Origin: a virus | Length of the DNA stretch: 64,000 nt | Virus record (IMG/VR): IMGVR_UViG_3300033688_000038 | Span: 29,341 to 93,340 of that record | Reading direction: 5' to 3' (one strand) | Shown here: positions 1 through 64,000 of the stretch, piece by piece | Layout of the letters: each line of letters starts with the position of its first letter | How positions within the stretch are numbered: the first letter of the stretch is position 1 | Position numbers and translations under genes: made by a program | Notes under the pieces: model-generated | Seen by the model: only the letters and a program-made list of their open reading frames with translations | The model's database searches: none | Told to the model about the DNA's origin: nothing

Positions 1-1
1 A

Positions 2-160
2 GCAGGAACTGAGCTTGTCTTCATAATGGAGAAAGCTAATACTAAGTTCCCCTTCGCCCGAAGACGTAAGGATGGAACGACTGCAAATCATGAAGAATGG
101 TTAACTAAAAACAATTTCCGTTACTGGATTCAAGGAGCATTTAACATTGAAGAATTATAA
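2..160 (+). CDS. C-terminal fragment of a T7 endonuclease I-like resolvase (5' end outside the window)
   Basis: My translation of the frame starting at base 2 gives AGTELVFIMEKANTKFPFARRRKDGTTANHEEWLTKNNFRYW...EEL*. The 'ARRRKDGT...H.EW..K.GF.W' pattern is recalled from phage endonuclease I homologues. Not in the ORF track. Confidence 0.6.
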   Translation, partial: AGTELVFIMEKANTKFPFARRRKDGTTANHEEWLTKNNFRYWIQGAFNIEEL

Positions 161-344
161 AGTAAAAGTTGGTACAGTATGCTGTTTTCCATCACATAAA
201 GAGATACTGTTTACAGTAATTAAGACCTATAAGTTAGGAAGTCTAAAATATGTAGATATTGTTGGTTTTGTTGAAAACTCTCATATGGTTGAAATTCCAG
301 AACTTAGACAAGGATGTTTGATCTATCTACCTGAAGTGGTGTAA
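147..344 (+). CDS. Hypothetical protein, 65 aa (TTG start)
   Basis: AAGGAG SD at 132-137; overlaps the upstream stop; followed by a terminator-like hairpin. Confidence 0.6.
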   Translation: MKNYKVKVGTVCCFPSHKEILFTVIKTYKLGSLKYVDIVGFVENSHMVEIPELRQGCLIYLPEVV

Positions 345-347
345 TAT

Positions 348-375
348 AAAGGGGCTTAGTGCTCCTTTCTTTTTA
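348..375 (+). terminator. Probable rho-independent terminator
   Basis: AAAGGGGC-ttagt-GCTCCTTT stem (one G-U pair) followed by CTTTTT. Confidence 0.5.
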
Positions 376-387
376 TGTGGAGGTTGT

Positions 388-570
388 ATGGATTTCGGAC
401 AAGTAATATTCTTATTAAAATGCGGAAAGAAGGTAAGAGTTCCAGAGTGGGCTGGTTACTGGAAGTTAGAGAGTGATAAGATTATGGTATATTGTCAGAA
501 TGAAGATGTAGTTGAAGCAACACATTTTCAAATTAATGTATTTCGTAATGACTGGGAAGAGGTTCTATAA
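388..570 (+). CDS. DUF2829 / Thoeris anti-defence 2 (Tad2)-like protein, 60 aa
   Basis: N-terminal 'MDFGQVIFLLKCGKKVRVPEW' and C-terminal 'FRNDWEEV' fit the family pattern 'M.FG.A...LK.GKKV.R..W ... D..A.DW..V'; GGAGG SD. Confidence 0.65.
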   Translation: MDFGQVIFLLKCGKKVRVPEWAGYWKLESDKIMVYCQNEDVVEATHFQINVFRNDWEEVL

Positions 571-962
571 TGGAAAAGATTACAATGAACATTGCAGCAG
601 CTAATATTAAAACTAAGACTTTTAGTTATGTTGGAACAACAACAATTTGTACTATTGAAATGATTAATGGTTGGAAGGAGGTTGGAACAAGTGATTGTGT
701 TAATCCTTCTGATTATGATATTAGTTTGGGAGAGAAATATTCACTTGAACAAGCTACAGTTAAAGTCCTAGAGAAGTTATCTTTCTTAGGTGTTGATAAG
801 CAGTATAACTTTGTAAAGAACAAGACACTGGCGAATCCAATATGGAATCTCTCTAGTGGTTTTGATTCGGTGATTACACCAGCTAACACTGTTATGTCAT
901 CTGGTAACTTTACTGGAACAATACAAACTCGGAATATTACACCAACACACATAGGTATCTAA
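570..962 (+). CDS. Gp49 (N4 gp49/Sf6 gp66)-family protein, 130 aa
   Basis: 'TTTICTIEMINGWKEVGTSDCVNPSDYDISLGEKYS' fits the family pattern 'T.C...L.NGF.V.G.SAC..P.NFD..IG...A'; coupled to the upstream gene by a TAATG overlap. Confidence 0.7.
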   Translation: MEKITMNIAAANIKTKTFSYVGTTTICTIEMINGWKEVGTSDCVNPSDYDISLGEKYSLEQATVKVLEKLSFLGVDKQYNFVKNKTLANPIWNLSSGFDSVITPANTVMSSGNFTGTIQTRNITPTHIGI

Positions 963-963
963 G

Positions 964-1002
964 AAAAAGGGAGCTTCCAGTAAAATGGTTGCTCCCTTTT
1001 TT
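964..1002. terminator. Bidirectional rho-independent terminator between the convergent + and - transcription units
   Basis: AAAAAGGGAGC ... GCTCCCTTTTTT inverted repeat with A- and T-tracts on both sides, exactly between the stops at 962 (+) and 1015 (-). Confidence 0.9.
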
Positions 1003-1014
1003 CGTCTAACTATG

Positions 1015-4000
1015 TTAATTATATGTATCTTTTACAATAGAAGAAGCATCTCTAGGAGAAAGTCCTTCATTATTGATAAGATTATTGTAATCCGCAACAG
1101 CCTCCTCACCTAATCTTTGGATTGGAAGAGGAATAGAACCCCTTCTTCTTTCCTCAGAAATATTCCTAGCAGCAGCGACCTCTTTAGCCTTTCTAGAATC
1201 AACTTCATCCTTAGAGGTAGGACCAAATAGTACACCTTCATTCATTTTAGGTTTAACAACATCATCAACGGTAGAAATATTATTATCCTTTACTTCATAA
1301 AGGACTTCCTTGGCATGTGTTAAAGATTCCTGAGCAGTAGCTACTCTACGAAGTGAGCCTAGGTGTTTAGTTAAACTTTTAGCAGCTTTAATATTCTCAC
1401 CTGATTTCTTAAAGCTCAAGAATTCCTTCATTTCACTAGCAGCATCTTTCTCTCCATTTTTGATAGCTTTCTCATAATTAGAAATATTACCATTCAAAGA
1501 TTTAAGATGTTTAGCCATAGTAACAGGGGAGCTACCTTTATTCAGTTTAATACCTAGTTCAATATTGCGCTCCCTTTCAGAGACAACAGCATCTAGGTTA
1601 GCCTCTACTTTCTTGTTAGCACTTTTAATAGAATCAACAATAGCATCAACATCAACATTAACCTGAGATATTTTATCTACTTTACCAGTTAATCTATCTT
1701 TGCTTAAATTAGATAAACGATCAAGTAAGGCAGTTCCGTTATTTGATGATAATACATTGTTAGTCATCTGACTAACTTTAGGAGATTGATTTTTAGTGGC
1801 TCCAGGAGAAGCACCCGAAGGTGCCTCCACTGGAGTTGTTGCTTCAACCTTAGCCACGGTACGCCTGTCTGTCTTCTTACGAGGAACAGGTGCTTTAGTA
1901 GGTGGTGTAGGTGGCTCATCATCAGGTGTTATCTCTTTTCTATCCATCTTTTTACGAGTGATAGTTGCTTTAGGTTTAACAGGCTCAGCTTTAATCTTAG
2001 GAGTAGTAAACTTAAGACCAGCATCACTTAAAGAGCCTCCAGCAAATTGAGTTTCCTCAGCAAGCTTCTTATTCTGTTGTGTAGCGAGTGCTGACATTCG
2101 TTCCTTGATCATATCTGCAGATAATGTAGGTTTAATATCTTCATCTCCATACACAGCAGAGCGTAGCACTTGATAAGATTTACCATAATCATCTCCATAT
2201 TTATTATTAGTGTTACTCCCTGCCTTATAAGCTAAAGATAAAGTATCCCTATCTCCTGTTGATAATAAAAGTTTTTGGTGATCTTTAGGGTCTAGTCCCA
2301 TACTAATCAACTCTTCACTTCTATCAACAGCTTTTTTAGTAGCACTAGAAATAGCCTCAAATACTTTAAGATTAGAGATATCATAACGATTAGTTAATTT
2401 CTCTGTACTCTTATTGATAGCTTTCAATCTACTATCCATCTCACGAAGAGATGATAGAGAACCACCAATACCACCAAAGTTCTCAATAATACTCTGAGTT
2501 AATTCCTCAATCTCCTGAGTAGTTAGTTTACGAACCTCCTCCTCTAAAATCTCCTCCTCTTTTGATTTAATCTCCTCTTGTTTAGAACTAATTTCATCTT
2601 CAACCTTCTTAATAGAAGCTTTTTCAGAATCAACCTTAGCATCAGCATCATTCATAAGTTTAGTCATCGCACTAGCAGAGTATGGTTCACTTCTTGGACT
2701 GAAGTGATTATCTAAGAATCGCTCCCTAGTTAATTCACTAGAATCTTTCATCTTATCCTTAATCACGTTCATTTGCTTTTCAAGAGCATCCAGGTTAGCA
2801 ATCTCATCATCACGTTTAGCAACAGCAGCTAATTTCTCAGCCTCTTTCAGAGACTTCACAGCTAACTTTTTATCAACATTAGTGATACGCTGATCTAAAG
2901 CACTAGCACTTTTCTGGAAATCTTCCAATGTTGCTTTCTTAGATTTAATAATTGCAAGCATGCCAGCTTCAGTTTTATGATGAAGCTTGATTGGTAATCC
3001 AGAGATCTCATCAACACGATTTTTCATCGACTCAAAAGCAGTAACTTGATTATTGTAATCTTTTTGAGCATTAGAAAGAGCAGCATTTTCAGCCTTAAGT
3101 TTATTATCAGCAACCTTACGAATCTGGGCTCTAATATTTGAAACTTTATCAGGACTTAATGCAAACTCATGAGGGTTAGTTTTATCAGAAATAATACCTT
3201 TAACTGATGGATCAGAATCAACACCTAAATCTTTAGCAAAAGAGGTCAACTGATTAACAGTATCACCAATAGGTTTCTTTTCATCACCTTTTAGTTTAGA
3301 GATCTCTTTCTGAGCATTAACTAATTTCTGGTTTAACTTACTGCGCTCTCGACTAATAGCAGTGGCAGCTTTCTCACCAGCACTTTTAGCTTTAGCTTGG
3401 TATGATTCAATAGTAGATTCAACTTTAGCCTCATTAATAGCTTTCTGAGCAGCAGCAGCACTATTCATTTTCTCTTTATGGAGACTAATAGCAGTAGCAG
3501 CCTTTTGGCCAGCCATCTTAGATTTAATCTTAGCAGCTTGTCTATCAATAGCATTTGTAGCTCTTTGCTCAACTAATTTAGCATTAGAAACTTCAGTTTT
3601 AGCTTTCTCTACATCCAGCTTAGCTTGATTAGCATCAGCTAGTTTTTGAGCACTATCATTATTAGCTAGTTTACGGATATCACCTAACACTTTAGTAATC
3701 TCCTTAGGAGACATACCTTCTTTAAGTGGACTAGTAGTACGGAATAATAAATCTTTAATAGCAGTATTTTCAGATTGATTCAACTGTGTAATATAATCAT
3801 TAAGAGTTGTAACGGTATCTTCTACCTTAGGTTTAGAAACTTCATTACCTTTGGCAATTAATTCTGAATCAAGAGTTTTAACTCGTTTATTAATCTCACC
3901 AAGAACTCTATTAACATCAGAACGTGACATCTCATCACCGAACGCAGTAGCAGCCCTTTGTATAATAGAAGTAAGTTCTTTATCAGAAGGTAGATCCAAA

Positions 4001-7000
4001 GTATCAACATATGAATTAATAGCACCAATACCATCAAAATCAGAAACAACATCAGGAATAACTTCACCTAAGTCAGCTTTATTCTGAGCCTTTAGTAATT
4101 CACGTCTAATTATAGTAGGATTAATCTTACTAAATTTATCTGCTTTATCAACACCAAGTGTACTCAATACATTACTTACAACCTTATCATCAAAACCTTC
4201 TTGAGATATATAAGATGTGATGGTATCCCAATCACGCTTAACAATACGCTCATTACGCTGCTCAGCAGACTCCTTAGTACCAACCTCTTTTCCAGATTTA
4301 GCATCTTGTAACTTCTCTTTAAGGGTAGCTATATCATTAGCATGCTTCTCTTTAAGATTATCAACCTTATCTTTAACACGAGTAAGAGTCTCCTTACCAA
4401 GTGCCTTAGCTTCCTCAGTTTTACGATCTTGTACGTTATGTACCTCACGGATAATCTTAGATTTGAAATCAGGATCTTGTGCTTTAACCTTAAATCCACC
4501 TAAAGATTCAATAGCTTCAGCTACCAAATCCTCATCAACATTTCTGCTTCGAGAAACTTGACCTAGCATCCTGTTATACTCTTCAATTTCTGCCTTCTTC
4601 TTAAGAAGCTCAGGCCTTGCAGCAATTCTATCAGAACTAAGAATAGGCATCTTTTCAATCTCAGCAATACGCTTAGACCTAGGGTCAGTATATTCTTTGA
4701 TGAAATCAGTTTTAGGCTTAGGTTCGATCACCTCAGGAGTAGGTGTAGGAGTGGGTTCGACCTTACTCACTAACTGGTCTAACTCTTCAGCCTCTTCATC
4801 TAAACGGGATTGTTTAGCTGCTTGCTCCTTCTCGTCAGACACTTTATCAGCTTTTTTCTTAGTATCAGAAGATAGGATTTTAAGTTTCTCTTTATCATTA
4901 ATTACTTTTAGATTAGCACGTTCCTCAGCCCTCTCAGCCATCTTAACAGCCTCTTCAGCATCATTGATAGAGTCTTCTGCCTTTTTAATAGCAGGCTTAG
5001 AAACTCCAAGAAGTGATCTACCCTTCTCAGCTATAGCTAAATCATTAGTAGCTGATACTAATGAATTAGTAGCTTCCTCTAGTGTGGATTCAGCCACCTT
5101 AGCTTCTCTTTCAGATTTAATTAAAACATCTTTAGCATCTTCAATTTCTTTAGATTTAGCATCAGCCTCACGGATTTCTTTAGCTCTTTGTTTAATAAGA
5201 TTAGACTCAACAATATCAGATGATTTTTGTCTAATATTAGAAGATAGAATCTTTAACTTCTTCTCCTTCTGCTCAGCCTTAACCTTTGTTGATTGTACAG
5301 CTTTTTTAGCAGCCTCTTCTGCTTTTTTAGCAACTTCAACATCAACCTCAGCCTTGATCATATCAGCTTCAGCTTTATCAACAGACGGCTTAGATACACC
5401 CAACATCCCACCACTTTTAGCAACTGACACTTTATCTTTAGCATCCAATACAGCCTTTTCAGCAGCAGCTAATTTATCAGATGCAACCTCAGCATCTTTT
5501 TTAGCCTTAGTGTGATTAGCAGCAGTATCACGAGCAGAATCTTGAGCAGCTCTTAACTTCACAGCAGGATTAATAGATGAAGGTAATTTTTCTGTCTTTG
5601 TATTCTTTTTAATCTTATCTTCTTCTATTTGTTTTTGTAAATCTTTAAGATCATTACGAGCTTGCTTAGCATCTTCATTTGCTATCTCAACAGCCTTGGT
5701 GGATTCACTATTATCAGACTTAGCTGATTCAAAATCCTCCTCAGCTTTTTTAATAGCAGGTTTAGATGTACCAAGTACAGGGCTACCTTTCTTAGCAACA
5801 TCAAGAGCATCACTAGCTTTATTCTCAATCTCTTGAGATAATTTAGCATCTTTCTTAGCTTGGGCTAATGCTAAATCAGCTTTATGTGCAGCATCTCTTG
5901 ATTCCTTTAGTTTAGTTGCAGGATTAGAGGTAGCTAGTAATTTAGATTGCTGTTTAATAATCTCCTTAATCTCTTTAGGTGTAATCTTTTCAGCACCTAA
6001 TGATTTCTCATAAGCAATTTCTTTAGCTATTTGAGATAACTCAGCATCTGTCAGACCAGACTCAACCTTACTCTTAGGTAGACGGTTAATAAGTGAAGTT
6101 GCATGGGTTTTTAAAGATTCAATATCTTTACTAGTAGCAATAGCTGAATCTCTTTGTACTTGAGCATCTGCCTCAGCTTGAGCCTTATTAGCAACATCAA
6201 CTTCAGCTAAAACCTTCTCAGCTTCATCACGCTTAAGATTAGCACGCCTCTGAGCAGGTGTTTCACTGAACACTGGAACTGGTTTACTTGTAGTATTTGT
6301 TGTTTGAACAGGAGATACCTCTTCTACAACAACCTCAGGTTTTGTATCAACCTTTTTAGGTTCAGGAGCTTTATCTACATAGAACTTAACACGTTCATTA
6401 ACAAGATCAACAGCAACTGAATCAGGTACATCCAATTCAATAGGTAAATCAGCTTTAATCTCTTCAACAACCTCTGCAACCATCTCCTCATCAACAATAC
6501 GATCTTTGAATTTATCAGGAAACTTAGCAATAAGTCGAGTATCAACTAATTTACGAACAATAGCAGCATCCTCAGCAGCAGAAGGATCAACACCTTCATC
6601 AATCATTGCTTGTACTTCTTTATCAGATGGCTTCTTGATATGTAAGTAACGAGTTAAAGGCTTCTCTTCACTCATAACTTGATTAAATGCTTGTTCAGGT
6701 TCAACACCACTATCTACCAATTCCTGGATCTCAGCATCTTGAGCCTCAATCTTTCTAGGAGTAGACATACTTCGGAACATGCCCTTCTTAGTTAACTCTT
6801 TCTCTTTCTCAGCAGATAATTCACTATCTAAAACTTCTTGCTCAGCTAATCTATCAACCTCTAATTCTGTAGCATCTAAAGCAGCACTATCAGCAGCAAT
6901 AGAATCTGCTTCCGCTTGAGCAATAGCTCTCATTTCTGAAGGATTCATGACTGGTTTCACAGCACTTAGCGGTTCAGTCGTAGATTGGATGACCTCTTCT

Positions 7001-9912
7001 TCTGGAATAAAATTAGCCTCAGCCTCTTCTCCCTCACGAGATAATCTAGCCTCTTCTTCAAGGACAGATTGCTCAGCTTTAGAAGCAGCAATATCACTAG
7101 GAGTTCTAGTAGGACCACTGATGATACGGAAGTCAACAGCTTCTGCAATCTCAGAGTCAGTAGCTTCTTTACCCATACTTTCAAGCTCAACTTTAGTATC
7201 AGAAATAAGCTCAGACTGAGATGCCTTAGGTTTACGAGCAAGAGCAGTAGATACGGCTCTATCAGTATTACTTGTATAACCTTCAACTTGGTTTATCATA
7301 GCCTCAATTTGAGGATTAGAGACTTGAATACCTTTAGACTCAAGAGTATCACCAATAATATCAACTTTCTCAGTGAAAGAGACACTAGTAGGTAAATCAC
7401 TAACAAGATCTGTTACAGTAGAACTAATAGTTTGTGTTTCATTAGCAATTTCTTCAGACTGAACATCTTCAAACGCTTGATCACGGATAGGCTCAACAGG
7501 TTCATTAGGTACTTGCTCAGGACGCATAGGTTGACGTAGAATTTCTTGGTCAGGTAATGCACGCTTAACTAACTCTTCCGAACTCATGATTTCAGGCTCG
7601 ACTGGAGTAGGTCTTTGTGGAATACTAGACATATCTGTAGCACTAATACCAGTAGGTACTTCAGGGGTAATCTCTTGAGGTGTAATTTGTTCAGGTTCGA
7701 TCATTGGTGAATCTTCAATAAATGGAACTTCTTGACGAGGAGTAGCAGTACCTAGTTGAGGACCAGCACCAACACCAGCATTATTACGAGCAATGATTTC
7801 ATCTTGCTTACGAACTACATCACTAACATTAATTGGAGAACCATACTCAACACCTAGTTCCTCAAATGCTTGCATTGTAATCCTTGGATCTACTTTCTCT
7901 TGTTTATTGATAGAATCTAAGTATCTGTAACGTTGAGCACTTGCTTGTTGATCAAGCTGAGGAGCATTATACTCTGGGGTACTTGCGGTAGAGCCTACGA
8001 TGGGTGTATCCATTCCCCCTAAATTGACACCATCAGCCTGTAGAGATACTGCACTAGCAGCAGTAGCACCATCACCATCTGAATTAGAGAGAGCAATCTC
8101 AGCAGCCCTTGTAGCATCTTGTACAGAAGTGTCAGGAGCAGCAGGACGTTGGATTGGACGTTGAGCCATCTCACGAGCACTGGTAAGACTATCTCTTAAA
8201 GATCTACCCTCTTCTTTAGCATTCCTAATTTTACGTTGTGAGCGTAACCCGCCAACTAAACCAGCAACACCCTCTGCTGACTTCTTAGCAGCAACAGCTG
8301 GAATACCTCCACCAATACCCCACATGATATCACCAGACGTCCATGAAGAACGCTTTTCACCACGAGTAGCATCGATTGATTGGTGAAAGCCAGGGAAAGT
8401 TTTAGTAAGAATCTGCTCCATACTACTTACAGTGTAAATATCTTTCATTGGATTGAAAGAGCCATTAACACCTTTTAATTTATCAAGAATACCTAAATCA
8501 GCAGCAGCCTCCATTGCCATTTTTGAGTAATTCTCAATAGCATCAAAGTTGTCAACCTTATGTCCACCGATATTACTATCCATAGTTCCTTTTAAGGCAC
8601 CTAGCGCTTTGGTTAGCTGAGTTGCCATCTCACCTTTACCTTCAACTTTTGCCCTAGCAGCAGCTTCCATAGCAATAGAGATGTTTGTATCATAAATACC
8701 GCGAGCCTTACCTAGTGCAGATTTACCTTTTTCTTGTACGTGTCGGTTATAAGACGCAGCAGTTTCCATACGGTCTTGTGCTTTACCATTGTTAAACAAA
8801 GTGCCACGACCTTTAGCGATCTCACGACCCATCTCATCCATTTTAGATTTATTCAAACCTAAAGCAGCTTCACCAAAATTAAAACCATTAGCGGCTCCAT
8901 CTAGGTTAAAGTTAAAAGATGATTGGTTTAAATCAACATCACTTAAAAGATCTACTGCATCAAGGGTAGCACTGTACATACCTTTGTCTTTTGTAAATCG
9001 AATATTCTCAGAGATAGCAGCATTCAACTCTTCTGGAGTTGTAGCTTGATTCATACGATTATATTGATCATAATTGACATTTTCAAACTCAGTCATATTA
9101 TCCATCATTTCATCGTTCATCTTCACACCGTATTTATTCTGAATACGACTTTGACCTTGAACAGAGTTTTCACCACCTTTATTAAAGGGGATTTGACTAG
9201 CCTTACTTAATCCAGCCAACGAACGACCAGCTACAACAGAACCAGCAACACCCATTCCAAGATCTTGATCCCAATCATTTCCCACAGCCAAATTAGAAGC
9301 AATGGTATGCCCAGCACCACTAGCACCTTCACCAGCAATATTACCAGCTTGACGAGCTAGGAAAGGTGTAGCTTTTGTAGGAAGAATACGACCAACTGTA
9401 GCATCAAAAATACCAGCACCAATGGCAGCAGGAGCAGCACTAGCTGAATTATAATCCTGACCCATTTCTTGTTGACGAACTAAAATATCACCATATTCAG
9501 ACGCAGCACCAGAACCAAATGCAGCAGCAGCACGAATAGGGGCAGAACCTGGAATAAACATTGAAGCAATTTCAGGAACAGCTTGAGTAGCCATAGATGC
9601 AACTTGACCGACCATACCTAGGTCTTTTTCTTCTTGTTGAGCACGAGTGATGTGTTCAAGAGCTCTAGATTTACGGTAACGACTATAATCCTCGTCACCA
9701 CCAGCACTACCAAGCTCACTTAATGCAGCATTTAACCTAGAACCTAGACGCTCACCACCAGCACTAATACCAGCTCCAGCATCTTCGAAAAATCCTTTCT
9801 CTTGTTTCTGAGGCTCTTGTGGAGCCCCTTGCGGGGCTACTCCTTGTGTACCATTTACACCATTCAACTCATCTAATCTTGACTGATCTGTTATCTGCGT
9901 AAAACCTTCCAT
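1015..9912 (-). CDS. Giant internal virion (DNA ejection) protein, 2965 aa
   Basis: Last gene of the late operon; Gly/Ala-rich hydrophobic N-terminal region typical of podovirus ejection proteins, then long Lys/Glu/Ala-rich helical stretches; GGAG SD. Confidence 0.7.
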   Translation of the reverse strand: MEGFTQITDQSRLDELNGVNGTQGVAPQGAPQEPQKQEKGFFEDAGAGISAGGERLGSRLNAALSELGSAGGDEDYSRYRKSRALEHITRAQQEEKDLGMVGQVASMATQAVPEIASMFIPGSAPIRAAAAFGSGAASEYGDILVRQQEMGQDYNSASAAPAAIGAGIFDATVGRILPTKATPFLARQAGNIAGEGASGAGHTIASNLAVGNDWDQDLGMGVAGSVVAGRSLAGLSKASQIPFNKGGENSVQGQSRIQNKYGVKMNDEMMDNMTEFENVNYDQYNRMNQATTPEELNAAISENIRFTKDKGMYSATLDAVDLLSDVDLNQSSFNFNLDGAANGFNFGEAALGLNKSKMDEMGREIAKGRGTLFNNGKAQDRMETAASYNRHVQEKGKSALGKARGIYDTNISIAMEAAARAKVEGKGEMATQLTKALGALKGTMDSNIGGHKVDNFDAIENYSKMAMEAAADLGILDKLKGVNGSFNPMKDIYTVSSMEQILTKTFPGFHQSIDATRGEKRSSWTSGDIMWGIGGGIPAVAAKKSAEGVAGLVGGLRSQRKIRNAKEEGRSLRDSLTSAREMAQRPIQRPAAPDTSVQDATRAAEIALSNSDGDGATAASAVSLQADGVNLGGMDTPIVGSTASTPEYNAPQLDQQASAQRYRYLDSINKQEKVDPRITMQAFEELGVEYGSPINVSDVVRKQDEIIARNNAGVGAGPQLGTATPRQEVPFIEDSPMIEPEQITPQEITPEVPTGISATDMSSIPQRPTPVEPEIMSSEELVKRALPDQEILRQPMRPEQVPNEPVEPIRDQAFEDVQSEEIANETQTISSTVTDLVSDLPTSVSFTEKVDIIGDTLESKGIQVSNPQIEAMINQVEGYTSNTDRAVSTALARKPKASQSELISDTKVELESMGKEATDSEIAEAVDFRIISGPTRTPSDIAASKAEQSVLEEEARLSREGEEAEANFIPEEEVIQSTTEPLSAVKPVMNPSEMRAIAQAEADSIAADSAALDATELEVDRLAEQEVLDSELSAEKEKELTKKGMFRSMSTPRKIEAQDAEIQELVDSGVEPEQAFNQVMSEEKPLTRYLHIKKPSDKEVQAMIDEGVDPSAAEDAAIVRKLVDTRLIAKFPDKFKDRIVDEEMVAEVVEEIKADLPIELDVPDSVAVDLVNERVKFYVDKAPEPKKVDTKPEVVVEEVSPVQTTNTTSKPVPVFSETPAQRRANLKRDEAEKVLAEVDVANKAQAEADAQVQRDSAIATSKDIESLKTHATSLINRLPKSKVESGLTDAELSQIAKEIAYEKSLGAEKITPKEIKEIIKQQSKLLATSNPATKLKESRDAAHKADLALAQAKKDAKLSQEIENKASDALDVAKKGSPVLGTSKPAIKKAEEDFESAKSDNSESTKAVEIANEDAKQARNDLKDLQKQIEEDKIKKNTKTEKLPSSINPAVKLRAAQDSARDTAANHTKAKKDAEVASDKLAAAEKAVLDAKDKVSVAKSGGMLGVSKPSVDKAEADMIKAEVDVEVAKKAEEAAKKAVQSTKVKAEQKEKKLKILSSNIRQKSSDIVESNLIKQRAKEIREADAKSKEIEDAKDVLIKSEREAKVAESTLEEATNSLVSATNDLAIAEKGRSLLGVSKPAIKKAEDSINDAEEAVKMAERAEERANLKVINDKEKLKILSSDTKKKADKVSDEKEQAAKQSRLDEEAEELDQLVSKVEPTPTPTPEVIEPKPKTDFIKEYTDPRSKRIAEIEKMPILSSDRIAARPELLKKKAEIEEYNRMLGQVSRSRNVDEDLVAEAIESLGGFKVKAQDPDFKSKIIREVHNVQDRKTEEAKALGKETLTRVKDKVDNLKEKHANDIATLKEKLQDAKSGKEVGTKESAEQRNERIVKRDWDTITSYISQEGFDDKVVSNVLSTLGVDKADKFSKINPTIIRRELLKAQNKADLGEVIPDVVSDFDGIGAINSYVDTLDLPSDKELTSIIQRAATAFGDEMSRSDVNRVLGEINKRVKTLDSELIAKGNEVSKPKVEDTVTTLNDYITQLNQSENTAIKDLLFRTTSPLKEGMSPKEITKVLGDIRKLANNDSAQKLADANQAKLDVEKAKTEVSNAKLVEQRATNAIDRQAAKIKSKMAGQKAATAISLHKEKMNSAAAAQKAINEAKVESTIESYQAKAKSAGEKAATAISRERSKLNQKLVNAQKEISKLKGDEKKPIGDTVNQLTSFAKDLGVDSDPSVKGIISDKTNPHEFALSPDKVSNIRAQIRKVADNKLKAENAALSNAQKDYNNQVTAFESMKNRVDEISGLPIKLHHKTEAGMLAIIKSKKATLEDFQKSASALDQRITNVDKKLAVKSLKEAEKLAAVAKRDDEIANLDALEKQMNVIKDKMKDSSELTRERFLDNHFSPRSEPYSASAMTKLMNDADAKVDSEKASIKKVEDEISSKQEEIKSKEEEILEEEVRKLTTQEIEELTQSIIENFGGIGGSLSSLREMDSRLKAINKSTEKLTNRYDISNLKVFEAISSATKKAVDRSEELISMGLDPKDHQKLLLSTGDRDTLSLAYKAGSNTNNKYGDDYGKSYQVLRSAVYGDEDIKPTLSADMIKERMSALATQQNKKLAEETQFAGGSLSDAGLKFTTPKIKAEPVKPKATITRKKMDRKEITPDDEPPTPPTKAPVPRKKTDRRTVAKVEATTPVEAPSGASPGATKNQSPKVSQMTNNVLSSNNGTALLDRLSNLSKDRLTGKVDKISQVNVDVDAIVDSIKSANKKVEANLDAVVSERERNIELGIKLNKGSSPVTMAKHLKSLNGNISNYEKAIKNGEKDAASEMKEFLSFKKSGENIKAAKSLTKHLGSLRRVATAQESLTHAKEVLYEVKDNNISTVDDVVKPKMNEGVLFGPTSKDEVDSRKAKEVAAARNISEERRRGSIPLPIQRLGEEAVADYNNLINNEGLSPRDASSIVKDTYN

Positions 9913-9930
9913 TTTAACTCCTAAAAATAA

Positions 9931-11646
9931 TTAAACAATCGGACCAGAATACCAGTTACCATCCTTATCTTGTAGGACGACACCCTCTGGTGTAATTTTA
10001 GCATTAACAAATTTACCACCTGGCTTTAGTTGTGCTAACATCTTCTTAGCATTCTTACCAGTCTCACCTTTATCATAAGCTGTACGAGATAGAACTGCTT
10101 GTGTTAAACCAGTCCAAGCACGAGATGCTTCCTCTGGAGTTGCATTAGGCTTCGGAGCCTTCATTAACATCTCACGAAGCATTTCTGGGTCAGTGATTGT
10201 AGCACCAGAGTCATCACGAAGTAGTGGTGTTATAGCAGAACTCATCTGAGTTACATATTCTGCAAGAGCAGGGTACTCACCCCTAAATTGCTCATCAACC
10301 CAAATCCCCATAAACCCTTTCTCATTCACACCAGCAAACTTACGCATAAGGGTATTGTACATTTCATCTGATGTATAATTAGATTTTTCAAGTTCTGACT
10401 GTGCCCCTTGATAAGCATCCTCTATACGACCAGCAGCAGTAAGAGCAGCAGTACCACGAGAAAGTGCCTTACGTTCAGCATCAGTTCCAGGTTCACCACC
10501 AGTAGAATTACCATCCATACGAGAAAGAGCATCTTTACCATAAGCTACCCATTTACCTTTAGGATCAATTTGACCAAGAACACCATTACGTGTTTGTTCT
10601 TTCCACATATTAGTTGTAGTTGCTTTCTTAAGTCCTCCAGATTCACCAGTTTGTACCCATTGTTCAATTGAATAAGGTTCATACCCACTAGCAATCATCT
10701 CATCACGGAAACTCTCACGCTTATCATGATTACGCATCCCAGTAAAAGATTCTGTAGCACCACCAAATGCAGTACCCAACCCTTCACCAGATAATAACCC
10801 TAATCCAAATCTAAGTAAACCAGCACTAAATGCTGGAGATTCATACCAATTGTCAGGTGTTTCCATTTTAGTGACAACTTTCTCTGCAGCCCTACCCATA
10901 GAAGATTCACCTTCCTCTAGTGGGGTGTGACCAGGAAGATCTACAGTCACATTACCTGTAGCATCACCCTTCCCTTCAGATTTATTCTTTACTGTATGTT
11001 CCATCTCTTTCTGCTGTTCAGATTTAACCTTAGTGTAAGGGTCAACTTCTTGATTACCCTTTTGGTACATCTTACCAATAACTTCATTCCATTGAGCTAA
11101 TTCACCAGGATCTTTAACTACTGATTTAAGGCTAGTCTCTACCTCTTTCTGACTAGCCCCACCATCTTTATAAGATTGAATTTTATTAAAGCGATCTTCA
11201 TTGTCAGCAGTTTTAACACCCTTAAGCACTTCACTATATTCTTTATTCATATCTGCAAAAGAAACGGGCTTGTTAGTATTCATAAGGACACCAGTACTCA
11301 TTGTACCCTCTTGATCTACACCTTCATATTTTTTATATTTAGTATTATAATCCCTATCACCTATAACAAGCTTCTCACCACCTTTTGCTATATCAAGAGC
11401 ACCACCAAAGAATTGATCTTTACCCTCATTATATAGTTTAGCTCCTTTTTCTAGACCTGGTTTATAACCATCACCACTTAACATAGATTTAACCACATTT
11501 CCAGCTGTATATGGATAAGAGGCTAACACCTTACCTGCACCTTTGTAAGCCTGTACAGGTCCACTATTTCTAACTGCATTTGAAGCATCTTCAATTGCAA
11601 GGTTGGCATTTAAAATACCCTCTGATGCTTTGTCAAATAAAGACAT
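9931..11646 (-). CDS. Putative internal virion/ejection protein, 571 aa
   Basis: Position in the ejection block; amphipathic segment 'FSAGLLRFGLGLLSGEGLGTAFGGA'; coupled to the upstream gene. Confidence 0.6.
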   Translation of the reverse strand: MSLFDKASEGILNANLAIEDASNAVRNSGPVQAYKGAGKVLASYPYTAGNVVKSMLSGDGYKPGLEKGAKLYNEGKDQFFGGALDIAKGGEKLVIGDRDYNTKYKKYEGVDQEGTMSTGVLMNTNKPVSFADMNKEYSEVLKGVKTADNEDRFNKIQSYKDGGASQKEVETSLKSVVKDPGELAQWNEVIGKMYQKGNQEVDPYTKVKSEQQKEMEHTVKNKSEGKGDATGNVTVDLPGHTPLEEGESSMGRAAEKVVTKMETPDNWYESPAFSAGLLRFGLGLLSGEGLGTAFGGATESFTGMRNHDKRESFRDEMIASGYEPYSIEQWVQTGESGGLKKATTTNMWKEQTRNGVLGQIDPKGKWVAYGKDALSRMDGNSTGGEPGTDAERKALSRGTAALTAAGRIEDAYQGAQSELEKSNYTSDEMYNTLMRKFAGVNEKGFMGIWVDEQFRGEYPALAEYVTQMSSAITPLLRDDSGATITDPEMLREMLMKAPKPNATPEEASRAWTGLTQAVLSRTAYDKGETGKNAKKMLAQLKPGGKFVNAKITPEGVVLQDKDGNWYSGPIV

Positions 11647-12125
11647 TACATTACTCCTTGTTGGTTATTACTTGGCTCTATCATAGAGGGATTAGGAATA
11701 GGTTGCCCCATTGGATCTTGAACAACACCAGACATAGCTCCAGCCATTTCAGGAGAAACCTGAGCCCCTTTAGAGTTCATAGCCTGCTGTTTATACTGTT
11801 CAATCATAGCGCTAATTCTTTTCTCTAACATCTCTGGAGGTAGATTTAAATCTTTAACCTCTTCCCTCATTGTCTTCACTGTGCCGATGAATTCATCCAT
11901 ACCTGTTTTAAATACAGGGTCTTGATTATAAAAATCAAAAGTATCTTTAAACATACCCTGTGGCTCAGGAGTTTCTTGAGTTGGACTCTTCATACCAGCA
12001 AGACCAGAGACTTCTTCAGCATAAGCTAAATCCTCTGGTTTATTAATTGGTAATTTTGTCTTAGCAAAACTTTCTTTCTTTTTTGTAGAGATTTCTTGTA
12101 ATCTCTGGGAGTAAAAATCTGTCAT
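11646..12125 (-). CDS. Hypothetical (probable virion) protein, 159 aa; start revised to MTDFYSQ
   Basis: AAGGA SD before the ATG at 12125; the longer 12209 start overlaps the promoter motif and has no SD. Confidence 0.7.
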   Translation of the reverse strand: MTDFYSQRLQEISTKKKESFAKTKLPINKPEDLAYAEEVSGLAGMKSPTQETPEPQGMFKDTFDFYNQDPVFKTGMDEFIGTVKTMREEVKDLNLPPEMLEKRISAMIEQYKQQAMNSKGAQVSPEMAGAMSGVVQDPMGQPIPNPSMIEPSNNQQGVM

Positions 12126-12181
12126 AATTATTTCCTTATCTGGCCAGATAATAAAAAAGGTTTGTAAACCTCTTACTATTA

Positions 12182-12210
12182 TATACAACAATAACAGTAA
12201 AAAACTCACA
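12182..12210 (-). promoter_or_regulatory. Putative late promoter TGTGAG-N16-TTGTATA
   Basis: One of six intergenic copies of the same bipartite motif. Confidence 0.75.
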
Positions 12211-12226
12211 AACCTTATTAATTTTA

Positions 12227-13177
12227 TTACATTAATGCACCATAGTTTACTTTTTTATAACCTTTCTTATCTTTAGATACTGCATCAGGTCTTTTCTTTT
12301 CAGCTTCTTGGGCAATAACACCTTCATCTTTACCAAATAAACCAAGAGCTTCACCTTTATCATTCCATTCCCACTCAGCAAGATCAATACCATCTTTAGT
12401 TTTAAGTTTATTACCATTCTTATCTTTTTTCTTTTTAATCTTCTTCTTAAGTTTCTCATCAGAATAACCCATAGCACCAGCACCAGACATTATACCACCA
12501 GCAGTAGCACCAATTCCTAGTAATTGCTCAAAAGGGCTAGCCCCTGGAGTGGTAGATGTACCACTACCAGTTGTATTCTGAGTACCACCCATATTACCAG
12601 AGATTAACTGTTGGTATGCCATTAAATCTTTAAGTGCCTGAGCTTGAGGTGTATTAGCAGATGCTTGTGTTTGTAGGTTTCCTATTTGACCAAATAGATT
12701 CCCCATACCTTGTGCAGCATTCATCTTATTAGCTTGTTCTTGTTGTTGGAATTGATTGATAGTTTGTGCTTGGTTATTAGAAATACTAGATGCTAAATCT
12801 CCACGAGCAATACCTTCAGCAATACCAGCACGAGAACCTCCAGATTGTCCTGCTGCATTAGAAGATTGTGTAATACCAGGCATTACATTCCTATCAAAAG
12901 CTTGTGTAGCTTGTTGAGCCTGTGATTGAAGAGCATTATTTAAAGCAGTCTTATCAGAATTCCCACTTAACACATCACCATACTGATTACCCATAGCAGC
13001 AAGTGCTTGTTCCATCCCAGGAATATAGTTAGGTTTATTACCACCTTGTGCTTGAGATAACCAAGAATCAGCATTACCTAATAGTTTATCAAAATAATCC
13101 TGTTGGTACATTTCATTTGTAGATGAAGATTCATTAGTACTAGTTGATGTTTTATCGCCACCCATTAAACTTCCCAT
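12227..13177 (-). CDS. Putative ejection/pilot protein with a C-terminal peptidase S74-like chaperone domain, 316 aa (start MGSLMGG)
   Basis: Gln/Ser/Gly-rich pilot-protein-like body; C-terminus 'YSDEKLKKKI...EGVIAQEAEKKRPDAV...GYKKVNYGAL' fits the S74 pattern; AAGGA SD before 13177. Confidence 0.7.
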   Translation of the reverse strand: MGSLMGGDKTSTSTNESSSTNEMYQQDYFDKLLGNADSWLSQAQGGNKPNYIPGMEQALAAMGNQYGDVLSGNSDKTALNNALQSQAQQATQAFDRNVMPGITQSSNAAGQSGGSRAGIAEGIARGDLASSISNNQAQTINQFQQQEQANKMNAAQGMGNLFGQIGNLQTQASANTPQAQALKDLMAYQQLISGNMGGTQNTTGSGTSTTPGASPFEQLLGIGATAGGIMSGAGAMGYSDEKLKKKIKKKKDKNGNKLKTKDGIDLAEWEWNDKGEALGLFGKDEGVIAQEAEKKRPDAVSKDKKGYKKVNYGALM

Positions 13178-13225
13178 TTTATAATTCCTTATTGTATTTT
13201 TCAAAAATAAAACAACTCACTGGTA

Positions 13226-14242
13226 TTAGCTTATATAGTCTTTAAAACTAAAACCACTCCCAAGCTGTCCTGCTCCAGATGGTGCTGTTGCCATACGAAC
13301 ACCAGGGGGTGGTGGTGCTTGTCTACTAGACCCTTTAATCCCACTAGTAGCATACTGTAACATCTTACCCATTTTATCCCAATCAATTTGTTTTTCTAGG
13401 AGATTACCAGGATTTGTTTGAGCATTATTACTTTTAATAGCACTAGCGGCAATCTTATCGCCAGCTTTAGCTCTACCAGATAATACTTCAGGACTAAGTC
13501 CAGTGTGGACTGGACTCATCATAGCACCAGTACCAGCCTCACTAGATCCAGCATTAGTCCCTTCAGCAATGGTTCCTTCAGATCCAAGATTACCAGCAAA
13601 AGTCCTACCAAACAAACCATCTCTCCCTAGTTTTTCTACAAAACCATCATTAGATGTATCTACAGGTGTAAAACCACCTATATCTTTAAACCCTGTAAAT
13701 AGGGCCCCTTTCTCAGGGGTGACTGGTGTAACCTCTTGGGGTACTACTGTGCTGCCCTGTGGTTGTTGAGATATCTTTTCCATATAATCCTTAGCACTCA
13801 CTTGATTTCCATCCTTGAATGAAGATAAATCACCACTCTTTAAAGCTTTCATGACATTACCATGACCAGTTAAATGAGCAGCAGCTCTAACATTATCTGG
13901 TGTAATTTCAACACCATCAATAGTTTTACCATAATATTGATCTAGTTTAAAATGCTTAGTGCGCTTATCTAGTACGTTATTCCACTCACCTTGTATCTTC
14001 TCTTGGGCCTTTGCATCTCCTAAGAAGTCATCCATTGAGTTAATTTTATTCTTATTTTTCCAGTTACTTGGATTACTCATCCAATCTTTTTGAGAAACAT
14101 CTTTAGGTTTCTTTTTAAGATAACCCAAATCAGAGAGCGCATCAGCGCCCATCTGATAAGAGCCAGCATAACCGAATTGATTAACAGCAGTAGAGTCACC
14201 AGAGGATTCCATTTGCTTTAACCTTTCGTTATAATCAGCCAT
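13226..14242 (-). CDS. Virion-associated lysozyme/transglycosylase-like peptidoglycan hydrolase, 338 aa
   Basis: 'ESSGDSTAVNQFGYAGSYQMG', 'AAAHLTGHG' and 'DGNQVSAKDY' are motifs of lysozyme-like superfamily phage proteins; low-complexity C-terminal half. Confidence 0.7.
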   Translation of the reverse strand: MADYNERLKQMESSGDSTAVNQFGYAGSYQMGADALSDLGYLKKKPKDVSQKDWMSNPSNWKNKNKINSMDDFLGDAKAQEKIQGEWNNVLDKRTKHFKLDQYYGKTIDGVEITPDNVRAAAHLTGHGNVMKALKSGDLSSFKDGNQVSAKDYMEKISQQPQGSTVVPQEVTPVTPEKGALFTGFKDIGGFTPVDTSNDGFVEKLGRDGLFGRTFAGNLGSEGTIAEGTNAGSSEAGTGAMMSPVHTGLSPEVLSGRAKAGDKIAASAIKSNNAQTNPGNLLEKQIDWDKMGKMLQYATSGIKGSSRQAPPPPGVRMATAPSGAGQLGSGFSFKDYIS

Positions 14243-14598
14243 TATTTTCTCCCTTGGTGCTCAATACTGAAATGATTAGCGTCATTAAAATCAATACCGC
14301 TAGTACCACCAATCTTTTTCCAATAATCAGTGATATCCTTATAAGCTGGATGACCGCCATCTGTAATATAAACACCATCTACGAATAGGTTAAAATCAAT
14401 AGCAAGACGGCTCTTGTGGAGGCTCTTAGAGGACCCATAACCCTTCTTGGTACCAACATCACCATGTAAGCGAGGGTCTCTGTAAGCATCCCCCAATGTC
14501 ATCTCATATCCTTTACTATAAGCATAAATGATTAGTTGAGCAATCATATATGTTAGTTTTCTCTGTTTCTGACCTAAGGTCAAATTTTTATCAGTCAT
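14242..14598 (-). CDS. Endolysin, peptidase M15 family, 118 aa
   Basis: 'GDAYR', 'SLHKSRLAIDF' (SxH...D) and 'DANHFS' Zn-binding motifs. Confidence 0.85.
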   Translation of the reverse strand: MTDKNLTLGQKQRKLTYMIAQLIIYAYSKGYEMTLGDAYRDPRLHGDVGTKKGYGSSKSLHKSRLAIDFNLFVDGVYITDGGHPAYKDITDYWKKIGGTSGIDFNDANHFSIEHQGRK

Positions 14599-14672
14599 AA
14601 ATAATCTCCTTATTTTTCTATTAATATTATAGTGAAACTATCAATATAACAATCTACAATCAAAGAGCTTTG

Positions 14673-17600
14673 TTATGCAGTAATATAACGACTGGTTGCA
14701 TATGAGCTATATTCAACCAGTCTCGACTCACCACTCCACGTTGCGTACTCACTACTATACATTAGGCAGTAATAGCGAGCAGTTGTATTTGCAGGGATTC
14801 TGAATTTACAGTCACCACTAACATGAGCGCGTGACGTTGAACCACCACTTGAGTAAGCCTTACCACTCTGAGTATAAACCACCTGTCCAGAGTGACTATC
14901 TTTGCGCCATTCAACGCGCCACTGGAACTCACGAGCAGAACTCACCATCTGCACGCCCATATTATCAACTTGCATCCACTTATCAAGAGGTTCACCCTTT
15001 ACGTGAAATGTTGCTACTTGCCTCGTTCCTCGAATTGAGCCTGTTTGATTATTTGATGCAAGTGACGCAAAGCCATAAATATCACCACTAATCTGACCTG
15101 CAACAATACTAGCAGCAGTTAATTGTCCAACAACAAGTGAGCCACTTATTGAGCCTGATGTTGCGTAAACAGCACCTCGAATAATAACGTTATTAAACTC
15201 AGCAGAGCCAGCGCGATTGATAGCCCAACCCCTTGAACCAGATAAGAAATCACTTGATTTGATTTGAGTATTTGATTGGTCTAAGTAAATCTGACCATTA
15301 ATCACAGATACACCACTATTAGCTGTGTTAGCTGCACCTTGAGCTGTGTTAGCTGTACTTTGAGCTGCATTAGCTGCGTTTTGTGCTGCACTTACTTGAC
15401 TGGATGTGGCTGCTCCAATAGAACCTGTAGTTACATTACCATTATCAATCTCTGGAGGAATACTACCAGTAAGAGTTAATGACTCAGCAACAATATGACC
15501 AGTAAGGTTAGATCCTGGTTTAGAATTAATAGTACCATTGACTGTAGCATTATTACACATCATATTACCATTAGATTCAACCCTGAAATTAGGAGATTTT
15601 TCACTAGGAACATAAATATTACCACCTATAAAACGAGAACCTTGTAGAGCACCACCAGAGATTGTACCTGTGGCAGTCATACCAATTGATGTAACACTCT
15701 GAGCAACCAACTCAGTAGCATTAATCTTACCAATAATATCAGCACTCCTAGCAGTCAGGTGACCAGAGTCAGTAACAATGAAAGTACCAGCACCATTTCG
15801 AATATTAGTACCAGTGATTGTACCACCAGTTATAGAACCAGTAGCTGTAAGGTTTATAGTTCCAACTCGTTTAACTTCAAGATTATCAGCAGTTATATTA
15901 CCAACAATTGTGGCACCTTTGGCATTCAAGATACCAGCAGAAGTGACACTAAATTTATCAGTAATAGCTATGCTACTAGCTTCAATCCTAGAACCAGTCA
16001 CTGTCCCACGGAATGTACCATTAGTAGCGTTAATAGTGCCAGTAAAAGAACCAGAAGTTGCTGTAATAGCCCCTGTTATAGTTGCACCAGTGGCGTTTAA
16101 TACACCAGCTGAATTAACAATGAATTTATTATTAATATTAATGCTACCACCACTAATAGTGGAACCAGTAACAGTTCCTGTAAAAGTACCATTTGTGGCA
16201 TTCACTGTTCCAGTAAAAGAACCAGAAGTTGCTGTAATAGCCCCTGTTATATTAGCGCTTGTAGCGGTAAGGATTCCTGTAGAAGTAACACTGAACTTAT
16301 CAGTAACACCTATACTACCACCTTCAATCCTAGAACCAGTTACTGTTCCAGTGAAAGTACTATTAGTAGCTTTAATAGTACCAGTAAAAGTACCAGAAGT
16401 AGCTGTGATTTTACCAGTAATATCAGCACTTGTGGCTTTAAGTGATCCAGTTGGACTGACACTAAAACCACTACCATTCGTAAACTGAGTACCACTAATA
16501 GTGCCACCAGTAATTGTACCTGTACCTAAGATATTAGTACCACGGAAGCTGATAGCTTCTATAAAACCCCCCTTAATGACAGGAGCCTCAATAGATGTTC
16601 CAGCAACAATCTTGTCACCACTTATAGTTTTACCAATAATCTTATCACCGCTAATAGTAGCAGCTCTGATTTTATCACCTGTAATAGTATTAGCTACAAG
16701 CTTATCACCAGTAAGAGTTCCATTAATAAGGATATTACCATTAAGAACCATGTCAAAATCTGTCCAATCACTTCCGTCATAAGTTTTAGAGTTTGTTTGA
16801 GATTTAGCACTATTAACAAATGTTAAACCATCTGATTTAACAGGAGCCCTTCCTACAAAGTTTTGAAACAAAGTGGAAGCATTACTTGGCCAGGCAGCAG
16901 CAGCACTATTATTGATTATAGTATAATGCCCTGCACCAGGGGCACCTGGATCACCTGGCTTTCCATGACTCCCAGAACTACCATCTTCACCAGTTAATCT
17001 AACAGGTGTTGTCCAATTAGTTTGCTTAGTACCATCGCTCCACTGTAATCGCTCTGTGTACCATAAGAATTTACCATCACCCACCGCAGGTGTTGTCGTT
17101 GTCCACCCACTACCTGGTAGTCCAGGTGCAGTTGGGGTAAAAGATGGATAGGTTGTTTTTGTACCTACACTAAAAGCTCTACCAGCAATAGTAGTATCTG
17201 GAGTAGAGTATTTAACAGGTGCAGACCAAGTACCGATTAAGGTATTATTACCTGTATCAATTTTAACAACAGAAGTCCATACAAAATTATTATCAGGGTG
17301 AGATACACTAGGAACACTTACTGTCCAACCAGGAGGGTTTCTGTTATCATTATCAATAACAGGAATACTCGTTGAAGTTTTATATCGAGTCTCTGCACCA
17401 ATACCATCTACAGCAGTAGATCTATAAGGTGTTGTCCAATTAGTTTGCTTAGTACCATCGCTCCATTCTAATCTACTAGTATTCCAAACATATTTTCCAT
17501 AAGGCACATTACTAGGAGTAGTCAAAATCCAATCACTACCTGGTAGGCCAACAGAATTAGGATCAAAAGATGGATATGATGTATTAGTTCCAATAGCAAA

Positions 17601-20117
17601 AGCATCCTTTGAGATTGTAGTATCAGGTGTTGCATATTTAGCTGGGTCTGACCAAGTTCCAATGATCATATTATTAGAGGTATCTATTTTACAAATAGTA
17701 ATCCAAACGTAACTATTATTAGGGTGTGAAACATTGGGAATATTCAAACCCCACCCTGCAGGCTCTCTATCTCCAGATGCTAATGAAGGTTTACTAGTGG
17801 ATGATTTATAGCGAGCTTCAGAACTAATACCATCTACAGCAGTAGATCTATAAGGTGTAGTCCAATTGGTTTGCTTATCTCCATTAGTCCATTCTAATCT
17901 TTCAGTATTCCAAACATACTGACCACGAGAAAGACCAGTAGGTTGTTTTGTACTCCAAGATGTTCCAGGAAGGTCAACAGCAGCAGGATCAAAAGGTGGG
18001 TATGTAGTTCCAGTACCTACTGCATACGCTTTAGTGGCTTGTGTTGTATCGGGTGTTGCATATTTAGCTGGGGGTTGCCAATTAGTTGCTAAGACATCAT
18101 TAACAAGATCTATACTAGCAGTTGTAGCCCAAACATAACTTTGATTAGGGTGAGCCACAGGTGGTATATTATTAGACCAACCTGCAGGATTCCTATCAGT
18201 CACAATAAGGGCAGGTGTTTTAGTAGAAGCTATGTATCTAGTTTCAAAACCCAAACCATCGATAGCAGTAGATCTATAAGGTGTAGTCCAATTGGTTTGT
18301 TTAGTACCATCAGACCACTCTAATCTTTCAGTATTCCAAACATACTGACCTTTATTGAGATTTGTAGGTTGTGTATCAGTCCATGCTGGTCCAGGAGCTT
18401 CAGGGTTAGCTGGATTAAAAGCAGGATAACCAGAAATCGTACCAACAGAGTACATCTTATGAGCTAATGTAGTATCAGGTGTTGCATATTTAGTTGGATC
18501 TTGCCAATTAGTCACAAGCTCATCATTAACTGAATCAACCGTAGCTACAGTAATCCAAACATAACTTTGATTAGGATGAGATACTGGAGGAAGATGTTTA
18601 GTCCAACCTTCAGGGTTTCTATCAGTTACAACAATAGATGGCTTATTAGTGGAAGCTTTATATCTATTTTCAAAATTAGTACTATCAACAGCAGCAGACC
18701 TATAAGGTGTAGTCCAAGGGGATTGCGCAGCACCAGATGTCCACTCTAATCTCTCAGTTGTCCATACATACTGTCCTTTTTCTAAATTAGAAGGATACTC
18801 TATATGCCAATCTGGACCAGGGAGTTTTTCACTTACAGGTGTAAATGAAGGATAACTATCTTTTGGGCCAACAGCATATGCACGAGCTGCTTGGGTAGTG
18901 TCAGGTGTAGAAAACTTAGATGGTTCAGACCAATCTTGTTGCATCTCTTCAAAGCGATTAACAATACCAGTGATAATCCAAATATAATTACCATCAGGAT
19001 GTGAAGCACTAGGTATATTTGTAACCCAAGGTCTAGTACCAAACATAGGATCTCTAACTTTTGGATTACTTACATTAGGCTCATTGGTAGAAGAAATATA
19101 TCTAGACTCAACATAAGCCCCTTGGATAGAGTTAATCTGATAAGGGGTTGTCCACACTGTTTGTGGGTATCCATCTGTCCACTCTAATCTATCTGACCTC
19201 CATAAGTACCAATTCTTATCTAAATCTGGTGGTTCAGTTGAAGACCAATCATCACCTGGCAAACCCTTAGCACTGGCATCAAAAGCAGGATATTTCTCCT
19301 CTTTTGATTTTGCATAAGCAACTGCTGCTTTTGTTGTATCAGGTGTAGAGTATCTACTTGGTTCAGACCAACCCTCATTGAAAACTTCAGTACCTTTGAC
19401 GGTAGCTACAGTAACCCATACATAACTTTCATCTGGATGAGTTACTTGAGGCATATCTTTAGAGAATACAACACCTTTATCAGTATAAGGTATACGTTCA
19501 AACTTGTCTCTAACAACAGGTTGTAATGTAGAAGGTAAGAATCTTTGCTCTGATGACCAACCATCCTCACCTGGAGGACCAGAATCACCCTGAGAGTTGA
19601 AGATTAGTGGTTCAGACCAATCAACATCAGGCTCTTCGCCTACATGTGCAAGAGCCGCAACAGAAATCCACTGTGTTGTATCTTCTAAGCTAACACTAGG
19701 AATGTATTTCCAAATACCCAAATCATCAGGTAGATATTTATCCCTAGGTGGCTTATCAGGGGTTTGAGCACCTTTCACTGTAACAGTGTAAACAGTTAAT
19801 GTTTGAGTAAGTGCAGAAGGGTCATTAATCATCTTCCACCATCTTTTATCTTTATATAACCATACACCAGAAGATGTTATTTCTGAATCTTTAACAGCTT
19901 GAGTAAAGAAGATAGTCATACCTTCTTTGAAACGGGCAGGTAATTCAGATTGAGGAGGGAATACACCTCCCTCAATTATGTTATTCAATTTACCACCTAA
20001 ATCAAGAAACTCATCATTTAAGTACACTGGAATATCTTCTTGATTTGCTGGGGTAGGTCGAGACCTATAAGCACCTGCATTAGGTCCAGACCCCACGAAA
20101 CTGCCACGGCTCGACAT
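14673..20117 (-). CDS. Large tail/host-recognition protein, 1814 aa, with six ~142-aa repeats and C-terminal G/T/S-rich beta repeats
   Basis: Follows the nozzle gene; tandem repeats; 'GWAINRAGSAEFNNVIIRG' recalls lambda J-like C-terminal regions. Confidence 0.7.
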   Translation of the reverse strand: MSSRGSFVGSGPNAGAYRSRPTPANQEDIPVYLNDEFLDLGGKLNNIIEGGVFPPQSELPARFKEGMTIFFTQAVKDSEITSSGVWLYKDKRWWKMINDPSALTQTLTVYTVTVKGAQTPDKPPRDKYLPDDLGIWKYIPSVSLEDTTQWISVAALAHVGEEPDVDWSEPLIFNSQGDSGPPGEDGWSSEQRFLPSTLQPVVRDKFERIPYTDKGVVFSKDMPQVTHPDESYVWVTVATVKGTEVFNEGWSEPSRYSTPDTTKAAVAYAKSKEEKYPAFDASAKGLPGDDWSSTEPPDLDKNWYLWRSDRLEWTDGYPQTVWTTPYQINSIQGAYVESRYISSTNEPNVSNPKVRDPMFGTRPWVTNIPSASHPDGNYIWIITGIVNRFEEMQQDWSEPSKFSTPDTTQAARAYAVGPKDSYPSFTPVSEKLPGPDWHIEYPSNLEKGQYVWTTERLEWTSGAAQSPWTTPYRSAAVDSTNFENRYKASTNKPSIVVTDRNPEGWTKHLPPVSHPNQSYVWITVATVDSVNDELVTNWQDPTKYATPDTTLAHKMYSVGTISGYPAFNPANPEAPGPAWTDTQPTNLNKGQYVWNTERLEWSDGTKQTNWTTPYRSTAIDGLGFETRYIASTKTPALIVTDRNPAGWSNNIPPVAHPNQSYVWATTASIDLVNDVLATNWQPPAKYATPDTTQATKAYAVGTGTTYPPFDPAAVDLPGTSWSTKQPTGLSRGQYVWNTERLEWTNGDKQTNWTTPYRSTAVDGISSEARYKSSTSKPSLASGDREPAGWGLNIPNVSHPNNSYVWITICKIDTSNNMIIGTWSDPAKYATPDTTISKDAFAIGTNTSYPSFDPNSVGLPGSDWILTTPSNVPYGKYVWNTSRLEWSDGTKQTNWTTPYRSTAVDGIGAETRYKTSTSIPVIDNDNRNPPGWTVSVPSVSHPDNNFVWTSVVKIDTGNNTLIGTWSAPVKYSTPDTTIAGRAFSVGTKTTYPSFTPTAPGLPGSGWTTTTPAVGDGKFLWYTERLQWSDGTKQTNWTTPVRLTGEDGSSGSHGKPGDPGAPGAGHYTIINNSAAAAWPSNASTLFQNFVGRAPVKSDGLTFVNSAKSQTNSKTYDGSDWTDFDMVLNGNILINGTLTGDKLVANTITGDKIRAATISGDKIIGKTISGDKIVAGTSIEAPVIKGGFIEAISFRGTNILGTGTITGGTISGTQFTNGSGFSVSPTGSLKATSADITGKITATSGTFTGTIKATNSTFTGTVTGSRIEGGSIGVTDKFSVTSTGILTATSANITGAITATSGSFTGTVNATNGTFTGTVTGSTISGGSININNKFIVNSAGVLNATGATITGAITATSGSFTGTINATNGTFRGTVTGSRIEASSIAITDKFSVTSAGILNAKGATIVGNITADNLEVKRVGTINLTATGSITGGTITGTNIRNGAGTFIVTDSGHLTARSADIIGKINATELVAQSVTSIGMTATGTISGGALQGSRFIGGNIYVPSEKSPNFRVESNGNMMCNNATVNGTINSKPGSNLTGHIVAESLTLTGSIPPEIDNGNVTTGSIGAATSSQVSAAQNAANAAQSTANTAQGAANTANSGVSVINGQIYLDQSNTQIKSSDFLSGSRGWAINRAGSAEFNNVIIRGAVYATSGSISGSLVVGQLTAASIVAGQISGDIYGFASLASNNQTGSIRGTRQVATFHVKGEPLDKWMQVDNMGVQMVSSAREFQWRVEWRKDSHSGQVVYTQSGKAYSSGGSTSRAHVSGDCKFRIPANTTARYYCLMYSSEYATWSGESRLVEYSSYATSRYITA
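15870..16400 (-). repeat. 171-nt (57-aa) tandem repeat, three clear copies
   Basis: ccagtaaaag at 16039, 16210 and 16381; 42 nt identical between 16039-16080 and 16210-16251. Confidence 0.85.
17000..19560 (-). repeat. Six tandem ~426-nt (~142-aa) repeats
   Basis: 'WTTPYRS' anchors at 17421, 17847, 18273 and 18699 (426-nt period), with more divergent copies near 17002 and 19141. Confidence 0.9.
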
Positions 20118-20150
20118 ATTAACTCCTTATTTTAGTAATTATAAATATAT

Positions 20151-20178
20151 TATACAATAAATTAATGAAAAACTCACA
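20151..20178 (-). promoter_or_regulatory. Putative late promoter TGTGAG-N15-TTGTATA
   Basis: Motif copy immediately after the nozzle stop and upstream of the 1814-aa gene. Confidence 0.75.
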
Positions 20179-22017
20179 TTAACTTCTTCGTCCAATTTTA
20201 CCAAACTCTAACCAATAGCCTCTAATTTCAGCCCTAGATGTAGCTGGTATAATAAATTTAATATGAACATATTCTCCAGATACTCTACAAGATAACTTTG
20301 TATCTTTAACAGGATCAAATTTACCAATAAACTTCCAACTCAAACCACCATCTATTGTTTTAGAACTTGCCATATAAACATCAACAATACCTTTTCTAAC
20401 AAGTGGGTACACTTTATTAACAAAAGTACTATCAGTCCTATCACCCATATCCATCCATTTTTTCTCAAGAAGTGCTTCATAGTTGACACCATTAATCATT
20501 GGATCTTCTATTGATGTATATATGAAGTATTTAGATTCACTAAAATCTAAACTATCCTCATCCCAGTAATTAACATCAAACCAATCTTGATTATCATACC
20601 ACCTATTCTCTTCAGCAGGTAATACCTCTCTTGCAGAACCTAATGCTAACCCCCACTGAGATGGGTTATATTTATAGTAACTATCTAACCATCTATCAGT
20701 AGCCTCTTCCCAAGAAGCACCTGGTTTGTCATAATCAACACTTCCAGATATTGGATCGATACCTCCCTCCTCAGGAGCAAACCATGTAATATTCTCAGAG
20801 GGTAATGATAGTATTGTATAAGATGAGCAAACTAAATCAGGTATATATTTCCTAGCCCAAGTTTTCTCTTCCCAGTTATAAACATAAGCTACATTACATG
20901 CACCATTCACATTTGTTGTAGATTCTGGTATACAAACCCATAACTCTTTATCTTTATAATTAGTAGCAACAAACACTTGATCTTGATGTAAAGGATCAAT
21001 AGAGTTAAACAACTCTTTTCTAATAACACCATCGGCAACTGATTTCTTATTAACCCCATCATGTATATAAACATCTGATTGTCCAACAACAAAATGCTTA
21101 CCCTCAACCTCTGCAATACAATCTAATCCCAATACACCTGCATCATCAAATAACTCCTTAAAAGCAAACACATTTATACCACCAGTATAAGACATCTGCC
21201 ATATAGATCTTTCACGGTAAATGATAAAACTATCTCTCATAGCTCTACCATCTACAATAGGTCCACCAGAGCCACCTAAGAAGTTCCAACCAGAGTTTCT
21301 AGTTGGATCAGCATCACACCACATAGATTTTGATTCTTCACCAGTAATAGGGTCAACAATAGAATCTAACTGTGAACCAACAACATCATGAGACCACCAC
21401 AGAGCATTTTGATGGAGGCCAGCATTCCATGGACCAAAACCTTTATCAAAATCACCATCATAGTCATCTGTGGCAAAATTCAAACCAACCATAAAGTTCC
21501 TATAAGTCCTCATTGTCTTAAAATGAAGATGCTCTGGAAAACCGACCATAGTCTTCATTGTTGATAAAGATGAATCCCAGACATAGGGTTTATCTTTACA
21601 TAGGTATGGAACTCCATTCAAAGAATCACCAGTCCAATATAACTTATCAATAAAAGGTGTGTCTATTTGTAACCCACCTTTTGGTGTAACATCGATATGA
21701 TTATCCTTACTAGAGATCCTATACACACGATCCTCGTACTTTATCTCGGTATCAGTTGGACCCATCTCAAGGGCTTTCCTACCTGCATATAGCCACCAAT
21801 AATAGTTTTGATCCCCCTCCCTAAGGGGGATTATGCACTCAGGTGTAGTAAAAGCAGCACCAAAACCCTGCTCATAACCAGAACTCTTTTTGGTAATACC
21901 GTGCCTAAAAGCAACATTACCAGCCTCATCCCATAGACCTGGGTTAAGTTGAGAAGGCTCCCTTGCGAAATTAACACCAGCAGGGGCCTCCACTTTGAAG
22001 AATTGAAAATCAGACAT
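20179..22017 (-). CDS. Tail nozzle (P22 gp10-like/tail tubular B-type) protein, 612 aa (start MSDFQFF)
   Basis: Size, gene position and beta-propeller-like motifs ('FIIYRERSIWQMSY', 'FVVGQSDVYIHDG', 'VAYVYNW'); AGGAG SD before 22017. Confidence 0.75.
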   Translation of the reverse strand: MSDFQFFKVEAPAGVNFAREPSQLNPGLWDEAGNVAFRHGITKKSSGYEQGFGAAFTTPECIIPLREGDQNYYWWLYAGRKALEMGPTDTEIKYEDRVYRISSKDNHIDVTPKGGLQIDTPFIDKLYWTGDSLNGVPYLCKDKPYVWDSSLSTMKTMVGFPEHLHFKTMRTYRNFMVGLNFATDDYDGDFDKGFGPWNAGLHQNALWWSHDVVGSQLDSIVDPITGEESKSMWCDADPTRNSGWNFLGGSGGPIVDGRAMRDSFIIYRERSIWQMSYTGGINVFAFKELFDDAGVLGLDCIAEVEGKHFVVGQSDVYIHDGVNKKSVADGVIRKELFNSIDPLHQDQVFVATNYKDKELWVCIPESTTNVNGACNVAYVYNWEEKTWARKYIPDLVCSSYTILSLPSENITWFAPEEGGIDPISGSVDYDKPGASWEEATDRWLDSYYKYNPSQWGLALGSAREVLPAEENRWYDNQDWFDVNYWDEDSLDFSESKYFIYTSIEDPMINGVNYEALLEKKWMDMGDRTDSTFVNKVYPLVRKGIVDVYMASSKTIDGGLSWKFIGKFDPVKDTKLSCRVSGEYVHIKFIIPATSRAEIRGYWLEFGKIGRRS

Positions 22018-22028
22018 GGTATCTCCTA

Positions 22029-22694
22029 TTACTCTAAAGGTGCGCCAACAAACATAATATAAGATAATGCATACCAAGGTGGTCGTTTATCAAAAACTCT
22101 ACCCTCTACAGCTTTAAGAGGGTGGATGTGTGGTTGATTCCCACCATCAAGTGTTGTTTTGGTAAACTTCCTACCATCACGACCTCCACTGTCAGCGCCA
22201 GTCAAGTAAGCTTCACCACCACTATTATCACCATTATCCCAAGCACCCCAGAAATCCTCTGTAACTTTAGGTAATTGAGCTTTAGTTAGAGTAGTACCAC
22301 CACTAATGATGAACTGAGCAAAATCCTTCTCTTCAGCAGAACCACCAGTAGTTCCAATTTTCTCACCATTATCTGGATTCCAACCTTTAATAAATCTATC
22401 TTTTAAATCAGGAACAACTACACCATTTACAACTCTCTCAGAATCACAAATAGCCCAATTATCAGGAGCCTTGTCACCAGAGAAGTTCATGATCATTCCA
22501 ACTTGAAATCTATGAATATTTAATGTATTAAAATCATCACTAGACAATTTAACTTCACTATTAATATTAGGGAATGTTTTAGTTAAGGCTGCTTTAACAG
22601 CACGTATTTGACCAGCACCTTCAGCGCGAGGGTCAAGATTTGTAGGTAGATTAGGATCTAATCCACCAATGAATGGGGCTGTATCTAATGCCAT
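22029..22694 (-). CDS. Short tail fibre with a tail-collar domain, 221 aa
   Basis: N-terminal 'LDPNLP...D..AEG..QIR.VK..L..TFPNI' anchor and collar motif 'GMIMNFSGDKAPDNWAICD...VPDLKDRFIKG'. Confidence 0.75.
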   Translation of the reverse strand: MALDTAPFIGGLDPNLPTNLDPRAEGAGQIRAVKAALTKTFPNINSEVKLSSDDFNTLNIHRFQVGMIMNFSGDKAPDNWAICDSERVVNGVVVPDLKDRFIKGWNPDNGEKIGTTGGSAEEKDFAQFIISGGTTLTKAQLPKVTEDFWGAWDNGDNSGGEAYLTGADSGGRDGRKFTKTTLDGGNQPHIHPLKAVEGRVFDKRPPWYALSYIMFVGAPLE

Positions 22695-22706
22695 TATTAC
22701 TTCTCC

Positions 22707-22964
22707 TTATTTTTTTATTTCAAATAAATGTTCCATTACAGTTAGTCGCTCATCTTGTTTTTCCATAAGCTCTAATATTTGAGAGTCAAACATAGTATAT
22801 TTTTGTGTTAAGAAATTAAGCTCGATATTCATAGAGTTAATCCTTTGGGAGTTATAACTCACTTGATCTCTGATAATGCTATTTCTGTATTCTGATATAG
22901 CAAAGATGACCACTAGTATTATAATAGCAATTATCTTTTGTTTACATGTTACGGAAAGGTTCAT
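22707..22964 (-). CDS. Small membrane protein (one TM + coiled coil), possible lysis protein, 85 aa
   Basis: TM 'IIAIIILVVIFAI'; 'QDERLTVMEH' paralogous to the neighbouring gene. Confidence 0.55.
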   Translation of the reverse strand: MNLSVTCKQKIIAIIILVVIFAISEYRNSIIRDQVSYNSQRINSMNIELNFLTQKYTMFDSQILELMEKQDERLTVMEHLFEIKK

Positions 22965-22968
22965 AATA

Positions 22969-23250
22969 TTACTCCCCTGTGATATCTTCTACTTCTAGGT
23001 TATGTTCCTTCATAAGAATATACTCCACTACGGTCAATCTCTTATCTTGTTTATGAATTAAAGCCATGAGGTTTGTATTGAACTCCATATATTGATCACC
23101 CAAGATATGTACATTAGCTTCAAGTGTTTCGATTTGTTCTGTCTGTCTTGAGATAGCTTCAGTTGTTCTAAAACTCCAACCAGCTACAGCAATAATGACA
23201 CTAGTCAATGCACCTATTAATCCTTTTTGTAACGTAGTTAATTTAATCAT
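22969..23250 (-). CDS. Small membrane protein (one TM + coiled coil), possible lysis protein, 93 aa
   Basis: TM 'GLIGALTSVIIAVAGW'; 'QDKRLTVVEY'. Confidence 0.55.
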   Translation of the reverse strand: MIKLTTLQKGLIGALTSVIIAVAGWSFRTTEAISRQTEQIETLEANVHILGDQYMEFNTNLMALIHKQDKRLTVVEYILMKEHNLEVEDITGE

Positions 23251-23261
23251 ATCGTGTACCT

Positions 23262-24509
23262 CTATTTTATTGGTTTAATTAAACCAATTGATTGTGTAAT
23301 TGATGCTAATGACTTCTTCATCTCCAAATTATCAGTTTCAATTCGTAGTAATCTATTATTATAACCAATTAAATATGTATTACTTTTAGTTTCTAAATTA
23401 TGTAACCTTGCATCAATAGCATCACACCTCTTATTAATATCAGCAATGGAAGTAGTAACAGAAGTGCCTGAAGTAGATAAACCAGAAATGAGAGCACTGA
23501 CTTCCCTCATTCCACAAATAAGATAACCACACAAAGCTGCTAGATCTATATATTGTTCTGGTATTTGTTTTTCATTCATAATTGATATTACAGACAAAGG
23601 TAATGTCTTAGATAATTCAATACTAGAAAAACCAAGAGATTGTTCTTTATTCTTTCCATCTTTATAACTCGATACAGTTGTTGATGAGATCTTATCTAAA
23701 ACCTTGTCACTGAATTCAATTACATCTGTATTTTTTATAGTAGCTACAGATTCTACACTAGAACTTTTTGATGATAGATTACCATTGGTAATCAATCTTA
23801 TATCTGATAACCCGTTTTGATATTTAAAAGAAGTACCAACACCAGTAGGATCACCAAAACTAAGCACATCTCCTATTGTTTTATCTTTAGTTAAATTAAT
23901 ACTAATCAATTTGTTATCTGAATTAACAATTGATATAGATTTCTTAGAATACAAATTACCAGTAGCTACTAAATCACTATTAACTACTGTGAGTGGATTC
24001 TTACCAGATGGAGTTAATTCAACAACACCACTCTGTGTTAAAGATATCAACCCACCACCTATATTGTTATAGAAGTGAGCATCATTAGTTGTATCAGGTG
24101 CTTTCCCTACAAACCAACCCTCTTGAGAACCATACAATCCCCTAATAGAGTTGTATGTTTTATCGCTAGGTGAGTGTATAATTGCACCAACTTTTCCATT
24201 AGTATGAAAAATAGCCTCACCCTCAGCACTTACTTCAGCTATTGTTTGACCTGAAGCCCCTTCAAACCTAAAACCTTGTTTTTCAACATCGGGATTAGAA
24301 TATTGAAGTATAGCGCCTTTTGAATCAATACCTATTTCAAAGCAACCTCCAAGTCTATCCTTAACGCCAACAGCGGTATCAGATAGAACTTTACCTACGA
24401 CTGCTACATCTTTCTCAAACATAGCATCTTCAGTGATACTGTTTGGTTCATCCTTTTTTAACACTTGCAACGGATTAATCATTGCTATTAGTAAATTATT
24501 TGAAGCCAT
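23262..24509 (-). CDS. Putative tail-fibre-related protein with a degenerate S74-like region and terminal coiled coil, 415 aa
   Basis: Beta-rich N-terminal half; 'LDKISSTTVSSY...LGFSSIELSKTLPLSV...IDLAALCGYLICGMREV' parallels the S74 pattern 'LDKV...Y...GVIAQE...LPEVV...V.Y..I.ALLIEAIKEL'. Confidence 0.5.
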   Translation of the reverse strand: MASNNLLIAMINPLQVLKKDEPNSITEDAMFEKDVAVVGKVLSDTAVGVKDRLGGCFEIGIDSKGAILQYSNPDVEKQGFRFEGASGQTIAEVSAEGEAIFHTNGKVGAIIHSPSDKTYNSIRGLYGSQEGWFVGKAPDTTNDAHFYNNIGGGLISLTQSGVVELTPSGKNPLTVVNSDLVATGNLYSKKSISIVNSDNKLISINLTKDKTIGDVLSFGDPTGVGTSFKYQNGLSDIRLITNGNLSSKSSSVESVATIKNTDVIEFSDKVLDKISSTTVSSYKDGKNKEQSLGFSSIELSKTLPLSVISIMNEKQIPEQYIDLAALCGYLICGMREVSALISGLSTSGTSVTTSIADINKRCDAIDARLHNLETKSNTYLIGYNNRLLRIETDNLEMKKSLASITQSIGLIKPIK

Positions 24510-24520
24510 TATTTAGCTCC

Positions 24521-25039
24521 TTAAGTTAAGGTTAATCTTATATTAATGATCTTATTGAGGTTTGCCCTCATATAATTGACAATAGGTGCATTTCTAAACT
24601 CACCATTTCTTTTATTATTCAAAACTAAAGAGGTACTACCAACTCCATCTATACTAAAAGTGACAGTACCAGTTAGATTTTGACTAACCTTGAAAGTAAT
24701 ATGATCCCTTGTACCACTCCCAGAACAGTATAAAGACTCAAGACGGGTACCATAAAACTTACTACTGATTATCTGGCCATAGTTAGTACCCATCCCTACA
24801 GTACCAGAAGACTCTCCAACATCTATCCTGAATGTATAGGTTGAAGCTCTCCCAATAACATCACCAAAACTAATACTACTTTCATCAACAGTCATTAGGC
24901 AGCTCAACCTAACCCATTGATTGTTAAGATTAAGACCAGTCTCGGGTTGATTAATATCCTTAGCTATATCACTCATACTAACAGGACCACTAGGGGGATA
25001 AACAAGAGGGGAGACCCCCTCCATTTCTTTATTTTCCAT
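24521..25039 (-). CDS. Putative fibre-tip/adhesin protein, 172 aa
   Basis: 'PPSGPVSMSDI...ISFGDVIG' recalls the N-termini of small proteins encoded directly after S74-bearing fibres. Confidence 0.5.
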   Translation of the reverse strand: MENKEMEGVSPLVYPPSGPVSMSDIAKDINQPETGLNLNNQWVRLSCLMTVDESSISFGDVIGRASTYTFRIDVGESSGTVGMGTNYGQIISSKFYGTRLESLYCSGSGTRDHITFKVSQNLTGTVTFSIDGVGSTSLVLNNKRNGEFRNAPIVNYMRANLNKIINIRLTLT

Positions 25040-28000
25040 CCTTTAACTCCTTAATTTCTGATCTAAGATTATCAACCTCAGCTTTCAGCTCTTTGATTGC
25101 TTCAATTAATAAAGCACTAATATTACCATAAGCTACTGTCTTGAAATCTTCAATATCACCATTTTTAGTTTCAATAACTACCTCAGGTAGTACCTTTTCT
25201 ATCTCTTGAGCAATAACACCACAGTGACTAATACCATCATCAAGATCTGTACGTTCATAAGTTACACCACGTATTTGATTGACCTTATCAAGTGCATTTT
25301 CAATTACCTTAATATTAGTTTTTACACGAATATCAGAATAAGCCGTAATATTACCTGATACATTAACAGAACCACCCCTATAGGAGTTAACCCATGATTC
25401 TTTAAACCACCAAGAGCTGGTACCTAGTAGTGAAGTGGCAGAATCACCAGTAGAAGCTTTACTAGGAAGGTATCCAAATCTTTCAGATGATGAGATCCAA
25501 CGACTAGTTGGCTGAACTACTTCAGTACCACTAATTACGGTATTTCTCCAATAAAGGTTTCCACCTACATCATCCCAAGTAGGTTTTGCACGAGTATTAT
25601 AAGTTGCATTATTTTCAATCCATTTAGTAATACCAGAGGGAGCAGATGCACCTACAGCAGTTGCTTTCCAAACAAATTTAGCATTATATGAATGTCTAGC
25701 TGACCATATCAAACCAGCCGTAGGGTATGGGGCTGATAAAGCATAAACCTCATACTTACTACCACTAATATATTTATATCCTATATCTTTTATAAGATGG
25801 TCCAATCCACCGTCATAGAATCCAACAATAGATAACCCAGTAGCGGGCGAGCCATTACCAGTCCTTATGTGGATTTTTTGAGTACCTAATTGATGTACTG
25901 AACCTAGGTTGAAACCAGAACCCCCACTAACTTCAATAACTATAGTAGAAGCTGAATTTGGCATATCCACTTCTGCTAATAGGTGCCATTGTCCTGAAGA
26001 ACTCATACCGTAGTCAGTCTCCCAAGCAGTAGAAATACCCCTCCATTTATTCCAAGAAGAAGTGTCTCCATTACGAGTCCTAAATGCCATGTTTTGGCTA
26101 GTGATACTGCCATATGAGTTATTCATCTGGAAACCATAACCACTAGCACCCATATGTACTATAGAACCTGTATAAGGAGCACCATTCGCATATGTAAAAT
26201 CAGCGCTCATATAAGGCTGTGTATCAGCAGCTTGACCAGGGGAGGGATTCCAACCATTATCTCTTAAATAGGATTCTGAACTCAATCCATCTAGCTTCTC
26301 AGAATCAGCAGCTTTTCCTGTTAAATCATTTAATGTGGGTTTATTACCAGAGGTATAAACAGTTCCAGTAACTTTAGGAAAACTAATTACATACTGATTA
26401 GTTCCTGCTGTATTTCGAGCGATGATGTTTAAATTACCACCACTGGCACTCTCGCCACTACCCTCTAGGATAATCTTATTAGCACCACTTGCTGTCTTAT
26501 TAAAATTAAGAGTTAAACTAGGGTAACTATGTGGATGGGTGATAAAACCACCACCAGTTATAGCTCCTGTTGATTTAATCTGACCATCACCTCCAGATAA
26601 GAAGATACGAGCATCACCTTCAGCAGCAACATACATACCCCAATGAGAACCAGCTTTGATATCATTAGGAATAAATGTAGAATTAGCACCACAATAACCA
26701 ATACCATACATATTACCCAAAGCATCATCAGTCGGTTTATAAGCAGAACCAATTGCATAGATTGGGTTTGTTTTGACGCTGTTAGGTCCAACGTTATTAT
26801 AAGAACCAATCTGATACCCATTGGAGTGAGCAGTACGGTTCTGGTATTGACCATCACCACCAACAGCTTTCCACGCACCCCAACTATTAGTACTGAACTT
26901 ACTTCTTACGTATACTAAATTGTTATCAGATGTGTAAGTCTGAATAATGATTGCACCTGTATTCTGAACTTGCAGTGCACCATAATTATAAGCATTAACA
27001 CCATTAGTATCTTTAGGTCTGTTTGCCCCAGAAGCATTATTTACTGTATATGTGCCTGCAATTGTTAATGTATTCCAATCCTGACTACTAACAGTACCCG
27101 ATGTGTTCTTAGGAGCACCAATATCCTCGGGACTTGGTTTATATGCAGTCGTATAAACTTTACCAGATTGACCAGTACCTTCTATATATACACCATCAGT
27201 TTTGATATTAATATTGCGTGAATGTGCATAACTATGTAGAGCTACATCATTACTAGACCCGCCTTTACCAACATACCAATTACTAGTACCACCAACTGAA
27301 CTGACGAAGTAACTAGCTTGACCAGCAGGAGCCCTTAAAAAAACACCTTCACTACCTTTATTAATACTAAGAGTACCAGTCATTGTATCACCAGAACGAG
27401 ATACTAGATTTAAGACATCATTAGTTGGTTTATTAACAGCAGAATACACACGAGTATTATTGTCATAAACAGCACCATGACGATTATTCCAATATTTTTG
27501 AGCATCCGTAAAAGAAGTACCAGCTTGAGCTAATGTTTTAACTGGATAAACAGTACCTCCAGCATCAGTATAAGACCCTAAAGTGATTGTAACTGGAGTA
27601 GCATTGCCATAAGAACCAGAAACACGATATTGGGCACCCCCTCCACGTAACCAAACTAACAAACCATTATTAATATAAGCCAGTCCACCTAATACAGTTG
27701 TATATTGATTAGACCACTCTTCTAATGTTAATGAATGAGTGTTACCGCCCCAACCACTATCGCCACTCCATTTAATTGTTGCAGTACAACCACCCTTATG
27801 GGTTGGGTTGTTCCATGCTGGACCTGTCCAATTATAACCACGAGAAACTGATACACGCTTGAATCCATAACCATCCTCAATCATTACACCAATAAGCACT
27901 GGATAAAAGGTATTAGCATCACCACCAACAGTAATATCTTTCCACTGGCCTTTCTCTAAACCTTTAGTTGGATACCTACCATCAGATTCAGCTTTAGTAT

Positions 28001-30623
28001 ATGAACCAATTGTCCCAGCAGAAGGTGGATAATTTTCTGAGTATACGCGTTTACCCATATCATATAGCTTACCAGTAGTATCACTAATAAGTGTAGTACC
28101 ATCAGTACCATAAAGATTAGAACCTAGACTTACTTTACCAGTTTGATAAGTATCACCAACATTATAGCCAAGAATCAAAGTACCACCACTTCCAGCAGCA
28201 GAGAGGGTGACTGCTTTATTATCATGTGACCATAGTGTATTTTTTCCATCGTAGGTTTTAATACCATTATGACCAGTTAATGTTAAAGGGCCAGTCATTG
28301 TATCACCAGATTTAGAAACTTTTAGCCTATCTTGTGTGTCAACATAATCTTTCCTAGTTAGATGAGCAGCAGCAGTACCAGCAGAGGCTGCTATTGGCAC
28401 ACTAGATGTAATTACAGTATTATTGATTACCAGTTTATTACCTTGTGAAAAAGTTCCACCTAATCCAAAAGCAAGACTAGCACCAGATGAAGGTGATCCA
28501 TTGGATATATAAACAGTACCACGATTACCAATAATGCCATAACCATCAACCTTAAGTTGATCAACAGAAGGTAGGCTATTACCAAATGTGGTTCCTTGTA
28601 TAAGTAAAGCACTGTTTAGATTTCCTCCACCATTTAGATCAAGAGAACCTCCACGGTATCTATTAACCCAAGCCTCTCTAAACCACCAACTAGATGCACC
28701 TATATATGAATTTGATGAATCAGCAGTTCCAATATTATTAGGAAGAAAGCCCGTTGTAGTAGATCCAGCACTCAACCACTTAGTTTGAGCAACTTTTAAG
28801 AAACTTACACTAGACTCTGTTACCTCTTTTATAAAACGATTACCACCAACATCATTCCAAGTAGGTTTATGTGTAGTTGAGTATAGGTAGTCCCAATTCC
28901 CCCAAGTACTCTCTCCATAACGAATACCAAGTCTTCCATTTTGCCCGAATGCCAGCTGATGTGTACCACCTCCACTTTTATCTGTAGAAGTGCTACCATA
29001 TGGCCTAAAAGTCATTACACCATGATAGAGCCCACCTTGGGAGTAACCATCAGTACTATTAGTTTTAAAATCAAACCTAACACCAGGGAAGTCTTGTACT
29101 ATTAATGGTAAAGGATTTGTACTACGTGTATCAAAAGCTATGACTGATTTAGATTTATCAATAGCAGCCCCACTACCTGATTGTATGAATTTAGCATCAG
29201 CTTCAGCTTTAGAATAGGAACCAACATCAGAAGATGTTGGCTTATTTGATGTAGAGTAAATCAAAGAAGAATTCTCTCCAGATAAATCAACATCTTTGCC
29301 ATAACCAAAATGACCATCAGCTCGTAAACCCAAATACTTGTGATTAGCTTGTGCCTCAAAGAGGATAGATACATTGCCTGCTGGCCCAGAATCTCTCTTA
29401 AGTATTAATTTAGGATTGGGACTATCTCCCATATTCACAGTCAAAGGTCCAGTCATTGTATCACCAGTTTTAGCCACAGCGCCTACAGCAGAGGGTGTAG
29501 GCTTATTCTTCTCAGTATATACTGCGTAAGGTGTTAGTGTTCCAGTTGTATCTGTAGTGGTAAAACAAAGTTGGTGTGCCCTATCTCCATTGTGCGGTAC
29601 ATACAATGAATGATAATAATTACCACCACCCCTATGACCCCATGTGATGTAATCAGTAAAAGTACTACCTTCAGGGCTGTTAGCTCCAGAAGGAGTAGAG
29701 TTGACTTTTAAATGCCCATTAGTTGGTTTCCAATTTGTATCAGTATTTACTACTAACTGCCCTGCATAAGCAGCAGTTCCTCCTAAATCACTAAGTAGTG
29801 GTTTATTACCTTCATGGTAGATCTTATTAACACCAACAGTTGGAGTAGCAGTGAATTTAACAATATTAGATCCTCGATTAGAAGACATCAATGTACTCTC
29901 TACATTGGCATTACGCATACCAATCTCTAATCTATTGTCTGAAGTATCTCCTCTATATTTGAAAAATGCTCCATGGTTAGCTGAATCTTCACTTAAGTAT
30001 AATTGAGATGTTTTATTAGCACCTGTATCAACCCTAATCTCAGCATTTTCACTATTAGTAATTTTCAAATTTCCAGTCATTGTATCGCCAGTCTTACTAA
30101 CCTTGGTATTTAATGATGTAATTGTAGCTTTGGTGTCTAATTGTGATTGTACCCAAACCTTGTCAGCTTTTAAATCAACTACATGTTTAACACTATCTGG
30201 CCCATCAGCAGGACTAAAGATAATATTAGTACCATTAACCTCACTAATATCACCAGATCGAAAAGCAGTAATTTTAATAATATCAGTGTTCTGAGCTACA
30301 GGTACTTTAAGTATAATACTTACACCATCTGTTGCTATATAATCAGTCATAGCTAAACCAATACCATTATATTCTACATCTACAAAATCAATATCATACT
30401 GTGCTGGGAATACTGTTTTTCCTTTTACGTTTGTTTCTTCATAAACCTTACGAATGAAATCTGCACCTGCACCACCAACGTTGATTATGACACCTGCATC
30501 ATTTTTAGTGTAAATCTTCTTATCAGCCATATTAATAAGGATCTCACCTACATCAACTTGACTGGGAGTAGGTAACCTACCAGCAACACTTGTTCTTTTA
30601 AATTTAATCTTATTAATAGCCAT
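25029..30623 (-). CDS. Long tail fibre, distal subunit, with C-terminal peptidase S74 chaperone, 1864 aa
   Basis: T4 gp37-like N-terminus 'KIKFKRTSVAGRLP...GEILINMADKKIYTK'; repeated 'VSKSGDTMTG' and 'VY...NKP...DVG' fibre motifs; canonical 'YSDIRVKTNI...GVIAQEIEKVLPEVV' S74 domain. Confidence 0.92.
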   Translation of the reverse strand: MAINKIKFKRTSVAGRLPTPSQVDVGEILINMADKKIYTKNDAGVIINVGGAGADFIRKVYEETNVKGKTVFPAQYDIDFVDVEYNGIGLAMTDYIATDGVSIILKVPVAQNTDIIKITAFRSGDISEVNGTNIIFSPADGPDSVKHVVDLKADKVWVQSQLDTKATITSLNTKVSKTGDTMTGNLKITNSENAEIRVDTGANKTSQLYLSEDSANHGAFFKYRGDTSDNRLEIGMRNANVESTLMSSNRGSNIVKFTATPTVGVNKIYHEGNKPLLSDLGGTAAYAGQLVVNTDTNWKPTNGHLKVNSTPSGANSPEGSTFTDYITWGHRGGGNYYHSLYVPHNGDRAHQLCFTTTDTTGTLTPYAVYTEKNKPTPSAVGAVAKTGDTMTGPLTVNMGDSPNPKLILKRDSGPAGNVSILFEAQANHKYLGLRADGHFGYGKDVDLSGENSSLIYSTSNKPTSSDVGSYSKAEADAKFIQSGSGAAIDKSKSVIAFDTRSTNPLPLIVQDFPGVRFDFKTNSTDGYSQGGLYHGVMTFRPYGSTSTDKSGGGTHQLAFGQNGRLGIRYGESTWGNWDYLYSTTHKPTWNDVGGNRFIKEVTESSVSFLKVAQTKWLSAGSTTTGFLPNNIGTADSSNSYIGASSWWFREAWVNRYRGGSLDLNGGGNLNSALLIQGTTFGNSLPSVDQLKVDGYGIIGNRGTVYISNGSPSSGASLAFGLGGTFSQGNKLVINNTVITSSVPIAASAGTAAAHLTRKDYVDTQDRLKVSKSGDTMTGPLTLTGHNGIKTYDGKNTLWSHDNKAVTLSAAGSGGTLILGYNVGDTYQTGKVSLGSNLYGTDGTTLISDTTGKLYDMGKRVYSENYPPSAGTIGSYTKAESDGRYPTKGLEKGQWKDITVGGDANTFYPVLIGVMIEDGYGFKRVSVSRGYNWTGPAWNNPTHKGGCTATIKWSGDSGWGGNTHSLTLEEWSNQYTTVLGGLAYINNGLLVWLRGGGAQYRVSGSYGNATPVTITLGSYTDAGGTVYPVKTLAQAGTSFTDAQKYWNNRHGAVYDNNTRVYSAVNKPTNDVLNLVSRSGDTMTGTLSINKGSEGVFLRAPAGQASYFVSSVGGTSNWYVGKGGSSNDVALHSYAHSRNINIKTDGVYIEGTGQSGKVYTTAYKPSPEDIGAPKNTSGTVSSQDWNTLTIAGTYTVNNASGANRPKDTNGVNAYNYGALQVQNTGAIIIQTYTSDNNLVYVRSKFSTNSWGAWKAVGGDGQYQNRTAHSNGYQIGSYNNVGPNSVKTNPIYAIGSAYKPTDDALGNMYGIGYCGANSTFIPNDIKAGSHWGMYVAAEGDARIFLSGGDGQIKSTGAITGGGFITHPHSYPSLTLNFNKTASGANKIILEGSGESASGGNLNIIARNTAGTNQYVISFPKVTGTVYTSGNKPTLNDLTGKAADSEKLDGLSSESYLRDNGWNPSPGQAADTQPYMSADFTYANGAPYTGSIVHMGASGYGFQMNNSYGSITSQNMAFRTRNGDTSSWNKWRGISTAWETDYGMSSSGQWHLLAEVDMPNSASTIVIEVSGGSGFNLGSVHQLGTQKIHIRTGNGSPATGLSIVGFYDGGLDHLIKDIGYKYISGSKYEVYALSAPYPTAGLIWSARHSYNAKFVWKATAVGASAPSGITKWIENNATYNTRAKPTWDDVGGNLYWRNTVISGTEVVQPTSRWISSSERFGYLPSKASTGDSATSLLGTSSWWFKESWVNSYRGGSVNVSGNITAYSDIRVKTNIKVIENALDKVNQIRGVTYERTDLDDGISHCGVIAQEIEKVLPEVVIETKNGDIEDFKTVAYGNISALLIEAIKELKAEVDNLRSEIKELKDGK

Positions 30624-30636
30624 TATAAGTCCTTAA

Positions 30637-31854
30637 TTAAAATGTACCAAAATCTATTGTACCACTTATCTCATTGATAGTAGGTAGCCAAGTATTAGGC
30701 CTAGCACCTACATCATCATAATCCAGAATAATATTACTAGATAGTGGATATTTATTAATAGTGGTTGTTTTATCAGTCTTTAACAACAATAAGTTGTTAG
30801 ATTCCATTTTAGAATACGCCCCAACATCAGATGGGCCTAGTGAGATATCAGAAGATAATGCCTTACCATTAACTAATCTAGTGTTTGGCACTCTAGTTCT
30901 GATTGCATTATCTACTTCTACTTTTGTATAAGCTCCAAGGTCAGATGGTAATAAAGTAATAATATTACCAGTCTTTCCATTAACAGACATAACAGAGTTA
31001 GATAATGGGCTACGCATTAGTGACCATTTAGGTACTGGGTTCACTTCCCAGAACATCACATCTTGAGATGAAGTAGTCTTACCAGCAAAAGGTCCAGTGG
31101 AGAATGTGTATGTTTCAAATTCAGTCTCAAATTGAACAAAAAACATTGTGTTAACAGTCTCATCTAAAACGGTAGGGTACTCAGCAGCAGAAGTGGGTGC
31201 CCAAGTTCCACCAGAAACAATCGCAGTGGTAGCAGCGGACATAGCCCTGTCTGCCCAATACTTAGATGAATTCTGTGGGTAACCTTCTGCCCACTGGTAT
31301 GCTAGCTCTTTACTGTCAAATGCAGAGTTCTTATATTCACTAGCTGAGATTTCTGACTCTTTAGCCTCTGCTGCATGAGCGCCAGAGGTGTCTCTATATT
31401 CTTTTGATTTATCTCTAGCTTCAATAGCTGATGCTAAAGCTGTTTCTGCATTTATTTCATGACCTAATGCTCCACTAGCAGAGGCTGCTGACTCTTCAGC
31501 AGAAACTTGTGATAATCCAGCTTGGTGTTCTGAATATTCAGCCCACTCTTTTGATTTATCAGTAAAGGCACCAGCAGCAGCAGCAGACTCTTGTGCAGAA
31601 ATTGCATGAGTCTGAGCAACATCAGCAAATGTACTAGCCCTCTCTGCATCATCATGTGCTTGATCTGCAAAACCTTCAGCAATACCAGCCCAATGTTTTG
31701 AATTCTCTAAATCTTGTAACTCAGAACCAGTAGCTGCATATTGTGACACATTCATTTGAGCAACTACTGTGCCAGGTTGCGGTATTACTTTTGAATTAAT
31801 AGTATTCTTATATCGTTGAGATACATTAGTATTTGAGTCACGTAAAACCTTCAT
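30637..31854 (-). CDS. Long tail fibre, proximal subunit, 405 aa
   Basis: Follows the adaptor; Ala/Glu/Ser coiled coil; 'VNGKALSSDISLGPSDVGAY' fibre repeats; ends 'IDFGTF'. Confidence 0.75.
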   Translation of the reverse strand: MKVLRDSNTNVSQRYKNTINSKVIPQPGTVVAQMNVSQYAATGSELQDLENSKHWAGIAEGFADQAHDDAERASTFADVAQTHAISAQESAAAAGAFTDKSKEWAEYSEHQAGLSQVSAEESAASASGALGHEINAETALASAIEARDKSKEYRDTSGAHAAEAKESEISASEYKNSAFDSKELAYQWAEGYPQNSSKYWADRAMSAATTAIVSGGTWAPTSAAEYPTVLDETVNTMFFVQFETEFETYTFSTGPFAGKTTSSQDVMFWEVNPVPKWSLMRSPLSNSVMSVNGKTGNIITLLPSDLGAYTKVEVDNAIRTRVPNTRLVNGKALSSDISLGPSDVGAYSKMESNNLLLLKTDKTTTINKYPLSSNIILDYDDVGARPNTWLPTINEISGTIDFGTF

Positions 31855-31863
31855 AGCAACTCC

Positions 31864-32538
31864 TTAGTATGTGTATTGTATTGTAAGTGGGCTACCAGAG
31901 AACTCTGCTTCTTCTACTTGCTCCATAACCTGCAATAGTCGTTGCTTACCCTTAGATTCCCAATAGTCAGCTTTTTGTTCTTCCATTAAGAATCTGAAAC
32001 CCTCAGCGACAGCAAGGAATACAAAAGCATCTGGAACTAAATCTAACAATACGTTGGATTGAGTAATCTCAGATACCTCTGGAACATCAGCATAATAAGT
32101 CATTAGGACTTCTTCATTAACATCAACACCTCTGATGTATAATCTATCTGCTGTAATTGACCACACAGGTCTTGTAATCTCCATGTAGTGTTGGAAACCA
32201 CCCCTAGGGTTCATAACAGAATCCCTATCTATTACCTGATCGAAAGGGACACGCTGTAAAGTGCAACCTTTAATCCATACATGCTTCATCTCTAAGTAAT
32301 CATAAGGCATTGATACCCAACCTTCTTCAGGTGATTCACTACTACCCTTTAATGTAAAAGAAACAATCTTCTCCATTGAGGGCATTCTGAGATTACGAAG
32401 AATGGTCTTCTCAGCGGCATTAATAAAGAAAGGAACAGCATCCACTGTGTCTTCATCAAACCTGTTTATATAAATCTTTACAACTTCAACTAGCTTATTA
32501 AAACTAGGCACAGAAGTGAATTCTGTTAACTTACTCAT
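31864..32538 (-). CDS. Head-tail adaptor protein, 224 aa
   Basis: 'FINAAEKTILRNLR...MPYDYLEM...YYADVP...LV.LAVAEGFRFL' pattern of SU10/phiEco32-type adaptors; position. Confidence 0.8.
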   Translation of the reverse strand: MSKLTEFTSVPSFNKLVEVVKIYINRFDEDTVDAVPFFINAAEKTILRNLRMPSMEKIVSFTLKGSSESPEEGWVSMPYDYLEMKHVWIKGCTLQRVPFDQVIDRDSVMNPRGGFQHYMEITRPVWSITADRLYIRGVDVNEEVLMTYYADVPEVSEITQSNVLLDLVPDAFVFLAVAEGFRFLMEEQKADYWESKGKQRLLQVMEQVEEAEFSGSPLTIQYTY

Positions 32539-32567
32539 AGGACGTCTCCTAATTATTTATAATTATA

Positions 32568-32595
32568 TGTGATTAAAATGGGAAAAGTTTGTATA
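32568..32595 (+). promoter_or_regulatory. Antisense-oriented near-consensus copy of the late promoter motif (TGTGAT-N15-TTGTATA)
   Basis: 5/6 match to the upstream box, exact downstream box and consensus spacing, on the + strand. Confidence 0.45.
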
Positions 32596-32619
32596 GCAAC
32601 TGTATAACCCATGGTTTAA

Positions 32620-32647
32620 TATACAAAGCTTAACTAATAAACTCACA
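32620..32647 (-). promoter_or_regulatory. Putative late promoter TGTGAG-N15-TTGTATA for the adaptor/tail operon
   Basis: Motif copy directly downstream of a terminator. Confidence 0.75.
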
Positions 32648-32656
32648 TATTTTAAA

Positions 32657-32692
32657 CAAAAAGAAAGGGAAGCATAAGCCTCCCTTGTTTTT
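32657..32692. terminator. Rho-independent terminator, probably bidirectional
   Basis: AAGGGAAGC-ataa-GCCTCCCTT stem (32665-32686) with T-rich tails on both strands. Confidence 0.75.
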
Positions 32693-32927
32693 AATCACAA
32701 TTTACTGTATCACATAATTTATCTAATGAATCAAGAGCAATAGTTGTATTAACTTCTCCTAAGATTGATACTGAACCTAATAAGATTAGAAACATAATAA
32801 TAACAAAGATAACTCTATTTTTATTATACTGATCTTTAGGTCTAATATATTTCATTATTGGTTTACTCACTGATTGTATTACAGGTAGGAATTTTGATAG
32901 TAGAGATAAACCACTTAACAGTGACAT
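32691..32927 (-). CDS. Small membrane protein, possible holin, 78 aa (start MSLLSGL)
   Basis: TM 'VIFVIIMFLILLGSVSILG' plus an amphipathic N-terminus; strong AAGGAGG SD before 32927; own promoter and terminator. Confidence 0.55.
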   Translation of the reverse strand: MSLLSGLSLLSKFLPVIQSVSKPIMKYIRPKDQYNKNRVIFVIIMFLILLGSVSILGEVNTTIALDSLDKLCDTVNCD

Positions 32928-33062
32928 ATAACCCTCCTTATTATATAAATATAGGAGTATCATTATAATTAGTAAATCATAATTAATAATCAATTAATAA
33001 TTAATAATCTTAATCTCTATCGTATCAGTGATACTCCCCGTCATTTTTCATTCCTATGATTA

Positions 33063-33091
33063 TATACAATAATTTTCCGAAAAAGCTCACA
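33063..33091 (-). promoter_or_regulatory. Putative late promoter TGTGAG-N16-TTGTATA
   Basis: Motif copy upstream of the 78-aa membrane gene. Confidence 0.75.
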
Positions 33092-33108
33092 CTTTTTACG
33101 TAAATAGT

Positions 33109-35277
33109 TTATAAAATAGGTAATGAGTCAATATGGTATATAGCTTTAATCTCATCAGAACCTAAAGATCTATTATAGATTCTACATGAAGATACTCGAC
33201 CTTTAAAACAACCAGTTCCAAACTTAGCACCAGCATTTCCTAATAATTGACTATTAAGCAATGGTGCTCCAGTTGTCTTTCGTGATTGGACAAGATCGCC
33301 ATTTAGGTATAACAAGCAAATACCAGCTTCTTTTGAATAGGTAATTGTTAGATGTTGCCACCCATCAATATCACCATTCCAATTCCCCTCTAAAGCTGCA
33401 GCAGCAATCAAACTACACTTACGACCATTAGGCGCTGTATAATCAGGGTATACCACTATAGAGTTTTGAGAGAAAGTACAAATACCACCAGCTGCACTAG
33501 AGCCTTCATAGTTAAATACCCATGTAACTGCATTATCTCTAGTAGATACATCTGGTTTAAACATTATAGATTTAGTGTAAGATGAATCAGAAGATGTGAT
33601 ACCATATTTAATATAAGATTCTACAGAACCACCAGCAAAAAGTGCAACCTTTGTAAAGTCAGGATCAGTAACATGCGTGACAGAACTACCAGGGGTAATA
33701 GTAACACCTCCTGAAGTCATAATATTAGTGTTTAATGCACCAGAAGAGAAATTTTGATAGAGAATCAAACCATCTTTAGTTGATGTAAAATTAACACCTG
33801 TATTCTGAGTACTAGTAACATTATCTGTTTCAACTAAACCAGCACCACCAAGAACAGGCCTTGTATGTGTAGTACCAAAGTTAGGGAAAAGAGTGGTATG
33901 TCTGAAGATTGCATTAGATATACTCTCTGCCATTGTAGATGAGAAACCTTTAGTAGAGAAGTGAATTTCACGACCACTAGTAGTCTCACCTGTACCCCAC
34001 TCCCTATTGGTCTCAGCAAACTTACCATGTTTATCAACATCAACTCGTAAGAATAATAATTTAGAAGATCCATTCTCAGTTTTATAGTGACTACTCAAAA
34101 AAGAATAGTTGTTATAAATAGAAACTCTATTCTGTAACTCTCTCTCATCCCAATTTTTCTGTAGATTAATATAATCTGTTTCTAAGTTAGCAGTAAGCAT
34201 CCACTTTGTAGGACCAACACAAAACCATCTAAAATTATCCATTCTACCTTGAGGTAGGTAAGAGTCAAGTCCATCTGCCTCAAATTTAGTTAAGAACCAA
34301 TCAAAGAAAGATTTAAACCCTGTATAGTGGGCTTTATGACTACCTTTATCATTCTCACCTTGAATCCAAACAAAAGGTAATAGTTTATTTTCTGGATTTA
34401 ATTCTAAAGCAAACTTAGTTCTGTAATAGAAATCCTTAGATAAAGGTTTATCAACTCCATGTCTTCTAGCATTCTCAGCACGAAGTTTAGCCTGATTCCA
34501 AGTACCATCACTACCACTAATAAAACCAGTACCTCCATAGGCACAAGGAACAATTAGGATACCATAATCATCTGGAATGTAAGGTAATAGCATTTTAGCA
34601 ATATACATACCAGAGCTAACAGTACCACCCCCATTTAGTTTACTATGCTTAAACATGTTTTGACCAAAATCAAGACAAGGTGTAGCTGGAATAACTTTCA
34701 GATTACAATCAGCATGAGGGCGAAGTTTATCCCACAACTCATCATAATTACTCCCAGTTTTTGCTATTGTTAGATCATCATTAACCGAACCAGTAGCATA
34801 TCTACCAAGCTGTTTAATCCTTGGATTTGGTCCATCAACACCCTTAATATTATAAGGAGATTCACCATAACCAACACAGTTTGATTGACCACCCATAGGT
34901 AGTACATAATATTTAGTAATAGGTTTAGCTACTTCACCACCCCCACCCCCACCAGGGGCTTCTTCTAGTGCTGTAACTTTACCTGCAAGTGTAACTAAAG
35001 ACTCTTCATGTAAAACAATAGCATCTGAGTTTAATACAATTGAGCCATCTTGTACAACTTGACCTTCTTCTAATGTTGTAAGTCTAGCAAGGAGGGGGTC
35101 TAGATCACCCCCACCCCCACTTCCACCACCTAATTCCAACCTTTCAATCCGATGATCATGCTCTGTTGTTCGCATTGCCACATCATTATGCTGTGTGATA
35201 AGAGGGTTTAAGATTAATTCTCTTACATCCCTCTTATACTCACCACCATGAAAAGTACTTATATTTGTATATGACAT
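33109..35277 (-). CDS. Appendage protein: shared anchor + coiled coil + NanS-like SGNH sialate O-acetylesterase (SASA/DUF303) + LamG/ConA-like lectin domain, 722 aa
   Basis: 'YYVLPMGGQSN', 'WIQGEND' and 'REIHFS' SGNH blocks; C-terminal 'WQHLTITY...LYLNG...FKGRVSSCRIYNRSL..DEI..IY' LamG pattern. Confidence 0.85.
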   Translation of the reverse strand: MSYTNISTFHGGEYKRDVRELILNPLITQHNDVAMRTTEHDHRIERLELGGGSGGGGDLDPLLARLTTLEEGQVVQDGSIVLNSDAIVLHEESLVTLAGKVTALEEAPGGGGGGEVAKPITKYYVLPMGGQSNCVGYGESPYNIKGVDGPNPRIKQLGRYATGSVNDDLTIAKTGSNYDELWDKLRPHADCNLKVIPATPCLDFGQNMFKHSKLNGGGTVSSGMYIAKMLLPYIPDDYGILIVPCAYGGTGFISGSDGTWNQAKLRAENARRHGVDKPLSKDFYYRTKFALELNPENKLLPFVWIQGENDKGSHKAHYTGFKSFFDWFLTKFEADGLDSYLPQGRMDNFRWFCVGPTKWMLTANLETDYINLQKNWDERELQNRVSIYNNYSFLSSHYKTENGSSKLLFLRVDVDKHGKFAETNREWGTGETTSGREIHFSTKGFSSTMAESISNAIFRHTTLFPNFGTTHTRPVLGGAGLVETDNVTSTQNTGVNFTSTKDGLILYQNFSSGALNTNIMTSGGVTITPGSSVTHVTDPDFTKVALFAGGSVESYIKYGITSSDSSYTKSIMFKPDVSTRDNAVTWVFNYEGSSAAGGICTFSQNSIVVYPDYTAPNGRKCSLIAAAALEGNWNGDIDGWQHLTITYSKEAGICLLYLNGDLVQSRKTTGAPLLNSQLLGNAGAKFGTGCFKGRVSSCRIYNRSLGSDEIKAIYHIDSLPIL

Positions 35278-35292
35278 TATAAATACTCCTTA

Positions 35293-36408
35293 TTATGCAG
35301 CTGGGTGATTAAGGAATGAAGTAGCACCACCACTAACAGCAACCCAGTGAATAAAGGCAGTGCCATTCTGTAGTGATAATAATTGTACAGATTCACCAGC
35401 TGCTAGAGTTAAATTGTCATTAGCAACACCATTATACCAAATCTTCTGACGCTCAACAGGTGTTATAGTCATAGCTGGTTTTAATGAGGCAATGAATAAT
35501 AATCTACCACCAGGAACTTGCTCAGCATCAATAGGTGTTTCAATAATAGTTGGAAGAGCAACAGTATTAGTATTGCCAGTTGCACCAACAATAGTACAAT
35601 ATTCAGCACAATCTGCAGCTGTATATACTGACTGAACAGGACACATGCAGAATTTGACATCTTTACCATGGATTAGTGAATCACCACCAATACTAGGCAT
35701 ACTGTAAAACTCAACACCATTACCAGCAGTATTTACACGTAAACCCTTACCAGCACTTCCTGTGTAATCCGAAGGAGTATCCGTCAGAGCAGTAAAAGTA
35801 GTACTACCACCTTCACCACCACCGCTACCAGATGGCTCAGATGTAAACTCAAGGGCGCTTCCAGATGAGTTAACCTTTAGCCACTTATTAGCAACAAGTG
35901 TACTTGGAGTATCAGTCAAGCCAGTGAAAGTACTACTACCGCCACCTGAACCACCACCACTAGATTCTAGAGCTGAGATTCTTCCACTATGGTTAGTGAC
36001 ATTCAAGTCTAAAGTAGACACTTTAGGTTCTAAGGTAGAAACTTTAGACTCTAGTGTAGACACTTTTGGTTCAATTACATTCAATCTAGAGGTAATAGGT
36101 GTAAGGTCAACATCACCACCACCACCTCCAGAGATTACAGCTTCCCATGCAAGATTACCTGAAGCACTTACTTTTAAGAACTTACCAGGATCTTTCACAG
36201 GAATGTCATTAAGGTCAAATAAGCTTGAAACTTTTGTACTTGTAAGATGATCAACCCTATCATCAACACGGTCTAATAAATCACTAGTAGACATTAAATC
36301 TACTCCCATTTTATTATGTTGTACAATAAGAGGGTTGAGGATGTTCTCACGGATATGACTCTTGTATGCGTCATCTACGAAAGTATTGATTGTTGTATAT
36401 CTATCCAT
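35293..36408 (-). CDS. Fibre-like appendage protein with the shared anchor, 371 aa
   Basis: Shared N-terminal motif; KVSTLE heptad x3; two 'FT.LTDTP...LKVN..G..EF' fibre modules plus a related third one. Confidence 0.75.
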   Translation of the reverse strand: MDRYTTINTFVDDAYKSHIRENILNPLIVQHNKMGVDLMSTSDLLDRVDDRVDHLTSTKVSSLFDLNDIPVKDPGKFLKVSASGNLAWEAVISGGGGGDVDLTPITSRLNVIEPKVSTLESKVSTLEPKVSTLDLNVTNHSGRISALESSGGGSGGGSSTFTGLTDTPSTLVANKWLKVNSSGSALEFTSEPSGSGGGEGGSTTFTALTDTPSDYTGSAGKGLRVNTAGNGVEFYSMPSIGGDSLIHGKDVKFCMCPVQSVYTAADCAEYCTIVGATGNTNTVALPTIIETPIDAEQVPGGRLLFIASLKPAMTITPVERQKIWYNGVANDNLTLAAGESVQLLSLQNGTAFIHWVAVSGGATSFLNHPAA

Positions 36409-36498
36409 TTATAATTCTCCAATATAGAAAATAACTGGCAGTTTTAGAAATCAATCAATAAGTGCTATTAACACGGATACGTTATTTTTCTGTTTTAA

Positions 36499-36957
36499 TT
36501 ATTTATTATTAATCCACTCTTCCCACTCTAGTGCGTCGCCCCAAGGGTCTTCATCTAGCCATTCTTTTAGTAATGGTTCAGGTAGAGTTTCTAAAAATTC
36601 CATCCAAGGTAAATCATCACCCCATAATTCTTCATCTTCCCATATTTTAAGAAGCCTATCAATTACACTATCATCAGGTGTATATGGCATGCAAATCCAC
36701 CAAGGATCAGATACCTCAGAAAAAGTAATACCCACCATAGATGGTGTATTTATATATTTGGCAAAGGCTTTTAGTGCCTTTTTTCTCCAAGACAAAGTGT
36801 AACCATATCTTCTAAGATTATCGTTTGCATTTGATAAGTTCAAACTAAAAGCGATAATACTTTTCATCTTGTTACACTTATGCCTAGAGCCCCAAAACTT
36901 AAACTGTAGATCAGTAGTTATAGGGAAATTGAGTGTGTTTAAATTAGCAGGTACCAT
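36499..36957 (-). CDS. Hypothetical protein with a Trp/acidic C-terminus, 152 aa
   Basis: GAGGGGG SD; own promoter motif; 'WEDEELWGDDLPW...WLDEDPWGDALEW'. Confidence 0.7.
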   Translation of the reverse strand: MVPANLNTLNFPITTDLQFKFWGSRHKCNKMKSIIAFSLNLSNANDNLRRYGYTLSWRKKALKAFAKYINTPSMVGITFSEVSDPWWICMPYTPDDSVIDRLLKIWEDEELWGDDLPWMEFLETLPEPLLKEWLDEDPWGDALEWEEWINNK

Positions 36958-36987
36958 TTTACCCCCTCATAAGTTTATATACAAATG

Positions 36988-37015
36988 TATACAAAATATT
37001 ACAAGAAAGCTCACA
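36988..37015 (-). promoter_or_regulatory. Putative late promoter TGTGAG-N15-TTGTATA
   Basis: Motif copy upstream of the 152-aa gene. Confidence 0.75.
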
Positions 37016-37027
37016 ATATGTACTAAA

Positions 37028-39466
37028 CTATTTACTATCCAATATGTTAAGAGAAGCAATCTCAGTTTTTGATAAAGACTTATTATAAATCCTCAAACTA
37101 GACACTCTACCATATAAAGGTAAAGAGTTCATTGCTGCCCCTATCTTAAGAGTTACCATTGAATCACCCTCGGTGGGGATGGTTTCAACTAGGCACCCAT
37201 TTAGGTAAACACTCACGTATTTATTACCAGTGTGCCTTGTCATACAAACATGCTGCCAATCATCATACATACCATTCCATGCACCAAGATAACTTTTATT
37301 CAGCATTACACCCATTGCTAGGTTTTTAATACTAGTACATGCAACAAAAGATCCTTTATATAAACCCAACCAAGGTGTATTATAGTCACGTTCATCCATG
37401 GGACCGAGAACTGATTGCTCTATATTACGTCTCTCTTTTTTAGGTTTAAAAACTACACTATATGTATAATCTTTTATAGGGACAACAAAATTGACAGACC
37501 CTGCATGACTTGTATTGCCATCAAAATCATAAACATTTCCATATAAAGGGTCATTAACTATAGCACATGTAGGAGGAGTTACAGTGATACCACCCAAGGT
37601 GTACTCTATCTCTTTACTTTTATCAATATGTACAAGTAATCCAACAGACGGGTCAAAGTCATCACTTGCGGATTTATTATACTGAAAGGTAACATTATCT
37701 GTAGAAACAAACCCTCGTCTACCTCTGATATTCCTATTCCATCTAGACGGAACATAACCATTAATACACTTACCATAAGCACTAAGTATGTTAACTAGGT
37801 AAGATGGCTGTCTGTACATTAATGTAGATGAAGAGAAGTGCCAATCTGTTTGACTAGAAGCCACAGAGTCTTTACCACTATCAGCTAACTCCTCGATAAC
37901 AGTTTCAAAGAAATCTCCATTACTATCAATGTCAATACGCGAACTGATAATTTGACTCTCTTTATTAGAACCTTTAATAAACTCAGGGTCAGACATTAGA
38001 TAAGCATAATTATCATAATTTGCACGTATACTTGCCCAAGGACTATCATAACTAATTAATCTATCTAGATGATCTTTACCATATAAATTTTCACCATATG
38101 CAATTTTTGTTGTTCCAAGACATATCCATCTAAAATCTTGAGGGTTTTTAGTTGGAACACGATCTCCTAATCCATCTGTTGCTAGTGAATCTCTAAAGTG
38201 TTTAACATAAGCTCTGAATCTATCGAAATGAATAGAAGGGTCTTTATCAGACTCACCTTGGAACCAAATAACAGGTAATAGTTTATTCTCTGGATTTAAT
38301 TCTAGGGCAAACTTAACTCTATCATAAAACTGATTACCAAATGGAGTATCTACACCCCATCTACGAGCATTAGCACTAGCATGCATTTTAACAGGATCAT
38401 AGGTTCCTAGTGAATTCTCATCACCAAAACCTGTACTCCCACGAGAACCATCAACTATCAAGATACCGTAACCCTTAGGGATATAATCCAATAACTTACC
38501 TGCTAGGTAATGGCCAACACCTACTAAACCACCAGGACGTTTAAAAGAACCCCTCCCTGAGAAGTGAATAAGTGACATTAAGTTATGCTGATTATCAAGA
38601 CAATATGTTGAAGGTATTAGTTTTAAATTACAATCCTCATAAGGTCGATATAAATCAAACTTATCACCAAAGATTGTAGCCACTGGTGGTACATTGTAAA
38701 CATTACTTGTCCAGTTTTCTGCTGTGGTCTTAATAGAACTTAAAAAACCTAACTGCATTAATCTAGGATCAATCTCAGGGAGATCTGGTAATAGTTCACC
38801 AAAACCTGACATGTTAGATTGTCCAGCTAGGGGTAATACATACCACTTAGTAGGGGTGGTAACACCACCACCACCATCAGGTTTATTCTGAAGGGCAGTT
38901 ACATCTTCAGATAATTTAGTAATAATTACACCTTGTGATGTATCACTCTCTTTTAATAGGGAAAGCTTACTCTCTGAGATGACTTCCTTCTCCTCTAGAG
39001 CTATAACCTTAACATCTGTTTCATCTAACCTCTTAAGGATAGGAGCTAAATCAACATCCCCTGAACCACCACCTCCTAGTTCCAATGAACCCACTCTAGC
39101 TGTAACATCCAACACATCAGCAGCTATTTTATCTACACGAATATTAGATTCATCAAACGCAACATCCAATGAAGTGTCTTTTTCAACAAGTGCTGCAAGT
39201 TGCTCCATGATAGGTGTAAGATCAACATCACCACCCCCTGATCCACCACCTAATTCAACATCTTCTAAACGCTCAGTTATATTTTGTAAATCGTAAGACA
39301 TTACAGATAACTTATTAACTTGATCAAGTAGCCCTGTAGATGTTTTTGAGATATCAATACTCATTTGATTATGTTGATCAATTAGTGGATTGAATATATT
39401 CTTACGGATATGACCTTTTGGGTCATCATCAGCAAAGGTATCAATTATATTATATCTTGCGTGCAT
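37028..39466 (-). CDS. Second appendage protein: shared anchor + coiled coil + NanS-like SGNH esterase + LamG-like domain, 812 aa (start MHARYN)
   Basis: 'WYVLPLAGQSN', 'WFQGESD', 'DWHFS'; C-terminal 'WQHVCMT...VYLNG...LYGRVSSLRIYNKSLS..EI'; AAGGA SD before 39466. Confidence 0.85.
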   Translation of the reverse strand: MHARYNIIDTFADDDPKGHIRKNIFNPLIDQHNQMSIDISKTSTGLLDQVNKLSVMSYDLQNITERLEDVELGGGSGGGDVDLTPIMEQLAALVEKDTSLDVAFDESNIRVDKIAADVLDVTARVGSLELGGGGSGDVDLAPILKRLDETDVKVIALEEKEVISESKLSLLKESDTSQGVIITKLSEDVTALQNKPDGGGGVTTPTKWYVLPLAGQSNMSGFGELLPDLPEIDPRLMQLGFLSSIKTTAENWTSNVYNVPPVATIFGDKFDLYRPYEDCNLKLIPSTYCLDNQHNLMSLIHFSGRGSFKRPGGLVGVGHYLAGKLLDYIPKGYGILIVDGSRGSTGFGDENSLGTYDPVKMHASANARRWGVDTPFGNQFYDRVKFALELNPENKLLPVIWFQGESDKDPSIHFDRFRAYVKHFRDSLATDGLGDRVPTKNPQDFRWICLGTTKIAYGENLYGKDHLDRLISYDSPWASIRANYDNYAYLMSDPEFIKGSNKESQIISSRIDIDSNGDFFETVIEELADSGKDSVASSQTDWHFSSSTLMYRQPSYLVNILSAYGKCINGYVPSRWNRNIRGRRGFVSTDNVTFQYNKSASDDFDPSVGLLVHIDKSKEIEYTLGGITVTPPTCAIVNDPLYGNVYDFDGNTSHAGSVNFVVPIKDYTYSVVFKPKKERRNIEQSVLGPMDERDYNTPWLGLYKGSFVACTSIKNLAMGVMLNKSYLGAWNGMYDDWQHVCMTRHTGNKYVSVYLNGCLVETIPTEGDSMVTLKIGAAMNSLPLYGRVSSLRIYNKSLSKTEIASLNILDSK

Positions 39467-39467
39467 A

Positions 39468-41435
39468 TTAAGCTTCCTTATTTTTACTAAGAATGTTAAG
39501 TTTTTCTTCAAGAAATAAAACTCTCTCTTTTAATAACTTAAACTCTTCATTATAATCTAATGTGATCTCTGTTTTAGGTGCAGCTTTATTTATATTAACC
39601 CAGAATTTACTATTAGGTTTAACCCCAACCCAAGCCTCTTGATGACTACCAAAATCTTGAACATACATCTCTCCAACATGACCAACAGTTAGACTAGTTG
39701 TAGGAGCTGCAGCACCACTACGGTAATTCTTAAAATAAGAATCCATTGTTCCACATGTTTTAGTTAACTCAACAACTCTTGATGTTAATGAATTAGCATC
39801 TTTACCACTAACATATGTATCTAATAAATTAACCTTATTCTCAGTAGCCTCTAGGGTAGTTCCAAAATGGTCTACTGTGACACCGATGTGATCTATATCA
39901 CTATCAAGCGTTCCTAAATCTGTTTTAATAAGTGATAATGTATTATGGTTATCTTGTATATCACCTTCCATGATTTTAATCATCTCAGTAACACCAGTAA
40001 CTGTATTTGTGGTATCAAAAACTTTCTTCCATGTAGAAGATTTACCAGCCTCAGTAGCGACATATACAGAGTAATCAACACTATCTCTTATCTTCTGTAT
40101 ATAGATCTCTCCTGCTGAAATTGGAATTACTACACCTAGTGGGTTTCCTCCACCTTGGCTAGCACCAGACAAAGAGACGTTATGATCCTTTGTTCCGATT
40201 CTTTGGTCACTTGAAAAGTAGTTAACTGTATTAAGGAAAGCAACATCATGGAAGTTGTTCATATTCTTTAAGTCAACCCATTTATTATTAGTACCTCCTT
40301 GTAGTGAGAAGTAAAGGTCAAATGTGATTTTTGAATCTACCGTATGTTTGTATAAGTATAATTCACCAGTGGACACTGACGTGATGTTACCAGTTGGAGT
40401 TTTTTCTCCAATCTGAATAGTCGATAGGTTAGAGAAATGTGATGCATTACCAACTCTTTGATCTGGGATGAATGTATTAATCTTATTTGTCTTTGGTACA
40501 AATTGAGAATCCTCCCCACTTTCATTAAGTGGTAGCCATCTTGAACCTCTAGCAATCCATACATTAGAAGATCCTTTACCAGAATTATACTTAGCACTAA
40601 TAAAGAATTGACCCTCATGGTCTGGTAATACACCCCTACCCTCTGGAGTTTCTTCTCCACCATCTATGTAAGATAATATCTGTTTACCTGATAAAGTTTG
40701 ACCTGTAACAGTGAAGTTATTAGCTTTATCATTTAAAACGATTGAAGGAGGAACATCAATTCTAGATGTATTAATCTTCTCCCACTCAAGTCCTTCGTGA
40801 TTATTTCTATATGCAATATATACCGATGGTGAATACGCATCATCACAGATACCTAATTGTCCTCTATAATCAGGAGGGCTTGATGGCTCTTTTGTTTTAA
40901 AAGTTTTAGCTGTAACTAATGGCATATCTTTTACAGTTTGATAAATGTTTGTAAAGTTATTAGGTTGATTATTCATAACAAGATGATCTACAGGAGGGGA
41001 GATTATATGCCACTGTTTATTGATAGCCACATAGGCTGTATGATTATTAGCAGTATGAGTATCTATATAAATATGACCATTACCTTTAATACTCACTGGA
41101 GTTGGAATTGTTGTTCCATATGTAATACATGGAATCTGAGCACCCATAATAGTCTGACTATATTTGGTAAAATTATTATCTGTATCTTCTCTTACTACAT
41201 AATCTGGCAACCCTGTATCATTTTCCCCAAGTGGAGACCAAGTCTTACCATCAGCAATGAATGCTTTACTCTTACCTGCACTAACTGTACAAAGCGCAAT
41301 TTGACCTGGAAAATCACCAGATGCATCTGGAGCAGGAGTTAAAAAACGTTTTACTGAAACAATCTGAGATCCCTTAATCTTCTGATCTACACTTGTATAA
41401 TTATTACTACTTTCTTGATATACTACACTAGTCAT
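39468..41435 (-). CDS. Repeat-rich fibre-like protein, 655 aa
   Basis: About five ~70-80-aa modules ('NNFT...QT...I...P...GQ....YIA...W..I') followed by a coiled coil. Confidence 0.65.
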   Translation of the reverse strand: MTSVVYQESSNNYTSVDQKIKGSQIVSVKRFLTPAPDASGDFPGQIALCTVSAGKSKAFIADGKTWSPLGENDTGLPDYVVREDTDNNFTKYSQTIMGAQIPCITYGTTIPTPVSIKGNGHIYIDTHTANNHTAYVAINKQWHIISPPVDHLVMNNQPNNFTNIYQTVKDMPLVTAKTFKTKEPSSPPDYRGQLGICDDAYSPSVYIAYRNNHEGLEWEKINTSRIDVPPSIVLNDKANNFTVTGQTLSGKQILSYIDGGEETPEGRGVLPDHEGQFFISAKYNSGKGSSNVWIARGSRWLPLNESGEDSQFVPKTNKINTFIPDQRVGNASHFSNLSTIQIGEKTPTGNITSVSTGELYLYKHTVDSKITFDLYFSLQGGTNNKWVDLKNMNNFHDVAFLNTVNYFSSDQRIGTKDHNVSLSGASQGGGNPLGVVIPISAGEIYIQKIRDSVDYSVYVATEAGKSSTWKKVFDTTNTVTGVTEMIKIMEGDIQDNHNTLSLIKTDLGTLDSDIDHIGVTVDHFGTTLEATENKVNLLDTYVSGKDANSLTSRVVELTKTCGTMDSYFKNYRSGAAAPTTSLTVGHVGEMYVQDFGSHQEAWVGVKPNSKFWVNINKAAPKTEITLDYNEEFKLLKERVLFLEEKLNILSKNKEA

Positions 41436-43102
41436 TATAAAACCTCTACAATATTAATACGACCTGAATTATTAACAGATATACCGAAGAACTTACCATT
41501 AGGTGATTTAAGTTTAATCGTATTTATATCTGTGGACTCTATTGATTGGAGAACATCAATCCTACCTGTATTATCTATAGTTATACCCCATACTGTTCTG
41601 TTTGGAGACCTTAGTAGGATATAATCTTTAGATGCTCCACCTCCAGTTTGTTCTACCCAAGATAGTGTTTTACCATTATTTGATAATACTTTATCTTTTG
41701 TGGAAGGTGAACCTGAGATATCATCTTTTTCAAATAATGTAGGTATCGGGTATTTCATCTCCATGCGATAACCAACACCCTTAGCACTAGCACCAGTTAA
41801 TCCTTTAATCAGGATACTGTCTGTCTCTTGTAAATACATACTACTTACAGAGGGGTCAACATCAGTAGGTAATTTAATAGTAAAAGATTCAACAAAAGCT
41901 TTATCTCTTACTGAAATCTTCCACTTAGCATTTTCACCCTTAGGTCCACGAATATCTCCCATATCTTCTGGTTTGACAACACCAAGCATTGACTCAGTAA
42001 TACACCATAACTCTCTAGGTTTAGTTGGATCAGAGGCATCGCCTACAAGGGCTGCCTTTCCCACATTATCAGATACCGCTGGGTATTGAACCAAAAATTC
42101 AGCTAATGTGCCATAAGAGCCAACCATTTGCATAGATTTACCATCTTTGCCATCCTTACCATCTTCACCCTTATCACCTTTTAACTCTTCCATAGCCTCG
42201 TCAATGGTTTTCTCTATCATAGATTTTGCTGTGTCTTCAATTTCATCTTCTATCTTCATACCAATATCATTTGCAATATTAGTAGCCTCAGAAACAGCAG
42301 CAGCAGTAGCAGCCGATACAGCACTAGATACAGCAGTAGCAATAATTGTATCCACAACTGCTGTTGCTACCCCACCTTCTTCACCCTGAGGGCCTTTTGG
42401 TCCCATAGAGCCCTTAGGACCCACTGGACCTTGTATTAACCCACAATCTGTCCAGTTAGCAATATATGTACTAGGTAGTGTATGTGGAGTCCACATATGT
42501 CCAGTTTTAGTTACAAGAAAATAATCACCAATAGTGGCTTTGATTTTAGTTAAATCATTGTTCCAAGTAACATGACCCTTCAGGGCAATACTTTTACCAT
42601 CATGACCATTATCACCTTTGTCACCCATGTCACCTTTTTCTCCAGGCTCTCCTTTCTCTCCAGGAGGACTTATCTCTCCTTGTGGACCTATCTCACCTTG
42701 TAGCCCTCTAGGGCCTGTATCACCCTTCTCACCAGGCTCACCCTTCTCCCCTTGGCTACCTAAGCTGCCAGGCTCACCCTGCTTACCATCGACCCCAGGG
42801 GGCCCTGAAGGCCCCTGTATCTCTTCCTCAAGTACTAATAGCTTCCAAGTATCCTCAGGTTCTTCTTTTGGTGTTTTATATCTCCAAAGTACTGCACCTT
42901 TCTTAGATAGTGGATCAAAACCTGTCTTAAGCTCTAACTCTCTACCATCCTTACCTGTAACACCAGGACTCCCACCTTTCTCTAGAGCTTCAACTCTTAC
43001 AAGAATTGGTGAGATTCTATTGATGTTATATTCTTTTAAATCAACATCCATTACACATGCTGATCTGTCACTGTTAATATTATCTATAATATCTCTAATC
43101 AT
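41435..43102 (-). CDS. Collagen-like (Gly-X-Y) fibre protein, 555 aa
   Basis: Long GXY run '[17 protein letters not shown]...GDNGHDGKS' plus shorter GXY tracts; duplicated C-terminal 'L.SPN...GI...N.GRI'. Confidence 0.85.
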
Positions 43103-43113
43103 GTCAACTCCAA

Positions 43114-46100
43114 TTAACTAGCATCACCAGGGTTATAAACTCCACCATACGTTCTAGTGGTTTTAGGCTCTGTTGTACCAGTAGCCTCCGCACGAACTTC
43201 ATGTCCATTATTAAATGATAACCCACCAAAAGTGTTTCTATAAGTACTGGCAATACTAGAAGCGGTTTTAGCTACACTACTAGTAGGGTCAATAGCTAGA
43301 TAACATTTATAAGGGTCAAGTGCGCACTTCTTAATTTTAGTAGCGTCACCTCCAACCTGAGTCACCTCAATTGAGAGTTTAATATCTCTAGTCAAGTGTG
43401 TTGTAGGGAATGATACAACTGCAGATGGATACAACCCTTTAAAGTTACCAGAAACAGCTGGAACCATTTTAACAGTAATATCATTACCAATCTTCTCTTT
43501 AGTATCAGCATTCTTCAATGTGAACACTAGAGAACTAAGGCCAGTAAGATCTTCCTTATCAGCAGTTAAGTGTATACATGTCTTCAAAGAGTAATTACCT
43601 TCATTAATTAAACTGAAAGCAGCACCATTTTTACTAAAGATAATATTAGATTTAGCATCTTGTACAAGCTGCCATTTAATACCACCACCAGATATAAACT
43701 TTTGATCATTTATAGTAGTAAACACAGAGTGATGTTCATCCGTTATGCCATAATCTTTGTAAGACCACACACTCCAAATAGTACCACTTTTCCTATATCT
43801 AGTAAGAACTTTACCAGTTTCAAACTCACAATAAGATTGGAACCAATTAGCATCATTATAATAGATATTACTTAATGAACCAGCCTTACCACCTACAATA
43901 CCAAGACCTCCAGTAGCAATTGTAGCTGATGCACTAGATTGTGAAATATTAGTAACACATAGATTTTTATTATCATCCTCTATGTATCTAGTGGGGTTAG
44001 GTAATGTTACTGGAAACCTTTTAGATATAGATTTAACATGTAAATCCATCTCTGGATAAGCAAAACTCTTCCAATTATTACCATCAGAAAGATAAAGTGT
44101 TGATGTGTTTTTAGTAAAACCAAGACATTCAGTATTACTACCAACTGGACATGCAGTAGCAAGTGATGCTATATTATCAGCAACATTAATAGCACTCTTA
44201 ATATCAACTGTTAATTCTTTAGTACGACCATCATACCTTGAATTAGACAAACCACCTGTGATATTAATCTTATCAATAGGCATATCTTTAGGGGTAATCA
44301 TTGTTTGACCGTCAGCACTAGTCATAGCACCTACACACTTACCAGTAATAATACTAGCAATTGTAGGTGTGTATTCAATATACTGATTATCACCCTCACC
44401 CTCTGTAGTTAACAGTCCACCATTAAGTTTAATCTTATGTACAGATGGATAAGTGACATCAACTTCACCTATACCTTGTGTCTTTTTACCTTTAAGACTT
44501 AATGTACCAATATTAACTGTAGTTTCATCTCCGCTTCCGCTTACAATTGCATTACCTTTAATATTTATCATGTGTACATTTTTACTTATATTCTCTGCAC
44601 CCTTATCATCCATACCCTTGATAGAGATACCTTTAGAGTCCACTTTTATACTCGTATTTTTAGATTCTGTAATAACCTCAGTTACTAAGTTGTCTCCGAA
44701 AGTGATCTTACTAGTGTTAAGTTTAACAGGTTTAGCTTCACCATTATTACCAACAACTTCAATACCACTAGGAGTTCCACCACCTCCACTGCTCTCAACT
44801 GTAACAATAGCAGTATTAGTGCCATCAGTCTCAGTCACATGAGATAATATAGCAGAACCAGCGAATGTTAGTTTACCAACTTTATCTACAATAATAGGAG
44901 CACCATCGGTATCTTTACCAGTAATAGTGTGACCTTTGTAACCTATGACTGACTTAGAGTATTTACCAAGAACAGTATCCGTTACTTCAACTTTTTCTAA
45001 TGTAAGATGGTTCCCCTTTAGTTCAATCTCTTTAGAATCAAAAGCTTTTACGGGAGCACCTGTTGGATCTGTTCCACCAATCAATACAGTCTTTGATTCT
45101 AAGAAAGTAATCTTGGTTGTACCTTTAGTATCAGAAGTATCACCCTCTATCCTAACATTACCAGCAAAGGATAAACCTGACTGCTCTTTACGAATAAGAC
45201 CAGTGTTTGCTTTCCTGACAGTCATCATTTTAGCTGTAACAGAGACACCATCATTGTGTTGACCTGTTTGGTATACATTAAATGAGTTCCTATTAAACCC
45301 TATTGTTTTAGCTTTAGTTGTGTGATATGAACCAGAGGAATCTTCACCTGTCACTGTCACTGTATTATCAGGTGTACCAGGTGTACCACCGCCAGCTGGA
45401 GGAATAGCAATTAACATTGCACCATCATCTGAGAGGCTAGAACCTGTTGTACTATTATTAACTACTGTGATTGATTTGATTGGCTTGCTAGCAGCACCAA
45501 TAGTGCCATCAATACCCTTAATGTACAATGTATTTGAATCATCTATAAAAGATCCTACATTCTCATGAACTTTCAATTTACCAATAGGCTTAGCTGTACC
45601 TTCACCAACTTGAGCCACAAAAGTACTAGTATCTGAGTTTATAGACACAACACCATTAAGTGTCGTAAGTGTAATCCCTTTACCTTGTTTAATATCTTTT
45701 ACTATACCACCATCTGTACCAATCGGAGAGTCAGTGGAATCAAGGGCTCTTATTGCACTAATAGTTAGTTTCTTACCAGGGACATCAACTGTATGGTACG
45801 GACTATTAAAGTGTAATGTATCAACTTGAGCAGGAGATCCTTCTGCAACTTCTACTGTAAGGACTGTACCCACAGACGCTGATTTAGGTGGAACATTGAT
45901 AGTTAAAACACCAGCATCTGTAACAGATGTACTTCCAGCTTCTAATTCTGTTACTACAATCTTACTTAAACCTTTAGTAGCTGAACCAACAACACCTTGT
46001 ACACCTTTCAAATGTAGAGTATTATCAGAGTCTTCATAAACACCAGAATTGACACCAAACTTAAGTCTAGTAATAGGTTTGATAACATCACCACCAGCAT

Positions 46101-48213
46101 TTTGTGATTCCATCTTAGGAGTCTCTAAGATATTAATGTCAAGTGTTCCATCAACAAGTGTTGACTTTTTATTACTACCACTTATTTTAATCTTTTTAAC
46201 TTGACCTTCAGTACCATCACCAATTACACCTACAATACTATTAGTAGTTTGATCTGGTACATTAATGGTTAAGATGCCCTTGTTGATACTTGTAGTTTCA
46301 TTCTTAGTAATTTTGATTTGAGAAATAGGGGTAACTGCTCCATCACCAATCCTAGCTTCTTGTCCTTTAATATATAAAGTTTTCTTATCAGTACCTTCAT
46401 ACACACTGTTAATAGCGTCTGCTTTTATAGTATTAATAGGTTTAACACTGCCATTACCAATCTTAGAGTCTAAAATCTTAGTATCTAATAAATTGATACT
46501 TAATCTACCACCTGAGATAGTAGAACCTGTTGTCTTACCTGTAAGCCTAATTTTGGTAACAGGAGTAGTTGTCCCAGTTCCAATCTGAGCAGAGATTTGA
46601 TCTTGTGAGATAACCTCAACTGTAGCTGCATTAGGTACAACATTTCCTTGTGTATCATAAGAGTCAGATACAGTAACACCTTTACCTTTAAATCTAATCT
46701 CACTAAGTCCAGTCTTAACATCAGTAGGAGTACTAATAGTTGTGGTTTTTGATATTTTCATTGTAGGTAGAGCTTTTACAGAAATAACTTTTGTATTATC
46801 AGCACCTACTTTAGATATTAAACCAAAACCAATAGAGTCAAATTCTAATTGATCTACCTCTGGGAATACAGAGCCAACAGTTTTATCATCAGATACAATT
46901 AACTTCTTAGTTATAGTACTAGTTTCTTTAAAATCAAGAGTTAATATTCCACCCTCAATTGAAGTTCCAGCACCATAAGCACCTTTGATAGCAATCTCAG
47001 TAATAGGTTGAGCAGAGTCTACACTATTGAAACCCCAACGATCACCTGAGCTTGTCCACTTCTCATCACCCGACCACTTCTTACGGAAAGTCTTAGTGTG
47101 TAATGGATTACCAGTAAGTGAATCACTGAAAGTTTGAATACTCTCTTGTACATCTTCTATAGCAGGATTCCATTTATTATTTCCAATCCAGTTAGCTGGT
47201 TCATCCCATGTGTTACGAGGAGAAGTACCATTACCAGTATCTGGGTCCCACTTATTATCACCAATCCATGTCTCAGGTTCATTCCACAGAGTTCTATCTT
47301 GAAGCCTGATATCGCTCCACTTATTACTACCAACCCATGTGTCAGGTTCACCCCACACTGATTTACCTAAATCTTCACCTTTGTAAATCCAGTTCTCTAG
47401 GTCAAACCAGTCTTCTCTGTCACTCCATAAAGCTATTTGTTCTTCTGGTACATCTTCTAGATTCTTACCAACAAGAGTAGCATTAAAATGAGGTATTTTA
47501 AGATTAAGTGTATTATCCGTGACACTAGTACTAGCTGTATTACCAGAGATAATCATATTATCATAATGTTCTGGCTTTAAAGCAGCACCAACTGTTACCA
47601 TTTTATTTGGGATATCAAGTGTTAATGTACCATCACCTATCCTACATAAATCAGAATCACCTGTAATCTCTAGTTTGTTTATATGACCAGAAGCACCTGT
47701 ACCATCTGGTTTCTTAATTTCTGTTGATAGTGATGTTTTAGCACTAACTTCAATAGTAAGATGAGTTGGTTCATCTTTATCTGGTTGTGTAATTGAAGCA
47801 CCTGGGAAGTTAAGAAAATCAGCTACATAATTCTTAGTTCCATTTCCAACGTGAATAGAACCGCCTCCACCTCCACCTCCTGTAAACATAGGTGAGAAGT
47901 CACACTCTGATTGAACACCAGAGTTATTATATAAAGTAAAAGTTTTAGTTGGACCATCTACATGGCACTGTACAAAAGACTTCTTTGTAATAATAGTATT
48001 CTTAGAGACTGTTGGTTCTAGATAATCTAACCTAGATTGAAACTTATTAATAATAGTTTTATTACTTTGTATTTCACTTGCCATTGACTTCATTTGTAAA
48101 TCTGAAGCAGCAGCTTTTATTTCAAGATCATTCACCTTTAAAATAGCAGGGTTTAACGAACCTGTACGTATGGTCTTTTTTAAATCACCATTATTAAAAA
48201 CAGGGATTGCCAT
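43114..48213 (-). CDS. Giant repeat-rich appendage (putative head-fibre) protein, 1699 aa
   Basis: Many ~40-45-aa beta modules ('A.IG.G...PI.KI.I....S.I..G.L.INI'); Trp-rich insert; N-terminal '[16 protein letters not shown]' resembles the shared anchor. Confidence 0.7.
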
Positions 48214-48231
48214 TGTTATACTCCTTAAACG

Positions 48232-48270
48232 AAAAAAGGGGGTAAGACTGAATTAACAATCTTACCCCCT
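48232..48270 (-). terminator. Strong rho-independent terminator ending the MCP array
   Basis: 11-bp stem AGGGGGTAAGA/TCTTACCCCCT followed by a T-tract on the - strand. Confidence 0.9.
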
Positions 48271-48291
48271 AATTGGAGTATAACCTAATGG

Positions 48292-48426
48292 TTATTTTTT
48301 AAGTTTTCCCTTCACCACAGGTGTTTTATCAACTGAAGGTCCAACTTCTACAACTGAAGGCTTAACCCTAACAGTCTTTGTAGCTAAAGTTGGATCTACT
48401 GTTGGTGGAGGGTTTACGCCTTTTTT
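48292..48426 (-). other. Putative programmed -1 frameshift (A AAA AAG) giving MCP-8 a 42-aa extension
   Basis: Heptamer at 48426-48420 just before the stop; the -1 frame reads GVNPPPTVDPTLATKTVRVKPSVVEVGPSVDKTPVVKGKLKK* to 48292 and ends 22 nt before the terminator stem. Confidence 0.7.
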
Positions 48427-49337
48427 ACTTCAAGTACACCTGAAGCGAAAGGGTTGCGGTGACGAAGACCTACTTCCATCTCGATCATCCACTTCTCATA
48501 GCTGCCATCTTTAGCTAGCTTAGTACGCTCTGGAGAACGTAGAACCATTTGAGTCCAATCAGATGGAGTGAAGAAGTAAATTGCATCTTCTGGCATCCAA
48601 CGGTTAGGCATTAATTTGTACTCTTGACCTAGTGGGTCTACTAGAGTAGAAACAAATACACTGAACTTAGGAGTGTTCTCAAAGATACGCTGACGAGAAC
48701 CATCACCTTTCTCTTGCAATGCAGAGAATAAAGATGCATGCTTAGGGTGGAACATGATAATGTTCGCATTAGAGCCTGCAAGGTAAAGGTTATAAGTCAA
48801 ACCAAAGATGTCAACTTCTGTAAGAGTTGCACCAGCAGTTTCTGTATGCACAACAGCACCAGTGTCTGTATCAGCAACAGCTTTAGCAGCAACTAATCCA
48901 CGGAAACCTGAAGTCTCACGAGCAACGCCGTTAGAGCCATCAACTTTAGCGATTTGAGTTAGGAATGCATGCTCTAGGTCACGCTTGATTTCTGTACCAG
49001 CTTTTTCCATTTGATATTGAAGCTCTTTACCACGACCGTAGTTTGCTAATGCGTTAGCTGTGTCAGATACTTTAACTACTTTACGTAGAATCTGTGTCAC
49101 GTTGTTATGTACAGTGGTCATCTTTGGTAAGCCGCCTTCAACAGCAGTTTCACCTTCAGCGATAGCATTCTTAGAAACTGGGTTCAGTGCATCTGACTGC
49201 CACTGGAACAAAGTATTCTGGATAGACTCTTTACCAGTCATTGAAGTGAAAGGAGTTTCAGCTGGAGATAGATTAGAAATCCAGTTAGCAAAACTTAATT
49301 TTTTACCGTTTAGGTCATAAGATTGTAGAGTAGCCAT
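48414..49337 (-). CDS. Major capsid protein paralogue 8: bare core, probably the main MCP, 307 aa
   Basis: SU10/phiEco32-type (DUF5309) MCP motifs 'SYDLNGKKLSFANWIS', 'TQILRKVVKVSDTA', 'LAKDGSYEKWMIEMEVGLRHRNP'; own promoter; AGAGGA SD. Confidence 0.92.
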   Translation of the reverse strand: MATLQSYDLNGKKLSFANWISNLSPAETPFTSMTGKESIQNTLFQWQSDALNPVSKNAIAEGETAVEGGLPKMTTVHNNVTQILRKVVKVSDTANALANYGRGKELQYQMEKAGTEIKRDLEHAFLTQIAKVDGSNGVARETSGFRGLVAAKAVADTDTGAVVHTETAGATLTEVDIFGLTYNLYLAGSNANIIMFHPKHASLFSALQEKGDGSRQRIFENTPKFSVFVSTLVDPLGQEYKLMPNRWMPEDAIYFFTPSDWTQMVLRSPERTKLAKDGSYEKWMIEMEVGLRHRNPFASGVLEVKKA

Positions 49338-49355
49338 ATTTAGTAATTCCTCTTT

Positions 49356-49399
49356 TTAAGAAGCTGAACAGCTTCGGATAAGTGAGATATGATTCTCAC
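49356..49399 (-). promoter_or_regulatory. Two hairpins in the 5' leader of MCP-8
   Basis: GTGAGA-atcata-TCTCAC and GAAGCTG-tt-CAGCTTC lie between the promoter and the SD. Confidence 0.45.
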
Positions 49400-49416
49400 A
49401 TTGGATACAAGATAAG

Positions 49417-49444
49417 TATACAACAATTTATGGAAAAACTCACA
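49417..49444 (-). promoter_or_regulatory. Putative late promoter TGTGAG-N15-TTGTATA dedicated to MCP-8
   Basis: Motif copy in the 139-nt gap between MCP-7 and MCP-8. Confidence 0.8.
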
Positions 49445-49476
49445 TAATATATAAAAATAAATTAATATATTATTTT

Positions 49477-50562
49477 TCACCCATAGGGTTTGGTTAAAAG
49501 TGGGATAGTGTTGTCATCAGCAGTTGATTTGATAACTAATACACCTGAAGAGAATGGATTTCTATGTCTAAGACCTACTTCCATTTCTACCATCCACTTT
49601 TCATATGAACCATCTTTAGCAAGCTTGGTGCGCTCTGGTGGTCTTAAAACCATCTGAGTCCAGTCATGAGGAGCAAAGAAGTAGATAACAGATTCAGGCA
49701 TCCATCGATTAGGGATCAACCGATACTCTTGTCCTAATGGATCTACTAGAGTAGAAACATAAGCAGATACCATTGGTGTGTTCTCAAACATACGGACACG
49801 TGTAGAAGCCTTCTCTTGTAATGCACTGAAAGTAGATGCCCATCTTGGATGGAACATAATAATATTAGCACTAGAACCAGCTAAATAAAGATTATAAGTC
49901 ATAGAGAAAATATCTGACTCTTTGACTTCATTACCAATAATATTAGCATCAGGTGATACAAGATTAGTAATACCAAAAACAGTACGAGCACCTGTATCAG
50001 GGTCTGACCAACCATCAATACCTCTACCTGTTTTAGGATCAGGATTTGTGACAGGGTCTGTTAACTTCTTAATACCCTTAAGAGTCATCTTCTTATCTAT
50101 TTCACTTAATGGACTAGCACATAGAGCTATAAAACCAGCAGTCTCTCTAGGATCTGCTCTAGTCTCAGCTTTAGAATCAGCATTGTTCATGAACGTCCAT
50201 TCTAAATCACGTTTAATCTCTTTACCTGCCTTTTCCATTTGATACTGTAATTCTTTACCTCTTCCATAGTTAGAAAGGGCATTGGCAGTATCTGAAATCT
50301 TAACAGTTTTACGTAAGATTTGTGTAATATTAGATCTGACTGTTGTAGTTTTTAAAGCAGAGTCCTTAGCAATATCACCTTCTATCATAGCATTCTTTAC
50401 AGCTTTGTTTAATGAATCATTCTGCCATTGGAATAGTGTTTGAGAGATAGCCTCTTTACCCGTCATAGAACTAAAAGGTGTCTCCTCAGGAGATAGATTA
50501 GAAATCCAATTAGCGAATGATAACTTCTTACCATTCAGATCATAAGATTGTAATGTTGACAT
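49477..50562 (-). CDS. MCP paralogue 7: ~25-aa internal insertion, no Ig domain, 361 aa
   Basis: All core motifs present; insertion 'SEIDKKMTLKGIKKLTDPVTNPDPKTGRGIDG'. Confidence 0.88.
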   Translation of the reverse strand: MSTLQSYDLNGKKLSFANWISNLSPEETPFSSMTGKEAISQTLFQWQNDSLNKAVKNAMIEGDIAKDSALKTTTVRSNITQILRKTVKISDTANALSNYGRGKELQYQMEKAGKEIKRDLEWTFMNNADSKAETRADPRETAGFIALCASPLSEIDKKMTLKGIKKLTDPVTNPDPKTGRGIDGWSDPDTGARTVFGITNLVSPDANIIGNEVKESDIFSMTYNLYLAGSSANIIMFHPRWASTFSALQEKASTRVRMFENTPMVSAYVSTLVDPLGQEYRLIPNRWMPESVIYFFAPHDWTQMVLRPPERTKLAKDGSYEKWMVEMEVGLRHRNPFSSGVLVIKSTADDNTIPLLTKPYG

Positions 50563-50581
50563 ATAATATTATCCTCAGGAG

Positions 50582-50597
50582 AGGGGGCGAACCCCCT
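50582..50597 (-). other. Intercistronic UUCG-loop hairpin between MCP-6 and MCP-7
   Basis: AGGGGG-TTCG-CCCCCT with no U-tract. Confidence 0.7.
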
Positions 50598-50605
50598 TTC
50601 AGTTA

Positions 50606-51949
50606 TTAAACCACAGAAACAGTTACAGTACCAGTTCTTGCTAACTCAACACCACTTTTATCTTGGTATGAGATGTAGTAATCACCACTATGTTGTGATG
50701 TAGCACCATGAGTAATCACAAAACCAGTAGCTCTTACAGTATCACCCTTCTCAGTCCAACGACCAGCTTCATGTCCATTCATAACTAACACTGTCATATC
50801 AGTAGCAATTATAGTGTGGGTTGCTTTGACAGCAGCAGCTGGATCTGGAATAGTTGCTTTTGTTTTTCTATCAAAGCTAATCTGACTTCCACGCTTAACA
50901 TCTACATGGAAATGTTCTTTCTTTTTAATATCCATATTAACAACAGCAGAAGTGCCAGGTTTAATATAATCAAAAGTAGCCTTCTCCCAAGCATTATCAT
51001 AAACTGGATCATCAGAACTGTCAATGTCTAGAACACCTGCTGCAAATGGATGGCGTAGACGTAGACCTACTTCCATTTCAATCATCCATTTTTCATATGA
51101 ACCATCTTTAGCAAGCTTGGTTCTTTCAGGTGGACGTAAAACCATTTGAGTCCAGTCAGAAGGATTGAAGAAGAATACATGACCTTCTGGCATCCATCGA
51201 TTAGGAATCAATTTATATTCTTGACCTAAAGGATCTACTAATGTAGAAACATAAACAGAAATCTTAGGAGTGTTGTGGAACATACGCTCTCTTGTACCAT
51301 CTGATTTCTCTTGTAGTGATGAGAATAAAGATGCATGCTTAGGATGGAACATGATGATACTAGCTTTAGAGCCAGATAAGTATAGATTATATGTTAAATC
51401 AAAAATATCATCTTCTGTAAGAGTACCAGTTGTTTTCACACTCTTGTGAACCATAGCACCAGTATCAATATCAGCAGTACCAATTGGTGAAACAAGACCT
51501 AAGAAACCAGCAGTTTCACGTGGGATTCGAGTACCCACTGTGTCTGTGTGTTCTTGTTGTGAGTTACCATTATGTAGGAATGCCCACTCAATATCACGTT
51601 TAATCTCTTTACCAGCTTTTTCCATCTGGTATTGTAATTCCTTACCCCTGCCATAGTTAGCAAGCGCGTTAGCAGTATCAGAGACCTTAACAGTTTTACG
51701 AAGAATCTGAGTTACGTTAGAACGTACTGTAGTTGAACGTAATGAAGCATCAATTGCCTCATCACCCTCTTTGACAGCATTTCTACCCGCTTTAATTAGT
51801 GAGTCATTCTGCCATTGAAACAAAGTCTGTGATACAGTTTCTTTACCAGTCATTGATGTGAAAGGTGTTTCTTCTGGTGATAAATTAGAAATCCAGTTAG
51901 CAAAACTTAGTTTTTTACCATTTAGATCATAAGATTGTAATGTTGCCAT
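50606..51949 (-). CDS. MCP paralogue 6 with C-terminal Ig-like domain, 447 aa
   Basis: Core motifs plus 'VMNG...QHSGDYYI...TVTVSV'. Confidence 0.88.
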   Translation of the reverse strand: MATLQSYDLNGKKLSFANWISNLSPEETPFTSMTGKETVSQTLFQWQNDSLIKAGRNAVKEGDEAIDASLRSTTVRSNVTQILRKTVKVSDTANALANYGRGKELQYQMEKAGKEIKRDIEWAFLHNGNSQQEHTDTVGTRIPRETAGFLGLVSPIGTADIDTGAMVHKSVKTTGTLTEDDIFDLTYNLYLSGSKASIIMFHPKHASLFSSLQEKSDGTRERMFHNTPKISVYVSTLVDPLGQEYKLIPNRWMPEGHVFFFNPSDWTQMVLRPPERTKLAKDGSYEKWMIEMEVGLRLRHPFAAGVLDIDSSDDPVYDNAWEKATFDYIKPGTSAVVNMDIKKKEHFHVDVKRGSQISFDRKTKATIPDPAAAVKATHTIIATDMTVLVMNGHEAGRWTEKGDTVRATGFVITHGATSQHSGDYYISYQDKSGVELARTGTVTVSVV

Positions 51950-51973
51950 AAATTATTTTCCTCTTGTAAAGTA

Positions 51974-51991
51974 GTGGGGATTTCTCCCCAC
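51974..51991 (-). other. Intercistronic GAAA-loop hairpin (possible leaky terminator) between MCP-5 and MCP-6
   Basis: GTGGGGA-GAAA-TCCCCAC followed by TACTTT. Confidence 0.7.
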
Positions 51992-51998
51992 ATTTGTC

Positions 51999-53330
51999 TT
52001 ACTTAACTGTGATGTTAATAACAGCTGATTTAGCTAAAGCCTTACCATCTTTATCCATATACATTAGGTAGTAATCACCATTGTGTTTTGATGCTGTGTC
52101 GTATGAATACTTGAACTCTAAATCAGAAGTACCAATACCAGTCCAACGTCCACTCTCTTTTCCATTGAAGTAGATACAAGTGATGTCAGTAGCTGCAGGT
52201 GTAGCGGTCTTAGCTGAATTTGATGGGATAGTTGATTTTGTTTTTCTCTTAAAGATAAGTTGAGTACCAGGTTTAACATCAATGTGTTGTGGGTTTACCT
52301 CTGCTTTTAAATCTAAAGTAGATACATTTGTATCTCCAGATTTAACATATTTAAGCTCCATTGTCTCCCAAGCTTTTGCACCCATATCAGGGTTATCACC
52401 ATGAGCTACGTCAAGAACACCAGCTGCGAATGGATGACGTAAACGCAATCCAACTTCTGTCTCGATCATCCACTTCTCGTAAGAACCATCTTTAGCAAGT
52501 TTAGTACGCATTGGAGCACGAAGAACCATCTGAGTCCAGTCGCTAGGGTTCAAGAAGAAGATAGAACCTTCAGGCATCCAACGGTTTGGAATCAACTTAA
52601 ACTCTTGCCCTAATGGGTCAACTAGTGTAGAAACATAAACAGAAAGCTTAGGTGTGTTCTCAAACATACGAACACGAGTAGGAGATTTCTCTTGTAGAGC
52701 ACTGAAAGCAGCAGCCCACTTAGGGTGGAACATGATAATGTTTGCACTTGAACCTGCTAGGTATAAATTGTATGTTAGGTCAAAAATATCTGACTCAGTT
52801 AATTTATTATCAGTTACTACTTTTTTATGTACAACAGCACCTGTATCTGGATCAGTGTTATCAATGTGAGCCACAAGACCTAAGAAGCCAGCAGTTTCAC
52901 GAGGTTGACGAACACCACTTTGATCTGTGTATTCAGCACGAGAGGCTTCATTATTCAAGAACGCCCATTCTAGGTCACGCTTTAGTTCAGAACCTGCCTT
53001 CTCCATTTGGTACTGAAGCTCTTTGCCTCGACCATAGTTAGCAAGAGCGTTAGCGGTATCAGATACCTTAACAGTTTTACGTAGGATTTGTGTAAGGTTA
53101 GAACGTACAGTAGTTGCTCGTAGTGAACCATCTGTAGCTTCGATACCCTCAACGATTGCGTTCTTACCAGCTTTAGATAGCGCATCATTCTGCCATTGGA
53201 ATAGTGTTTGGGTGATTGACTCTTTGCCAGTCATTGAAGTGAAAGGTGTCTCCTCAGGAGATAGATTAGAAATCCAGTTAGCAAAACTTAGTTTTTTACC
53301 ATTTAGATCATAAGATTGTAGAGTAGCCAT
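51999..53330 (-). CDS. MCP paralogue 5 with C-terminal Ig-like domain, 443 aa
   Basis: Core motifs plus 'YFNG...KHNGDYYL...INITVK'. Confidence 0.88.
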   Translation of the reverse strand: MATLQSYDLNGKKLSFANWISNLSPEETPFTSMTGKESITQTLFQWQNDALSKAGKNAIVEGIEATDGSLRATTVRSNLTQILRKTVKVSDTANALANYGRGKELQYQMEKAGSELKRDLEWAFLNNEASRAEYTDQSGVRQPRETAGFLGLVAHIDNTDPDTGAVVHKKVVTDNKLTESDIFDLTYNLYLAGSSANIIMFHPKWAAAFSALQEKSPTRVRMFENTPKLSVYVSTLVDPLGQEFKLIPNRWMPEGSIFFLNPSDWTQMVLRAPMRTKLAKDGSYEKWMIETEVGLRLRHPFAAGVLDVAHGDNPDMGAKAWETMELKYVKSGDTNVSTLDLKAEVNPQHIDVKPGTQLIFKRKTKSTIPSNSAKTATPAATDITCIYFNGKESGRWTGIGTSDLEFKYSYDTASKHNGDYYLMYMDKDGKALAKSAVINITVK

Positions 53331-53345
53331 GTTTTATATCTCCTA

Positions 53346-54728
53346 TTAACCTTTCATATGAAAGTATACAGATTTTGATTGTTTTTTATATGTTGGATTC
53401 GCTGAATCAGTTAAGATTAACAAATAGTTTCCAACATTCTTTGATGAAGCCACACTTGTGATGACAAACTCAGTATCCTTGTCACTAGTGATTGTTTCTC
53501 TTGCTAAGTAGACTCCATCCTTATAAAGGGAGACCACATTCCAAGTTGCAGACTCAGCAGTGTCAGCTTTACCTGATGGAGCTGGTGGATCTGGTTTTGG
53601 TGGTGGTGGTGGATCTTCCTTTTTATACTTCTTAATTTTGAAAGATAACTTATCTCCAGTAACATAAGGAACATCAATACCATATTCTCCAAGACCACCA
53701 AGCATATCAATCTCAGTGGAATCTGTTAAAGATCTACCCTCGATGATTAAAGATGTTACATCAACATCCTTTTTGATATGAACATTATCAGTGGTATCTA
53801 GGATACCTGCAGCAAAAGGGTTTGATAATCTTAAACCAAGCTCAGCTTCGATCATCCATTTTTCATATGAACCATCTTTAGCAAGCTTAACGCGAGATGG
53901 TGGTCTTAATAACATTTGTGTGAAATCACTAGCCTTGAAGAAGAAAATCTTCTCTTCTGGCATCCAACGATTAACAACCAATTTATGTGTTGCACCAAAC
54001 ATATCAACTAATGTAGAAACATATACTGATAATTTAGGTGTATTCTCAAAGATTCTTCTTCGTGAAGCTTCTTCAGGTTTCCCACCATCAGCTGGTCTTT
54101 CTTGTAGTGCTGAGAAATATGATGCCCATTTAGGGTGGAACATAATAATATCTGTCTCAGAACCAGCAATGTAAAGATTATGAATAATATTGAAAATATC
54201 CATATCCTCAAAAACGCCATCAGCTTTACCAGTACTTTGATGTACAATGGCTCCAGTTTCAAAATCAACAGCACCAAGAGGTGCCACCAACCCAGCAAAA
54301 CCAGCAGACATCCTTCCATGCTCATCTGTTTCATCAGATGCTAGTTCATTGTTCAAAAGAGCCCATTCGATATCCCGTTTAAGTTCTTCTGCTGCATTCT
54401 CTAGCTGGTATTTAACTTCCTCTGTTCTACCATAGTTTTCAGTAGCATTAGCAGTATCAGAGATACTAATAACCTTACGGAGGATTTGAGTCATGTTAGA
54501 TTTAGTATCAGTGTGACCAACATTACCAGACACAGCATCATCACCTTCAGAGTTAACATTACGACCTGCTACTGCAAGGTTATCAGTCTGCCACTGAAAG
54601 ATAGTTTGATTTGTAGCCTCTTTTCCAGTCATAGATGAAAAAGGTGTATCTATTGGAGCTATTGTTGAGATCCAATTGGCAAAACTTAACTTCTTGCCAT
54701 TCAGATCATAAGATTGTAAAGTAGACAT
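53346..54728 (-). CDS. MCP paralogue 4 with C-terminal Ig-like domain and Pro-rich loop, 460 aa
   Basis: Core motifs plus 'DPPPPPKPDPPAP', 'LYKDG' and 'NVGNYLL'. Confidence 0.88.
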   Translation of the reverse strand: MSTLQSYDLNGKKLSFANWISTIAPIDTPFSSMTGKEATNQTIFQWQTDNLAVAGRNVNSEGDDAVSGNVGHTDTKSNMTQILRKVISISDTANATENYGRTEEVKYQLENAAEELKRDIEWALLNNELASDETDEHGRMSAGFAGLVAPLGAVDFETGAIVHQSTGKADGVFEDMDIFNIIHNLYIAGSETDIIMFHPKWASYFSALQERPADGGKPEEASRRRIFENTPKLSVYVSTLVDMFGATHKLVVNRWMPEEKIFFFKASDFTQMLLRPPSRVKLAKDGSYEKWMIEAELGLRLSNPFAAGILDTTDNVHIKKDVDVTSLIIEGRSLTDSTEIDMLGGLGEYGIDVPYVTGDKLSFKIKKYKKEDPPPPPKPDPPAPSGKADTAESATWNVVSLYKDGVYLARETITSDKDTEFVITSVASSKNVGNYLLILTDSANPTYKKQSKSVYFHMKG

Positions 54729-54736
54729 ACTTTCTC

Positions 54737-56164
54737 CTATGATTTATATCTTAAGTGCATACCATCTGTTAGTTCAACTAACGCACCATCTGCACTAGAA
54801 CCTACAAGAACATAAGTACCTGCATCAGAAGGAGAAGCCTTCTCAGAAATAATAAATTCCTCAGAGGCAGCACCATCAACAGATGTTAATTTATGGTTCA
54901 TAATAATCTGACCATCTTTGATAAGTTTAAAAGAAGCCACTACTATGTTAGCAGGAAGTTCAGAATTCTTCTTAGATTGAACTTTTAGTTTAAGAGGTTT
55001 ACCAGGGATTAAATTAAACTCAGAATCCTTATTAAAATCACCACTATGTAGCACACTCTGAGAAATCTTTTTAACTTTAAAGATTGGCTTCTGTGCAGGG
55101 GTAAGGGGTTTAGATTTAATAGCATCATCAGAGCCAATCCAAAGCACACCAGAGCCATAAGGGTTTGCGTGTTGTAATCCAACCTCTGCTTCAATCATCC
55201 ACTTCTCTGAAGAACCTTTCTTAGATAGTTGAGTTCGTTTAGGTTGACGAAGAACCCTTTGTGTCCAATCTTTAGGATCAAAGAAGTAAATAAGATGAGT
55301 GGGCATCCAACGATTAGGGATCAACATGTAAGTTTGACCTAATGGGTCTGTTACTTCATTCACAAAAAGAGAAACCTTATCTGTGTTCTCAAAAAGTCTT
55401 GTTCTTTTACTAAGTGTAGGAGTCTCTGGAGCACCACCAGAATATATAACATTTGGTGATTCTTGTAGAGAACTAAAAAACTTAGCTTGACTTGGATGAT
55501 ACATAATAGTGTTAGCATCAGAACCTGACAAATATAAATTATAAGTCATTGTCCAGAGTTTACTTTCTGTAAGTTCCTCACTTACCCAAATATCTGGGCT
55601 AAAATTAGGTGAGTGATCTGCCATAGTAGTATCTCTTGTAAAGAAGTTCACAACAGCACCAGTTTCAGGGCAAGGTGTATTAGCAGGGGCTACCAAAGGA
55701 TAGAACCCAGCTGTTAATCTAACACCCTCTTCCACAGGAGCACCAGCAGAATCAAGAGATGATTCATCATGAGAGCCTGCTTTATTATTCAGGAATGCCC
55801 ATTCAATATCACGCATTAACTCTGTACCAGCTTTAGTCATTTGATACTCAAGTTCTTTACCTCTACCATAATTAGATAGGGAGTTAGATGTATCAGAAAC
55901 CTTAATCACTTTACGAAGGATTTGAGTTACATTACTCTGATCAAGTGTAACGTAAGCATCATCCTCAACAGCAGATGAACCCTCTAGTACAGCATTATCT
56001 TCTACTCTATCTAGATTATCAGTTTGCCACTGAAAGGTGATTTGATCTGTTGGTACTTTTTTAGTCATTGAAGTAAAAGGAGTCTCCTCTGGGGAGATAT
56101 TACTAATCCAATTAGCAAATGATAACTCTTTGCCGTTCAGATCATAAGAATGAATTGTAGCCAT
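54737..56164 (-). CDS. MCP paralogue 3 (most divergent core) with Ig-like domain, 475 aa
   Basis: Variant motifs 'IHSYDLNGKELSF' and 'LSKKGSSEKWMIEAEVGLQHANPYG'; three loop insertions; 'IKDG...SDAGTYVL'. Confidence 0.85.
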   Translation of the reverse strand: MATIHSYDLNGKELSFANWISNISPEETPFTSMTKKVPTDQITFQWQTDNLDRVEDNAVLEGSSAVEDDAYVTLDQSNVTQILRKVIKVSDTSNSLSNYGRGKELEYQMTKAGTELMRDIEWAFLNNKAGSHDESSLDSAGAPVEEGVRLTAGFYPLVAPANTPCPETGAVVNFFTRDTTMADHSPNFSPDIWVSEELTESKLWTMTYNLYLSGSDANTIMYHPSQAKFFSSLQESPNVIYSGGAPETPTLSKRTRLFENTDKVSLFVNEVTDPLGQTYMLIPNRWMPTHLIYFFDPKDWTQRVLRQPKRTQLSKKGSSEKWMIEAEVGLQHANPYGSGVLWIGSDDAIKSKPLTPAQKPIFKVKKISQSVLHSGDFNKDSEFNLIPGKPLKLKVQSKKNSELPANIVVASFKLIKDGQIIMNHKLTSVDGAASEEFIISEKASPSDAGTYVLVGSSADGALVELTDGMHLRYKS

Positions 56165-56166
56165 TA

Positions 56167-57576
56167 TTACTCCTTAGCTTTCTTTGCTCGTGGTTTACGT
56201 TGAGGTTTTACTTCAACAACTTCAGTTTGGATTTCATCAGCCTTTGTATAAGGTTGAGCATCAACTTTAAGTCCATAAGATTCTGTCTGTTCTACATACT
56301 TGTAGTTAGTTCCAACGGCAGTCTTCTTCAAACCAATAGCATAATAAATACCAGCATCTTTTGTATCAACAGATTCTGAGATTACATGAGTGAATGTATC
56401 ACCTGCTGTTGTAGATACAGGTAATTTAGATGCGTACAAAATATCATCTTTATATAAGTCAATATAATCCACTTTTGCAACTGGTGCTTTTAATGTAATG
56501 ACAAACTTAGAACCAGCTGTTAGTTTACCAGTGTTCTCTGTATAAGAAGCTGGTTCAATCTCATCAGTCCCAGCACTACCTGTTTTATATACTACATCGG
56601 TAATATTTGCAACAATAGGTGCAGCAGGTTTTATCATTAATAGACCTGAAGAGTAAGGATTAACATGTCGTAAACCAACCTCCATTTCTACCATCCACTT
56701 CTCGTAAGAACCATCTTTAGCAAGTTGTGTTCTCTGTGGTTCTCTTAATAAAACTTGAGACCAGTTATCAGGATTAAAGATATAAACAGCATCATCTGGC
56801 ATCCAACGATTGGGGATTAGCTTAAACTCTTGTCCCAGTTGATCTACTAATGTAGAAACATATACTGATAGTTTAGGTGTGTTATTAAACATACGTTGTC
56901 TATTTGTAACTGGGTTTCCATCTAAACCTTTATACGTACCTTGACTCTCTTGTAAAGAACTAAAGAATGATGCCCATTTAGGATGGTACATAATAGTATC
57001 AGCCTCAGAGCCTGCTGTATATAAAGAGAATAGTAAATGGAAGATATCTAACTCACTAATTGAATTAGGATTAGCAGTCTCCATAGTCGTAATAGCACCT
57101 GTCTCAGGACAAGGCATATTCAGTGGAGCAACTAATCCGCGATAACCAGCAGTCTTTCGAGGGGTTGTTCCATCAACATCTTGCTCAGCACTCTTATTAG
57201 TTAATAGCGCATACTCAAGGTCACGTTTAATCTCTTTACCAGCTTTCTCAAGTTGATATTTAACCTCTTTATCTCTACCGTAGGTATCTAGAGCATTTGC
57301 AGTATCAGAGATCTTAACTACTTTACGTAAGATTTGAACTGTGTTACTTTTTGTACTAGTTGATCGTAGTGGGACAGATTGAGCTCTATCACCTTCACCA
57401 TGAACATTACGACCAGCCTGTTGCAATGAATCGGTTTGCCATTGGAAAACTACCTGGTTTGTTTTATCCTTTCTTGTCATTGAAGAGAAAGGACAATCCA
57501 TTGGAGATAGGTTACTAATCCAATTAGCAAATGATAATTTCTTACCATTTAAATCATAAGATCTTAAAACAGACAT
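56167..57576 (-). CDS. MCP paralogue 2 with Ig-like domain and basic tail, 469 aa
   Basis: Core motifs plus 'LYKDD...KDAGIYYA' and tail 'VVEVKPQRKPRAKKAKE'. Confidence 0.88.
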   Translation of the reverse strand: MSVLRSYDLNGKKLSFANWISNLSPMDCPFSSMTRKDKTNQVVFQWQTDSLQQAGRNVHGEGDRAQSVPLRSTSTKSNTVQILRKVVKISDTANALDTYGRDKEVKYQLEKAGKEIKRDLEYALLTNKSAEQDVDGTTPRKTAGYRGLVAPLNMPCPETGAITTMETANPNSISELDIFHLLFSLYTAGSEADTIMYHPKWASFFSSLQESQGTYKGLDGNPVTNRQRMFNNTPKLSVYVSTLVDQLGQEFKLIPNRWMPDDAVYIFNPDNWSQVLLREPQRTQLAKDGSYEKWMVEMEVGLRHVNPYSSGLLMIKPAAPIVANITDVVYKTGSAGTDEIEPASYTENTGKLTAGSKFVITLKAPVAKVDYIDLYKDDILYASKLPVSTTAGDTFTHVISESVDTKDAGIYYAIGLKKTAVGTNYKYVEQTESYGLKVDAQPYTKADEIQTEVVEVKPQRKPRAKKAKE

Positions 57577-57585
57577 AACTTCCCC

Positions 57586-58902
57586 TTACAAATCGATAGC
57601 GACAGTTCCACCAATATTTAGTGTGATACCTGGAGTGACATCTTTATTAACAGAAGTAATAGCAGATACGGAGTATAATCCAGCATGTTCAGCAGTAGCT
57701 ACATCTGTAATCTTAATCTCAAGAGCTGCATCTTTACCACCTGCAATATACTCTTGTGTAATTAAAGGTACACCATTTTTATTAATAACAATTGTCACAG
57801 GCTTACCAGCAGTAGCATCTGCTTTAAGTTTCAACTTAACGATTAGTGGTTTACCAGGTTTATGAGTAGCAATACCATCTCCAGCTTTACCAAAAATAAG
57901 TGACTTAGCAGTATCACCTGTAACATCTTCAACAGTATGTAAAGTTGGGCTATCATCCACTGCAGTACCTACACCATTAAAGATTTTGTAGAAATCAGCA
58001 CCTTTCTTAGTTGTAAGAACACCTGCTGCGAATGGATGGCGTAGACGTAAACCTACTTCCATTTCAATCATCCACTTCTCATATGAACCATCTTTAGCAA
58101 GTTGTACACGAGTTGGTTCACGAAGTACCATTTGTGTAAAATCTTCTGGACGGTAGAAGAATACCTTATCAGTTGGCATCCAACGATTTGGTAGTAATTT
58201 ATATTCTTGACCTAAAGGATCAACCAACGTCGATACATGTAGGTTAACTTTATCTGTATCTTCAAACATACGAATACGAGTTGCTGATTCTTGTAACATA
58301 CTAAAACGATAAGCCCAGTTAGGGTGATACATGATAATATTAGCTTTAGAACCACTTAAGTATAACTGGTAAGTCATATCAAAAAGTTCAGCTTCTGTGA
58401 ATTCTCCACCTGCTAGTTCTTTATAAACAACAGCACCTGTCTCAGGGCAACTAGAGTTTAGTGGAGCAACAAGTCCTGAAAAGCCAGCAGTCTCACGTGG
58501 GTCTGTAACTTTAGCAGTGCTTTGATTCAAGAATGTCCACTCTAAATCACGCTTAATCTCTTTACCTGCTTTTTCCATCTGATAAGCTAATTCCTTACCA
58601 CGACCATAGTTGTCGGTAGCATTTGCAGTGTCTGATACTTTAACTACTTTACGTAAGATTTGAGTTACGTTAGTACGAACAGTTGTAGTATTCATTACAC
58701 CTTCAGTAGCCTTTGTACCTTCTAATGCTGCATTCTTTTTAGCCTTAGTCAGTGAGTCGTTTTGCCATTGGAATAAGCACTGCTCAACAGATTCTTTTGC
58801 TGTCATTGAGACAAACGGACAATCTTGAGGAGAGATAGTACTAATCCAATTAGCAAATGATAACTTCTTACCATTAAGTTCATAAGATTTTAATGTAGCC
58901 AT
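57586..58902 (-). CDS. MCP paralogue 1 with Ig-like domain, 438 aa (start MATLKSY)
   Basis: AAGGAAG SD before 58902; the start aligns with the other seven copies; 'NKNG...EHAGLYSV'. Confidence 0.88.
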   Translation of the reverse strand: MATLKSYELNGKKLSFANWISTISPQDCPFVSMTAKESVEQCLFQWQNDSLTKAKKNAALEGTKATEGVMNTTTVRTNVTQILRKVVKVSDTANATDNYGRGKELAYQMEKAGKEIKRDLEWTFLNQSTAKVTDPRETAGFSGLVAPLNSSCPETGAVVYKELAGGEFTEAELFDMTYQLYLSGSKANIIMYHPNWAYRFSMLQESATRIRMFEDTDKVNLHVSTLVDPLGQEYKLLPNRWMPTDKVFFYRPEDFTQMVLREPTRVQLAKDGSYEKWMIEMEVGLRLRHPFAAGVLTTKKGADFYKIFNGVGTAVDDSPTLHTVEDVTGDTAKSLIFGKAGDGIATHKPGKPLIVKLKLKADATAGKPVTIVINKNGVPLITQEYIAGGKDAALEIKITDVATAEHAGLYSVSAITSVNKDVTPGITLNIGGTVAIDL

Positions 58903-59241
58903 ATAATATGTCTTCCTTGTATTATGCCAATCACGAAGATTGGTAATCGACAATAATCTTAATAAATTGGACTACAATGGAAGGCCAAACTTAATAATTA
59001 TTGACTTGATCTGTATAGATAAAAATAAATCTAGTATACAGGTAATGTTGTTATAAGTTTTATATAGTAGGGGTTTGTAACTAATGAGGTTTTATTCGAT
59101 GATATTTGAATTCTAATCTATACGTGAGTGTATAGTATTAGATAATATAATAGAACAGACTGATACAAATACAACTGTATAGAATGAACATTATCTTTTT
59201 AAAGTTTAGAGATTGCTTACAGGGAGTAAGGTTCTCGAATA

Positions 59242-59317
59242 AAGGACTACTGGCGTAGCCCTTGTTCAGGTTTGTTGCGTGGGGCATCTTCGGGAGTTTA
59301 TAATGCCCTGCCCCACG
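59242..59317 (-). ncRNA. Candidate structured RNA element between the scaffold gene and the MCP array
   Basis: GC-rich island with a perfect 9-bp CGTGGGGCA/TGCCCCACG stem and an AAGGGCTAC-gcca-GTAGTCCTT hairpin. Confidence 0.35.
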
Positions 59318-59365
59318 TCTTATATTTCTTTTAAGTTGCACTCAAGGTAGCAATCACCTTATTTA

Positions 59366-60400
59366 TTAATCTTCTAGCATATCAAACATGTTACCAAGAT
59401 CTTGCTGATCAAAGCTACCAGTTTCCATACGCTTCTTCAGTACAGCCTTCTTGGTGTTACCTGCAGGTTTACTTGACTTAGCTACTGCTTTGACTACTTT
59501 CTTAGGTGAGCCAATCTTCTTAATCTTAGCTTTAACAACTTGTTTACCTTGGTCTAATTGTTTAGCTTTATACAAAGCTTTAAAAATACCAGGATCTACA
59601 CAAGTAGTAATGAAATCTTCTGTCATACCAATCGAGTGACCATACTTCATAAGTTCTGTATACAACTCTTTATTCCAACCAGGGATATCTTTAGAAAGAA
59701 TAGTATTTGATTCAGCGGCTTGACGTTGTTGAGTAGCTGCTTTTTCAGCACCCTCAGCTTCTTTAATCTTAACCATCTCAGAGTTAATCTCTTTTAAGCG
59801 AGACTTATAACGATCAAGGAATTCACGGTTCTCAACATAAGCACTAGGATCTTCTTTAGCCAGGCTAACAAAATCAAAATCTGAATAATCTTCTACTACT
59901 TTCTGAGCTTCCAATTGAGCTAACTCTAATAGTGATTTGATATCTTTAGATGTACCTTCAAATGTAGCACGCTCTTCTTCGAATGCAGCACGCTCTTCAG
60001 CAAGAGCAGCAGCAGAACGATAACCTTTGATTGCTTCATTAAGCTTAACCATAGAGCCATCAGGAAGTGTTACATCATACTCTTCAAAGTCAACTTCATC
60101 ACCATCTTCATCAGTAATTTCTGCATCACCATCTTCGTACTCTGCATCATCTTCATCTTCTTCAAACTCTTCTGTCTCTTCATCAGTCTCTTCTTCAGAT
60201 TCTACATCATCTTCATCTTCATCAATTGTATCAAAGTCAAAATCACTTTCATCAATACCTAAATCAGATAAATCATTATCATCAATATCTTCAATTGCTG
60301 CTGCTTCTGGAGTCACGATAGTATCTTCACTATCTAACTGACCAAAAATATCACCCATATCTTCAATGTACATGTCATTCATTTCAATATTCATACTCAT
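59366..60400 (-). CDS. Capsid scaffolding protein, 344 aa
   Basis: Very acidic N-terminus, 'YDVTLPDG..VKLNEAIKGY' motif, coiled coil, basic C-terminal stretch; lies between portal and MCP. Confidence 0.85.
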   Translation of the reverse strand: MSMNIEMNDMYIEDMGDIFGQLDSEDTIVTPEAAAIEDIDDNDLSDLGIDESDFDFDTIDEDEDDVESEEETDEETEEFEEDEDDAEYEDGDAEITDEDGDEVDFEEYDVTLPDGSMVKLNEAIKGYRSAAALAEERAAFEEERATFEGTSKDIKSLLELAQLEAQKVVEDYSDFDFVSLAKEDPSAYVENREFLDRYKSRLKEINSEMVKIKEAEGAEKAATQQRQAAESNTILSKDIPGWNKELYTELMKYGHSIGMTEDFITTCVDPGIFKALYKAKQLDQGKQVVKAKIKKIGSPKKVVKAVAKSSKPAGNTKKAVLKKRMETGSFDQQDLGNMFDMLED

Positions 60401-60406
60401 AAGTTG

Positions 60407-60628
60407 TTACTCCTCAAAATCGTAGTTATTTAAATTCTCCTGAAGCTTTTCATTTAGTCGTTTTAATGCTTTAGTTAGCATATAGAGTTCCTCACGTTTG
60501 GTCATTTCATCAGGGAGAGTCTCTACGATTTCAAGAGCTATATCTTGGTGTATCTCTCGGAGGAGGTCTTCTAAAAGACCACCCTCCATTAATTGTTTTA
60601 CTTTGCTAAACCGTTGGATATCATTCAT
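60407..60628 (-). CDS. Small helical protein between portal and scaffold, 73 aa
   Basis: Coding-like helical sequence ('KREELYMLTKAL') at a position where related podoviruses carry a small gene. Confidence 0.7.
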   Translation of the reverse strand: MNDIQRFSKVKQLMEGGLLEDLLREIHQDIALEIVETLPDEMTKREELYMLTKALKRLNEKLQENLNNYDFEE

Positions 60629-60644
60629 TTAATCAACCCCACTA

Positions 60645-62786
60645 TTAGCTTCGACCTAAACCCACAGGCCTGTTGTGTTTATTTTCTAGTTGAGCCTCAA
60701 TCATAATCTCTTGACGTTTAAGTTCAAGTTTATCTCTTTCTAATTGAAGCTTCATTTGTTCAATCTGTAACTTACGCTCTTCAACACCCATCTTATCAGC
60801 AGCCTCATCTTGTTTAGATAAAGACTCCTCTTTCCTCATAGCGAAATCATCAGCAGCTTTAACTTGTTCAAACTGTAGCTTTTGCTGAGCTTCTGTAATA
60901 TCAGAAAGGATTTTTTGTGTTGCTGCTTGTGTCTGCTTAATTGTCTCAGCAGCTGTTTGTAATGTAAGCTCTTGTAATGGATCAGGTTGTGGAGGAGGTA
61001 AATCCTCTAGAGGTGTTAGATAATTCTGTACATCAAAAATACCCATAGCTTCAAAGATTTGAGTAGCCATGTAGTATGAATTCTGAGGTTGGATAAACAT
61101 ACCTACCTGCGGAGACGATGCTGCAAGTTGCAATGCACCAGTTAGCATCTGAGCCCTTTCACGACGTTCATTATTTCCAACTGCAACTGCTACGATCATC
61201 TTATCACGTCTAGGTAGCATGTTAGGGAAAATAGTCATCGGACCTTTTACTGTTTCAACTAAAATAGGGTCTTTAGCATTCTCGCGAATAATACGATAAA
61301 TACCTAACATCAGACGTTTCATACCTTCCTCTGCGATGTTACGTGCTATCATTCTCATTCTGTTTTGTGCTGCTGACATCATTGTGTTTACTGTAGCAAA
61401 AGAGTTATCATTCTTTAATACATCGTTATTTAAACCCTGCCCTAATCTCGTGACACCAGTACGTTGTTCCTTTTTCTGTTCCACGTATTCTAGTAGGGTA
61501 ATATTACCTTGTGGTAAAGCATGATAAGGGAGCAGAGTAACTGCGCCTGGAGTTGTGATTTCTACTACACCACCTGGACGGCCTTCCAAGAGTGAGCGTT
61601 TATCATAACCACCTTTTAATCCTGTGTAACGACCAAAGTTTGCATTCATTGTATTATCAATAATACCACGAACTAGCATGGTGTTAAGGTTTTGAATATC
61701 TTTAGTAATATCTGTTACTGATTCTCCGAAAATGTTACCAGGTACAGGGAAGGGTGTAATCGTTTCAAATGGCATTTCATTAACACGGCTCACTTCCAAA
61801 ATCTGGTCATAGACAGTAAATACTTGTAGCATCTCTGTAGTTCCGCTTAATGCGGACGTCTTGATATAGTTCTCATACAGCCATACTCGATCTACCATAT
61901 CATCACCAACAGAAAAATTGTCACTAGGATTATACATTTGTGCTTCAACTGCACGGGCACTAGATGCTTGTCCACCATATAAATCAAGATTATCAGACCT
62001 TAAACCTTTAACAGTTTCTTCATCGAAACCCATTTCAATAAGTTCTTGTTTACTCTTTCTTACACGATGAGCAATGTAGTTAGCTTCCTGGATGCAAGTT
62101 GCAAGTGGATCAATGATAATCTGCTCGAAAGGTACATATTCAACCTTTACACCTTCAGTAGAGCGTTTGTATGTAACAGAACCTTCAAGAAGTTCTTGTT
62201 CTTCATACTTATCTAAATCCTTGCACACCTCATCATCAATAGTAACAGAGATTAATTCTCCATCAATTTGTGATAAGTACAACTCTAAATCATCTCTAGA
62301 GATTTCATCAAAAGTCTCAGTAAAGACTTCATCACCAACTCTCCAGTATCTTTTGAACCATGAATTACCAACAATGCAACTCTCTTTGAAAGCATCATGT
62401 AATGCACGGTATCCTCTATTATCTGTCAACAAAGCTTTATTAACAAGCTTAGTTGCTGCCTCTGCCGCAATAGCATCTTCTGTAGTGCGCGGCATAAACC
62501 TTACTGCATTCTCACCTGAAGTGAAAACACCAATCAATTCTTGTAGAGTACCATTAACAGCTTCCCATACAGAACGGTCAATCCATTTAGAAGAACCTTT
62601 TGTAATTGGCTCAGGGAGTCTACCGTAGTAGTAATCCCAAGACTCAACTGTACGAGTGGCTAACTCACCTTCGTGGTGATAAAAAGCTAACTCTTTGTGA
62701 CCATTCAACTGAACAGTCAAGTCGCTTAGTTGGTCTTCGGTCATAACAACATCACCATAAATAATTAATTCTTGTTCCATGACCAA
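60645..62786 (-). CDS. Portal protein, 713 aa
   Basis: Follows TerL; P22/SU10-like portal features ('WDYYYG', 'VEYVPFEQIIIDP', 'MPF..ITP.P.P....GES..D...DIQ', C-terminal coiled-coil barrel). Confidence 0.92.
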   Translation of the reverse strand: MVMEQELIIYGDVVMTEDQLSDLTVQLNGHKELAFYHHEGELATRTVESWDYYYGRLPEPITKGSSKWIDRSVWEAVNGTLQELIGVFTSGENAVRFMPRTTEDAIAAEAATKLVNKALLTDNRGYRALHDAFKESCIVGNSWFKRYWRVGDEVFTETFDEISRDDLELYLSQIDGELISVTIDDEVCKDLDKYEEQELLEGSVTYKRSTEGVKVEYVPFEQIIIDPLATCIQEANYIAHRVRKSKQELIEMGFDEETVKGLRSDNLDLYGGQASSARAVEAQMYNPSDNFSVGDDMVDRVWLYENYIKTSALSGTTEMLQVFTVYDQILEVSRVNEMPFETITPFPVPGNIFGESVTDITKDIQNLNTMLVRGIIDNTMNANFGRYTGLKGGYDKRSLLEGRPGGVVEITTPGAVTLLPYHALPQGNITLLEYVEQKKEQRTGVTRLGQGLNNDVLKNDNSFATVNTMMSAAQNRMRMIARNIAEEGMKRLMLGIYRIIRENAKDPILVETVKGPMTIFPNMLPRRDKMIVAVAVGNNERRERAQMLTGALQLAASSPQVGMFIQPQNSYYMATQIFEAMGIFDVQNYLTPLEDLPPPQPDPLQELTLQTAAETIKQTQAATQKILSDITEAQQKLQFEQVKAADDFAMRKEESLSKQDEAADKMGVEERKLQIEQMKLQLERDKLELKRQEIMIEAQLENKHNRPVGLGRS

Positions 62787-62795
62787 ATCTCTCCA

Positions 62796-64000
62796 TTAGT
62801 AGTTAGCATTAAATCCTTGCCAATTATCATTATAAGCAGCCATATGGCCTCGTTCTGCCTCCATAGCAGAGATACCACGATGAGCAACAGATAGCGCTGA
62901 GTATCTCATAGCATCCACAAGGTCATCATCTCTTTTGACAATCTTACCTTCCTTGCGGTGATACTGACGAATCTCAGCAAACAAATCAGCACAACTAGAA
63001 AATATCTTCAATCGTCCTGTATTCATTCTTTGTAGTAAATCCATAAGTCCAGGTTCTACGAAGTTGTTTCGTTTACCTGATCTATCTAATGGATTATAAA
63101 ATGTTTCATGTAAAACGTTTACGTTCGCTTCTTCATAAAAAGACATAACTGAGCGACCCGAACCACGTTCTGTATTGTCTGCATCATGCGGTAGTACGAC
63201 AGGAATCCATGTACCTCTTGCATTAATAGCAGTTGCATGAACCGAAGGGGTATTTCCCGATTGGCGATATGCATCATAAATATAAATAGTATCAGTTCCA
63301 GCATCATAAGTACTCCACACAACAGCAGTTGGGTGATCAATACCAATATCAACAGCAGCAAGTTTACGCCAATGATCTGGTATATCGAAAGGTGTACAAG
63401 TAATCATAGTTTCATCCACATCGAAAATTAATCCACTACCCATTTGAGGGATACCCTTAGTACGCATGTCCCATTGGTATTTTGGAATAGAAGCTAATAG
63501 TTCTTCCATTAGTTCTGGTGTTATATGAGGTGCATCATCCCAACCTGCATTCTGAAAATAAAGAAGTCCAGTCTCATCATTCATAAACTGTTTGACAAGC
63601 TCTGTCTTACCATTCTCTGGAGTAGCCGTAATAGTTACTAAACCATTTGTAGTAGCTGTACGTGTTACACACTGTGAATAAATCTTAATAGAGTTATGTG
63701 GGTCTTCTTCATCAATCCAAATAAAGTCAACTGTCGAACCCATTAAAGTGTGCTCTCCTTGTTGTGTGCTTCGGAATTCAAGTGTTGTTAAACCATCGAA
63801 ACGACCCAAAGGATCATGATGTTTAATCTTAGCAATCTTAATCATATTACCATCACGTTCAAGCATTTCAAAATCTATACAATCACGTGGAATAGAACCA
63901 GTACCAAGTGCAGCTGTATCTTTAGCCATCTCTGTTCCGAACAATTCTTTCTGAAGAACTTTACGAGTTGAGTCACCTGTAATACCAACACACCAAATAA
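62796..64000 (-). CDS. terL: Terminase large subunit (5' end outside the window)
   Basis: Walker B 'FIWIDEE', 'ITATPENG', nuclease 'AVDIGIDHPTA' and 'DDLVDAMRY'. The frame stays open to the window edge (IWCVGITGDSTRKVLQKELFG), so the track's TTG start at 63944 is internal. Confidence 0.95.
   Translation of the reverse strand, partial: IWCVGITGDSTRKVLQKELFGTEMAKDTAALGTGSIPRDCIDFEMLERDGNMIKIAKIKHHDPLGRFDGLTTLEFRSTQQGEHTLMGSTVDFIWIDEEDPHNSIKIYSQCVTRTATTNGLVTITATPENGKTELVKQFMNDETGLLYFQNAGWDDAPHITPELMEELLASIPKYQWDMRTKGIPQMGSGLIFDVDETMITCTPFDIPDHWRKLAAVDIGIDHPTAVVWSTYDAGTDTIYIYDAYRQSGNTPSVHATAINARGTWIPVVLPHDADNTERGSGRSVMSFYEEANVNVLHETFYNPLDRSGKRNNFVEPGLMDLLQRMNTGRLKIFSSCADLFAEIRQYHRKEGKIVKRDDDLVDAMRYSALSVAHRGISAMEAERGHMAAYNDNWQGFNANY

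Follow-up and report, generated by a model that had tools for sequence, protein, structure and literature searches.

The host range of phages is set by their fibres, and its engineering depends on short pieces that dock onto the virion; few docking pairs, such as those of the KP32 type, are known. Accessory fibres that aid adsorption include the fibritin (wac) whiskers of T4 and gp8.5 of phi29, which are trimeric segmented coiled coils with glycine breaks and a short N-terminal hold. Head fibres decorate the capsid in phi29 (gp8.5) and in crAss001, and the genes for decoration proteins and head fibres are usually found by the MCP genes, as is gene 8.5 of phi29. The modules carried by phage fibres and needles include the esterase tail spike gp63.1 of G7C, which removes O-acetyl groups from the host O-antigen, and the knob of the Sf6 needle, a trimeric module. 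[quoted passage not shown] In SU10, a nozzle loop arranges residues Trp839, Trp847 and Trp857 into a star of pseudo-threefold symmetry, on which the trimeric short fibre is held (PMC9509320).

The fibre block and its surroundings

The block described here belongs to a genome of 124,877 bp (125 kb) related to Salmonella phage 7-11, with a portal 55% identical to that of Aeromonas phage BUCT695. The window, i.e. the whole stretch of 64,000 nt that was analysed, contains a structural module of the type found in SU10- and 7-11-like prolate podophages (Kuravirus and Grimontviridae lineage), with portal, scaffold, MCP, adaptor, short tail fibre and nozzle in the same gene order. Eight MCP paralogues (phrog_1328) accompany the scaffold and the portal. 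The fibre array begins approximately 200 nt after the last of them and ends before the adaptor gene, and both its placement between the MCP and adaptor genes and the strong terminator ahead of it, as described in the initial annotation, were recovered:

48414-49337: MCP-8, the eighth MCP paralogue
48237..48270, minus strand: terminator-like hairpin (14-bp stem and T-run) between MCP-8 and f1699, just before the latter
43114..48213, minus strand: f1699, giant fibre of 1699 aa that combines an A2 plug (residues 1-38) and a Gly-run with five Trp-triads, modules of beta repeats and a C-terminal domain that is conserved
47035..47427, minus strand: the five acidic Trp-triads of f1699, W-x5-W-x5(6)-W (residues 263-393), proposed as sockets
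41435..43102, minus strand: f555, collagen-like fibre protein without a plug, conserved core array
39468..41435, minus strand: f655, fibre protein built of repeat modules, ending in a coiled coil and without a plug, core array
37028..39466, minus strand: f812, with an A1 plug, two Gly/coiled-coil linkers, a NanS-like SGNH esterase and a LamG lectin
36499..36957, minus strand: p152, 152 aa, with a helical N-domain (residues ~2-95, phrog_20917) and a C-terminal tail with two Trp-triads (106-118 and 133-145), proposed as a socket protein
35293..36408, minus strand: f371, 371 aa, with an A1 plug, a coiled coil, two repeat units and a C-terminal beta domain
33109..35277, minus strand: f722, 722 aa, with an A1 plug, a Gly/coiled-coil linker, a NanS-like SGNH esterase and a LamG lectin
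32691..32993, minus strand: p100, small ORF of hydrophobic character that ends the block
32665..32686, minus strand: second terminator-like hairpin, closing the fibre block ahead of the adaptor gene
31864..32538, minus strand: adaptor of the SU10 gp11 type, dock of the long tail fibre (7z47_A, E 1e-19; PF24175 on homologues)
25029..31854, minus strand: canonical long tail fibre, with p405 proximal ('NVSQY..TG' N-terminus, SU10 gp12-like) and f1864 distal (S74 chaperone end)
20179..22694, minus strand: canonical short tail fibre p221 and nozzle, the latter with one Trp-triad at residues 493-505

Annotated terminators follow the MCP gene(s) directly in Privateer and SU10 and lie between the two MCP genes in 7-11. 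A promoter scan returned 67 sites against 69 expected.

The canonical tail docks are already taken: the adaptor with its long fibre, the short fibre (7z47_I, E 1.3e-6) with its nozzle (7z47_G, E 9.5e-22) and a needle-like segment (SU10 gp18-like, within p1814) all have homologues downstream of the block. The six fibre proteins and p152 gave no Pfam, PHROG or PDB sequence match to the T7 gp17 N-terminus or to T4gp10-like anchor or branching domains.

The genes nearest to the MCP array belong to a core array that is retained in relatives. The C-terminal ~380 aa of f1699, which has no Pfam, PHROG or PDB sequence match, are common to the first post-MCP gene of the relatives L061, L062 and L066. 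Homologues of f555, which matches Pfam Collagen (E 1.5e-14) and PHROG tail-fibre families, come after the giant gene in these three phages and in ERR13834959 (ERR), and the same four encode homologues of f655. Homologues of f371, with its two repeat units ('F..L.DTP..Y.G..GK.L.VN..G..LEF'), include P0018 and P0020.

The proteins f722 and f812 (812 aa from its ATG; an 827-aa TTG start is unlikely) are clear paralogues over their whole length, and a duplication must therefore have occurred within the array. Both are NanS-like esterases with a Laminin_G_3 domain, so that the payloads, which had been described as unrelated, are so only in part: f371 and f1699 are unlike the rest. Residues 121-384 of f722 match NanS (PDB 3pt5_A, E 4.7e-35), and its lectin domain matches Laminin_G_3 with an E-value of 7e-11. 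The Pfam SASA scores of the two proteins, 17-23 bits, fall under the curated cut-off of 24.8; block I (GQSN) and block III (QGE(N/S)D) of the SASA/NanS SGNH family are present in both, and the translation of f812 shows GQSN, QGESD and WHFS. Their SGNH domain thus resembles that of NanS/NanS-p (E. coli YjhS, 3pt5), from which these proteins differ in its fusion to a plug, a coiled coil and a LamG lectin. By likeness to gp63.1 of G7C, the esterase would de-O-acetylate a surface polysaccharide, and the occurrence of two esterase-lectin fibres suggests that the host carries an O-acetylated acidic surface sugar.

A shared N-terminal plug

A related N-terminal motif of ~35 aa, here termed the plug, heads the four minus-strand proteins of 1699, 812, 371 and 722 aa. 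The initial annotation had singled out these four proteins by their related N-termini; all four ORFs are present, with the quoted peptides at residues ~12-33 of each. A six-frame regular-expression search of the window returned four plug matches, all at the starts of f1699, f812, f371 and f722, and the whole genome holds exactly four copies, each at residue 1. With residues 1-60 of f722 as the query against the whole genome, the other three plugs were found with E-values of 1.5e-7, 4.4e-4 and 4e-3; an additional match in f371 (E 4e-3) corresponds to an internal coiled coil and was discarded as a plug copy. The four-way alignment has nine invariant columns and protein identities of 27-57%, distributed over two sub-types: A1, 'Y..I.TF.dd.YK..iRe.ILNPlI.QHN', in f812, f371 and f722, and A2, 'IPtFNnGD....iR..SLNP.I.k.N', in f1699. 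The four DNA segments that encode the plug show a mean column identity of only 66%, and the same arginine is specified by different codons; the conservation is therefore at the protein level and is not that of a recent DNA repeat. The plug is followed by a Gly-run and a '(D)VDL.P(I/L)..(R/Q)L' coiled-coil linker in f722, f371 and f812 (twice in the last), as had been described for three of the proteins, and by a Gly-run alone in f1699. No profile similarity to the plug was detected in f555.

A search of 1.84 billion proteins with the plug profile yielded ~27 further proteins, nearly all with the motif at the N-terminus. Their bodies are unrelated across many phages (esterase, beta-helix, Sf6 knob and giants of 1700-3000 aa), and stand-alone plug proteins of 80-85 aa occur. 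In all of the contexts examined, the phage is a prolate podophage of the SU10/7-11 type (SU10_MCP-type) and the plug occupies the slot that follows the last MCP gene and precedes the SU10-type adaptor gene, with the reservation that the L053 contig is cut, so that its plug is placed inside the same fibre array rather than seen after the last MCP gene. A homologue of p152 lies within or beside the plug array in every one of these contexts. Sequence searches found no plug relatives among isolated phages outside the 7-11 group. These results support the view that the plug defines a rare family confined, among the contexts examined, to prolate podophages of this type. A conserved N-terminal peptide, the counterpart of the docking peptide of multi-RBP systems of the KP32, CBA120 and G7C kind, is found in the four plug proteins and in the ~27 family members.

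The smallest members that carry a payload are proteins of 187-285 aa from Aeromonas phages 4_4572, LAh_6 and APT65, which consist of a plug, a coiled coil and a knob resembling that of Sf6 gp9 (35% identity over 170 aa). They differ from Sf6 gp9 in being encoded before the adaptor gene, beside p152, and are probably not the needle, given that a separate SU10 gp18-like needle segment is encoded elsewhere in their genomes. The coiled-coil heptads of the P22/Sf6-needle type ('DHE.RI..LE'), together with collagen and the Sf6-type knob, argue for trimers. The segmented, presumably trimeric coiled coil with glycine breaks and a short N-terminal anchoring segment is reminiscent of fibritin and gp8.5; these, however, are single proteins without an enzymatic payload, and no sequence similarity to them was found. 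Taken on sequence evidence, the plug is supported as a genuine N-terminal module under selection, one that behaves like an anchor common to fibres which otherwise look modular and trimeric.

p152, tryptophan triads and a proposed docking scheme

The p152 gene sits inside the fibre array, and 40 phage records from the 7-11 group encode its N-domain. The gene is newly recognised here as a core gene of 7-11-like phages (Grimontviridae and relatives) that is without annotation, and for which the present analysis offers a first functional lead. The AF2 model has pLDDT values above 90 for residues 11-90 and of 55-73 for the W-tail, and the N-domain has no match among solved structures and no structural relative. 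In BUCT695, GAP52 and Vp_R1 the N-domain is fused to Ig-like domains, in a layout similar to those of Hoc and pb10.

Among the 35 proteins of the window, the W-triad pattern is found only in f1699, p152 and the nozzle, and no Trp-triad or other candidate dock was seen in any of the MCP paralogues. The candidate socket is an acidic W-x5-W-x5-W loop of 13 residues. Outside p152, triads were confined to the three phages with A1 fibres: five in f1699, approximately two in a 1515-aa protein of ERR and two in a 144-aa protein of L053. The numbers of candidate sockets and plugs are unequal, with seven sockets to four plugs in the present phage, ~3-4 to seven in ERR and one to two in L066.

The W-tail and the plug occur together. 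All nine phages with a W-triad tail on the p152 homologue encode plug proteins (this phage, ERR, L053, L061, L062, L066, L063 and Aeromonas phages 4_4572 and APT65); the tail is reduced to W-x5-W in 4_4572, and the plug of L063, with an HMM score below threshold, was recognised by eye. None of the nine phages in which the homologue is bare or Ig-fused (7-11, Privateer, BUCT695, Vp_R1, Hi226, PJNS034, L058, L064 and L065) has a plug protein. On a tree built from adaptor and MCP the trait changes three to five times and the tail follows each time, although a sign test on three to five independent changes cannot reach 0.05. In the sister pair L062 and L064, the latter is devoid of the fibre genes that would precede p152, and its W-tail is shortened at the 3' end; the N-domain between these two stretches is intact. 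The co-occurrence of tail and plug is suggestive of a docking system for swappable fibres. Where the plug and p152 genes are immediate neighbours, as in some phages, a single deletion could account for their joint loss.

From these observations we infer, with the odds about evenly poised, that the block encodes modular accessory fibres whose ~35-aa plugs dock on Trp-triad sockets, probably in a branched assembly and at a site outside the canonical docks. Each fibre would consist of a plug, a trimeric coiled coil or Gly hinge and a payload that binds or modifies the host surface, and its plug would dock onto the acidic W-x5-W-x5-W loops. The C-terminal tail of p152 would carry one or two such sockets and its helical N-domain would hold the assembly on the virion, while the stalk of f1699 would carry five more. 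In the resulting branched appendage p152 would hold f1699, f555 and f655 would be further parts of the core fibre, and the A1 fibres (the esterase-lectins f722 and f812, and f371) would hang on the spare sockets, away from the adaptor dock, the nozzle dock and the needle position. Payloads could then be swapped with the virion itself untouched. The absence of a plug from f555 and f655, the unequal numbers of sockets and plugs, and the failure to detect the p152 homologue in Privateer virions count against this scheme.

The closest precedent for the proposed socket is the SU10 nozzle, which belongs to the same wider lineage (portal, MCP, adaptor, nozzle and short fibre in common; PDB 7z47) and also presents three spaced tryptophans on an acidic loop. 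The sequence of the SU10 loop was confirmed for Trp839, Trp847 and Trp857, and the nozzle of the present phage has one such triad. The spacing, however, is 7 and 9 in SU10 and 5 and 5 here; the triads considered here are on p152 and f1699, where the contact is deduced rather than seen; and the plug has no detectable homology to the N-terminus of the SU10-type short fibre (gp16, with its Tyr-Ile-Tyr clamp), the partner of the known Trp dock. The likeness to KP32, K11 and KP34 would lie in a short conserved N-terminal peptide that docks a swappable second fibre or spike, in several payloads per virion and in modular payload genes. The present phage would differ from them in having a Trp-triad loop in place of a T4gp10-like branching domain, and sockets on a separate small core protein as well as in five repeats on one stalk; its genes lie before the adaptor gene rather than after the nozzle and core genes, and phages of this kind have up to 4-7 plug proteins each.

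If this scheme is correct, a 35-residue plug and a 13-residue Trp-triad socket would constitute a new and unrelated docking pair, with natural evidence of sockets that have been multiplied and moved between carriers; the cultured Aeromonas phages APT65 and 4_4572 carry a minimal version with one plug and one socket. A much bolder extension, to which we give little credence, is that plugs and sockets form a portable appendage grammar copied onto various carriers (a giant-fibre stalk, a 144-aa linker protein and a small core protein of the virion), giving tree-like appendages of up to seven fibres. In its boldest form the tree would be rooted on a capsid with several MCP paralogues and would amount to an addressable capsid display.

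Position on the virion and alternative explanations

Attachment in low copy number close to the portal vertex, in the manner of a collar or of whiskers, with roughly an even chance of being correct, is favoured over the capsid surface, which is the less probable but still a serious candidate. The initial annotation had proposed head fibres held by a common anchor; the anchor-like N-terminal module is indeed shared, and the evidence on a head location is split. As a complete explanation, in which the p152 N-domain or the plug itself would attach to the capsid lattice, perhaps at certain MCP paralogues only, so that the fibres decorate the prolate head and make reversible first contact with the host surface or its glycans, we consider it rather unlikely. 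It would account for an array that directly follows the MCP genes and precedes the adaptor, for the pb10/Hoc-like Ig fusions of the p152 N-domain and for the occupation of every canonical tail dock by other proteins. However, the genes come after the strong terminator that follows the MCP array and are co-transcribed with low-copy tail genes, and LC-MS/MS of Privateer virions found the 12-copy adaptor but not the p152 homologue, which speaks against hundreds of copies. A trimer of f1699 would have a mass of 560 kDa, which is implausible on many capsomers, the payloads are tail-type modules (an SGNH esterase as in G7C gp63.1, the Sf6 needle knob and collagen), and the MCP paralogues offer no candidate dock. 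In favour of this view, all three assessable phages with at least three MCP genes (this phage, APT65 and L061) have the plug system, but so do 4_4572 and L063, in each of which a single MCP gene is seen (the contig start of L063 cuts the region just upstream), and the two-MCP phages 7-11, BUCT695, Hi226 and L058 are without it. The suggestion that the fibres form one system with the MCP paralogues is thus not borne out as a rule. Should the system nevertheless be located on the capsid, this phage with its eight MCP paralogues would display head fibres in an array of a new kind.

Small genes beside fibre genes often encode fibre chaperones, and p152 could accordingly be an assembly helper whose W-tail serves in trimerising or loading, with the plug binding elsewhere, for example to the portal, the rim of the adaptor or the long tail fibre (p405/f1864). 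The pLDDT of the W-tail would suit a flexible interaction segment, the co-occurrence of plug and W-tail fits a helper equally well as a socket, and p152 is possibly absent from virions altogether, as its homologue was not detected in those of Privateer. Yet the N-domain is kept in plug-less phages, and three lineages have it joined to Ig-like display domains, which would be odd for a chaperone; the five triads in the f1699 stalk and the two on the 144-aa protein of L053 are hard to explain in this way, and in the one case where a loop of this kind has been solved its role is structural (PMC9509320). A helper role is therefore judged improbable. That the shared N-terminus reflects mere common ancestry or a recombination handle left by fibre-gene duplication, with no part in docking, is highly improbable: such duplication did produce f722 and f812, but the motif is conserved in protein over diverged DNA and differing arginine codons, heads wholly unrelated bodies in many phages, starts at residue 1 and exists in stand-alone versions.

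At the end of the block, relatives encode a PM2_Gpl-like protein of 47-74 aa in the place taken here by p100, its counterpart by position. The entire array is collinear in a second strain, with intragenic indels of 3 nt only.

The fibre block and its common N-terminal segment

Within the block of fibre genes that separates the genes for the major capsid proteins (MCPs) from that for the adaptor, four proteins, named by their length in amino acids (f1699, f812, f371 and f722), begin with a related segment of about 35 residues, here termed the plug. The four reading frames and their N-terminal peptides are present as the initial annotation described, and six-frame translation of the window revealed exactly four copies of the plug motif, each at the start of one of these proteins, the number in the whole genome also being four. 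Nine columns are invariant in the alignment of the four N-termini; the DNA encoding them shows a mean column identity of 66%, with the same Arg encoded by different codons, so that selection acts on the plug peptide. A Gly run followed by a '(D)VDL.P...RL..LE' linker, reported for three of the four, was found in f722, f371 and f812. The payloads had been considered to be unrelated, which does not apply to f722 and f812, paralogues that both combine a Laminin_G_3 lectin domain with a NanS-like SGNH esterase (match to 3pt5, E = 4.7e-35). The four are very probably modular accessory fibres that share a common N-terminal anchor.

The virus record comprises 124,877 bp, of which the window covers bases 29341-93340, and all large genes are carried by the minus strand. 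The structural module is of the type carried by prolate (C3) podophages of the SU10/7-11 lineage. The portal shares 54-56% identity with its counterparts in Aeromonas phage BUCT695, Salmonella phage pSal-SNUABM-01 and Cronobacter phage A24; after the portal gene come a scaffold gene and a tandem series of eight MCP paralogues (phrog_1328). No close relative of the window was found among cultured phages or in IMG/VR, and the whole fibre block gave no megablast match in cultured phages. The features on which the following description relies are

Features of the fibre block and tail region (window coordinates)
36499-36957, minus strand: p152, a 152-residue protein encoded in the middle of the array, matching phrog_20917
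32686-32665: second terminator-like hairpin, closing the fibre block
31864-32538, minus strand: adaptor, 224 residues, matching the SU10 adaptor 7z47_A (E = 1e-19)
22029-22694, minus strand: short tail fibre p221, 221 residues, matching SU10 short tail fibre gp16
20179-22077, minus strand: nozzle, 632 residues, matching the nozzles of Pa223, VP1 and SU10

The strong terminator noted ahead of the block corresponds to a strong terminator-like hairpin at 48270-48237, before f1699. An annotated terminator directly follows the MCP gene or genes of Privateer and SU10, and in 7-11 one lies between its two MCP genes; read-through expression of downstream genes is normal in the lineage. A scan for sigma-70 promoters found 67 sites, no more than the 69 expected. 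In a second strain, recovered from public runs, the whole 17-kb stretch is collinear at roughly 96-97% identity, indels within genes are exclusively multiples of three and both 1-nt indels are intergenic. Insertions or deletions of 3 nt in this strain map to window positions 35813, 35937 and 36116 (f371) and 38863 (f812).

The plug family and its genomic setting

A profile of the four N-termini, searched against 1.84 billion representative proteins with a cut-off of E <= 1e-3, gave 31 matches, nearly all of which begin at residues 1-5, in proteins of 80 to 1,732 residues; a plug protein of 3,003 residues was recovered separately by a gene-context search. The bodies behind the plug are mutually unrelated and include esterase-LamG modules, beta-helices, 'DTP..Y' fibre units, Sf6-type knobs and giant beta-repeat proteins. 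Two sub-types can be distinguished, A1 ('Y..I.TF.dd.YK..iRe.ILNPlI.QHN'), to which f812, f371 and f722 belong, and A2 ('IPtFNnGD....iR..SLNP.I.k.N'), represented by f1699. The metagenomic protein P0031 (379 residues) carries three tandem A2-like plugs, each with a small beta domain behind it, and is by virtue of these copies an exception to the position of the plug at residue 1. In contig L052 (ERR13834959), two plug-only proteins of 85 and 83 residues, one A2-like and one A1, adjoin the p152 homologue (9038-9556); such stand-alone plugs could cap the sockets or compete for them.

An IMG/VR scan with the plug pattern yielded 75 pattern matches, none of which was confirmed, a word-based search with residues 1-60 of f722 retrieved only f722 itself, and sequence searches of the PDB with the plug profile, p152, f1699 and the long-tail-fibre protein p405 gave no match. 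Two candidate relationships were dropped after profile comparison with the plug: neither the N-terminus of the collagen-like array protein f555, considered as the carrier of a degenerate plug, nor the SU10-type short-fibre N-termini, including that of gp16, considered as a cousin, displayed similarity.

Contigs encoding plug proteins present them in the same slot, from the last SU10-type MCP gene to the SU10-type adaptor gene, the short contig L053 showing the array alone. The conserved core array, found in the window phage, ERR13834959, L061, L062 and L066, consists in order of an A2 giant (f1699-like), a collagen protein (f555-like), a repeat protein (like the repeat-module fibre protein f655) and the p152 homologue; L061 and L062 continue with a small hydrophobic protein and the adaptor, which in the window come after the extra fibres and the small hydrophobic p100. 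These extras are the A1 fibres, present in the window phage, in L053 and in ERR13834959, whose plug proteins total seven. A minimal form occurs in two cultured Aeromonas phages: in 4_4572, gp078 (the p152 homologue) is followed by gp077, a 187-residue protein combining an A2 plug with an Sf6-type needle knob, and in APT65 a 116-residue p152 homologue with one Trp-triad is followed by a 285-residue protein with plug, coiled coil and Sf6 knob.

The closest concept is the branched receptor-binding protein (RBP) system of KP32-type Klebsiella podophages, in which RBP2 attaches through a conserved N-terminal peptide to a branching domain carried by RBP1 (PMC13352976). In outline the plug system is alike, but it uses none of the known domains, occupies a different genome position, includes up to seven plug proteins and has as proposed sockets short repeatable loops on several carriers.

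Trp-triads as candidate sockets

The N-domain of p152 (residues 2-95) was detected in 40 phage records from the 7-11 group, and its model is a helical bundle of high confidence (pLDDT above 90). Foldseek found no fold match for the model in the PDB, a wide VIA-align comparison reached a best Z of 3.7, which for a helical bundle is noise, and BFVD yielded no match beyond the family itself and the ESM Atlas nothing usable. Two cysteines in this domain (36673-36957, minus strand), one in 'HKCN' and one in 'PWWxC', occur together (window p152, BUCT695, 4_4572 and APT65) or are both missing (7-11 group, Hi226, PJNS034 and Vp_R1), a pattern suggestive of a disulfide bond or a metal site.

The tail of p152 contains two acidic triads of the form W-x5-W-x5-W. 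In a set of 35 window proteins the motif recurs in just two others, f1699 with five copies (residues 263-393) and the nozzle with one. When 24 p152 homologues are aligned, the first triad belongs to the consensus just past the N-domain, although the shortest homologues lack it. The lead for the proposed function of the triads as sockets comes from the cryo-EM structure of SU10, in which Trp839, Trp847 and Trp857 of a nozzle loop form a pseudo-threefold star holding the trimeric short tail fibre (PMC9509320); the loop sequence, PIWSDFQEITWDDPSIKELVW, was confirmed in the SU10 genome. The single acidic triad of the window nozzle (20179-22077, minus strand; residues 493-505, WYDNQDWFDVNYW) is probably the counterpart of this W839/W847/W857 dock loop.

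Co-occurrence was scored in 18 phages, comparing the presence of plug proteins, detected at E <= 1 with an HMM built from 28 N-termini, with that of a p152 homologue bearing a W-triad tail; L060 was excluded from all counts. Plugs are present in all nine phages with the tail (window phage, ERR13834959, L053, L061, L062, L066, L063, 4_4572 and APT65), the L063 plug lying below the HMM threshold and being recognized by eye and the triad of 4_4572 being partial. They are present in none of the nine without it, in which the N-domain stands alone (7-11, Privateer, Hi226, PJNS034, L058, L064 and L065) or with Ig-like domains (BUCT695 and Vp_R1). On a tree of adaptor and MCP the trait is scattered, with three changes on well supported branches and five on the best tree, each matched by a change in the tail; a sign test cannot reach 0.05 with three to five changes. 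A telling case for this co-occurrence is the sister pair L062 and L064: in L064 the three fibre genes that should precede the p152 gene are missing, and the p152 homologue retains an intact N-domain with a tail shortened at the 3' end ('AWIDSQN', then stop). Triads outside p152 are restricted to the three A1-fibre phages (five in f1699, about two in the 1515-residue giant of ERR13834959 and two in a 144-residue protein of L053), a second layer of co-occurrence evidence. Comparison of this L053 protein with f655 was not significant (E = 0.18). A single complex prediction, which paired p152 with f371 residues 1-62 in three copies on the basis of custom alignments, gave a score of 0.02 (mark 0.32) that weighs neither way on binding. 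We consider the docking of the plug on the Trp-triads of p152 and f1699 to be an evenly balanced proposition.

Position of the fibres on the virion

The canonical tail sites are occupied by canonical homologues encoded downstream. The long tail fibre is p405/f1864, the p405 N-terminus ('NVSQY..TG') resembling the 'NVGQFGATEG' with which SU10 gp12 binds the adaptor dock; p221 serves the nozzle as short fibre, and p1814, treated below, has a needle-like segment. The extra fibres thus need another site, presumably that occupied by the p152 N-domain. The role of tail needle is unlikely for the A2-knob proteins or f1699, given the SU10 gp18-like segments in 4_4572 gp068 and in the post-nozzle protein of L061 that matches p1814. 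The latter, encoded directly after the nozzle (14673-20117, minus strand), has a segment of about 110 residues in common (40% identity) with this 545-residue L061 protein, which itself matches the SU10 tail needle gp18; p1814 may, from these matches, represent a tail needle or tip protein of giant size.

Placement on the head, as initially annotated, agrees with the gene position and with the fusion of the p152 N-domain to Ig-like domains in three lineages, but appears rather doubtful: a terminator separating the MCP genes from p152 points to a low-copy site, Privateer gp007 (a p152 homologue) is not one of the ten virion proteins found by LC-MS/MS, among which is the adaptor, and the payloads are tail-type modules. 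The Ig-like domains of the BUCT695 fusion have no detectable relationship to the Ig tails of MCPs, so that this comparison gives no clue to location. On balance we infer, and lean towards, a portal-proximal, whisker-like site.

Integration with the MCP paralogues into one capsid-display system, the other part of that proposal, does not hold as a rule. Plugs accompany the one MCP gene seen, together with an Ig ORF, in 4_4572 and in L063, whose contig begins within the region immediately upstream, and are absent from 7-11, BUCT695, Hi226 and L058, which have two MCP genes. Both traits are present in the window phage (eight MCP genes), APT65 (four) and L061 (three or more), so that all three assessable phages with at least three MCP genes carry plugs. 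Since each occurs without the other, the plug system and the MCP array are not obligately coupled. In APT65 (L067, OP491958; 4728-10203), four tandem MCP paralogues of 310, 310, 307 and 428 residues precede the p152 homologue and the plug-knob protein, making this phage a cultured model for both the MCP-array and the plug-socket questions.

L060 (SRR26596595 contig, 1-13400) encodes at least three MCP paralogues and a bare p152 homologue located upstream of the terminase gene, away from the adaptor; this terminase gene is split by an HNH-containing insert. In the window, a 2965-residue reading frame (1015-9912, minus strand) closes the ejection-protein block, in the position of SU10 gp24 (1,473 residues) and Privateer virion protein gp023 (1,529 residues) and at about twice their size.

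Follow-up and report, generated by a model that had tools for sequence, protein, structure and literature searches.

Two forms of the major capsid protein (MCP) are made by phages phiEco32, SU10 and Privateer, the long MCP-Ig form at a fixed low ratio; mass spectrometry or gels revealed the two, and in SU10 and Privateer the long frameshift product from a GGGAAAG site was observed by mass spectrometry (PMC4281155, PMC7881722). The phage described here has an MCP of the same family (52% identity to SU10 chains) and a homologous 3' slip position, but its -1 extension is reduced to 43 residues and contains no Ig domain. Six separate MCP paralogues instead each carry a predicted beta-sandwich domain as an in-frame fusion, an arrangement in which subunit ratios would depend on how strongly each gene is transcribed and translated and not on the frequency of slippage. 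Phages 7-11 (Salmonella) and GAP52 (Cronobacter), both Grimontviridae, are similar in having a short, top-adapted MCP gene, behind it a GC-rich hairpin terminator (GAAA-looped in 7-11, as in one of the hairpins here) and then an in-frame Ig-bearing paralogue that is less adapted (fraction of C-ending NNY codons, fC, 0.49 and 0.42). However, 7-11 and GAP52 have two MCP genes rather than eight, their short gene opens the pair, immediately following the scaffold gene, whereas the short gene here is last and stands behind a putative promoter of its own, and their hairpins bear long U tracts (T12 in 7-11) that the array hairpins lack.

The last gene of the array also resembles T7 gene 10, a major capsid gene with a private strong late promoter (phi10), a structured leader, a 3'-proximal -1 slip site giving a longer minor form (10A/10B), and a strong but leaky terminator (T-phi) before the next structural gene. 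T7 differs in using a single-subunit phage polymerase, whereas the promoter predicted here would be recognised by a phage sigma factor on host RNA polymerase; the present phage also has a 43-aa extension and seven more MCP paralogues upstream, with functions assigned from sequence.

The array of eight capsid paralogues

The 124,877-bp phage genome carries eight tandem MCP genes (array 48414-58953), all on the minus strand. Coordinates are those of the window, the whole 64,000-nucleotide stretch of DNA that was analysed.

59242..59316, minus strand: pair of hairpins after the scaffold gene, -38.5 kcal/mol over 127 nt, z -3.6
57586..58902, minus strand: MCP-1, 438 aa from ATG; a TTG upstream at 58953 is also open
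56167..57576, minus strand: MCP-2, 469 aa, starting 9 nt past the MCP-1 stop; background codon usage
54737..56164, minus strand: MCP-3, 475 aa, starting 2 nt past the MCP-2 stop; the most diverged core
53346..54728, minus strand: MCP-4, 460 aa, starting 8 nt past the MCP-3 stop; background codon usage
51999..53330, minus strand: MCP-5, 443 aa; slowly evolving, branch length 0.17-0.19
50606..51949, minus strand: MCP-6, 447 aa; intermediate codon adaptation, sister to MCP-5 and MCP-7
49477..50562, minus strand: MCP-7, 361 aa; no C-terminal domain, internal insertion of ~40 aa
48414..49337, minus strand: MCP-8, 307 aa; canonical short MCP, last and shortest of the eight
43114..48213, minus strand: 1699-aa gene, starting 24 nt past the MCP-8 terminator

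The two post-scaffold hairpins open a 463-nt untranslated gap ahead of MCP-1. MCP-1 to MCP-5 form a tight block with gaps of 2-15 nt, and MCP-6 and MCP-7 each lie behind a GC-rich tetraloop hairpin. All eight paralogues match PF17236, the SU10/phiEco32-type HK97-fold MCP, above the curated cut-off (E 3e-65 to 5e-81), with matches spanning 283-287 of the 292 profile positions; MCP-1 (E 2e-75) is built of an SU10-type core and a predicted C-terminal beta-sandwich domain. The predicted model of MCP-5, in which the N-arm is of low confidence, matches SU10 capsid chains 7z48/7z46/7z45 at E 1e-26 and 52% identity, the match to 7z48 lying in the core. Synonymous sites are saturated between all paralogues (pS 0.58-0.72), so that their codon biases represent long-term equilibria rather than the result of recent conversion.

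The C-terminal domains of six paralogues, predicted to be beta-sandwiches, share a G-x-Y motif; searched against Pfam with E up to 10, none of the six gave a hit, whether to Ig/Big families or to others. The model of the MCP-5 domain (pLDDT 74.8, ten strands) gives as its best structural hits RhoGDI, PDE6D, Fc receptors and the neuregulin Ig domain, with TM 0.40-0.51 and E about 1e-4. Because the six paralogues differ mainly in this external domain, a role in display is suggested rather than in lattice position.

The proposed MCP-8 cassette

MCP-8 lies in a moderately supported clade (81/91) that also contains the single-copy MCPs of SJSY21, phiEco32, GAP52 (GAP52a) and LAh_8, and pairs with P0019 (99/96), and by this placement is the orthologue of the relatives' single-copy capsid gene. 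The features surrounding it are as follows.

49417..49443, minus strand: bipartite late promoter motif GTGAG-N17-TGTATA, sole copy within the array
49399-49382 and 49375-49360, minus strand: two leader hairpins, MFE -15.8 kcal/mol, z = -2.45
48420..48426, minus strand: A_AAA_AAG slippery heptamer, zero frame, 9 nt ahead of the MCP-8 stop
48292..48423, minus strand: open -1 frame that runs on for 43 codons beyond the slip heptamer, Pro/Val/Lys-rich, no Ig domain
48270-48237, minus strand: intrinsic terminator, 14-bp stem and U6, -29.9 kcal/mol, z = -7.1

Every sequence feature listed in an earlier note on this DNA is present on the minus strand, including the two 5' leader hairpins, which fall in a predicted MCP-8 leader of ~70 nt. 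The terminator that it described as directly downstream of MCP-8 is present and strong, but begins 144 nt past the stop codon, and the spacer contains the open -1 frame behind the heptamer. Shine-Dalgarno pairing of MCP-8 (-6.0 kcal/mol) is not stronger than that of the other paralogues (-5.4 to -8.6). The 1699-aa gene that follows lacks its own promoter motif and thus would depend on read-through.

The promoter class was assigned from motif recurrence only. The strict pattern GTGAG-N16-17-TGTATA occurs 14 times in the 124,877-bp genome compared with 0.75 +/- 0.85 in shuffles, and all 14 copies are oriented toward a downstream gene. A two-block weight-matrix scan gives ten minus-strand sites scoring 27-37, the next best scoring 12; the site at 49443 scores 32.8, mid-range and seventh of the ten. 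No other site lies in the array (48414-58953), so for motifs of this class the claim that MCP-8 alone has a private promoter motif is correct. The -10-like half is similar to tAATGTAtA, the element mapped for phiEco32 gp36, and the consensus of the late promoters mapped in 7-11 is a different one, GTAAtg-16-aCTA (PMC8948821). The phage also encodes an ECF-type sigma gene (Sigma70_r2), and we infer from recurrence, orientation and this cognate sigma gene that the motif is a candidate phage-sigma-dependent late promoter.

The 3' end of MCP-8 has an X_XXY_YYZ heptamer in the zero frame and an open -1 frame that continues beyond the stop, with AGGTG 10 nt upstream of the heptamer. The heptamer occupies the position homologous to the GGGAAAG slip site of phiEco32, SU10 and Privateer, and the Ig extensions of relatives at the homologous site are 88-175 aa long. 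An AACCCU...AGGGUU pairing, read from the sequence, could begin 5 nt after the heptamer; RNAfold did not place its MFE stem at 5-9 nt past the heptamer but ~17 nt downstream, and we estimate the chance expectation of a 43-codon open -1 frame at this base composition as ~5%. Slippage into the -1 frame could yield a minor form of MCP-8 that is 41 residues longer. This slippery site went unnoticed in the earlier note.

Codon usage, tRNAs and intercistronic hairpins

Codon adaptation was compared using three indices: PC1 of RSCU built without the MCPs, fC, and a CAI weighted on the relatives' canonical MCPs, which themselves have fC 0.63-0.71 and no AGR. MCP-8 heads the eight paralogues on all three, followed by MCP-5 and MCP-1, then MCP-6, with MCP-2, MCP-3, MCP-4 and MCP-7 at background. 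MCP-8 also has the highest PC1 of the genome in an all-gene PCA, is third of 66 by CAI, and has fC 0.61, with 12 CGY and 0 AGR, and 21 GGY and 1 GGR codons. The GLRHRN motif is encoded, as previously quoted, by GGT CTT CGT CAC CGC AAC in MCP-8 and by GGT CTT AGA CAT AGA AAT in MCP-7, which has the lowest CAI of the eight; AGA and AGG are used freely by MCP-2, MCP-3, MCP-4 and MCP-7.

MCP-5 is the second most codon-adapted paralogue (fC 0.51, PC1 3.26, 14 CGY and 1 AGR), alike in its core and C-terminal domain, and C-ending codon use in its core (0.54) does not differ from that of MCP-8 (Fisher p = 0.49). MCP-1 has 14 CGY and 0 AGR codons and is fourth of 66 by CAI, yet its fC is only 0.30-0.37. 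Bootstrap intervals on PC1 overlap among MCP-8, MCP-5 and MCP-1. The scaffold gene, which is expected to be abundant and has a CAI slightly above that of MCP-8, has an fC of just 0.18 though it lacks AGR, and single codon indices are therefore imperfect. The proposal of one major and seven minor subunits thus appears only partly right. That MCP-8 is the bulk shell protein is supported by its grouping with single-copy MCPs, its lead on three codon indices, and its private promoter motif and strong terminator. CAI places it at the top of the eight, but with MCP-1 next and the MCP-5 core comparable in C-ending codons the ranking is graded, and does not divide the paralogues into one and seven.

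The further suggestion that codon choice tunes the other copies down puts the usual order of cause and effect the wrong way round. The phage tRNA genes include Arg(UCU), Arg(CCU), Gly(UCC), Ser(GCU) and Ser(UGA), and five of the six lie immediately behind a late promoter motif where the structural operon begins, so that rare codons are presumably at least partly compensated. Those for AGA, AGG, GGA, AGY and UCA cover four of the seven most 'non-optimal' codons (hypergeometric P = 0.0045). Of the Arg codons in all late genes, 51% are AGR, which is thus the late-gene norm rather than a special brake. With AGA, AGG and GGA served by phage tRNAs, weak selection is a likelier source of the poor codons than any deliberate lowering of expression.

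Two GC-rich tetraloop hairpins, reported earlier between MCP-5 and MCP-6 (GAAA loop) and between MCP-6 and MCP-7 (UUCG loop, no U tail), are confirmed.

51974..51991, minus strand: hairpin after MCP-5, GUGGGGA-GAAA-UCCCCAC, 7-bp GC-rich stem, -13.4 kcal/mol, z -2.9
50582..50597, minus strand: hairpin after MCP-6, AGGGGG-UUCG-CCCCCU, 6-bp G/C stem, -12.1 kcal/mol

The first is followed by the U-poor tail UACUUUACAA, and the second, a hairpin that abuts the MCP-7 Shine-Dalgarno sequence, by CUCCUGAGGA; neither array hairpin has a U tract after its stem, and a terminator scan made no call for them on the coding strand. The UUCG hairpin is not more stable than shuffled sequence (z -0.75). There are 11 perfect GC-rich hairpins in the 125 kb, five of them intergenic, with intergenic DNA constituting ~11% of the genome. 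GC hairpins are also found between the MCP paralogues of four phages (7-11, GAP52, L004 and L015), providing comparative support for level-setting, and it is plausible that the hairpins set expression levels, either by attenuation or by stabilisation of the upstream cistron. Intercistronic hairpins set subunit ratios in the Rhodobacter puf operon (pufBA) and in E. coli pap (papBA). As in these operons, a stable hairpin stands between cistrons of one assembly, and by analogy would favour the upstream cistron, here the codon-adapted MCP-5.

Expression of the array and competing explanations

We consider it probable that MCP-8 is the canonical MCP gene placed in a dedicated high-output cassette, and that the other paralogues are read from the late operon with graded output. 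The phage-sigma promoter would add MCP-8 transcripts above those from upstream read-through, giving an mRNA with a structured leader of ~70 nt. Its codons appear the most host-like of the eight, and the phage Arg tRNAs would not be needed to read them. The slip site, of the dnaX/T7-10B type, may give the minor form with 41 additional residues, and the strong yet leaky terminator would close the cassette. MCP-1 to MCP-7, lacking a promoter of this class, are probably transcribed from a long late operon originating upstream of the tRNA cluster and terminase. Output would be highest for MCP-8, substantial for MCP-5 and probably MCP-1, lower for MCP-6, and low for MCP-2, 3, 4 and 7, with the hairpins most likely acting as partial terminators, 3'-end protectors or both, favouring MCP-5 over the genes downstream.

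A stricter model, in which MCP-8 is the one bulk subunit, the other seven are uniformly minor, and hairpins and deliberately poor codons restrain the Ig-bearing copies, seems to us unlikely. It accounts for a promoter motif and terminator exclusive to MCP-8 and for the free use of AGA and AGG in MCP-7, MCP-2, MCP-3 and MCP-4, and in the SU10 capsid a single capsomer class does dominate, the other seven being small (PMC9509320). However, it is at odds with the C-ending codons of the MCP-5 core, the avoidance of AGR by MCP-5 and MCP-1, the tRNAs directly behind the late promoter motif, and the prevalence of AGR across late genes. The SU10 classes (P1, P2, H1, H2L, H2R, H3, H4 and H5, two pentamer and six hexamer; PMC9509320) are equal in number to the eight intact, anciently diverged paralogues, and each paralogue could be imagined to build one class of an SU10-type prolate capsid, with the expression ranking encoding stoichiometry. 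A dominant tube hexamer and rarer cap, seam and vertex subunits would then be encoded genomically, by the array's ranking through promoter, hairpins, coupling and codons, and paralogues would replace the conformational switching of SU10's single MCP. There is a precedent in T4, the vertices of which are built from the paralogue gp24. We nonetheless find this quite improbable, because the match is numerical only, one MCP gene suffices for the prolate heads of SU10, phiEco32 and the 112-kb Vp_R1, and other metagenomic relatives have two, three or more copies; moreover, the six paralogues with C-terminal domains differ in a manner suggesting display, and codon ranks give three adapted genes, not one.

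In a further alternative, which we also strongly doubt, the codon differences reflect history and not expression: MCP-1 to MCP-7 would be duplicates, redundant or drifting, or else imported genes, with selection on them relaxed, and the hairpins would be scars of duplication or general RNA stabilisers that play no part in stoichiometry. The long branches of MCP-1 to MCP-4 (0.58-1.22), the lack of any Pfam family recognising the C-terminal domains, and the unexceptional stability of the UUCG hairpin are in keeping with such an origin, but all eight reading frames are intact, exceed the Pfam cut-off and retain 106 invariant columns. A near-identical strain keeps the eight MCPs with 0-5 substitutions each, full-length homologues of the MCP-5/6 type occur in other metagenomes (55-58% identity), and the hairpins recur between MCP paralogues in the four other phages. 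A gammaproteobacterial host, previously suggested from the preference for CGT and CGC, fits with the nearest cultured relatives.

Layout of the capsid gene array

The window covers bases 29341-93340 of a viral record of 124,877 bp, which carries its early and middle genes on the plus strand and a long late structural block on the minus strand, in which the terminase, portal and scaffold genes are followed by eight intact open reading frames (MCP-1 to MCP-8), each matching the Pfam family SU10_MCP far above cut-off. Among cultured phages the nearest, with approximately 70-72% amino-acid identity to MCP-8, belong to the Grimontviridae type of prolate podophages and infect Vibrio, Aeromonas, Cronobacter, Salmonella, Proteus and E. 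coli. The eight products differ as follows.

MCP-1 to MCP-6: C-terminal domains of 130-160 aa
MCP-7, 49477-50562, minus strand: internal insertion of ~40 aa (residues ~150-200) between the spine helix and the A-domain; without a C-terminal domain
MCP-8: bare core of 307 aa

As modelled by AlphaFold, MCP-5 matches the SU10 subunit, and its C-terminal domain modelled alone is a ten-strand beta-sandwich with weak Ig/E-set matches. Searches of the C-terminal domains against Pfam gave no match, and 'Ig-bearing' seems a reasonable description of the modelled fold, with no named Ig family assigned.

Genes MCP-1 through MCP-5 are separated by 9, 2, 8 and 15 nt, spacing that would suit coupled translation; the next two gaps (49 and 43 nt) are each occupied by one hairpin, and the last, of 139 nt, contains a putative promoter. 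Shine-Dalgarno strength gives no ranking of the eight genes, and we rejected the idea that MCP-8 is favoured by a stronger Shine-Dalgarno sequence or a more open initiation region, as neither was seen. The gap between the scaffold gene and MCP-1 (58903-59365, minus strand) is 463 nt long, opens with a pair of very stable hairpins and contains no open reading frame, late-promoter copy or Rfam match; similar hairpins follow the scaffold gene in phage 7-11 and in the related locus L004. An Rfam search of 48000-60500 returned nothing credible.

The putative late promoter and the MCP-8 cassette

An earlier note on this DNA had credited MCP-8 alone with a promoter motif, and GTGAG-N17-TGTATA is indeed present ahead of MCP-8 at 49443-49417 (minus strand) and nowhere else in the array. 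Inspection of all late-block intergenic spacers shows that the two-part motif also precedes several other genes of the block. The strict motif occurs 14 times in the genome, compared with 0.75 ± 0.85 in Markov shuffles, each copy oriented toward the downstream gene, and a minus-strand scan with a weight matrix built from the motif sites gave ten hits scoring 27-37 with all else at 12 or below. Weaker copies ahead of any of the first seven MCP genes, or within the 463-nt gap, were rejected, the next-best score in the array being 5.8 against at least 27 for the hits. A sigma-70-like scan showed no enrichment (44, versus 42.6 in shuffles). The phage encodes a Sigma70_r2 protein, an ECF-type sigma at record coordinates 17255-17842, and the TGTATA half-site resembles the mapped phiEco32 gp36 promoter element tAATGTAtA; the 7-11 sigma also has a bipartite site (PMC8948821). 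Because the motif is absent from 41 of 41 related loci, we regard it as a candidate promoter class specific to this phage.

As also claimed earlier, the MCP-8 leader forms a pair of small hairpins. In the first of them, the 5' arm (49394-49399, minus strand) repeats the upstream element TGTGAG ~45 nt downstream of the real one, perhaps by chance, perhaps as a sigma-binding or decoy feature. A 246-aa gene before the window, immediately upstream of the sigma gene (record coordinates 16443-17183, plus strand), has its own motif copy and the top codon adaptation among non-MCP genes.

In a maximum-likelihood tree of MCP cores, the sister of MCP-8 is a metagenomic protein of 306 aa (99/96), and MCP-8 clusters with the single-copy MCPs of SJSY21, phiEco32, GAP52 and LAh_8 (81/91); MCP-5, 6 and 7 form a separate clade (97/99), and MCP-1 to MCP-4 are long unresolved branches. 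This placement identifies MCP-8 as the orthologue of the ordinary (canonical) capsid gene. It shares the codon signature of the canonical MCPs of relatives, with a C-ending fraction of 0.61 (0.63-0.71 in the relatives, whose neighbouring genes are ordinary) and, like them, no AGR arginine codons.

The 3' end of MCP-8 (GTA AAA AAG GCG TAA) contains the zero-frame heptamer A_AAA_AAG 9 nt before the stop, with AGGTG ten bases upstream, a candidate slip site that the earlier note had not mentioned.

48292-48426, minus strand: slippery heptamer and open -1 frame of 43 codons, without an Ig domain

This frame ends ~20 nt ahead of the stem of a terminator (48270-48237, minus strand) that far exceeds every other structure of the region in strength. 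The terminator was correctly recognized, although it is not directly downstream of MCP-8 but separated from the stop by a 144-nt spacer. In phiEco32, SU10 and Privateer the homologous position is occupied by GGGAAAG, with -1 frames of 168-175 aa behind it, and -1 extensions are 88 aa in the LAh_8 type and 168 aa in that of the related locus L005. Long products have been seen for SU10 (38.5 and 55.4 kDa forms; PMC4281155) and in Privateer virions (PMC7881722). Because these extensions occupy the homologous position, the 144-nt spacer is probably the family's frameshift extension in reduced form, either a shrunken relic or a short version that still functions. The MCP-8 cassette, with a promoter, a leader, a slip site and a presumably leaky terminator, would closely parallel T7 gene 10.

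Codon adaptation of the eight paralogues

The eight genes were compared by three codon indices: the first principal component (PC1) of RSCU in 58 non-MCP genes of at least 150 codons each, onto which the MCPs were afterwards projected; the C-ending fraction, taken as C in NNY two-fold codons plus Ile in the core only; and a CAI weighted on the canonical MCP genes of six relatives. PC1 sets CGT, TCT, GGT, ATC and GCT against AGA, AGG, TTA, ATA, AGT and GGA.

Codon indices of the MCP genes (genome mean CAI, 0.480)
Gene; PC1; C-ending fraction; CAI
MCP-8; 3.69; 0.61; 0.649 (rank 3 of 66)
MCP-5; 3.26; 0.54; 0.586
MCP-1; 2.90; 0.37; 0.588
MCP-6; 0.84; 0.36; 0.549
MCP-2; 0.05; 0.24-0.29 (range of last four genes); 0.503
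MCP-3; 0.01; as MCP-2; 0.508
MCP-7; -0.40; as MCP-2; 0.464 (lowest of eight)
MCP-4; -0.87; as MCP-2; 0.492

The PC1 bootstrap intervals of MCP-8, MCP-5 and MCP-1 overlap, and the C-ending fraction of MCP-8 differs from that of MCP-7 (p = 2e-5) but not from that of MCP-5 (p = 0.49), whose bias continues through the C-terminal domain. The codons quoted in the earlier note for MCP-8 and MCP-7 are exact, and its view of one major and seven minor subunits survives insofar as MCP-8 ranks top; by codon usage, however, adaptation is graded, with MCP-5 and MCP-1 as two further adapted genes. Synonymous sites are saturated for every MCP pair (pS 0.58-0.72), and the codon biases are therefore equilibrium states; the same values speak against the MCP-8/MCP-5 bias having arisen through recent gene conversion or a recent origin, and we rejected both. 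Unusual similarity between paralogues is confined to the first ~30 codons.

The genome has six tRNA genes: Ser(UGA), Gly(UCC), Arg(UCU), Ser(GCU), Trp(CCA) and Arg(CCU).

Record 93906-94397, just past the window end: five tRNA genes (Trp, Ser-GCU, Arg-UCU, Gly-UCC, Ser-UGA)
Record 94414-94440: late-promoter copy just upstream of these five, at the head of the terminase-to-MCP-7 unit

The anticodons of these five match codons avoided by the best-adapted genes. Codon choice had been proposed to tune the Ig-bearing copies down, but four of the seven codons that load most negatively on PC1 are read by phage tRNAs (P = 0.0045), and AGR accounts for 51% of the Arg codons of late genes at large versus 29% elsewhere. 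Poor codons are thus probably not a brake on expression, and the weak bias of MCP-2, 3, 4 and 7 is as expected for genes expressed at a low or moderate level when the genome is AT-rich; it need not reflect adaptive tuning.

Intergenic hairpins, relatives and predicted capsid composition

Both array hairpins, after MCP-5 with a GAAA loop and after MCP-6 with a UUCG loop, agree with the original description. Perfect GC-rich hairpins are scarce, the whole 37% GC genome having 11, five of them intergenic; those at 9823-9838, 21811-21831, 35094-35112 and 42799-42815 each fall within the opening 75-300 nt of a large late gene, a placement that thereby recurs in four such genes. GC hairpins also lie between the MCP paralogues of 7-11 (GAAA loop, T12), GAP52 (U tract), L004 (short U tract) and the IMG/VR fragment L015 (tetraloop, no U tract, between its second and third MCP genes), a recurrence that favours the proposal that they tune expression levels. 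In 7-11 and GAP52 the hairpin follows an adapted short MCP and precedes a less-adapted decorated paralogue, an order that the comparison suggests to be the rule in the family rather than accidental; here the first hairpin follows the adapted MCP-5, and adaptation drops stepwise from MCP-5 to MCP-6 to MCP-7. In the puf and pap operons a hairpin protects the 3' end of the upstream segment, and the placement here fits either such protection or partial termination.

Arrangements with two paralogues (7-11, GAP52) are already known, as are frameshift fusions, but the literature searched gave no account of a long HK97-fold MCP array, and we found no other long array in IMG/VR, metagenome contigs or genome contigs. 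The IMG/VR search gave just 2-3-copy fragments (L004, L015) and known two-copy phages, and genome contigs gave no relatives. L015 (6140-8424) has at least three tandem short MCP genes without C-terminal domains. Within several groups of long metagenomic MCP homologues, the longest contigs have the same length (P0009/P0025/P0035, 56,456 bp; P0029/P0034, 64,901 bp; P0005/P0007, 5,267 bp; P0008/P0024, 28,745 bp), which suggests that other uncultured phages carry several long decorated MCP paralogues.

Shells of tailed phages are normally built of one HK97-fold protein, with minor decorated forms made by frameshifting. Here ratio control of the decorated forms appears to have shifted from frameshifting to the gene level: the canonical cassette would have been retained with a shrunken frameshift extension and seven full paralogues added, their output seemingly encoded by promoters, spacing, hairpins and codon bias. 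The predicted virion ranking is MCP-8 > MCP-5, MCP-1 > MCP-6 > MCP-2/3/4/7, and this, like all our statements on expression, is inferred from sequence. The array offers a natural case for studying multi-paralogue HK97 lattice assembly and a template for multi-display phage capsids. The SU10 capsid has exactly eight capsomer classes, one of them dominant (PMC9509320), a match to the eight genes here in number only. A near-identical strain keeps MCP-1, 5, 6, 7 and 8 with 0-5 substitutions each.

Follow-up and report, generated by a model that had tools for sequence, protein, structure and literature searches.

We found eight consecutive major capsid protein (MCP) genes at 48414-58902 on the minus strand of a phage genome known from a metagenome-derived record (IMG/VR IMGVR_UViG_3300033688_000038, 124,877 bp; the window analyzed here is a stretch of 64,000 nucleotides, positions 29,341 to 93,340 of the record). 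This is the largest such array found, and it suggests a shell of many subunit types, a kind of shell undescribed for tailed phages. In the usual description a single HK97-fold protein, present in many copies, makes up the shell of such phages, the two of T4 being the classic exception. We propose, with about an even chance of being right, that the eight genes encode anciently duplicated and maintained shell subunits, MCP-8 being the main one and the other seven co-assembling minor subunits, six of which would display Ig-like domains. The copies, numbered in transcription order, are as follows.

57586-58902, minus strand: MCP-1, 438 aa, first in the array; core and a putative C-terminal beta-sandwich domain of about 144 aa; PF17236 E 2.3e-75
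56167-57576, minus strand: MCP-2, 469 aa; core and a C-terminal domain of about 158 aa with a basic tail at its end; PF17236 E 5.7e-69
54737-56164, minus strand: MCP-3, 475 aa; core and a C-terminal domain of about 136 aa; PF17236 E 3.4e-65
53346-54728, minus strand: MCP-4, 460 aa; core, proline-rich linker and C-terminal domain; PF17236 E 3.1e-65
51999-53330, minus strand: MCP-5, 443 aa; core and a predicted C-terminal Ig-like beta-sandwich of 139 aa; PF17236 E 1.5e-80
50606-51949, minus strand: MCP-6, 447 aa; core and C-terminal domain; PF17236 E 5.4e-81
49477-50562, minus strand: MCP-7, 361 aa; lacks the Ig-like domain and ends in 'KPYG'; PF17236 E 2.7e-76; dN/dS 0.04
48414-49337, minus strand: MCP-8, 307 aa, last in the array; plain core; PF17236 E 3.1e-78; dN/dS 0.05

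All eight copies matched the SU10_MCP family PF17236 (292 positions, curated cut-off 24.1 bits) in a profile search, with E of about 3e-65 to 5e-81 and scores of 221-273 bits over profile positions 5-7 to 288-290, and all matched PHROG 1328 (major head protein). The preliminary description had reported eight consecutive intact MCP ORFs, and this is borne out by the ORF list, the profile search and a search of the whole record, which revealed exactly these eight copies. Its N-terminal motif and core end ('EKWM.E.E.GL') were recovered in every copy by alignment, together with about 110 invariant columns, and no internal stops were found in any of the eight. The dense packing that it described for the first five genes (2-15 nt) also agrees with our data: the gaps from MCP-1 to MCP-5 are 9, 2, 8 and 15 nt, so that MCP-2 begins 9 nt past MCP-1, and those further on measure 49, 43 and 139 nt. 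An SD-like motif precedes the ATG of every copy. It should be mentioned that a longer TTG frame of MCP-1 reaches 58953; the alignment favours the ATG, which has AAGGAAG ahead of it.

The array is flanked by a scaffold gene on one side and by a gene for a 1699-aa protein on the other, and the module has the order terminase, portal, small ORF, scaffold, array. Two of these neighbours are listed below.

59366-60400, minus strand: head scaffolding protein gene, upstream of the array (PHROG 9013, E 6e-93)
60645-62786, minus strand: portal protein gene (PF23899 SU10_portal, E 2e-159)

The terminase matches Terminase_6N and 6C. The minus strand carries the structural module, and the plus strand the replication genes. 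Judging by its portal, scaffold, terminase and one-strand late genes, the phage, which is uncultured, groups with the phiEco32/7-11-like long-headed podophages (Grimontviridae and kuraviruses).

Conservation within the array is unevenly distributed. Identity among the paralogues reaches 89% in the N-arm and about 80% in the spine helix, and falls to 17-43% in the loops and 15-42% in the C-terminal domains; the parts predicted to form the lattice are thus the conserved ones. Residues 5-311 of MCP-5 match chain residues 8-348 of the solved SU10 gp9 (PDB 7z45, E 8e-101), and the cores of the other seven copies are 57-80% identical to that of MCP-5. The most diverged core is that of MCP-3, which has loop insertions of its own and a long branch in the trees.

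The C-terminal domains of MCP-1 to MCP-6 are fused in frame and differ among the six carriers. In an AF2 model, residues 306-443 of MCP-5 (pLDDT 83) form an all-beta domain of ten strands, which is predicted to be an Ig-like beta-sandwich. Its fold matches are weak and consist of Ig-like sandwiches (TM 0.4-0.5), and the match to Hoc is likewise weak (E about 7e-3, TM 0.4). The domain contains a D-x-G-x-Y motif that is common to the homologous tails. By alignment to it, the domains of MCP-1 to MCP-4 and MCP-6 appear to be Ig-like as well, that of MCP-6 being 42% identical to that of MCP-5. No match to a Pfam Ig family was found.

Comparison of two strains showed that all eight copies are under purifying selection. 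Per-copy dN/dS is 0.04-0.23, with 0-0.10 in the cores and 0.16-0.45 in the C-terminal parts, and neutrality is rejected for each gene (p 5e-6 to 3e-17). For MCP-1 (compared with strain L057) the core and C-terminal values are 0.00 and 0.19, and for MCP-2 they are 0.05 and 0.25; the cores of MCP-3 and MCP-4 have 0.10 and 0.03, and the fastest-evolving C-terminal part is that of MCP-6 (0.45). The possibility, raised in the preliminary description, that copies other than MCP-8 drift neutrally is therefore contradicted. The duplicates are old: synonymous sites are saturated in every paralogue pair, and no sign of recent gene conversion was found among the paralogues. AU tests on the core phylogeny (p 0.12-0.30) did not tell ancient from lineage-specific duplications.

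We consider it exceedingly improbable that assembly joined genes of related, co-occurring phages into a chimeric array, or that the copies are duplicates undergoing decay. Such an artefact might be suspected in a metagenome-derived contig, all the more as many related contigs are broken off within the array. However, independent metagenome assemblies, made from other samples and with other assemblers, show the genes in this same order, L057 and L058 having all eight and L053-L055 the last five. In a variant strain, 95-98% identical, all eight genes are open, and in three data sets the contigs have similar depth along the whole array. Moreover, DNA identity between the paralogues is just 60-80%, and long exact repeats that an assembler could collapse or mis-join are absent; decay is at odds with purifying selection in every copy. 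The earlier view that a chimera is unlikely is upheld by the recurrent order, the intact strain and the even depth.

No RNA run was found to contain the sequence of the phage. The features below, all on the minus strand, bear on how the array may be expressed.

51950-51998, minus strand: MCP-5/MCP-6 spacer of 49 nt; contains a G+C-rich hairpin (-13.4 kcal/mol) lacking a T run
50563-50605, minus strand: MCP-6/MCP-7 spacer of 43 nt; contains a G+C-rich hairpin (-12.1 kcal/mol)
49417-49444, minus strand: TGTGAG-N15-TTGTATA, a predicted promoter-like motif directly upstream of MCP-8 within the 139-nt spacer
48292-48426, minus strand: possible -1 frameshift, with an A_AAA_AAG heptamer at 48420-48426 in the last MCP-8 codons
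48237-48270, minus strand: predicted strong intrinsic terminator ending the array; its 14-bp stem includes 7 G-C pairs and is followed by a T run

The window contains six exact matches to the promoter-like motif where 0.01 would be expected, each of them on the minus strand, and the genome as a whole has 12; a motif search of the genome found none directly before MCP-1 to MCP-7. The terminator is kept in strains L057 and L053, and the array of the uncultured relative L056 has similar spacer hairpins separating its last copies. Beyond the MCP-8 heptamer the -1 frame is open for about 44 more codons, up to a stop at 48292-48294. It is open in two strains, whose four differences in this stretch comprise three residue-changing and one silent, a pattern that does not indicate selection on the frame. 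The heptamer is the sole in-phase slippery site near the core ends, where the GGGAAAG frameshift site of kuraviruses is absent.

MCP-8 looks like the main subunit because it is the copy nearest to the single or first MCP genes of relatives (mean identity 68%, vs 50-63% for the other copies), is the only one with the motif directly upstream and is followed by the strong terminator. The same observations, MCP-8 being the most canonical copy and alone in having its own upstream motif, could mean that a single copy, probably MCP-8, builds the shell and that the others serve as decoys or shields against capsid-sensing defences or as alternative shells for other hosts. The faster evolution of the C-terminal domains (dN/dS 0.16-0.45) relative to the cores would fit this as well. 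We nevertheless regard it as improbable, as the cores of the seven other copies are strongly constrained (0-0.10) and the lattice-forming segments are conserved in all eight, as expected of assembling subunits. We found neither an invertible nor a switch element within the array. Furthermore, extra MCP variants would present more triggers for abortive infection rather than fewer; since more variants mean more sensor targets and conservation is highest in the cores, diversification against MCP-sensing defences, as the preliminary description proposed, appears on this argument unlikely.

According to the explanation that we favour, MCP-8 would be the main building block of the shell and the other seven copies would join the same HK97-type lattice as minor subunits. 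On the outer face of a long head, MCP-1 to MCP-6 would each present its own type of C-terminal Ig-like beta-sandwich, and these domains would probably provide weak adhesion to host or mucosal glycans. The mosaic capsid suggested in the preliminary description is a plausible idea. By analogy with the kuraviruses we infer co-assembly, and the array would be a multi-gene counterpart of their frameshift MCP-Ig fusion. Counting against this analogy, the SU10 cryo-EM map has no Ig density whatsoever (PMC9509320).

MCP-7 would be a distinct, older class that may have a position-specific role. It carries a long loop insertion after a 'GF..LCA' motif, at the position of an insertion in phiEco32. Copies 6 and 7 of the seven-gene L056 array have kept both this insertion and the 'PY[GAS]' end, which points to an old, distinct subunit class; a clade of MCP-7 with these two copies is not rejected (AU p 0.30). 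The full-length predicted model of MCP-7 (pLDDT 48.5) is too poor for use.

The kept features of MCP-7 also speak for a broader positional reading, to which we give limited credence as a possible alternative: different paralogues would have set places in the prolate shell, such as the pentamers at the vertices, the hexamers of the cap or of the tube, or the ring next to the portal, taking the gp24/gp23 principle of T4 much further. In SU10 the shell comprises two environments for pentamers and six for hexamers, and it is mainly the N-arm, E-loop and annular loop that distinguish pentamer from hexamer subunits (PMC9509320); the core differences among the paralogues are likewise concentrated in loops. 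However, similar heads are built from a single MCP gene in Vp_R1 (112 kb) and SU10 (PMC9509320), so positional paralogues are unnecessary for such geometry. Relatives have anywhere from 1 to 8 copies, a number that does not clearly track genome size, and six of the copies in the array differ mainly in their external C-terminal domain rather than in lattice contacts. It is very improbable that each of the eight paralogues fills one quasi-equivalent environment (two pentamer and six hexamer, eight in SU10), with quasi-equivalence achieved via genes instead of conformational switching and the copy set helping to set head length. The positional reading is compatible with the one that we favour: MCP-7 could be positional and the Ig-bearing copies mixed.

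The lineage retains six to eight diverged capsid subunit genes, each of which is under selection in the array phage. If the subunits co-assemble, they would form a natural multi-subunit HK97 lattice showing several Ig-like domains together. This bears on the sorting of mixed subunits during assembly and the building of long prolate heads, and also on the ligands of capsid-borne Ig-like domains and the design of multi-payload phage display.

Parts of this arrangement are known from other phages. In T4 the HK97-fold paralogues gp23 (hexamer) and gp24 (vertex) are encoded side by side and form one prolate shell; T4 has two copies in fixed positions and no fused Ig-like domain, whereas the array phage has eight copies. 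[quoted passage not shown] In both phages the Ig-like domains lie outside the prolate head, with one domain type per phage, that of phi29 being fused to the MCP C-terminus.

A close parallel is provided by the kuraviruses. Their gp9 belongs to the same PF17236 family (the MCP-5 core is about 55% identical to SU10 gp9), they share the portal, scaffold and MCP gene neighbourhood with the array phage, and both have a plain subunit and a version with a C-terminal Ig-like domain. Virions of phiEco32, SU10 and Proteus phage Privateer contain the MCP and its -1 frameshift MCP-Ig fusion, both detected by mass spectrometry (PMC4281155, PMC7881722). In kuraviruses one gene yields one Ig-like domain through the GGGAAAG frameshift (gp9-gp10), whereas the array phage has eight genes and six domains in frame, and the MCP-8 slippery site would add a 44-aa tail instead of an Ig-like domain. 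The preliminary description assigned one MCP gene to phiEco32/SU10-like phages, which holds for the gene count of kuraviruses but is incomplete, as these have two MCP forms and other relatives have more genes.

Two tandem MCP genes, one short and one long, are present in Salmonella phage 7-11, Cronobacter phage GAP52 and Aeromonas phage BUCT695, and four in Aeromonas phage APT65. As in the array phage, these are SU10-type paralogues located directly after the scaffold gene and comprise one or more plain copies and a copy with a C-terminal extension; their order is short first and long last, in contrast to long first and plain last in the eight-gene array. They are annotated in the records, and we found no study of them in the literature. 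The statement that no eight-member array had been described stands: we found none in the literature, and at most four copies per record in a collection of 50,697 phage records.

Four uncultured relatives share the layout. L056 has seven tandem copies, L060 five tandem and one nearby, and L059 and L061 at least three each in arrays cut by the contig end. They fall in the same core-tree clade as the array phage (support 83/98). Their C-terminal domains are barely alignable with those described here, and the promoter motif is absent from L056. In this group, long Ig-bearing copies come first and short ones last, as in the array phage, with fewer copies; some first copies have 753-777 aa, long enough for several domains, and L056 shares the long-loop 'LCA...PY' class of MCP-7. 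Since relatives have two, four, six and seven copies, the eight-gene array is the extreme of a series and not an isolated oddity, and this series from one to eight copies offers a ready comparative system.

The capsid region is composed of eight tandem genes for SU10-type major capsid proteins (MCPs), numbered in the order of transcription:

57586–58902, minus strand, MCP-1 (438 aa)
56167–57576, minus strand, MCP-2 (469 aa)
54737–56164, minus strand, MCP-3 (475 aa)
53346–54728, minus strand, MCP-4 (460 aa)
51999–53330, minus strand, MCP-5 (443 aa)
50606–51949, minus strand, MCP-6 (447 aa)
49477–50562, minus strand, MCP-7 (361 aa)
48414–49337, minus strand, MCP-8 (307 aa)

All eight products matched both PHROG 1328 and, over nearly the full profile, Pfam PF17236 (SU10 major capsid protein; E 3e-65 to 5e-81), which confirms the eight MCP reading frames reported from the sequence alone in the preliminary description. 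The N-terminal motif and the core end 'EKWM.E.E.GL' quoted there were found among approximately 110 alignment columns that are invariant in the eight proteins. MCP-5 also matched the solved structure of SU10 gp9 (7z45; E 8e-101). The array is preceded by genes for an SU10-type portal (E 2e-159) and a scaffolding protein (PHROG 9013) and is followed by a gene for a 1699-aa protein without a Pfam match. Exactly eight MCP copies are present in the whole virus record of 124,877 bp.

The array is not an assembly artefact. The same eight-gene order with the same neighbours recurs in contigs from other samples and other assemblers (L057, assembled with MEGAHIT, and L058, a scaffold present in four samples), and the last five genes together with the 1699-aa gene are present in three further contigs. 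L057 and L058 represent a variant strain with 94.6–98.6% identity per gene to the window, in which all eight frames are open and three genes differ in length by one or two codons. Sequencing depth is similar along the whole array in contigs of three public data sets. Since the copies are only 60–80% identical in DNA and share no long exact repeats, there is nothing in the array to collapse or mis-join. The chimera of related phages considered in the preliminary description is thus contradicted by the recurrent order, the intact variant strain and the even depth. A search of the array for inverted repeats and switch elements revealed short chance matches only. It should be mentioned that the whole virus record is classed as 'provirus', yet genes for phage DNA polymerase, exonuclease and ligase lie at both its ends, and no host genes were detected among the ORFs checked in it. 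The ends also encode a sigma-70 decoy-like protein, and a single structural module on the minus strand, which encodes four proteins of 1699–2965 aa, takes up about 67 kb of the 125-kb record.

Comparison of the paralogues revealed a conserved core, corresponding to the SU10-type capsid part (50–80% identity), and divergent C-terminal parts (15–42%). The best conserved segments of the core are the N-arm (89% identity), the region of the spine helix (about 80%) and the final strands (80%), and the loops are the least conserved (17–43%). Each of MCP-1 to MCP-6 carries a C-terminal domain of 136–158 aa. That of MCP-5 was modelled by AF2 as an all-beta sandwich (pLDDT 83), for which Foldseek gave weak matches to Ig-like sandwiches, namely RhoGDI and PDE6D (TM 0.42–0.48) together with viral Ig-like proteins and Hoc (E 4e-4 to 8e-3). 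Homologous tails of this domain conserve the motif D-x-G-x-Y, which is typical of Ig-like F strands. The six C-terminal parts taken alone had no Pfam match even at E up to 10, and a Protein Atlas feature search with the MCP-5 tail scored 0.76, under the useful range.

The two remaining copies are built differently. MCP-8 is a bare core and, of all copies, most closely resembles the MCP gene that is single or first in relatives (mean identity 68% vs 50–63% for the other copies). MCP-7 lacks an Ig-like domain; it contains a long insertion behind the motif 'GF..LCA', and its last residues are 'KPYG'. In the related contig L056, which has an array of seven MCP genes, copies 6 and 7 share this insertion and terminate in 'PY[GAS]'; phiEco32 also carries an insertion in this position, and therefore the MCP-7 class predates the split of these phages. 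A clade of MCP-7 with the two L056 copies was not rejected by the AU test (p 0.30). The full-length AF2 model of MCP-7 (pLDDT 48.5) is too low in confidence to place its loop insertion on the SU10 annular loop.

Selection maintains all eight copies. When the window was compared with L057, dN/dS over whole genes was 0.04–0.23, with 0.00–0.10 in the cores and 0.16–0.45 in the C-terminal parts, and neutrality was rejected for every gene (p 5e-6 to 3e-17). Neutral drift of the other copies, the outcome that the preliminary description had set against its own proposal, was therefore absent. Among the paralogues, synonymous sites are saturated (pS 0.58–0.72; dS above 1.1 in all 28 pairs), and identical residues use the same codon at a frequency of about 0.5, against 0.48 expected by chance. 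Such near-chance codon sharing indicates that conservation acts on the protein. Even in the N-terminal 20 codons, nearly identical in protein, the same-codon fraction is only 0.61; this value (random 0.48, elsewhere about 0.5), together with dS above 1.1 in all pairs, rules out recent gene conversion as the source of this N-terminal near-identity. Compared with the separation of the window and L057 strains (strain dS 0.05–0.18), the duplications are older by a factor of at least ten.

Related phages and contigs form a series of copy numbers, to which the kuraviruses and Privateer also belong with one gene:

LAh_8 and Vp_R1 (112 kb): one MCP gene
7-11, GAP52 and BUCT695: a short and a long MCP gene
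Aeromonas phage APT65: four MCP genes
L061 and L059: at least three MCP genes each, the array being cut by the contig end
L060: five tandem MCP genes and one beyond two esterase-type genes
L056: seven MCP genes

Eight copies make the largest array found. In a phage record collection, from which records very near the window genome may be missing, 321 MCP copies were detected in 301 records with a maximum of four (APT65); no relatives were found in 185,579 prokaryote genomes. The many-copy phages cluster in the core tree (support 83/98), whose deeper nodes lack resolution, and a single clade of all eight window copies was not rejected by the AU test (p 0.13). In L060 (13640–18229), the sixth paralogue (328 aa) is set off from the five-gene array by proteins of 841 aa, with a faint SASA (sialate acetylesterase) match, and 345 aa; the protein encoded after it (964 aa) has a Laminin_G_3 domain and again a faint SASA match. 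In two other contigs a gene appears to be divided. An MCP gene of L049 (4944–6606) appears in two pieces (profile positions 46–120 and 129–309) about 840 nt apart and could be interrupted by an intron or mobile insertion. The large terminase of L059 (2324–4167) was called as two genes, one per domain (N- and C-terminal), which are 210 nt apart and lie close to an HNH-type ORF, and could likewise be split or interrupted.

The following expression and recoding signals were revealed in the window:

12182–12210, minus strand, TGTGAG-N15/16-TTGTATA, exact match
20151–20178, minus strand, the same motif, exact match
32620–32647, minus strand, the same motif, exact match
33063–33091, minus strand, the same motif, exact match
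36988–37015, minus strand, the same motif, exact match
49417–49444, minus strand, the same motif, exact match
48270–48237, minus strand, strong terminator after MCP-8
48292–48426 (including the -1 frame), minus strand, A_AAA_AAG in the last codons of MCP-8, in phase for a possible -1 slip

The six exact motif copies (0.01 expected; 12 in the 125-kb genome) all lie within the late structural module, and the motif may be a promoter recognized by a sigma factor that the phage encodes. The copy at 49417–49444 directly precedes MCP-8, and none directly precedes the other seven genes. A scan for sigma-70-type promoters gave 59 sites vs 63 expected. Every MCP gene has an SD-like motif 5–10 nt before its ATG. 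Gaps between MCP-1 and MCP-5 are 2–15 nt long, and the three that follow (49, 43 and 139 nt) contain G+C-rich hairpins without T runs; the L056 array is laid out alike, with tightly coupled long copies followed by short copies separated by hairpins. This layout would be compatible with graded output, highest for MCP-8. None of the RNA runs searched contained the array. Scaffold gene and MCP-1 are separated by an AT-rich non-coding spacer of unusual length (58903–59365, 463 nt), with a strong hairpin just past the scaffold gene and without a copy of the promoter motif. Rfam gave no match over the region 48200–60700, which includes this spacer.

The A_AAA_AAG sequence is preceded by AGGTG about 10 nt upstream, and the putative -1 frame would add a 44-aa Pro/Val/Lys-rich tail to MCP-8. 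A similar tail, with 'VVEV.P' and a basic end, is encoded in frame in MCP-2. The -1 frame is uninterrupted in two strains, which show too few differences to reveal selection.

In T7 10B and phi29 gp8, parts added to the C-terminus of an HK97-type MCP are exposed on the outside of the shell. In kuraviruses and Proteus phage Privateer, the single MCP gene is joined to an Ig-like domain by frameshifting at GGGAAAG, and mass spectrometry detected the plain MCP as well as its Ig fusion in virions (PMC4281155, PMC7881722); Ig density was not seen in the SU10 cryo-EM map (PMC9509320). Given both forms in kuravirus virions and the outside display in T7 and phi29, the simplest reading is that MCP-8 would be the major subunit, with which the Ig-bearing copies would co-assemble as minor subunits, so that the surface of the long head would bear binding domains of several kinds; MCP-7 would represent a separate, older class. 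The main rival is that the paralogues occupy specific positions in the head. This may hold for MCP-7 in particular, but as a general explanation it is opposed by the one-gene relatives, which build the same kind of head, and by copy numbers that vary freely among relatives. A role as decoys or in defence evasion would agree poorly with paralogue cores so strongly constrained.

Three large fibre-type proteins are encoded downstream of the array (33109–35277, 37028–39511 and 41435–43102). Lectin-like ends of the Laminin_G_3 type were detected in two of them (E 7e-11 and 7e-9), with a borderline SASA match in one of the two (23.3 bits vs a cut-off of 24.8), and the third has collagen repeats. Laminin_G_3 and SASA-type matches near the array were also seen in L060. 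Such neighbours would fit a glycan-rich setting and are no proof regarding the capsid domains.

A literature search for multi-copy MCP arrays found no relevant publication. Already known in kind are the pairing of a plain MCP with an MCP-Ig variant and the existence of tandem MCP paralogues. What is new is the scale of the array, its fusion to six different domains, the evidence that each copy is under selection, and a whole uncultured lineage with six to eight MCP copies.

Follow-up and report, generated by a model that had tools for sequence, protein, structure and literature searches.

Eight tandem major capsid protein genes, six with C-terminal Ig-like domains, in an uncultured phiEco32/7-11-like phage

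The heads of tailed phages are textbook shells of one major protein. The window analyzed here (64,000 nucleotides of the IMG/VR record IMGVR_UViG_3300033688_000038) contains eight tandem intact major capsid protein (MCP) genes, M1–M8, at positions 48414–58902 on the minus strand, flanked by the scaffold gene on one side and tail genes on the other. Are all eight real and functional, and if so, what kind of head would they build? Our analysis shows that the eight genes form one family, share one orientation, and encode functional HK97-fold capsid subunits. A lineage that stably keeps six to eight such genes challenges the one-protein picture of the shell.

The capsid gene array

The source is an uncultured, phiEco32/7-11-like (Grimontviridae-like) phage, with the gene order terminase, portal, small ORF, scaffold, M1–M8, tail genes. 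The first-pass annotation described eight consecutive ORFs of 307–475 aa with intact cores, and this was borne out: all lie on the minus strand, none of the eight has an internal stop, and alignment finds the shared N-terminal motif and the KWM.E.E.GL motif in every copy. The profile search it proposed matched 8/8 ORFs to SU10_MCP (PF17236, E 3e-65 to 5e-81), with coverage of almost the full profile (positions ~5–290 of 292) and scores of 221–273 bits against a cut-off of 24.1. All eight also match PHROG 1328 (“major head protein”), and the SU10_MCP matches across the whole 124,877-bp genome are exactly M1–M8. The head genes are listed below by window position.

60645–62786, minus strand: portal gene, single; PF23899 SU10_portal (E 2e-159), phrog_1216
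59366–60400, minus strand: scaffold gene, single (head scaffolding protein), upstream of the array; phrog_9013 (E 6e-93)
57586–58902, minus strand: M1, 438 aa; PF17236 E 2.3e-75; HK97 core ~aa 1–301, Ig-like domain ~aa 302–438
56167–57576, minus strand: M2, 469 aa; PF17236 E 5.7e-69; core, Ig-like domain and basic tail
54737–56164, minus strand: M3, 475 aa; PF17236 E 3.4e-65; Ig-like domain aa 344–475
53346–54728, minus strand: M4, 460 aa; PF17236 E 3.1e-65; core and Ig-like domain
51999–53330, minus strand: M5, 443 aa; PF17236 E 1.5e-80; core and Ig-like domain aa 311–443
50606–51949, minus strand: M6, 447 aa; PF17236 E 5.4e-81; sister of M5
49477–50562, minus strand: M7, 361 aa; PF17236 E 2.7e-76; without Ig domain
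48414–49337, minus strand: M8, 307 aa; PF17236 E 3.1e-78; bare canonical MCP core

The length of M1 is counted from an ATG preceded by the Shine-Dalgarno (SD) sequence AAGGAAG; initiation at the listed TTG (58953) is unlikely. Copies 1–5 are as tightly packed as had been described (2–15 nt), with measured gaps of 9, 2, 8, and 15 nt, followed by 49, 43, and 139 nt for the remaining spacers. Each of M1–M5 has its own SD, which together with the short gaps implies co-transcription and co-translation. Three hairpins lie in the non-coding intervals:

59278–59317, minus strand: hairpin without U-tract (-19.2 kcal/mol, z -4.2), directly following the scaffold gene, where the 463-nt non-coding gap ahead of M1 begins
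51974–51991, minus strand: small GC hairpin in the M5–M6 spacer (-13.4 kcal/mol, z -2.9)
50579–50600: similar hairpin in the M6–M7 spacer, fold not significant (z -0.75)

The record is of metagenome type, without an isolate, and carries the IMG/VR label “provirus,” which would suit a chimera of related phages or a set of redundant or decaying duplicates. However, identical gene order was found in independent assemblies (megahit, SPAdes-type) from ~10 other ENA samples and in two strains, nucleotide identity between copies is only 60–80%, and no long exact repeats were found among them. Because the assemblies are independent and made with different assemblers, and the copies are divergent in DNA, the array is not an assembly artefact. 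Between the two strains the omega of the core is 0–0.10 for every copy (in total, 195 synonymous against 34 non-synonymous differences), and neither strain has a disrupted frame among the eight. Each of M1–M8 is under purifying selection, as the proposed per-copy dN/dS comparison makes clear. The chimera and the neutral drift of the other copies that the first-pass annotation had considered are thus both contradicted, and we regard such explanations as extremely improbable. Pairwise amino-acid identity among the cores is 50–80%, and no sign of recent gene conversion was seen among copies (pS 0.58–0.72); the duplications are old.

C-terminal domains of M1–M6

The main difference between the copies, overlooked in the earlier reading, is a C-terminal Ig-like domain. 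M1–M6 each consist of an MCP core followed by a different, fast-evolving domain of this kind, encoded in a continuous in-frame ORF rather than by -1 frameshifting; M7 and M8 have none. The N-arm and core motifs are near-invariant across copies, in contrast to the C-terminal domains, which are just 15–41% identical to one another and have an omega of 0.16–0.53 between the two strains. Paired values for core and C-terminal domain are 0 and 0.19 for M1 (against strain L033), 0.05 and 0.25 for M2, and 0.03 and 0.28 for M4; the cores of M5 and M7 give 0.01 and 0.04, and the highest C-terminal value in the array (0.53) belongs to M6.

Individual copies also have features of their own, some of them found in other uncultured phages. 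The M1 tail has its best match in copy 5 of L035, and the basic tail of M2, ending KPQRKPRAKKAKE, is also present on one copy each in L035, L037, and L004. The M3 core is the most divergent of the array and has loop insertions. In M4 a proline-rich insert lies inside the Ig-like domain, which carries KDG and GxY motifs in the alignment. The Ig-like domains of M5 and M6 are 39–41% identical, and their tails match by blastp (E 1.5e-30). These two copies and M7 form a clade in the tree (support 100/98); the alignment shows core inserts in M7 of ~40 aa in total (32 + 9) and a 15-aa tail ending PYG.

Several comparisons bear on the fold of the appended domains. KDG and DAGxY motifs are seen in the alignment, and an AF2 model of M3 aa 344–475 (pLDDT 72.5) matches the Ig-superfamily proteins LILRA5 and LAIR-1 (E ~4e-4, target-normalized TM 0.36 and up to 0.76); overall, these similarities in fold are modest (TM 0.5–0.75). 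Structural neighbors in the ESM Atlas are I-set and Big proteins, and an hhalign comparison with the I-set domain that Privateer encodes in its frameshift extension gave a probability of 68% (E 4.7e-5). None of the six C-terminal domains matches the Pfam Ig families I-set (PF07679) or Big_2 (PF02368), even at E 5, whereas in relatives both the long copies and the frameshift extensions hit one or the other. The resemblance of the M1–M6 domains to Ig is at the level of predicted fold and motif only. M5, the one copy modeled in full, has a pLDDT of 77 and an all-beta C-terminal domain (pLDDT ~85); its predicted core matches SU10 gp9 (7z48, E 1.3e-33), and matches of the model run through 7z48, 7z45, and 7z46 (E 1e-33 to 1e-27) to HK97, lambda, and other capsids.

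As the copies differ mainly in this domain, surface display is indicated rather than lattice position. The SU10 cryo-EM map has no density for the Ig-like part (PMC9509320), a known precedent for the possibility that domains of this type are sparsely present, flexible, or lost.

The M8 unit and the capsid genes of relatives

Three elements set M8 apart from all other copies, namely a consensus promoter motif upstream, a strong terminator downstream, and a -1 slippery site of canonical type:

49415–49444, minus strand: promoter-like motif TGTGAG-N16-TTGTATAC, in the AT-rich spacer of 139 nt that immediately precedes M8
48292–48426, minus strand: M8 slippery site and -1 extension, with the heptamer A_AAA_AAG at 48426–48420
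48227–48270, minus strand: intrinsic terminator past the end of M8, with a GC-rich stem of 14 bp and then a U-run

Genome-wide there are 13 occurrences of the bipartite motif compared to 0.3 expected (maximum 2 in 200 shuffles), and 12 of the 13 copies are on the same strand as neighboring genes. Strain L033 keeps it at the same place before M8; between the scaffold gene and M7 no full motif was found. The terminator folds at -25.3 kcal/mol (z -5.5). The heptamer lies two codons ahead of the M8 stop, and the -1 frame is open for 42 codons, ending KGKLKK and containing no Ig domain. This frame is open in strain L033 too; the two strains differ in it by three non-synonymous changes and one synonymous. 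RNA folding downstream of the heptamer gave no stimulatory structure of significance (z -1.4). The extension may represent a possible or vestigial long form of M8.

M8 itself is 70–72% identical to the MCPs of GAP52, 7-11, and Vp_R1 and ends where single-copy relatives end, its C-terminus aligning with the canonical “...VK(K)A”. Its dS is the lowest in the array, and its branch (0.24) is among the shorter of the window copies; those of M5 (0.15) and M6 (0.19) are shorter, those of M3 and M4 much longer. In phage T7 (gene 10A/10B, cited in PMC7881722), the capsid gene is flanked by a promoter of its own and a terminator, and -1 frameshifting close to its end gives a longer minor capsid protein whose extra C-terminus is on the capsid surface. 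All three of these sequence features recur in the M8 unit, but T7 has a different MCP family, a single gene, no Ig domain, and no paralogue array.

Closer relatives make their long form in two ways. Kuraviruses and Privateer have one MCP gene with two capsid products by -1 frameshifting, both in virions; mass spectrometry detected “9+10” of SU10 and the minor capsid protein of Privateer there (PMC4281155, PMC7881722). We found Ig extensions in the -1 frame after the MCP gene of Privateer, LAh_8, L010/L012, and phiEco32, and none after the short copy of the multi-copy phages 7-11, L005, and APT65. In 7-11, the tail at the C-terminus of copy 2 matches a frameshift-encoded extension at 45% identity (E 7e-15). 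Two MCP genes are present in 7-11 and its relatives and four in Aeromonas phage APT65; among uncultured phages that share the window's architecture, L035 has seven, L036 six, and L037 at least three. The background of one MCP gene assumed in the first-pass annotation is thus incomplete, given the two frameshift products of kuraviruses and Privateer, the two genes of 7-11, the four of APT65, and the six or seven of uncultured relatives. A long Ig-bearing form by frameshift and sets of two or four MCP genes are already known; here there are eight, six of them Ig-fused.

phiEco32, SU10, and Privateer share with the window phage the family PF17236 (M5 is 52–53% identical to SU10 gp9 in the fold search), the module order portal, scaffold, MCP, and the combination of a bare core with a core-Ig fusion; the M8 heptamer occupies the position of their G_GGA_AAG frameshift site (PMC7881722, PMC4281155). 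Whereas their one gene gives two products at that site, the window phage has six separate in-frame core-Ig genes, each with a different Ig-like domain, adds an insert variant (M7), and has an M8 -1 extension without an Ig domain. In Salmonella phage 7-11 and Cronobacter phage GAP52 (two genes) and APT65 (four), tandem SU10_MCP paralogues likewise follow the scaffold gene, with one long copy extended at its C-terminus (a Big_2 Ig-like domain in 7-11; in APT65 no family was identified) and a short copy without frameshift extension. There, however, the short copy or copies come first and the long copy is single, while in the window six of eight are long and the short one is last. In the tree these expansions branch separately from the clade of the window copies.

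Readings of the array

Because eight copies are kept and six are Ig-fused, the head is probably a mosaic shell with several adhesion-type domains. With moderate confidence, we favor a reading of the sequence in which M8 builds most of the shell and M1–M7 co-assemble as minor subunits displaying varied Ig-like domains. M8, with its bare core, consensus promoter motif, and strong terminator, would be the principal shell protein, and the motif, terminator, short branch, and low dS point to it as the most abundant copy. M1–M7 would be transcribed from upstream, translated from their own SD sites, and co-assembled with M8 on the single scaffold and portal, since the N-arm and core contact elements are kept; conservation suggests that all of M1–M8 go into the shell. 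Each of M1–M6 would then place a different C-terminal Ig-like domain outside the prolate head, and M7 a loop insert on its exterior. The outcome would be a mosaic capsid bearing a set of weak domains of the adhesion type that most likely bind glycans or surfaces, as has been proposed for Hoc of T4 and for Ig-like domains of other phages. The label “minor” for the long forms is an assumption, because six of the eight genes are long and come first in the operon.

As to origin, the array would replace and multiply an older device of the lineage, a -1 frameshift giving some MCP-Ig fusion. Duplication with in-frame fusion would have produced dedicated long-form genes, and the M8 slippery site and short -1 extension may be a remnant or a still-active minor form. 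The core idea of the first-pass annotation was right in that eight functional MCP paralogues are indicated by purifying selection in every copy; a capsid of several subunit types is, in our judgment, the most reasonable consequence. Its suggestion that the array diversifies the capsid against MCP-sensing defenses is without support, since extra copies add targets for such a sensor and the cores are the conserved part.

The paralogues might instead occupy different sites in the prolate head (pentons, cap or tube hexamers, the portal-proximal ring), with the Ig-like domains secondary. Capsomers of the SU10 head fall into two pentamer and six hexamer classes, among which the N-arm, E-loop, and annular loop vary, yet a single protein makes all eight (PMC9509320). 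M2, M3, and M4 have 8–15-aa inserts after about residue 212 of M5, the alignment places inserts of M3 and M7 around residues 155–195, each core is individually conserved, and the head is probably larger than that of SU10 because the genome is 125 kb compared to 77 kb. Nevertheless, the largest differences between copies by far are in the appended domains, not the cores, and related arrays hold six, seven, or eight copies in differing combinations, so that we consider position-specific specialization unlikely. A version in which copies are specialized for each capsomer environment of a very long prolate head, with the Ig-like domains marking or stabilizing positions, is quite unlikely in our view. 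It seems improbable, too, that a subset of copies is used per infection, host, or condition for adhesive or antigenic variation or sensor escape. The promoter motif before M8 and the hairpins in the M5–M6 and M6–M7 spacers could partition expression, but M1–M5 lie 2–15 nt apart with an SD each, implying joint transcription and translation; invertible segments or meaningful inverted repeats were not found; and more variants offer a sensor more targets, with conserved cores common to all copies.

Division of labor, if true, would mean an HK97 lattice of many genetically encoded components, going far past what T4 does with gp23 and gp24. More generally, the array offers a natural system for studying how heterogeneous subunits share one lattice, how stoichiometry is set via promoters, coupling, and frameshifting, and which ligands capsid-borne Ig-like domains bind. 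It would also document an evolutionary route, traceable across a whole phage family, from programmed frameshift through gene duplication to a diversified domain panel, and a shell tolerating several C-terminal domains together would be a natural template for multivalent phage display.

T4 combines the HK97-fold paralogues gp23 and gp24 in one prolate head, position-specifically (vertex vs. face), and its Ig-like domains are carried on the capsid surface by a separate decoration protein, Hoc. The window phage likewise encodes HK97-fold paralogues and Ig-like domains, but it has eight paralogues, and these domains are fused to the shell subunits. Prasinoviruses (Nucleocytoviricota) have eight MCP paralogues whose function is still unexplored (PMC5371798). 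The number of capsid-protein paralogues per virus is comparable, but these eukaryotic giant viruses have a double jelly-roll fold, no tight tandem operon, and no evolutionary relationship to the array described here.

Eight capsid protein genes in tandem

Eight consecutive minus-strand ORFs occupy window positions 48414–58902 (M1 to M8 in transcription order), and each encodes an intact major capsid protein (MCP), as the first-pass annotation had read from the sequence alone. All eight matched Pfam SU10_MCP over the full length in profile searches (E = 3e-65 to 5e-81), as well as PHROG 1328 “major head protein,” and the whole 124,877-bp record contains exactly eight SU10_MCP matches, with no internal stops. 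Alignment bears out the N-terminus common to the copies, M-x-T/V-L/I-x-S-Y-D/E-L-N-G-K-K/E-L-S-F-A-N-W-I-S, and a core (the HK97-fold part) that is kept through KWM.E.E.GL. The close packing described for M1–M5 (2–15 nt) also holds: from M1 to M8 the intergenic gaps are 9, 2, 8, 15, 49, 43, and 139 nt. The ATG at 58902, and not an upstream TTG, is the likely start of M1: a Shine-Dalgarno sequence precedes it, the starts of the other copies line up with it, and the gene call in the sister strain begins there. The order of the head module is terminase, portal, a small ORF, a single scaffold gene, M1–M8, a 1699-aa protein, and tail-fibre genes.

An assembly chimera, which had been named as the finding that would overturn the array, is contradicted by independent data. 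All eight genes are also intact and in unchanged order in the sister strain, whose proteins are 94–99% identical to those of the window; its array was recovered in two independent, mutually identical ENA assemblies, one a megahit contig and the other a scaffold found in four samples. Six more ENA contigs, from SPAdes-type and megahit assemblers, encode the exact M8 protein of the window in the order M5-M6-M7-M8-1699-aa protein. Among the ENA assemblies with this phage are ERZ27297908, ERZ28619169, and ERZ4749895. Nucleotide identity among the copies is only 60–80% and long exact repeats are absent, which leaves an assembler no repeat to collapse or chain through. The array is real.

Each window gene was also compared with its sister-strain orthologue by the Nei-Gojobori method. 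Whole-gene omega (dN/dS between strains) was 0.04–0.23 at dS 0.05–0.18; it was 0–0.10 for every HK97 core (195 synonymous and 34 non-synonymous differences, summed) and 0.16–0.53 for the C-terminal domains. All eight copies are maintained by selection and none is drifting, contrary to the neutral decay considered earlier. Pseudogenes and mis-assembly were accordingly rejected as accounts of the array, given the intact genes, the core omega values, and the independent assemblies.

C-terminal domains and the age of the duplications

The copies are 50–80% identical in the core and differ mainly beyond it. M1–M6 each carry one C-terminal domain of 130–150 aa, and these domains are mutually only 15–41% identical. 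The core of M7 contains two inserts (32 and 9 aa, about 40 in total) and is followed by a 15-aa tail. M8 terminates at precisely the point (“...VKKA”) at which the single-copy MCPs of relatives do. When the C-terminal domains were aligned with 16 homologous tails of other phages, they showed the motifs “l-KDG-v” and “DAGxY”, which are typical of I-set Ig domains. In an AlphaFold2 model of M5, the core matched the solved SU10 capsid protein in a fold search (E = 1e-33) and the C-terminal domain was all-beta (pLDDT about 85). The M3 domain, modeled separately (pLDDT 72.5), matched Ig-superfamily structures, among them LILRA5, LAIR-1, and LILRB4 (E about 4e-4; TM normalised to the target, from 0.36 up to 0.76), and its Ig-like matches in a viral fold library were weak and generic. 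Structural neighbours in the ESM Atlas were I-set and Big proteins, while the feature search there gave no usable match for the C-terminal domains. No Pfam Ig family matched when the six domains were searched alone at E up to 5; a profile of the window-clade domains aligned with the Privateer I-set extension at an hhalign probability of 68% (E = 4.7e-5). On the strength of the tail motifs, the M5 and M3 models, and the ESM Atlas neighbours, the M1–M6 domains are Ig-like.

Among paralogues, pS was 0.58–0.72 for all pairs, M5-M6 included, meaning that synonymous sites are saturated and dN/dS between paralogues is unreliable; no sliding window of low pS was found between them. The duplications are therefore old, and for the same reasons the conservation of the N-arm is due to protein-level selection and not gene conversion. 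A tree had been suggested for dating the duplications. A tree of the cores groups the window copies with those of the large arrays in one clade (support 98/91), sister to the single-copy Vibrio phage vB_VpaP_SJSY21, but does not resolve the branching inside that clade, where the only supported group is M5 + M6 + M7 (100/98). The AU test rejected neither a single clade of all eight window copies (p = 0.48) nor a single clade of the basic-tail copies (p = 0.30), so that in-lineage expansion and shared ancestry are both compatible with the core data. On this tree, expansions of the APT65/L013 type (L013 being a related locus) and of the 7-11 type are events separate from the window clade.

The tails give partial orthology. 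That of M1 matches copy 5 of the related array L035 and copy 3 of L036, that of M2 matches basic-ended copies in L004, L035, and L037, and those of M5 and M6 match each other. The array is thus partly older than the split of these phages and partly lineage-specific. The M2 C-terminus (56167–56230, minus strand) consists of the basic tail K(T)RKPRAKK after an acidic/valine-rich linker, and the same tail ends one long copy (core plus C-terminal domain) each in L035 (copy 4), L037 (copy 2), and L004 (copy 1).

Expression signals and the end of M8

All eight copies are preceded by their own Shine-Dalgarno sequence. A motif search identified a bipartite motif, TGTGAG-N15-17-TTGTATA, with 13 occurrences in the genome where chance predicts 0.3; 12 of the 13 are on the strand of the neighbouring genes. 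Six lie in the window, and seven more elsewhere in the genome:

Bipartite motifs in the window
12210, minus strand: bipartite motif
20178, minus strand: bipartite motif
32647, minus strand: bipartite motif
33091, minus strand: bipartite motif
37015, minus strand: bipartite motif
49444, minus strand: bipartite motif, the only one inside the array

The last of these (49444–49415, with TTGTATAC at 49415) falls in the 139-nt, AT-rich spacer that immediately precedes M8 and is kept in the sister strain; the motif is specific to this species, with no occurrence in the other arrays or in related phages. It probably marks the promoters used by an RNA polymerase that the phage encodes or redirects. Phage-sigma promoters of phiEco32 reportedly contain TAATGTATA. 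The 8-mer TGTATACT alone was not enriched (3 vs. 5.1 expected), and a sigma-70 promoter scan was uninformative (41 sites vs. 40 expected).

Only one intrinsic terminator in the region is strong (-25.3 kcal/mol, z = -5.5), and it comes after M8; the M5-M6 and M6-M7 spacers each contain a small hairpin. With a promoter motif before it and the only strong terminator after it, M8 looks like a self-contained unit. T7 gene 10 is a promoter-gene-terminator unit, and M8 would resemble it in this respect. M8 also has one of the shorter tree branches and the lowest dS, which, together with the motif and terminator, suggests that it may be the most abundant subunit. Upstream of M1, a 463-nt non-coding gap (58903–59365, minus strand) with a long AT-rich stretch separates the array from the scaffold gene; it opens with a stable hairpin that lacks a U-tract (59317–59278, z = -4.2) and contains a partial promoter-like element, CTGTATACT, at 59033–59040. 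Rfam gave nothing credible in window 48000–60700, this gap included.

M8 ends in GTA-AAA-AAG-GCG-TAA, in which a canonical heptamer, A_AAA_AAG (48426–48420, minus strand), stands in frame two codons ahead of the stop. After the heptamer, the -1 frame is open for 42 codons (48292–48426, minus strand) and ends, lysine-rich (...VVKGKLKK), just before the terminator. This frame is open in the sister strain as well (three non-synonymous changes and one synonymous), and RNA structure after the slippery site was not significant (z = -1.4). The site resembles the frameshift that yields the long form in SU10 and Privateer, but the M8 extension encodes no Ig domain. It may be a remnant of an ancestral frameshift device, or may still yield a 348-aa minor form.

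Related phages and possible roles of the array

The nearest isolates are Grimontviridae and allies (62–72% identity to M8). SU10, phiEco32, and Privateer append an Ig-like extension to the core by a -1 frameshift at G_GGA_AAG, located where the MCP gene ends, and both short and long products have been detected in virions (PMC4281155, PMC7881722). Whereas these phages make the long form from one gene, the window has six in-frame long genes. We found -1 frames of 109–195 codons open after the MCP gene, encoding I-set and/or Big_2, in Privateer, LAh_8, two uncultured relatives, and phiEco32. The short copies of the multi-MCP phages 7-11, L005 (a related locus), and APT65 have no such extension. 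A long paralogue is present instead: an MCP with Big_2 as copy 2 of 7-11, and a single long copy beside three short ones in APT65. The 7-11 copy 2 tail shares 45% identity with a frameshift-encoded extension (E = 7e-15), and this match links the two devices, frameshift extension and long paralogue, directly.

Large arrays occur elsewhere. A Logan contig encodes seven MCP copies (753, 472, 463, 468, 435, 364, and 352 aa), the ENA contig L036 six with two other genes ahead of the last, and another contig at least three before it ends; some copies in uncultured arrays have multi-Ig tails of 450–470 aa. The two genes in L036 (13640–17195) encode unrelated 841-aa SASA-like and 345-aa proteins between the fifth and sixth copies.

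The window thus holds eight intact, selection-constrained paralogues, six with distinct Ig-like domains, in an architecture that recurs across the clade. We favour a mosaic shell, a possibility raised in the first-pass annotation, in which all copies would co-assemble on the single scaffold and portal, M8 would be the bulk subunit, and the Ig-like domains would face outward and act as adhesive, probably glycan-related, displays. The main rival, in which each paralogue takes specific positions in the capsid lattice, draws on the two pentamer and six hexamer classes of the SU10 head, but SU10 makes all eight classes from one protein (PMC9509320), and MCP copy number varies among related arrays, which leaves this reading less favoured than co-assembly with displayed domains. 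Phase-variable capsids, for which no meaningful inverted repeats that could serve a switch were found, and diversification against host defences, proposed earlier, are unsupported or contradicted.

In agreement with the earlier statement that no described eight-member MCP array was known, we found no paper, in the literature searched, on arrays of HK97-fold MCP genes this large. The nearest parallel in number is in prasinoviruses, whose eight MCP paralogues have the double-jelly-roll fold (PMC5371798) as opposed to the HK97 fold here. The array is a variant and not a new category, since its elements are each known already: an MCP of the SU10 type, a long form bearing Ig domains, and, in some isolates, two to four copies. 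As variants go it is unusually rich, and heterologous co-expression would make it experimentally tractable.

The 1699-aa protein after the array (43114–48213, minus strand) matches nothing in Pfam or PHROG. Its sequence includes a Trp-rich repeat region near residues 255–400 (W..EP.TW.G.NKW) and many repeats of ~45 aa containing GDG..PI, and it could be a head fibre or tail fibre; short MCP copies of L036 have short Trp-rich tails vaguely similar to it. The tail region (33109–43102, minus strand) includes a collagen-repeat fibre (41435–43102) and two phrog_143 tail proteins whose SASA-esterase-like match is sub-threshold; one of them (827 aa, 37028–39511) also carries a Laminin_G_3 lectin domain. 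These features suggest receptor-binding proteins that target glycans and would fit a glycan-rich habitat, while proving nothing.

IMG/VR labels the record “provirus.” Despite this, it looks like a free lytic phage genome, because it has a plus-strand arm of small genes and a minus-strand structural arm, even GC, and no obvious host genes. No terminal repeat was found in the record and no tRNA genes in the window, and a scan of genome contigs for the host yielded nothing beyond tiny contaminant contigs in actinobacterial assemblies. A literature search for the sample accessions gave no match. The structural arm includes giant minus-strand ORFs of 2965 aa (1015–9912), 1814 aa (14673–20117), and 1864 aa (25029–30623), and contigs as long as 172–189 kb encode proteins of this phage as well.
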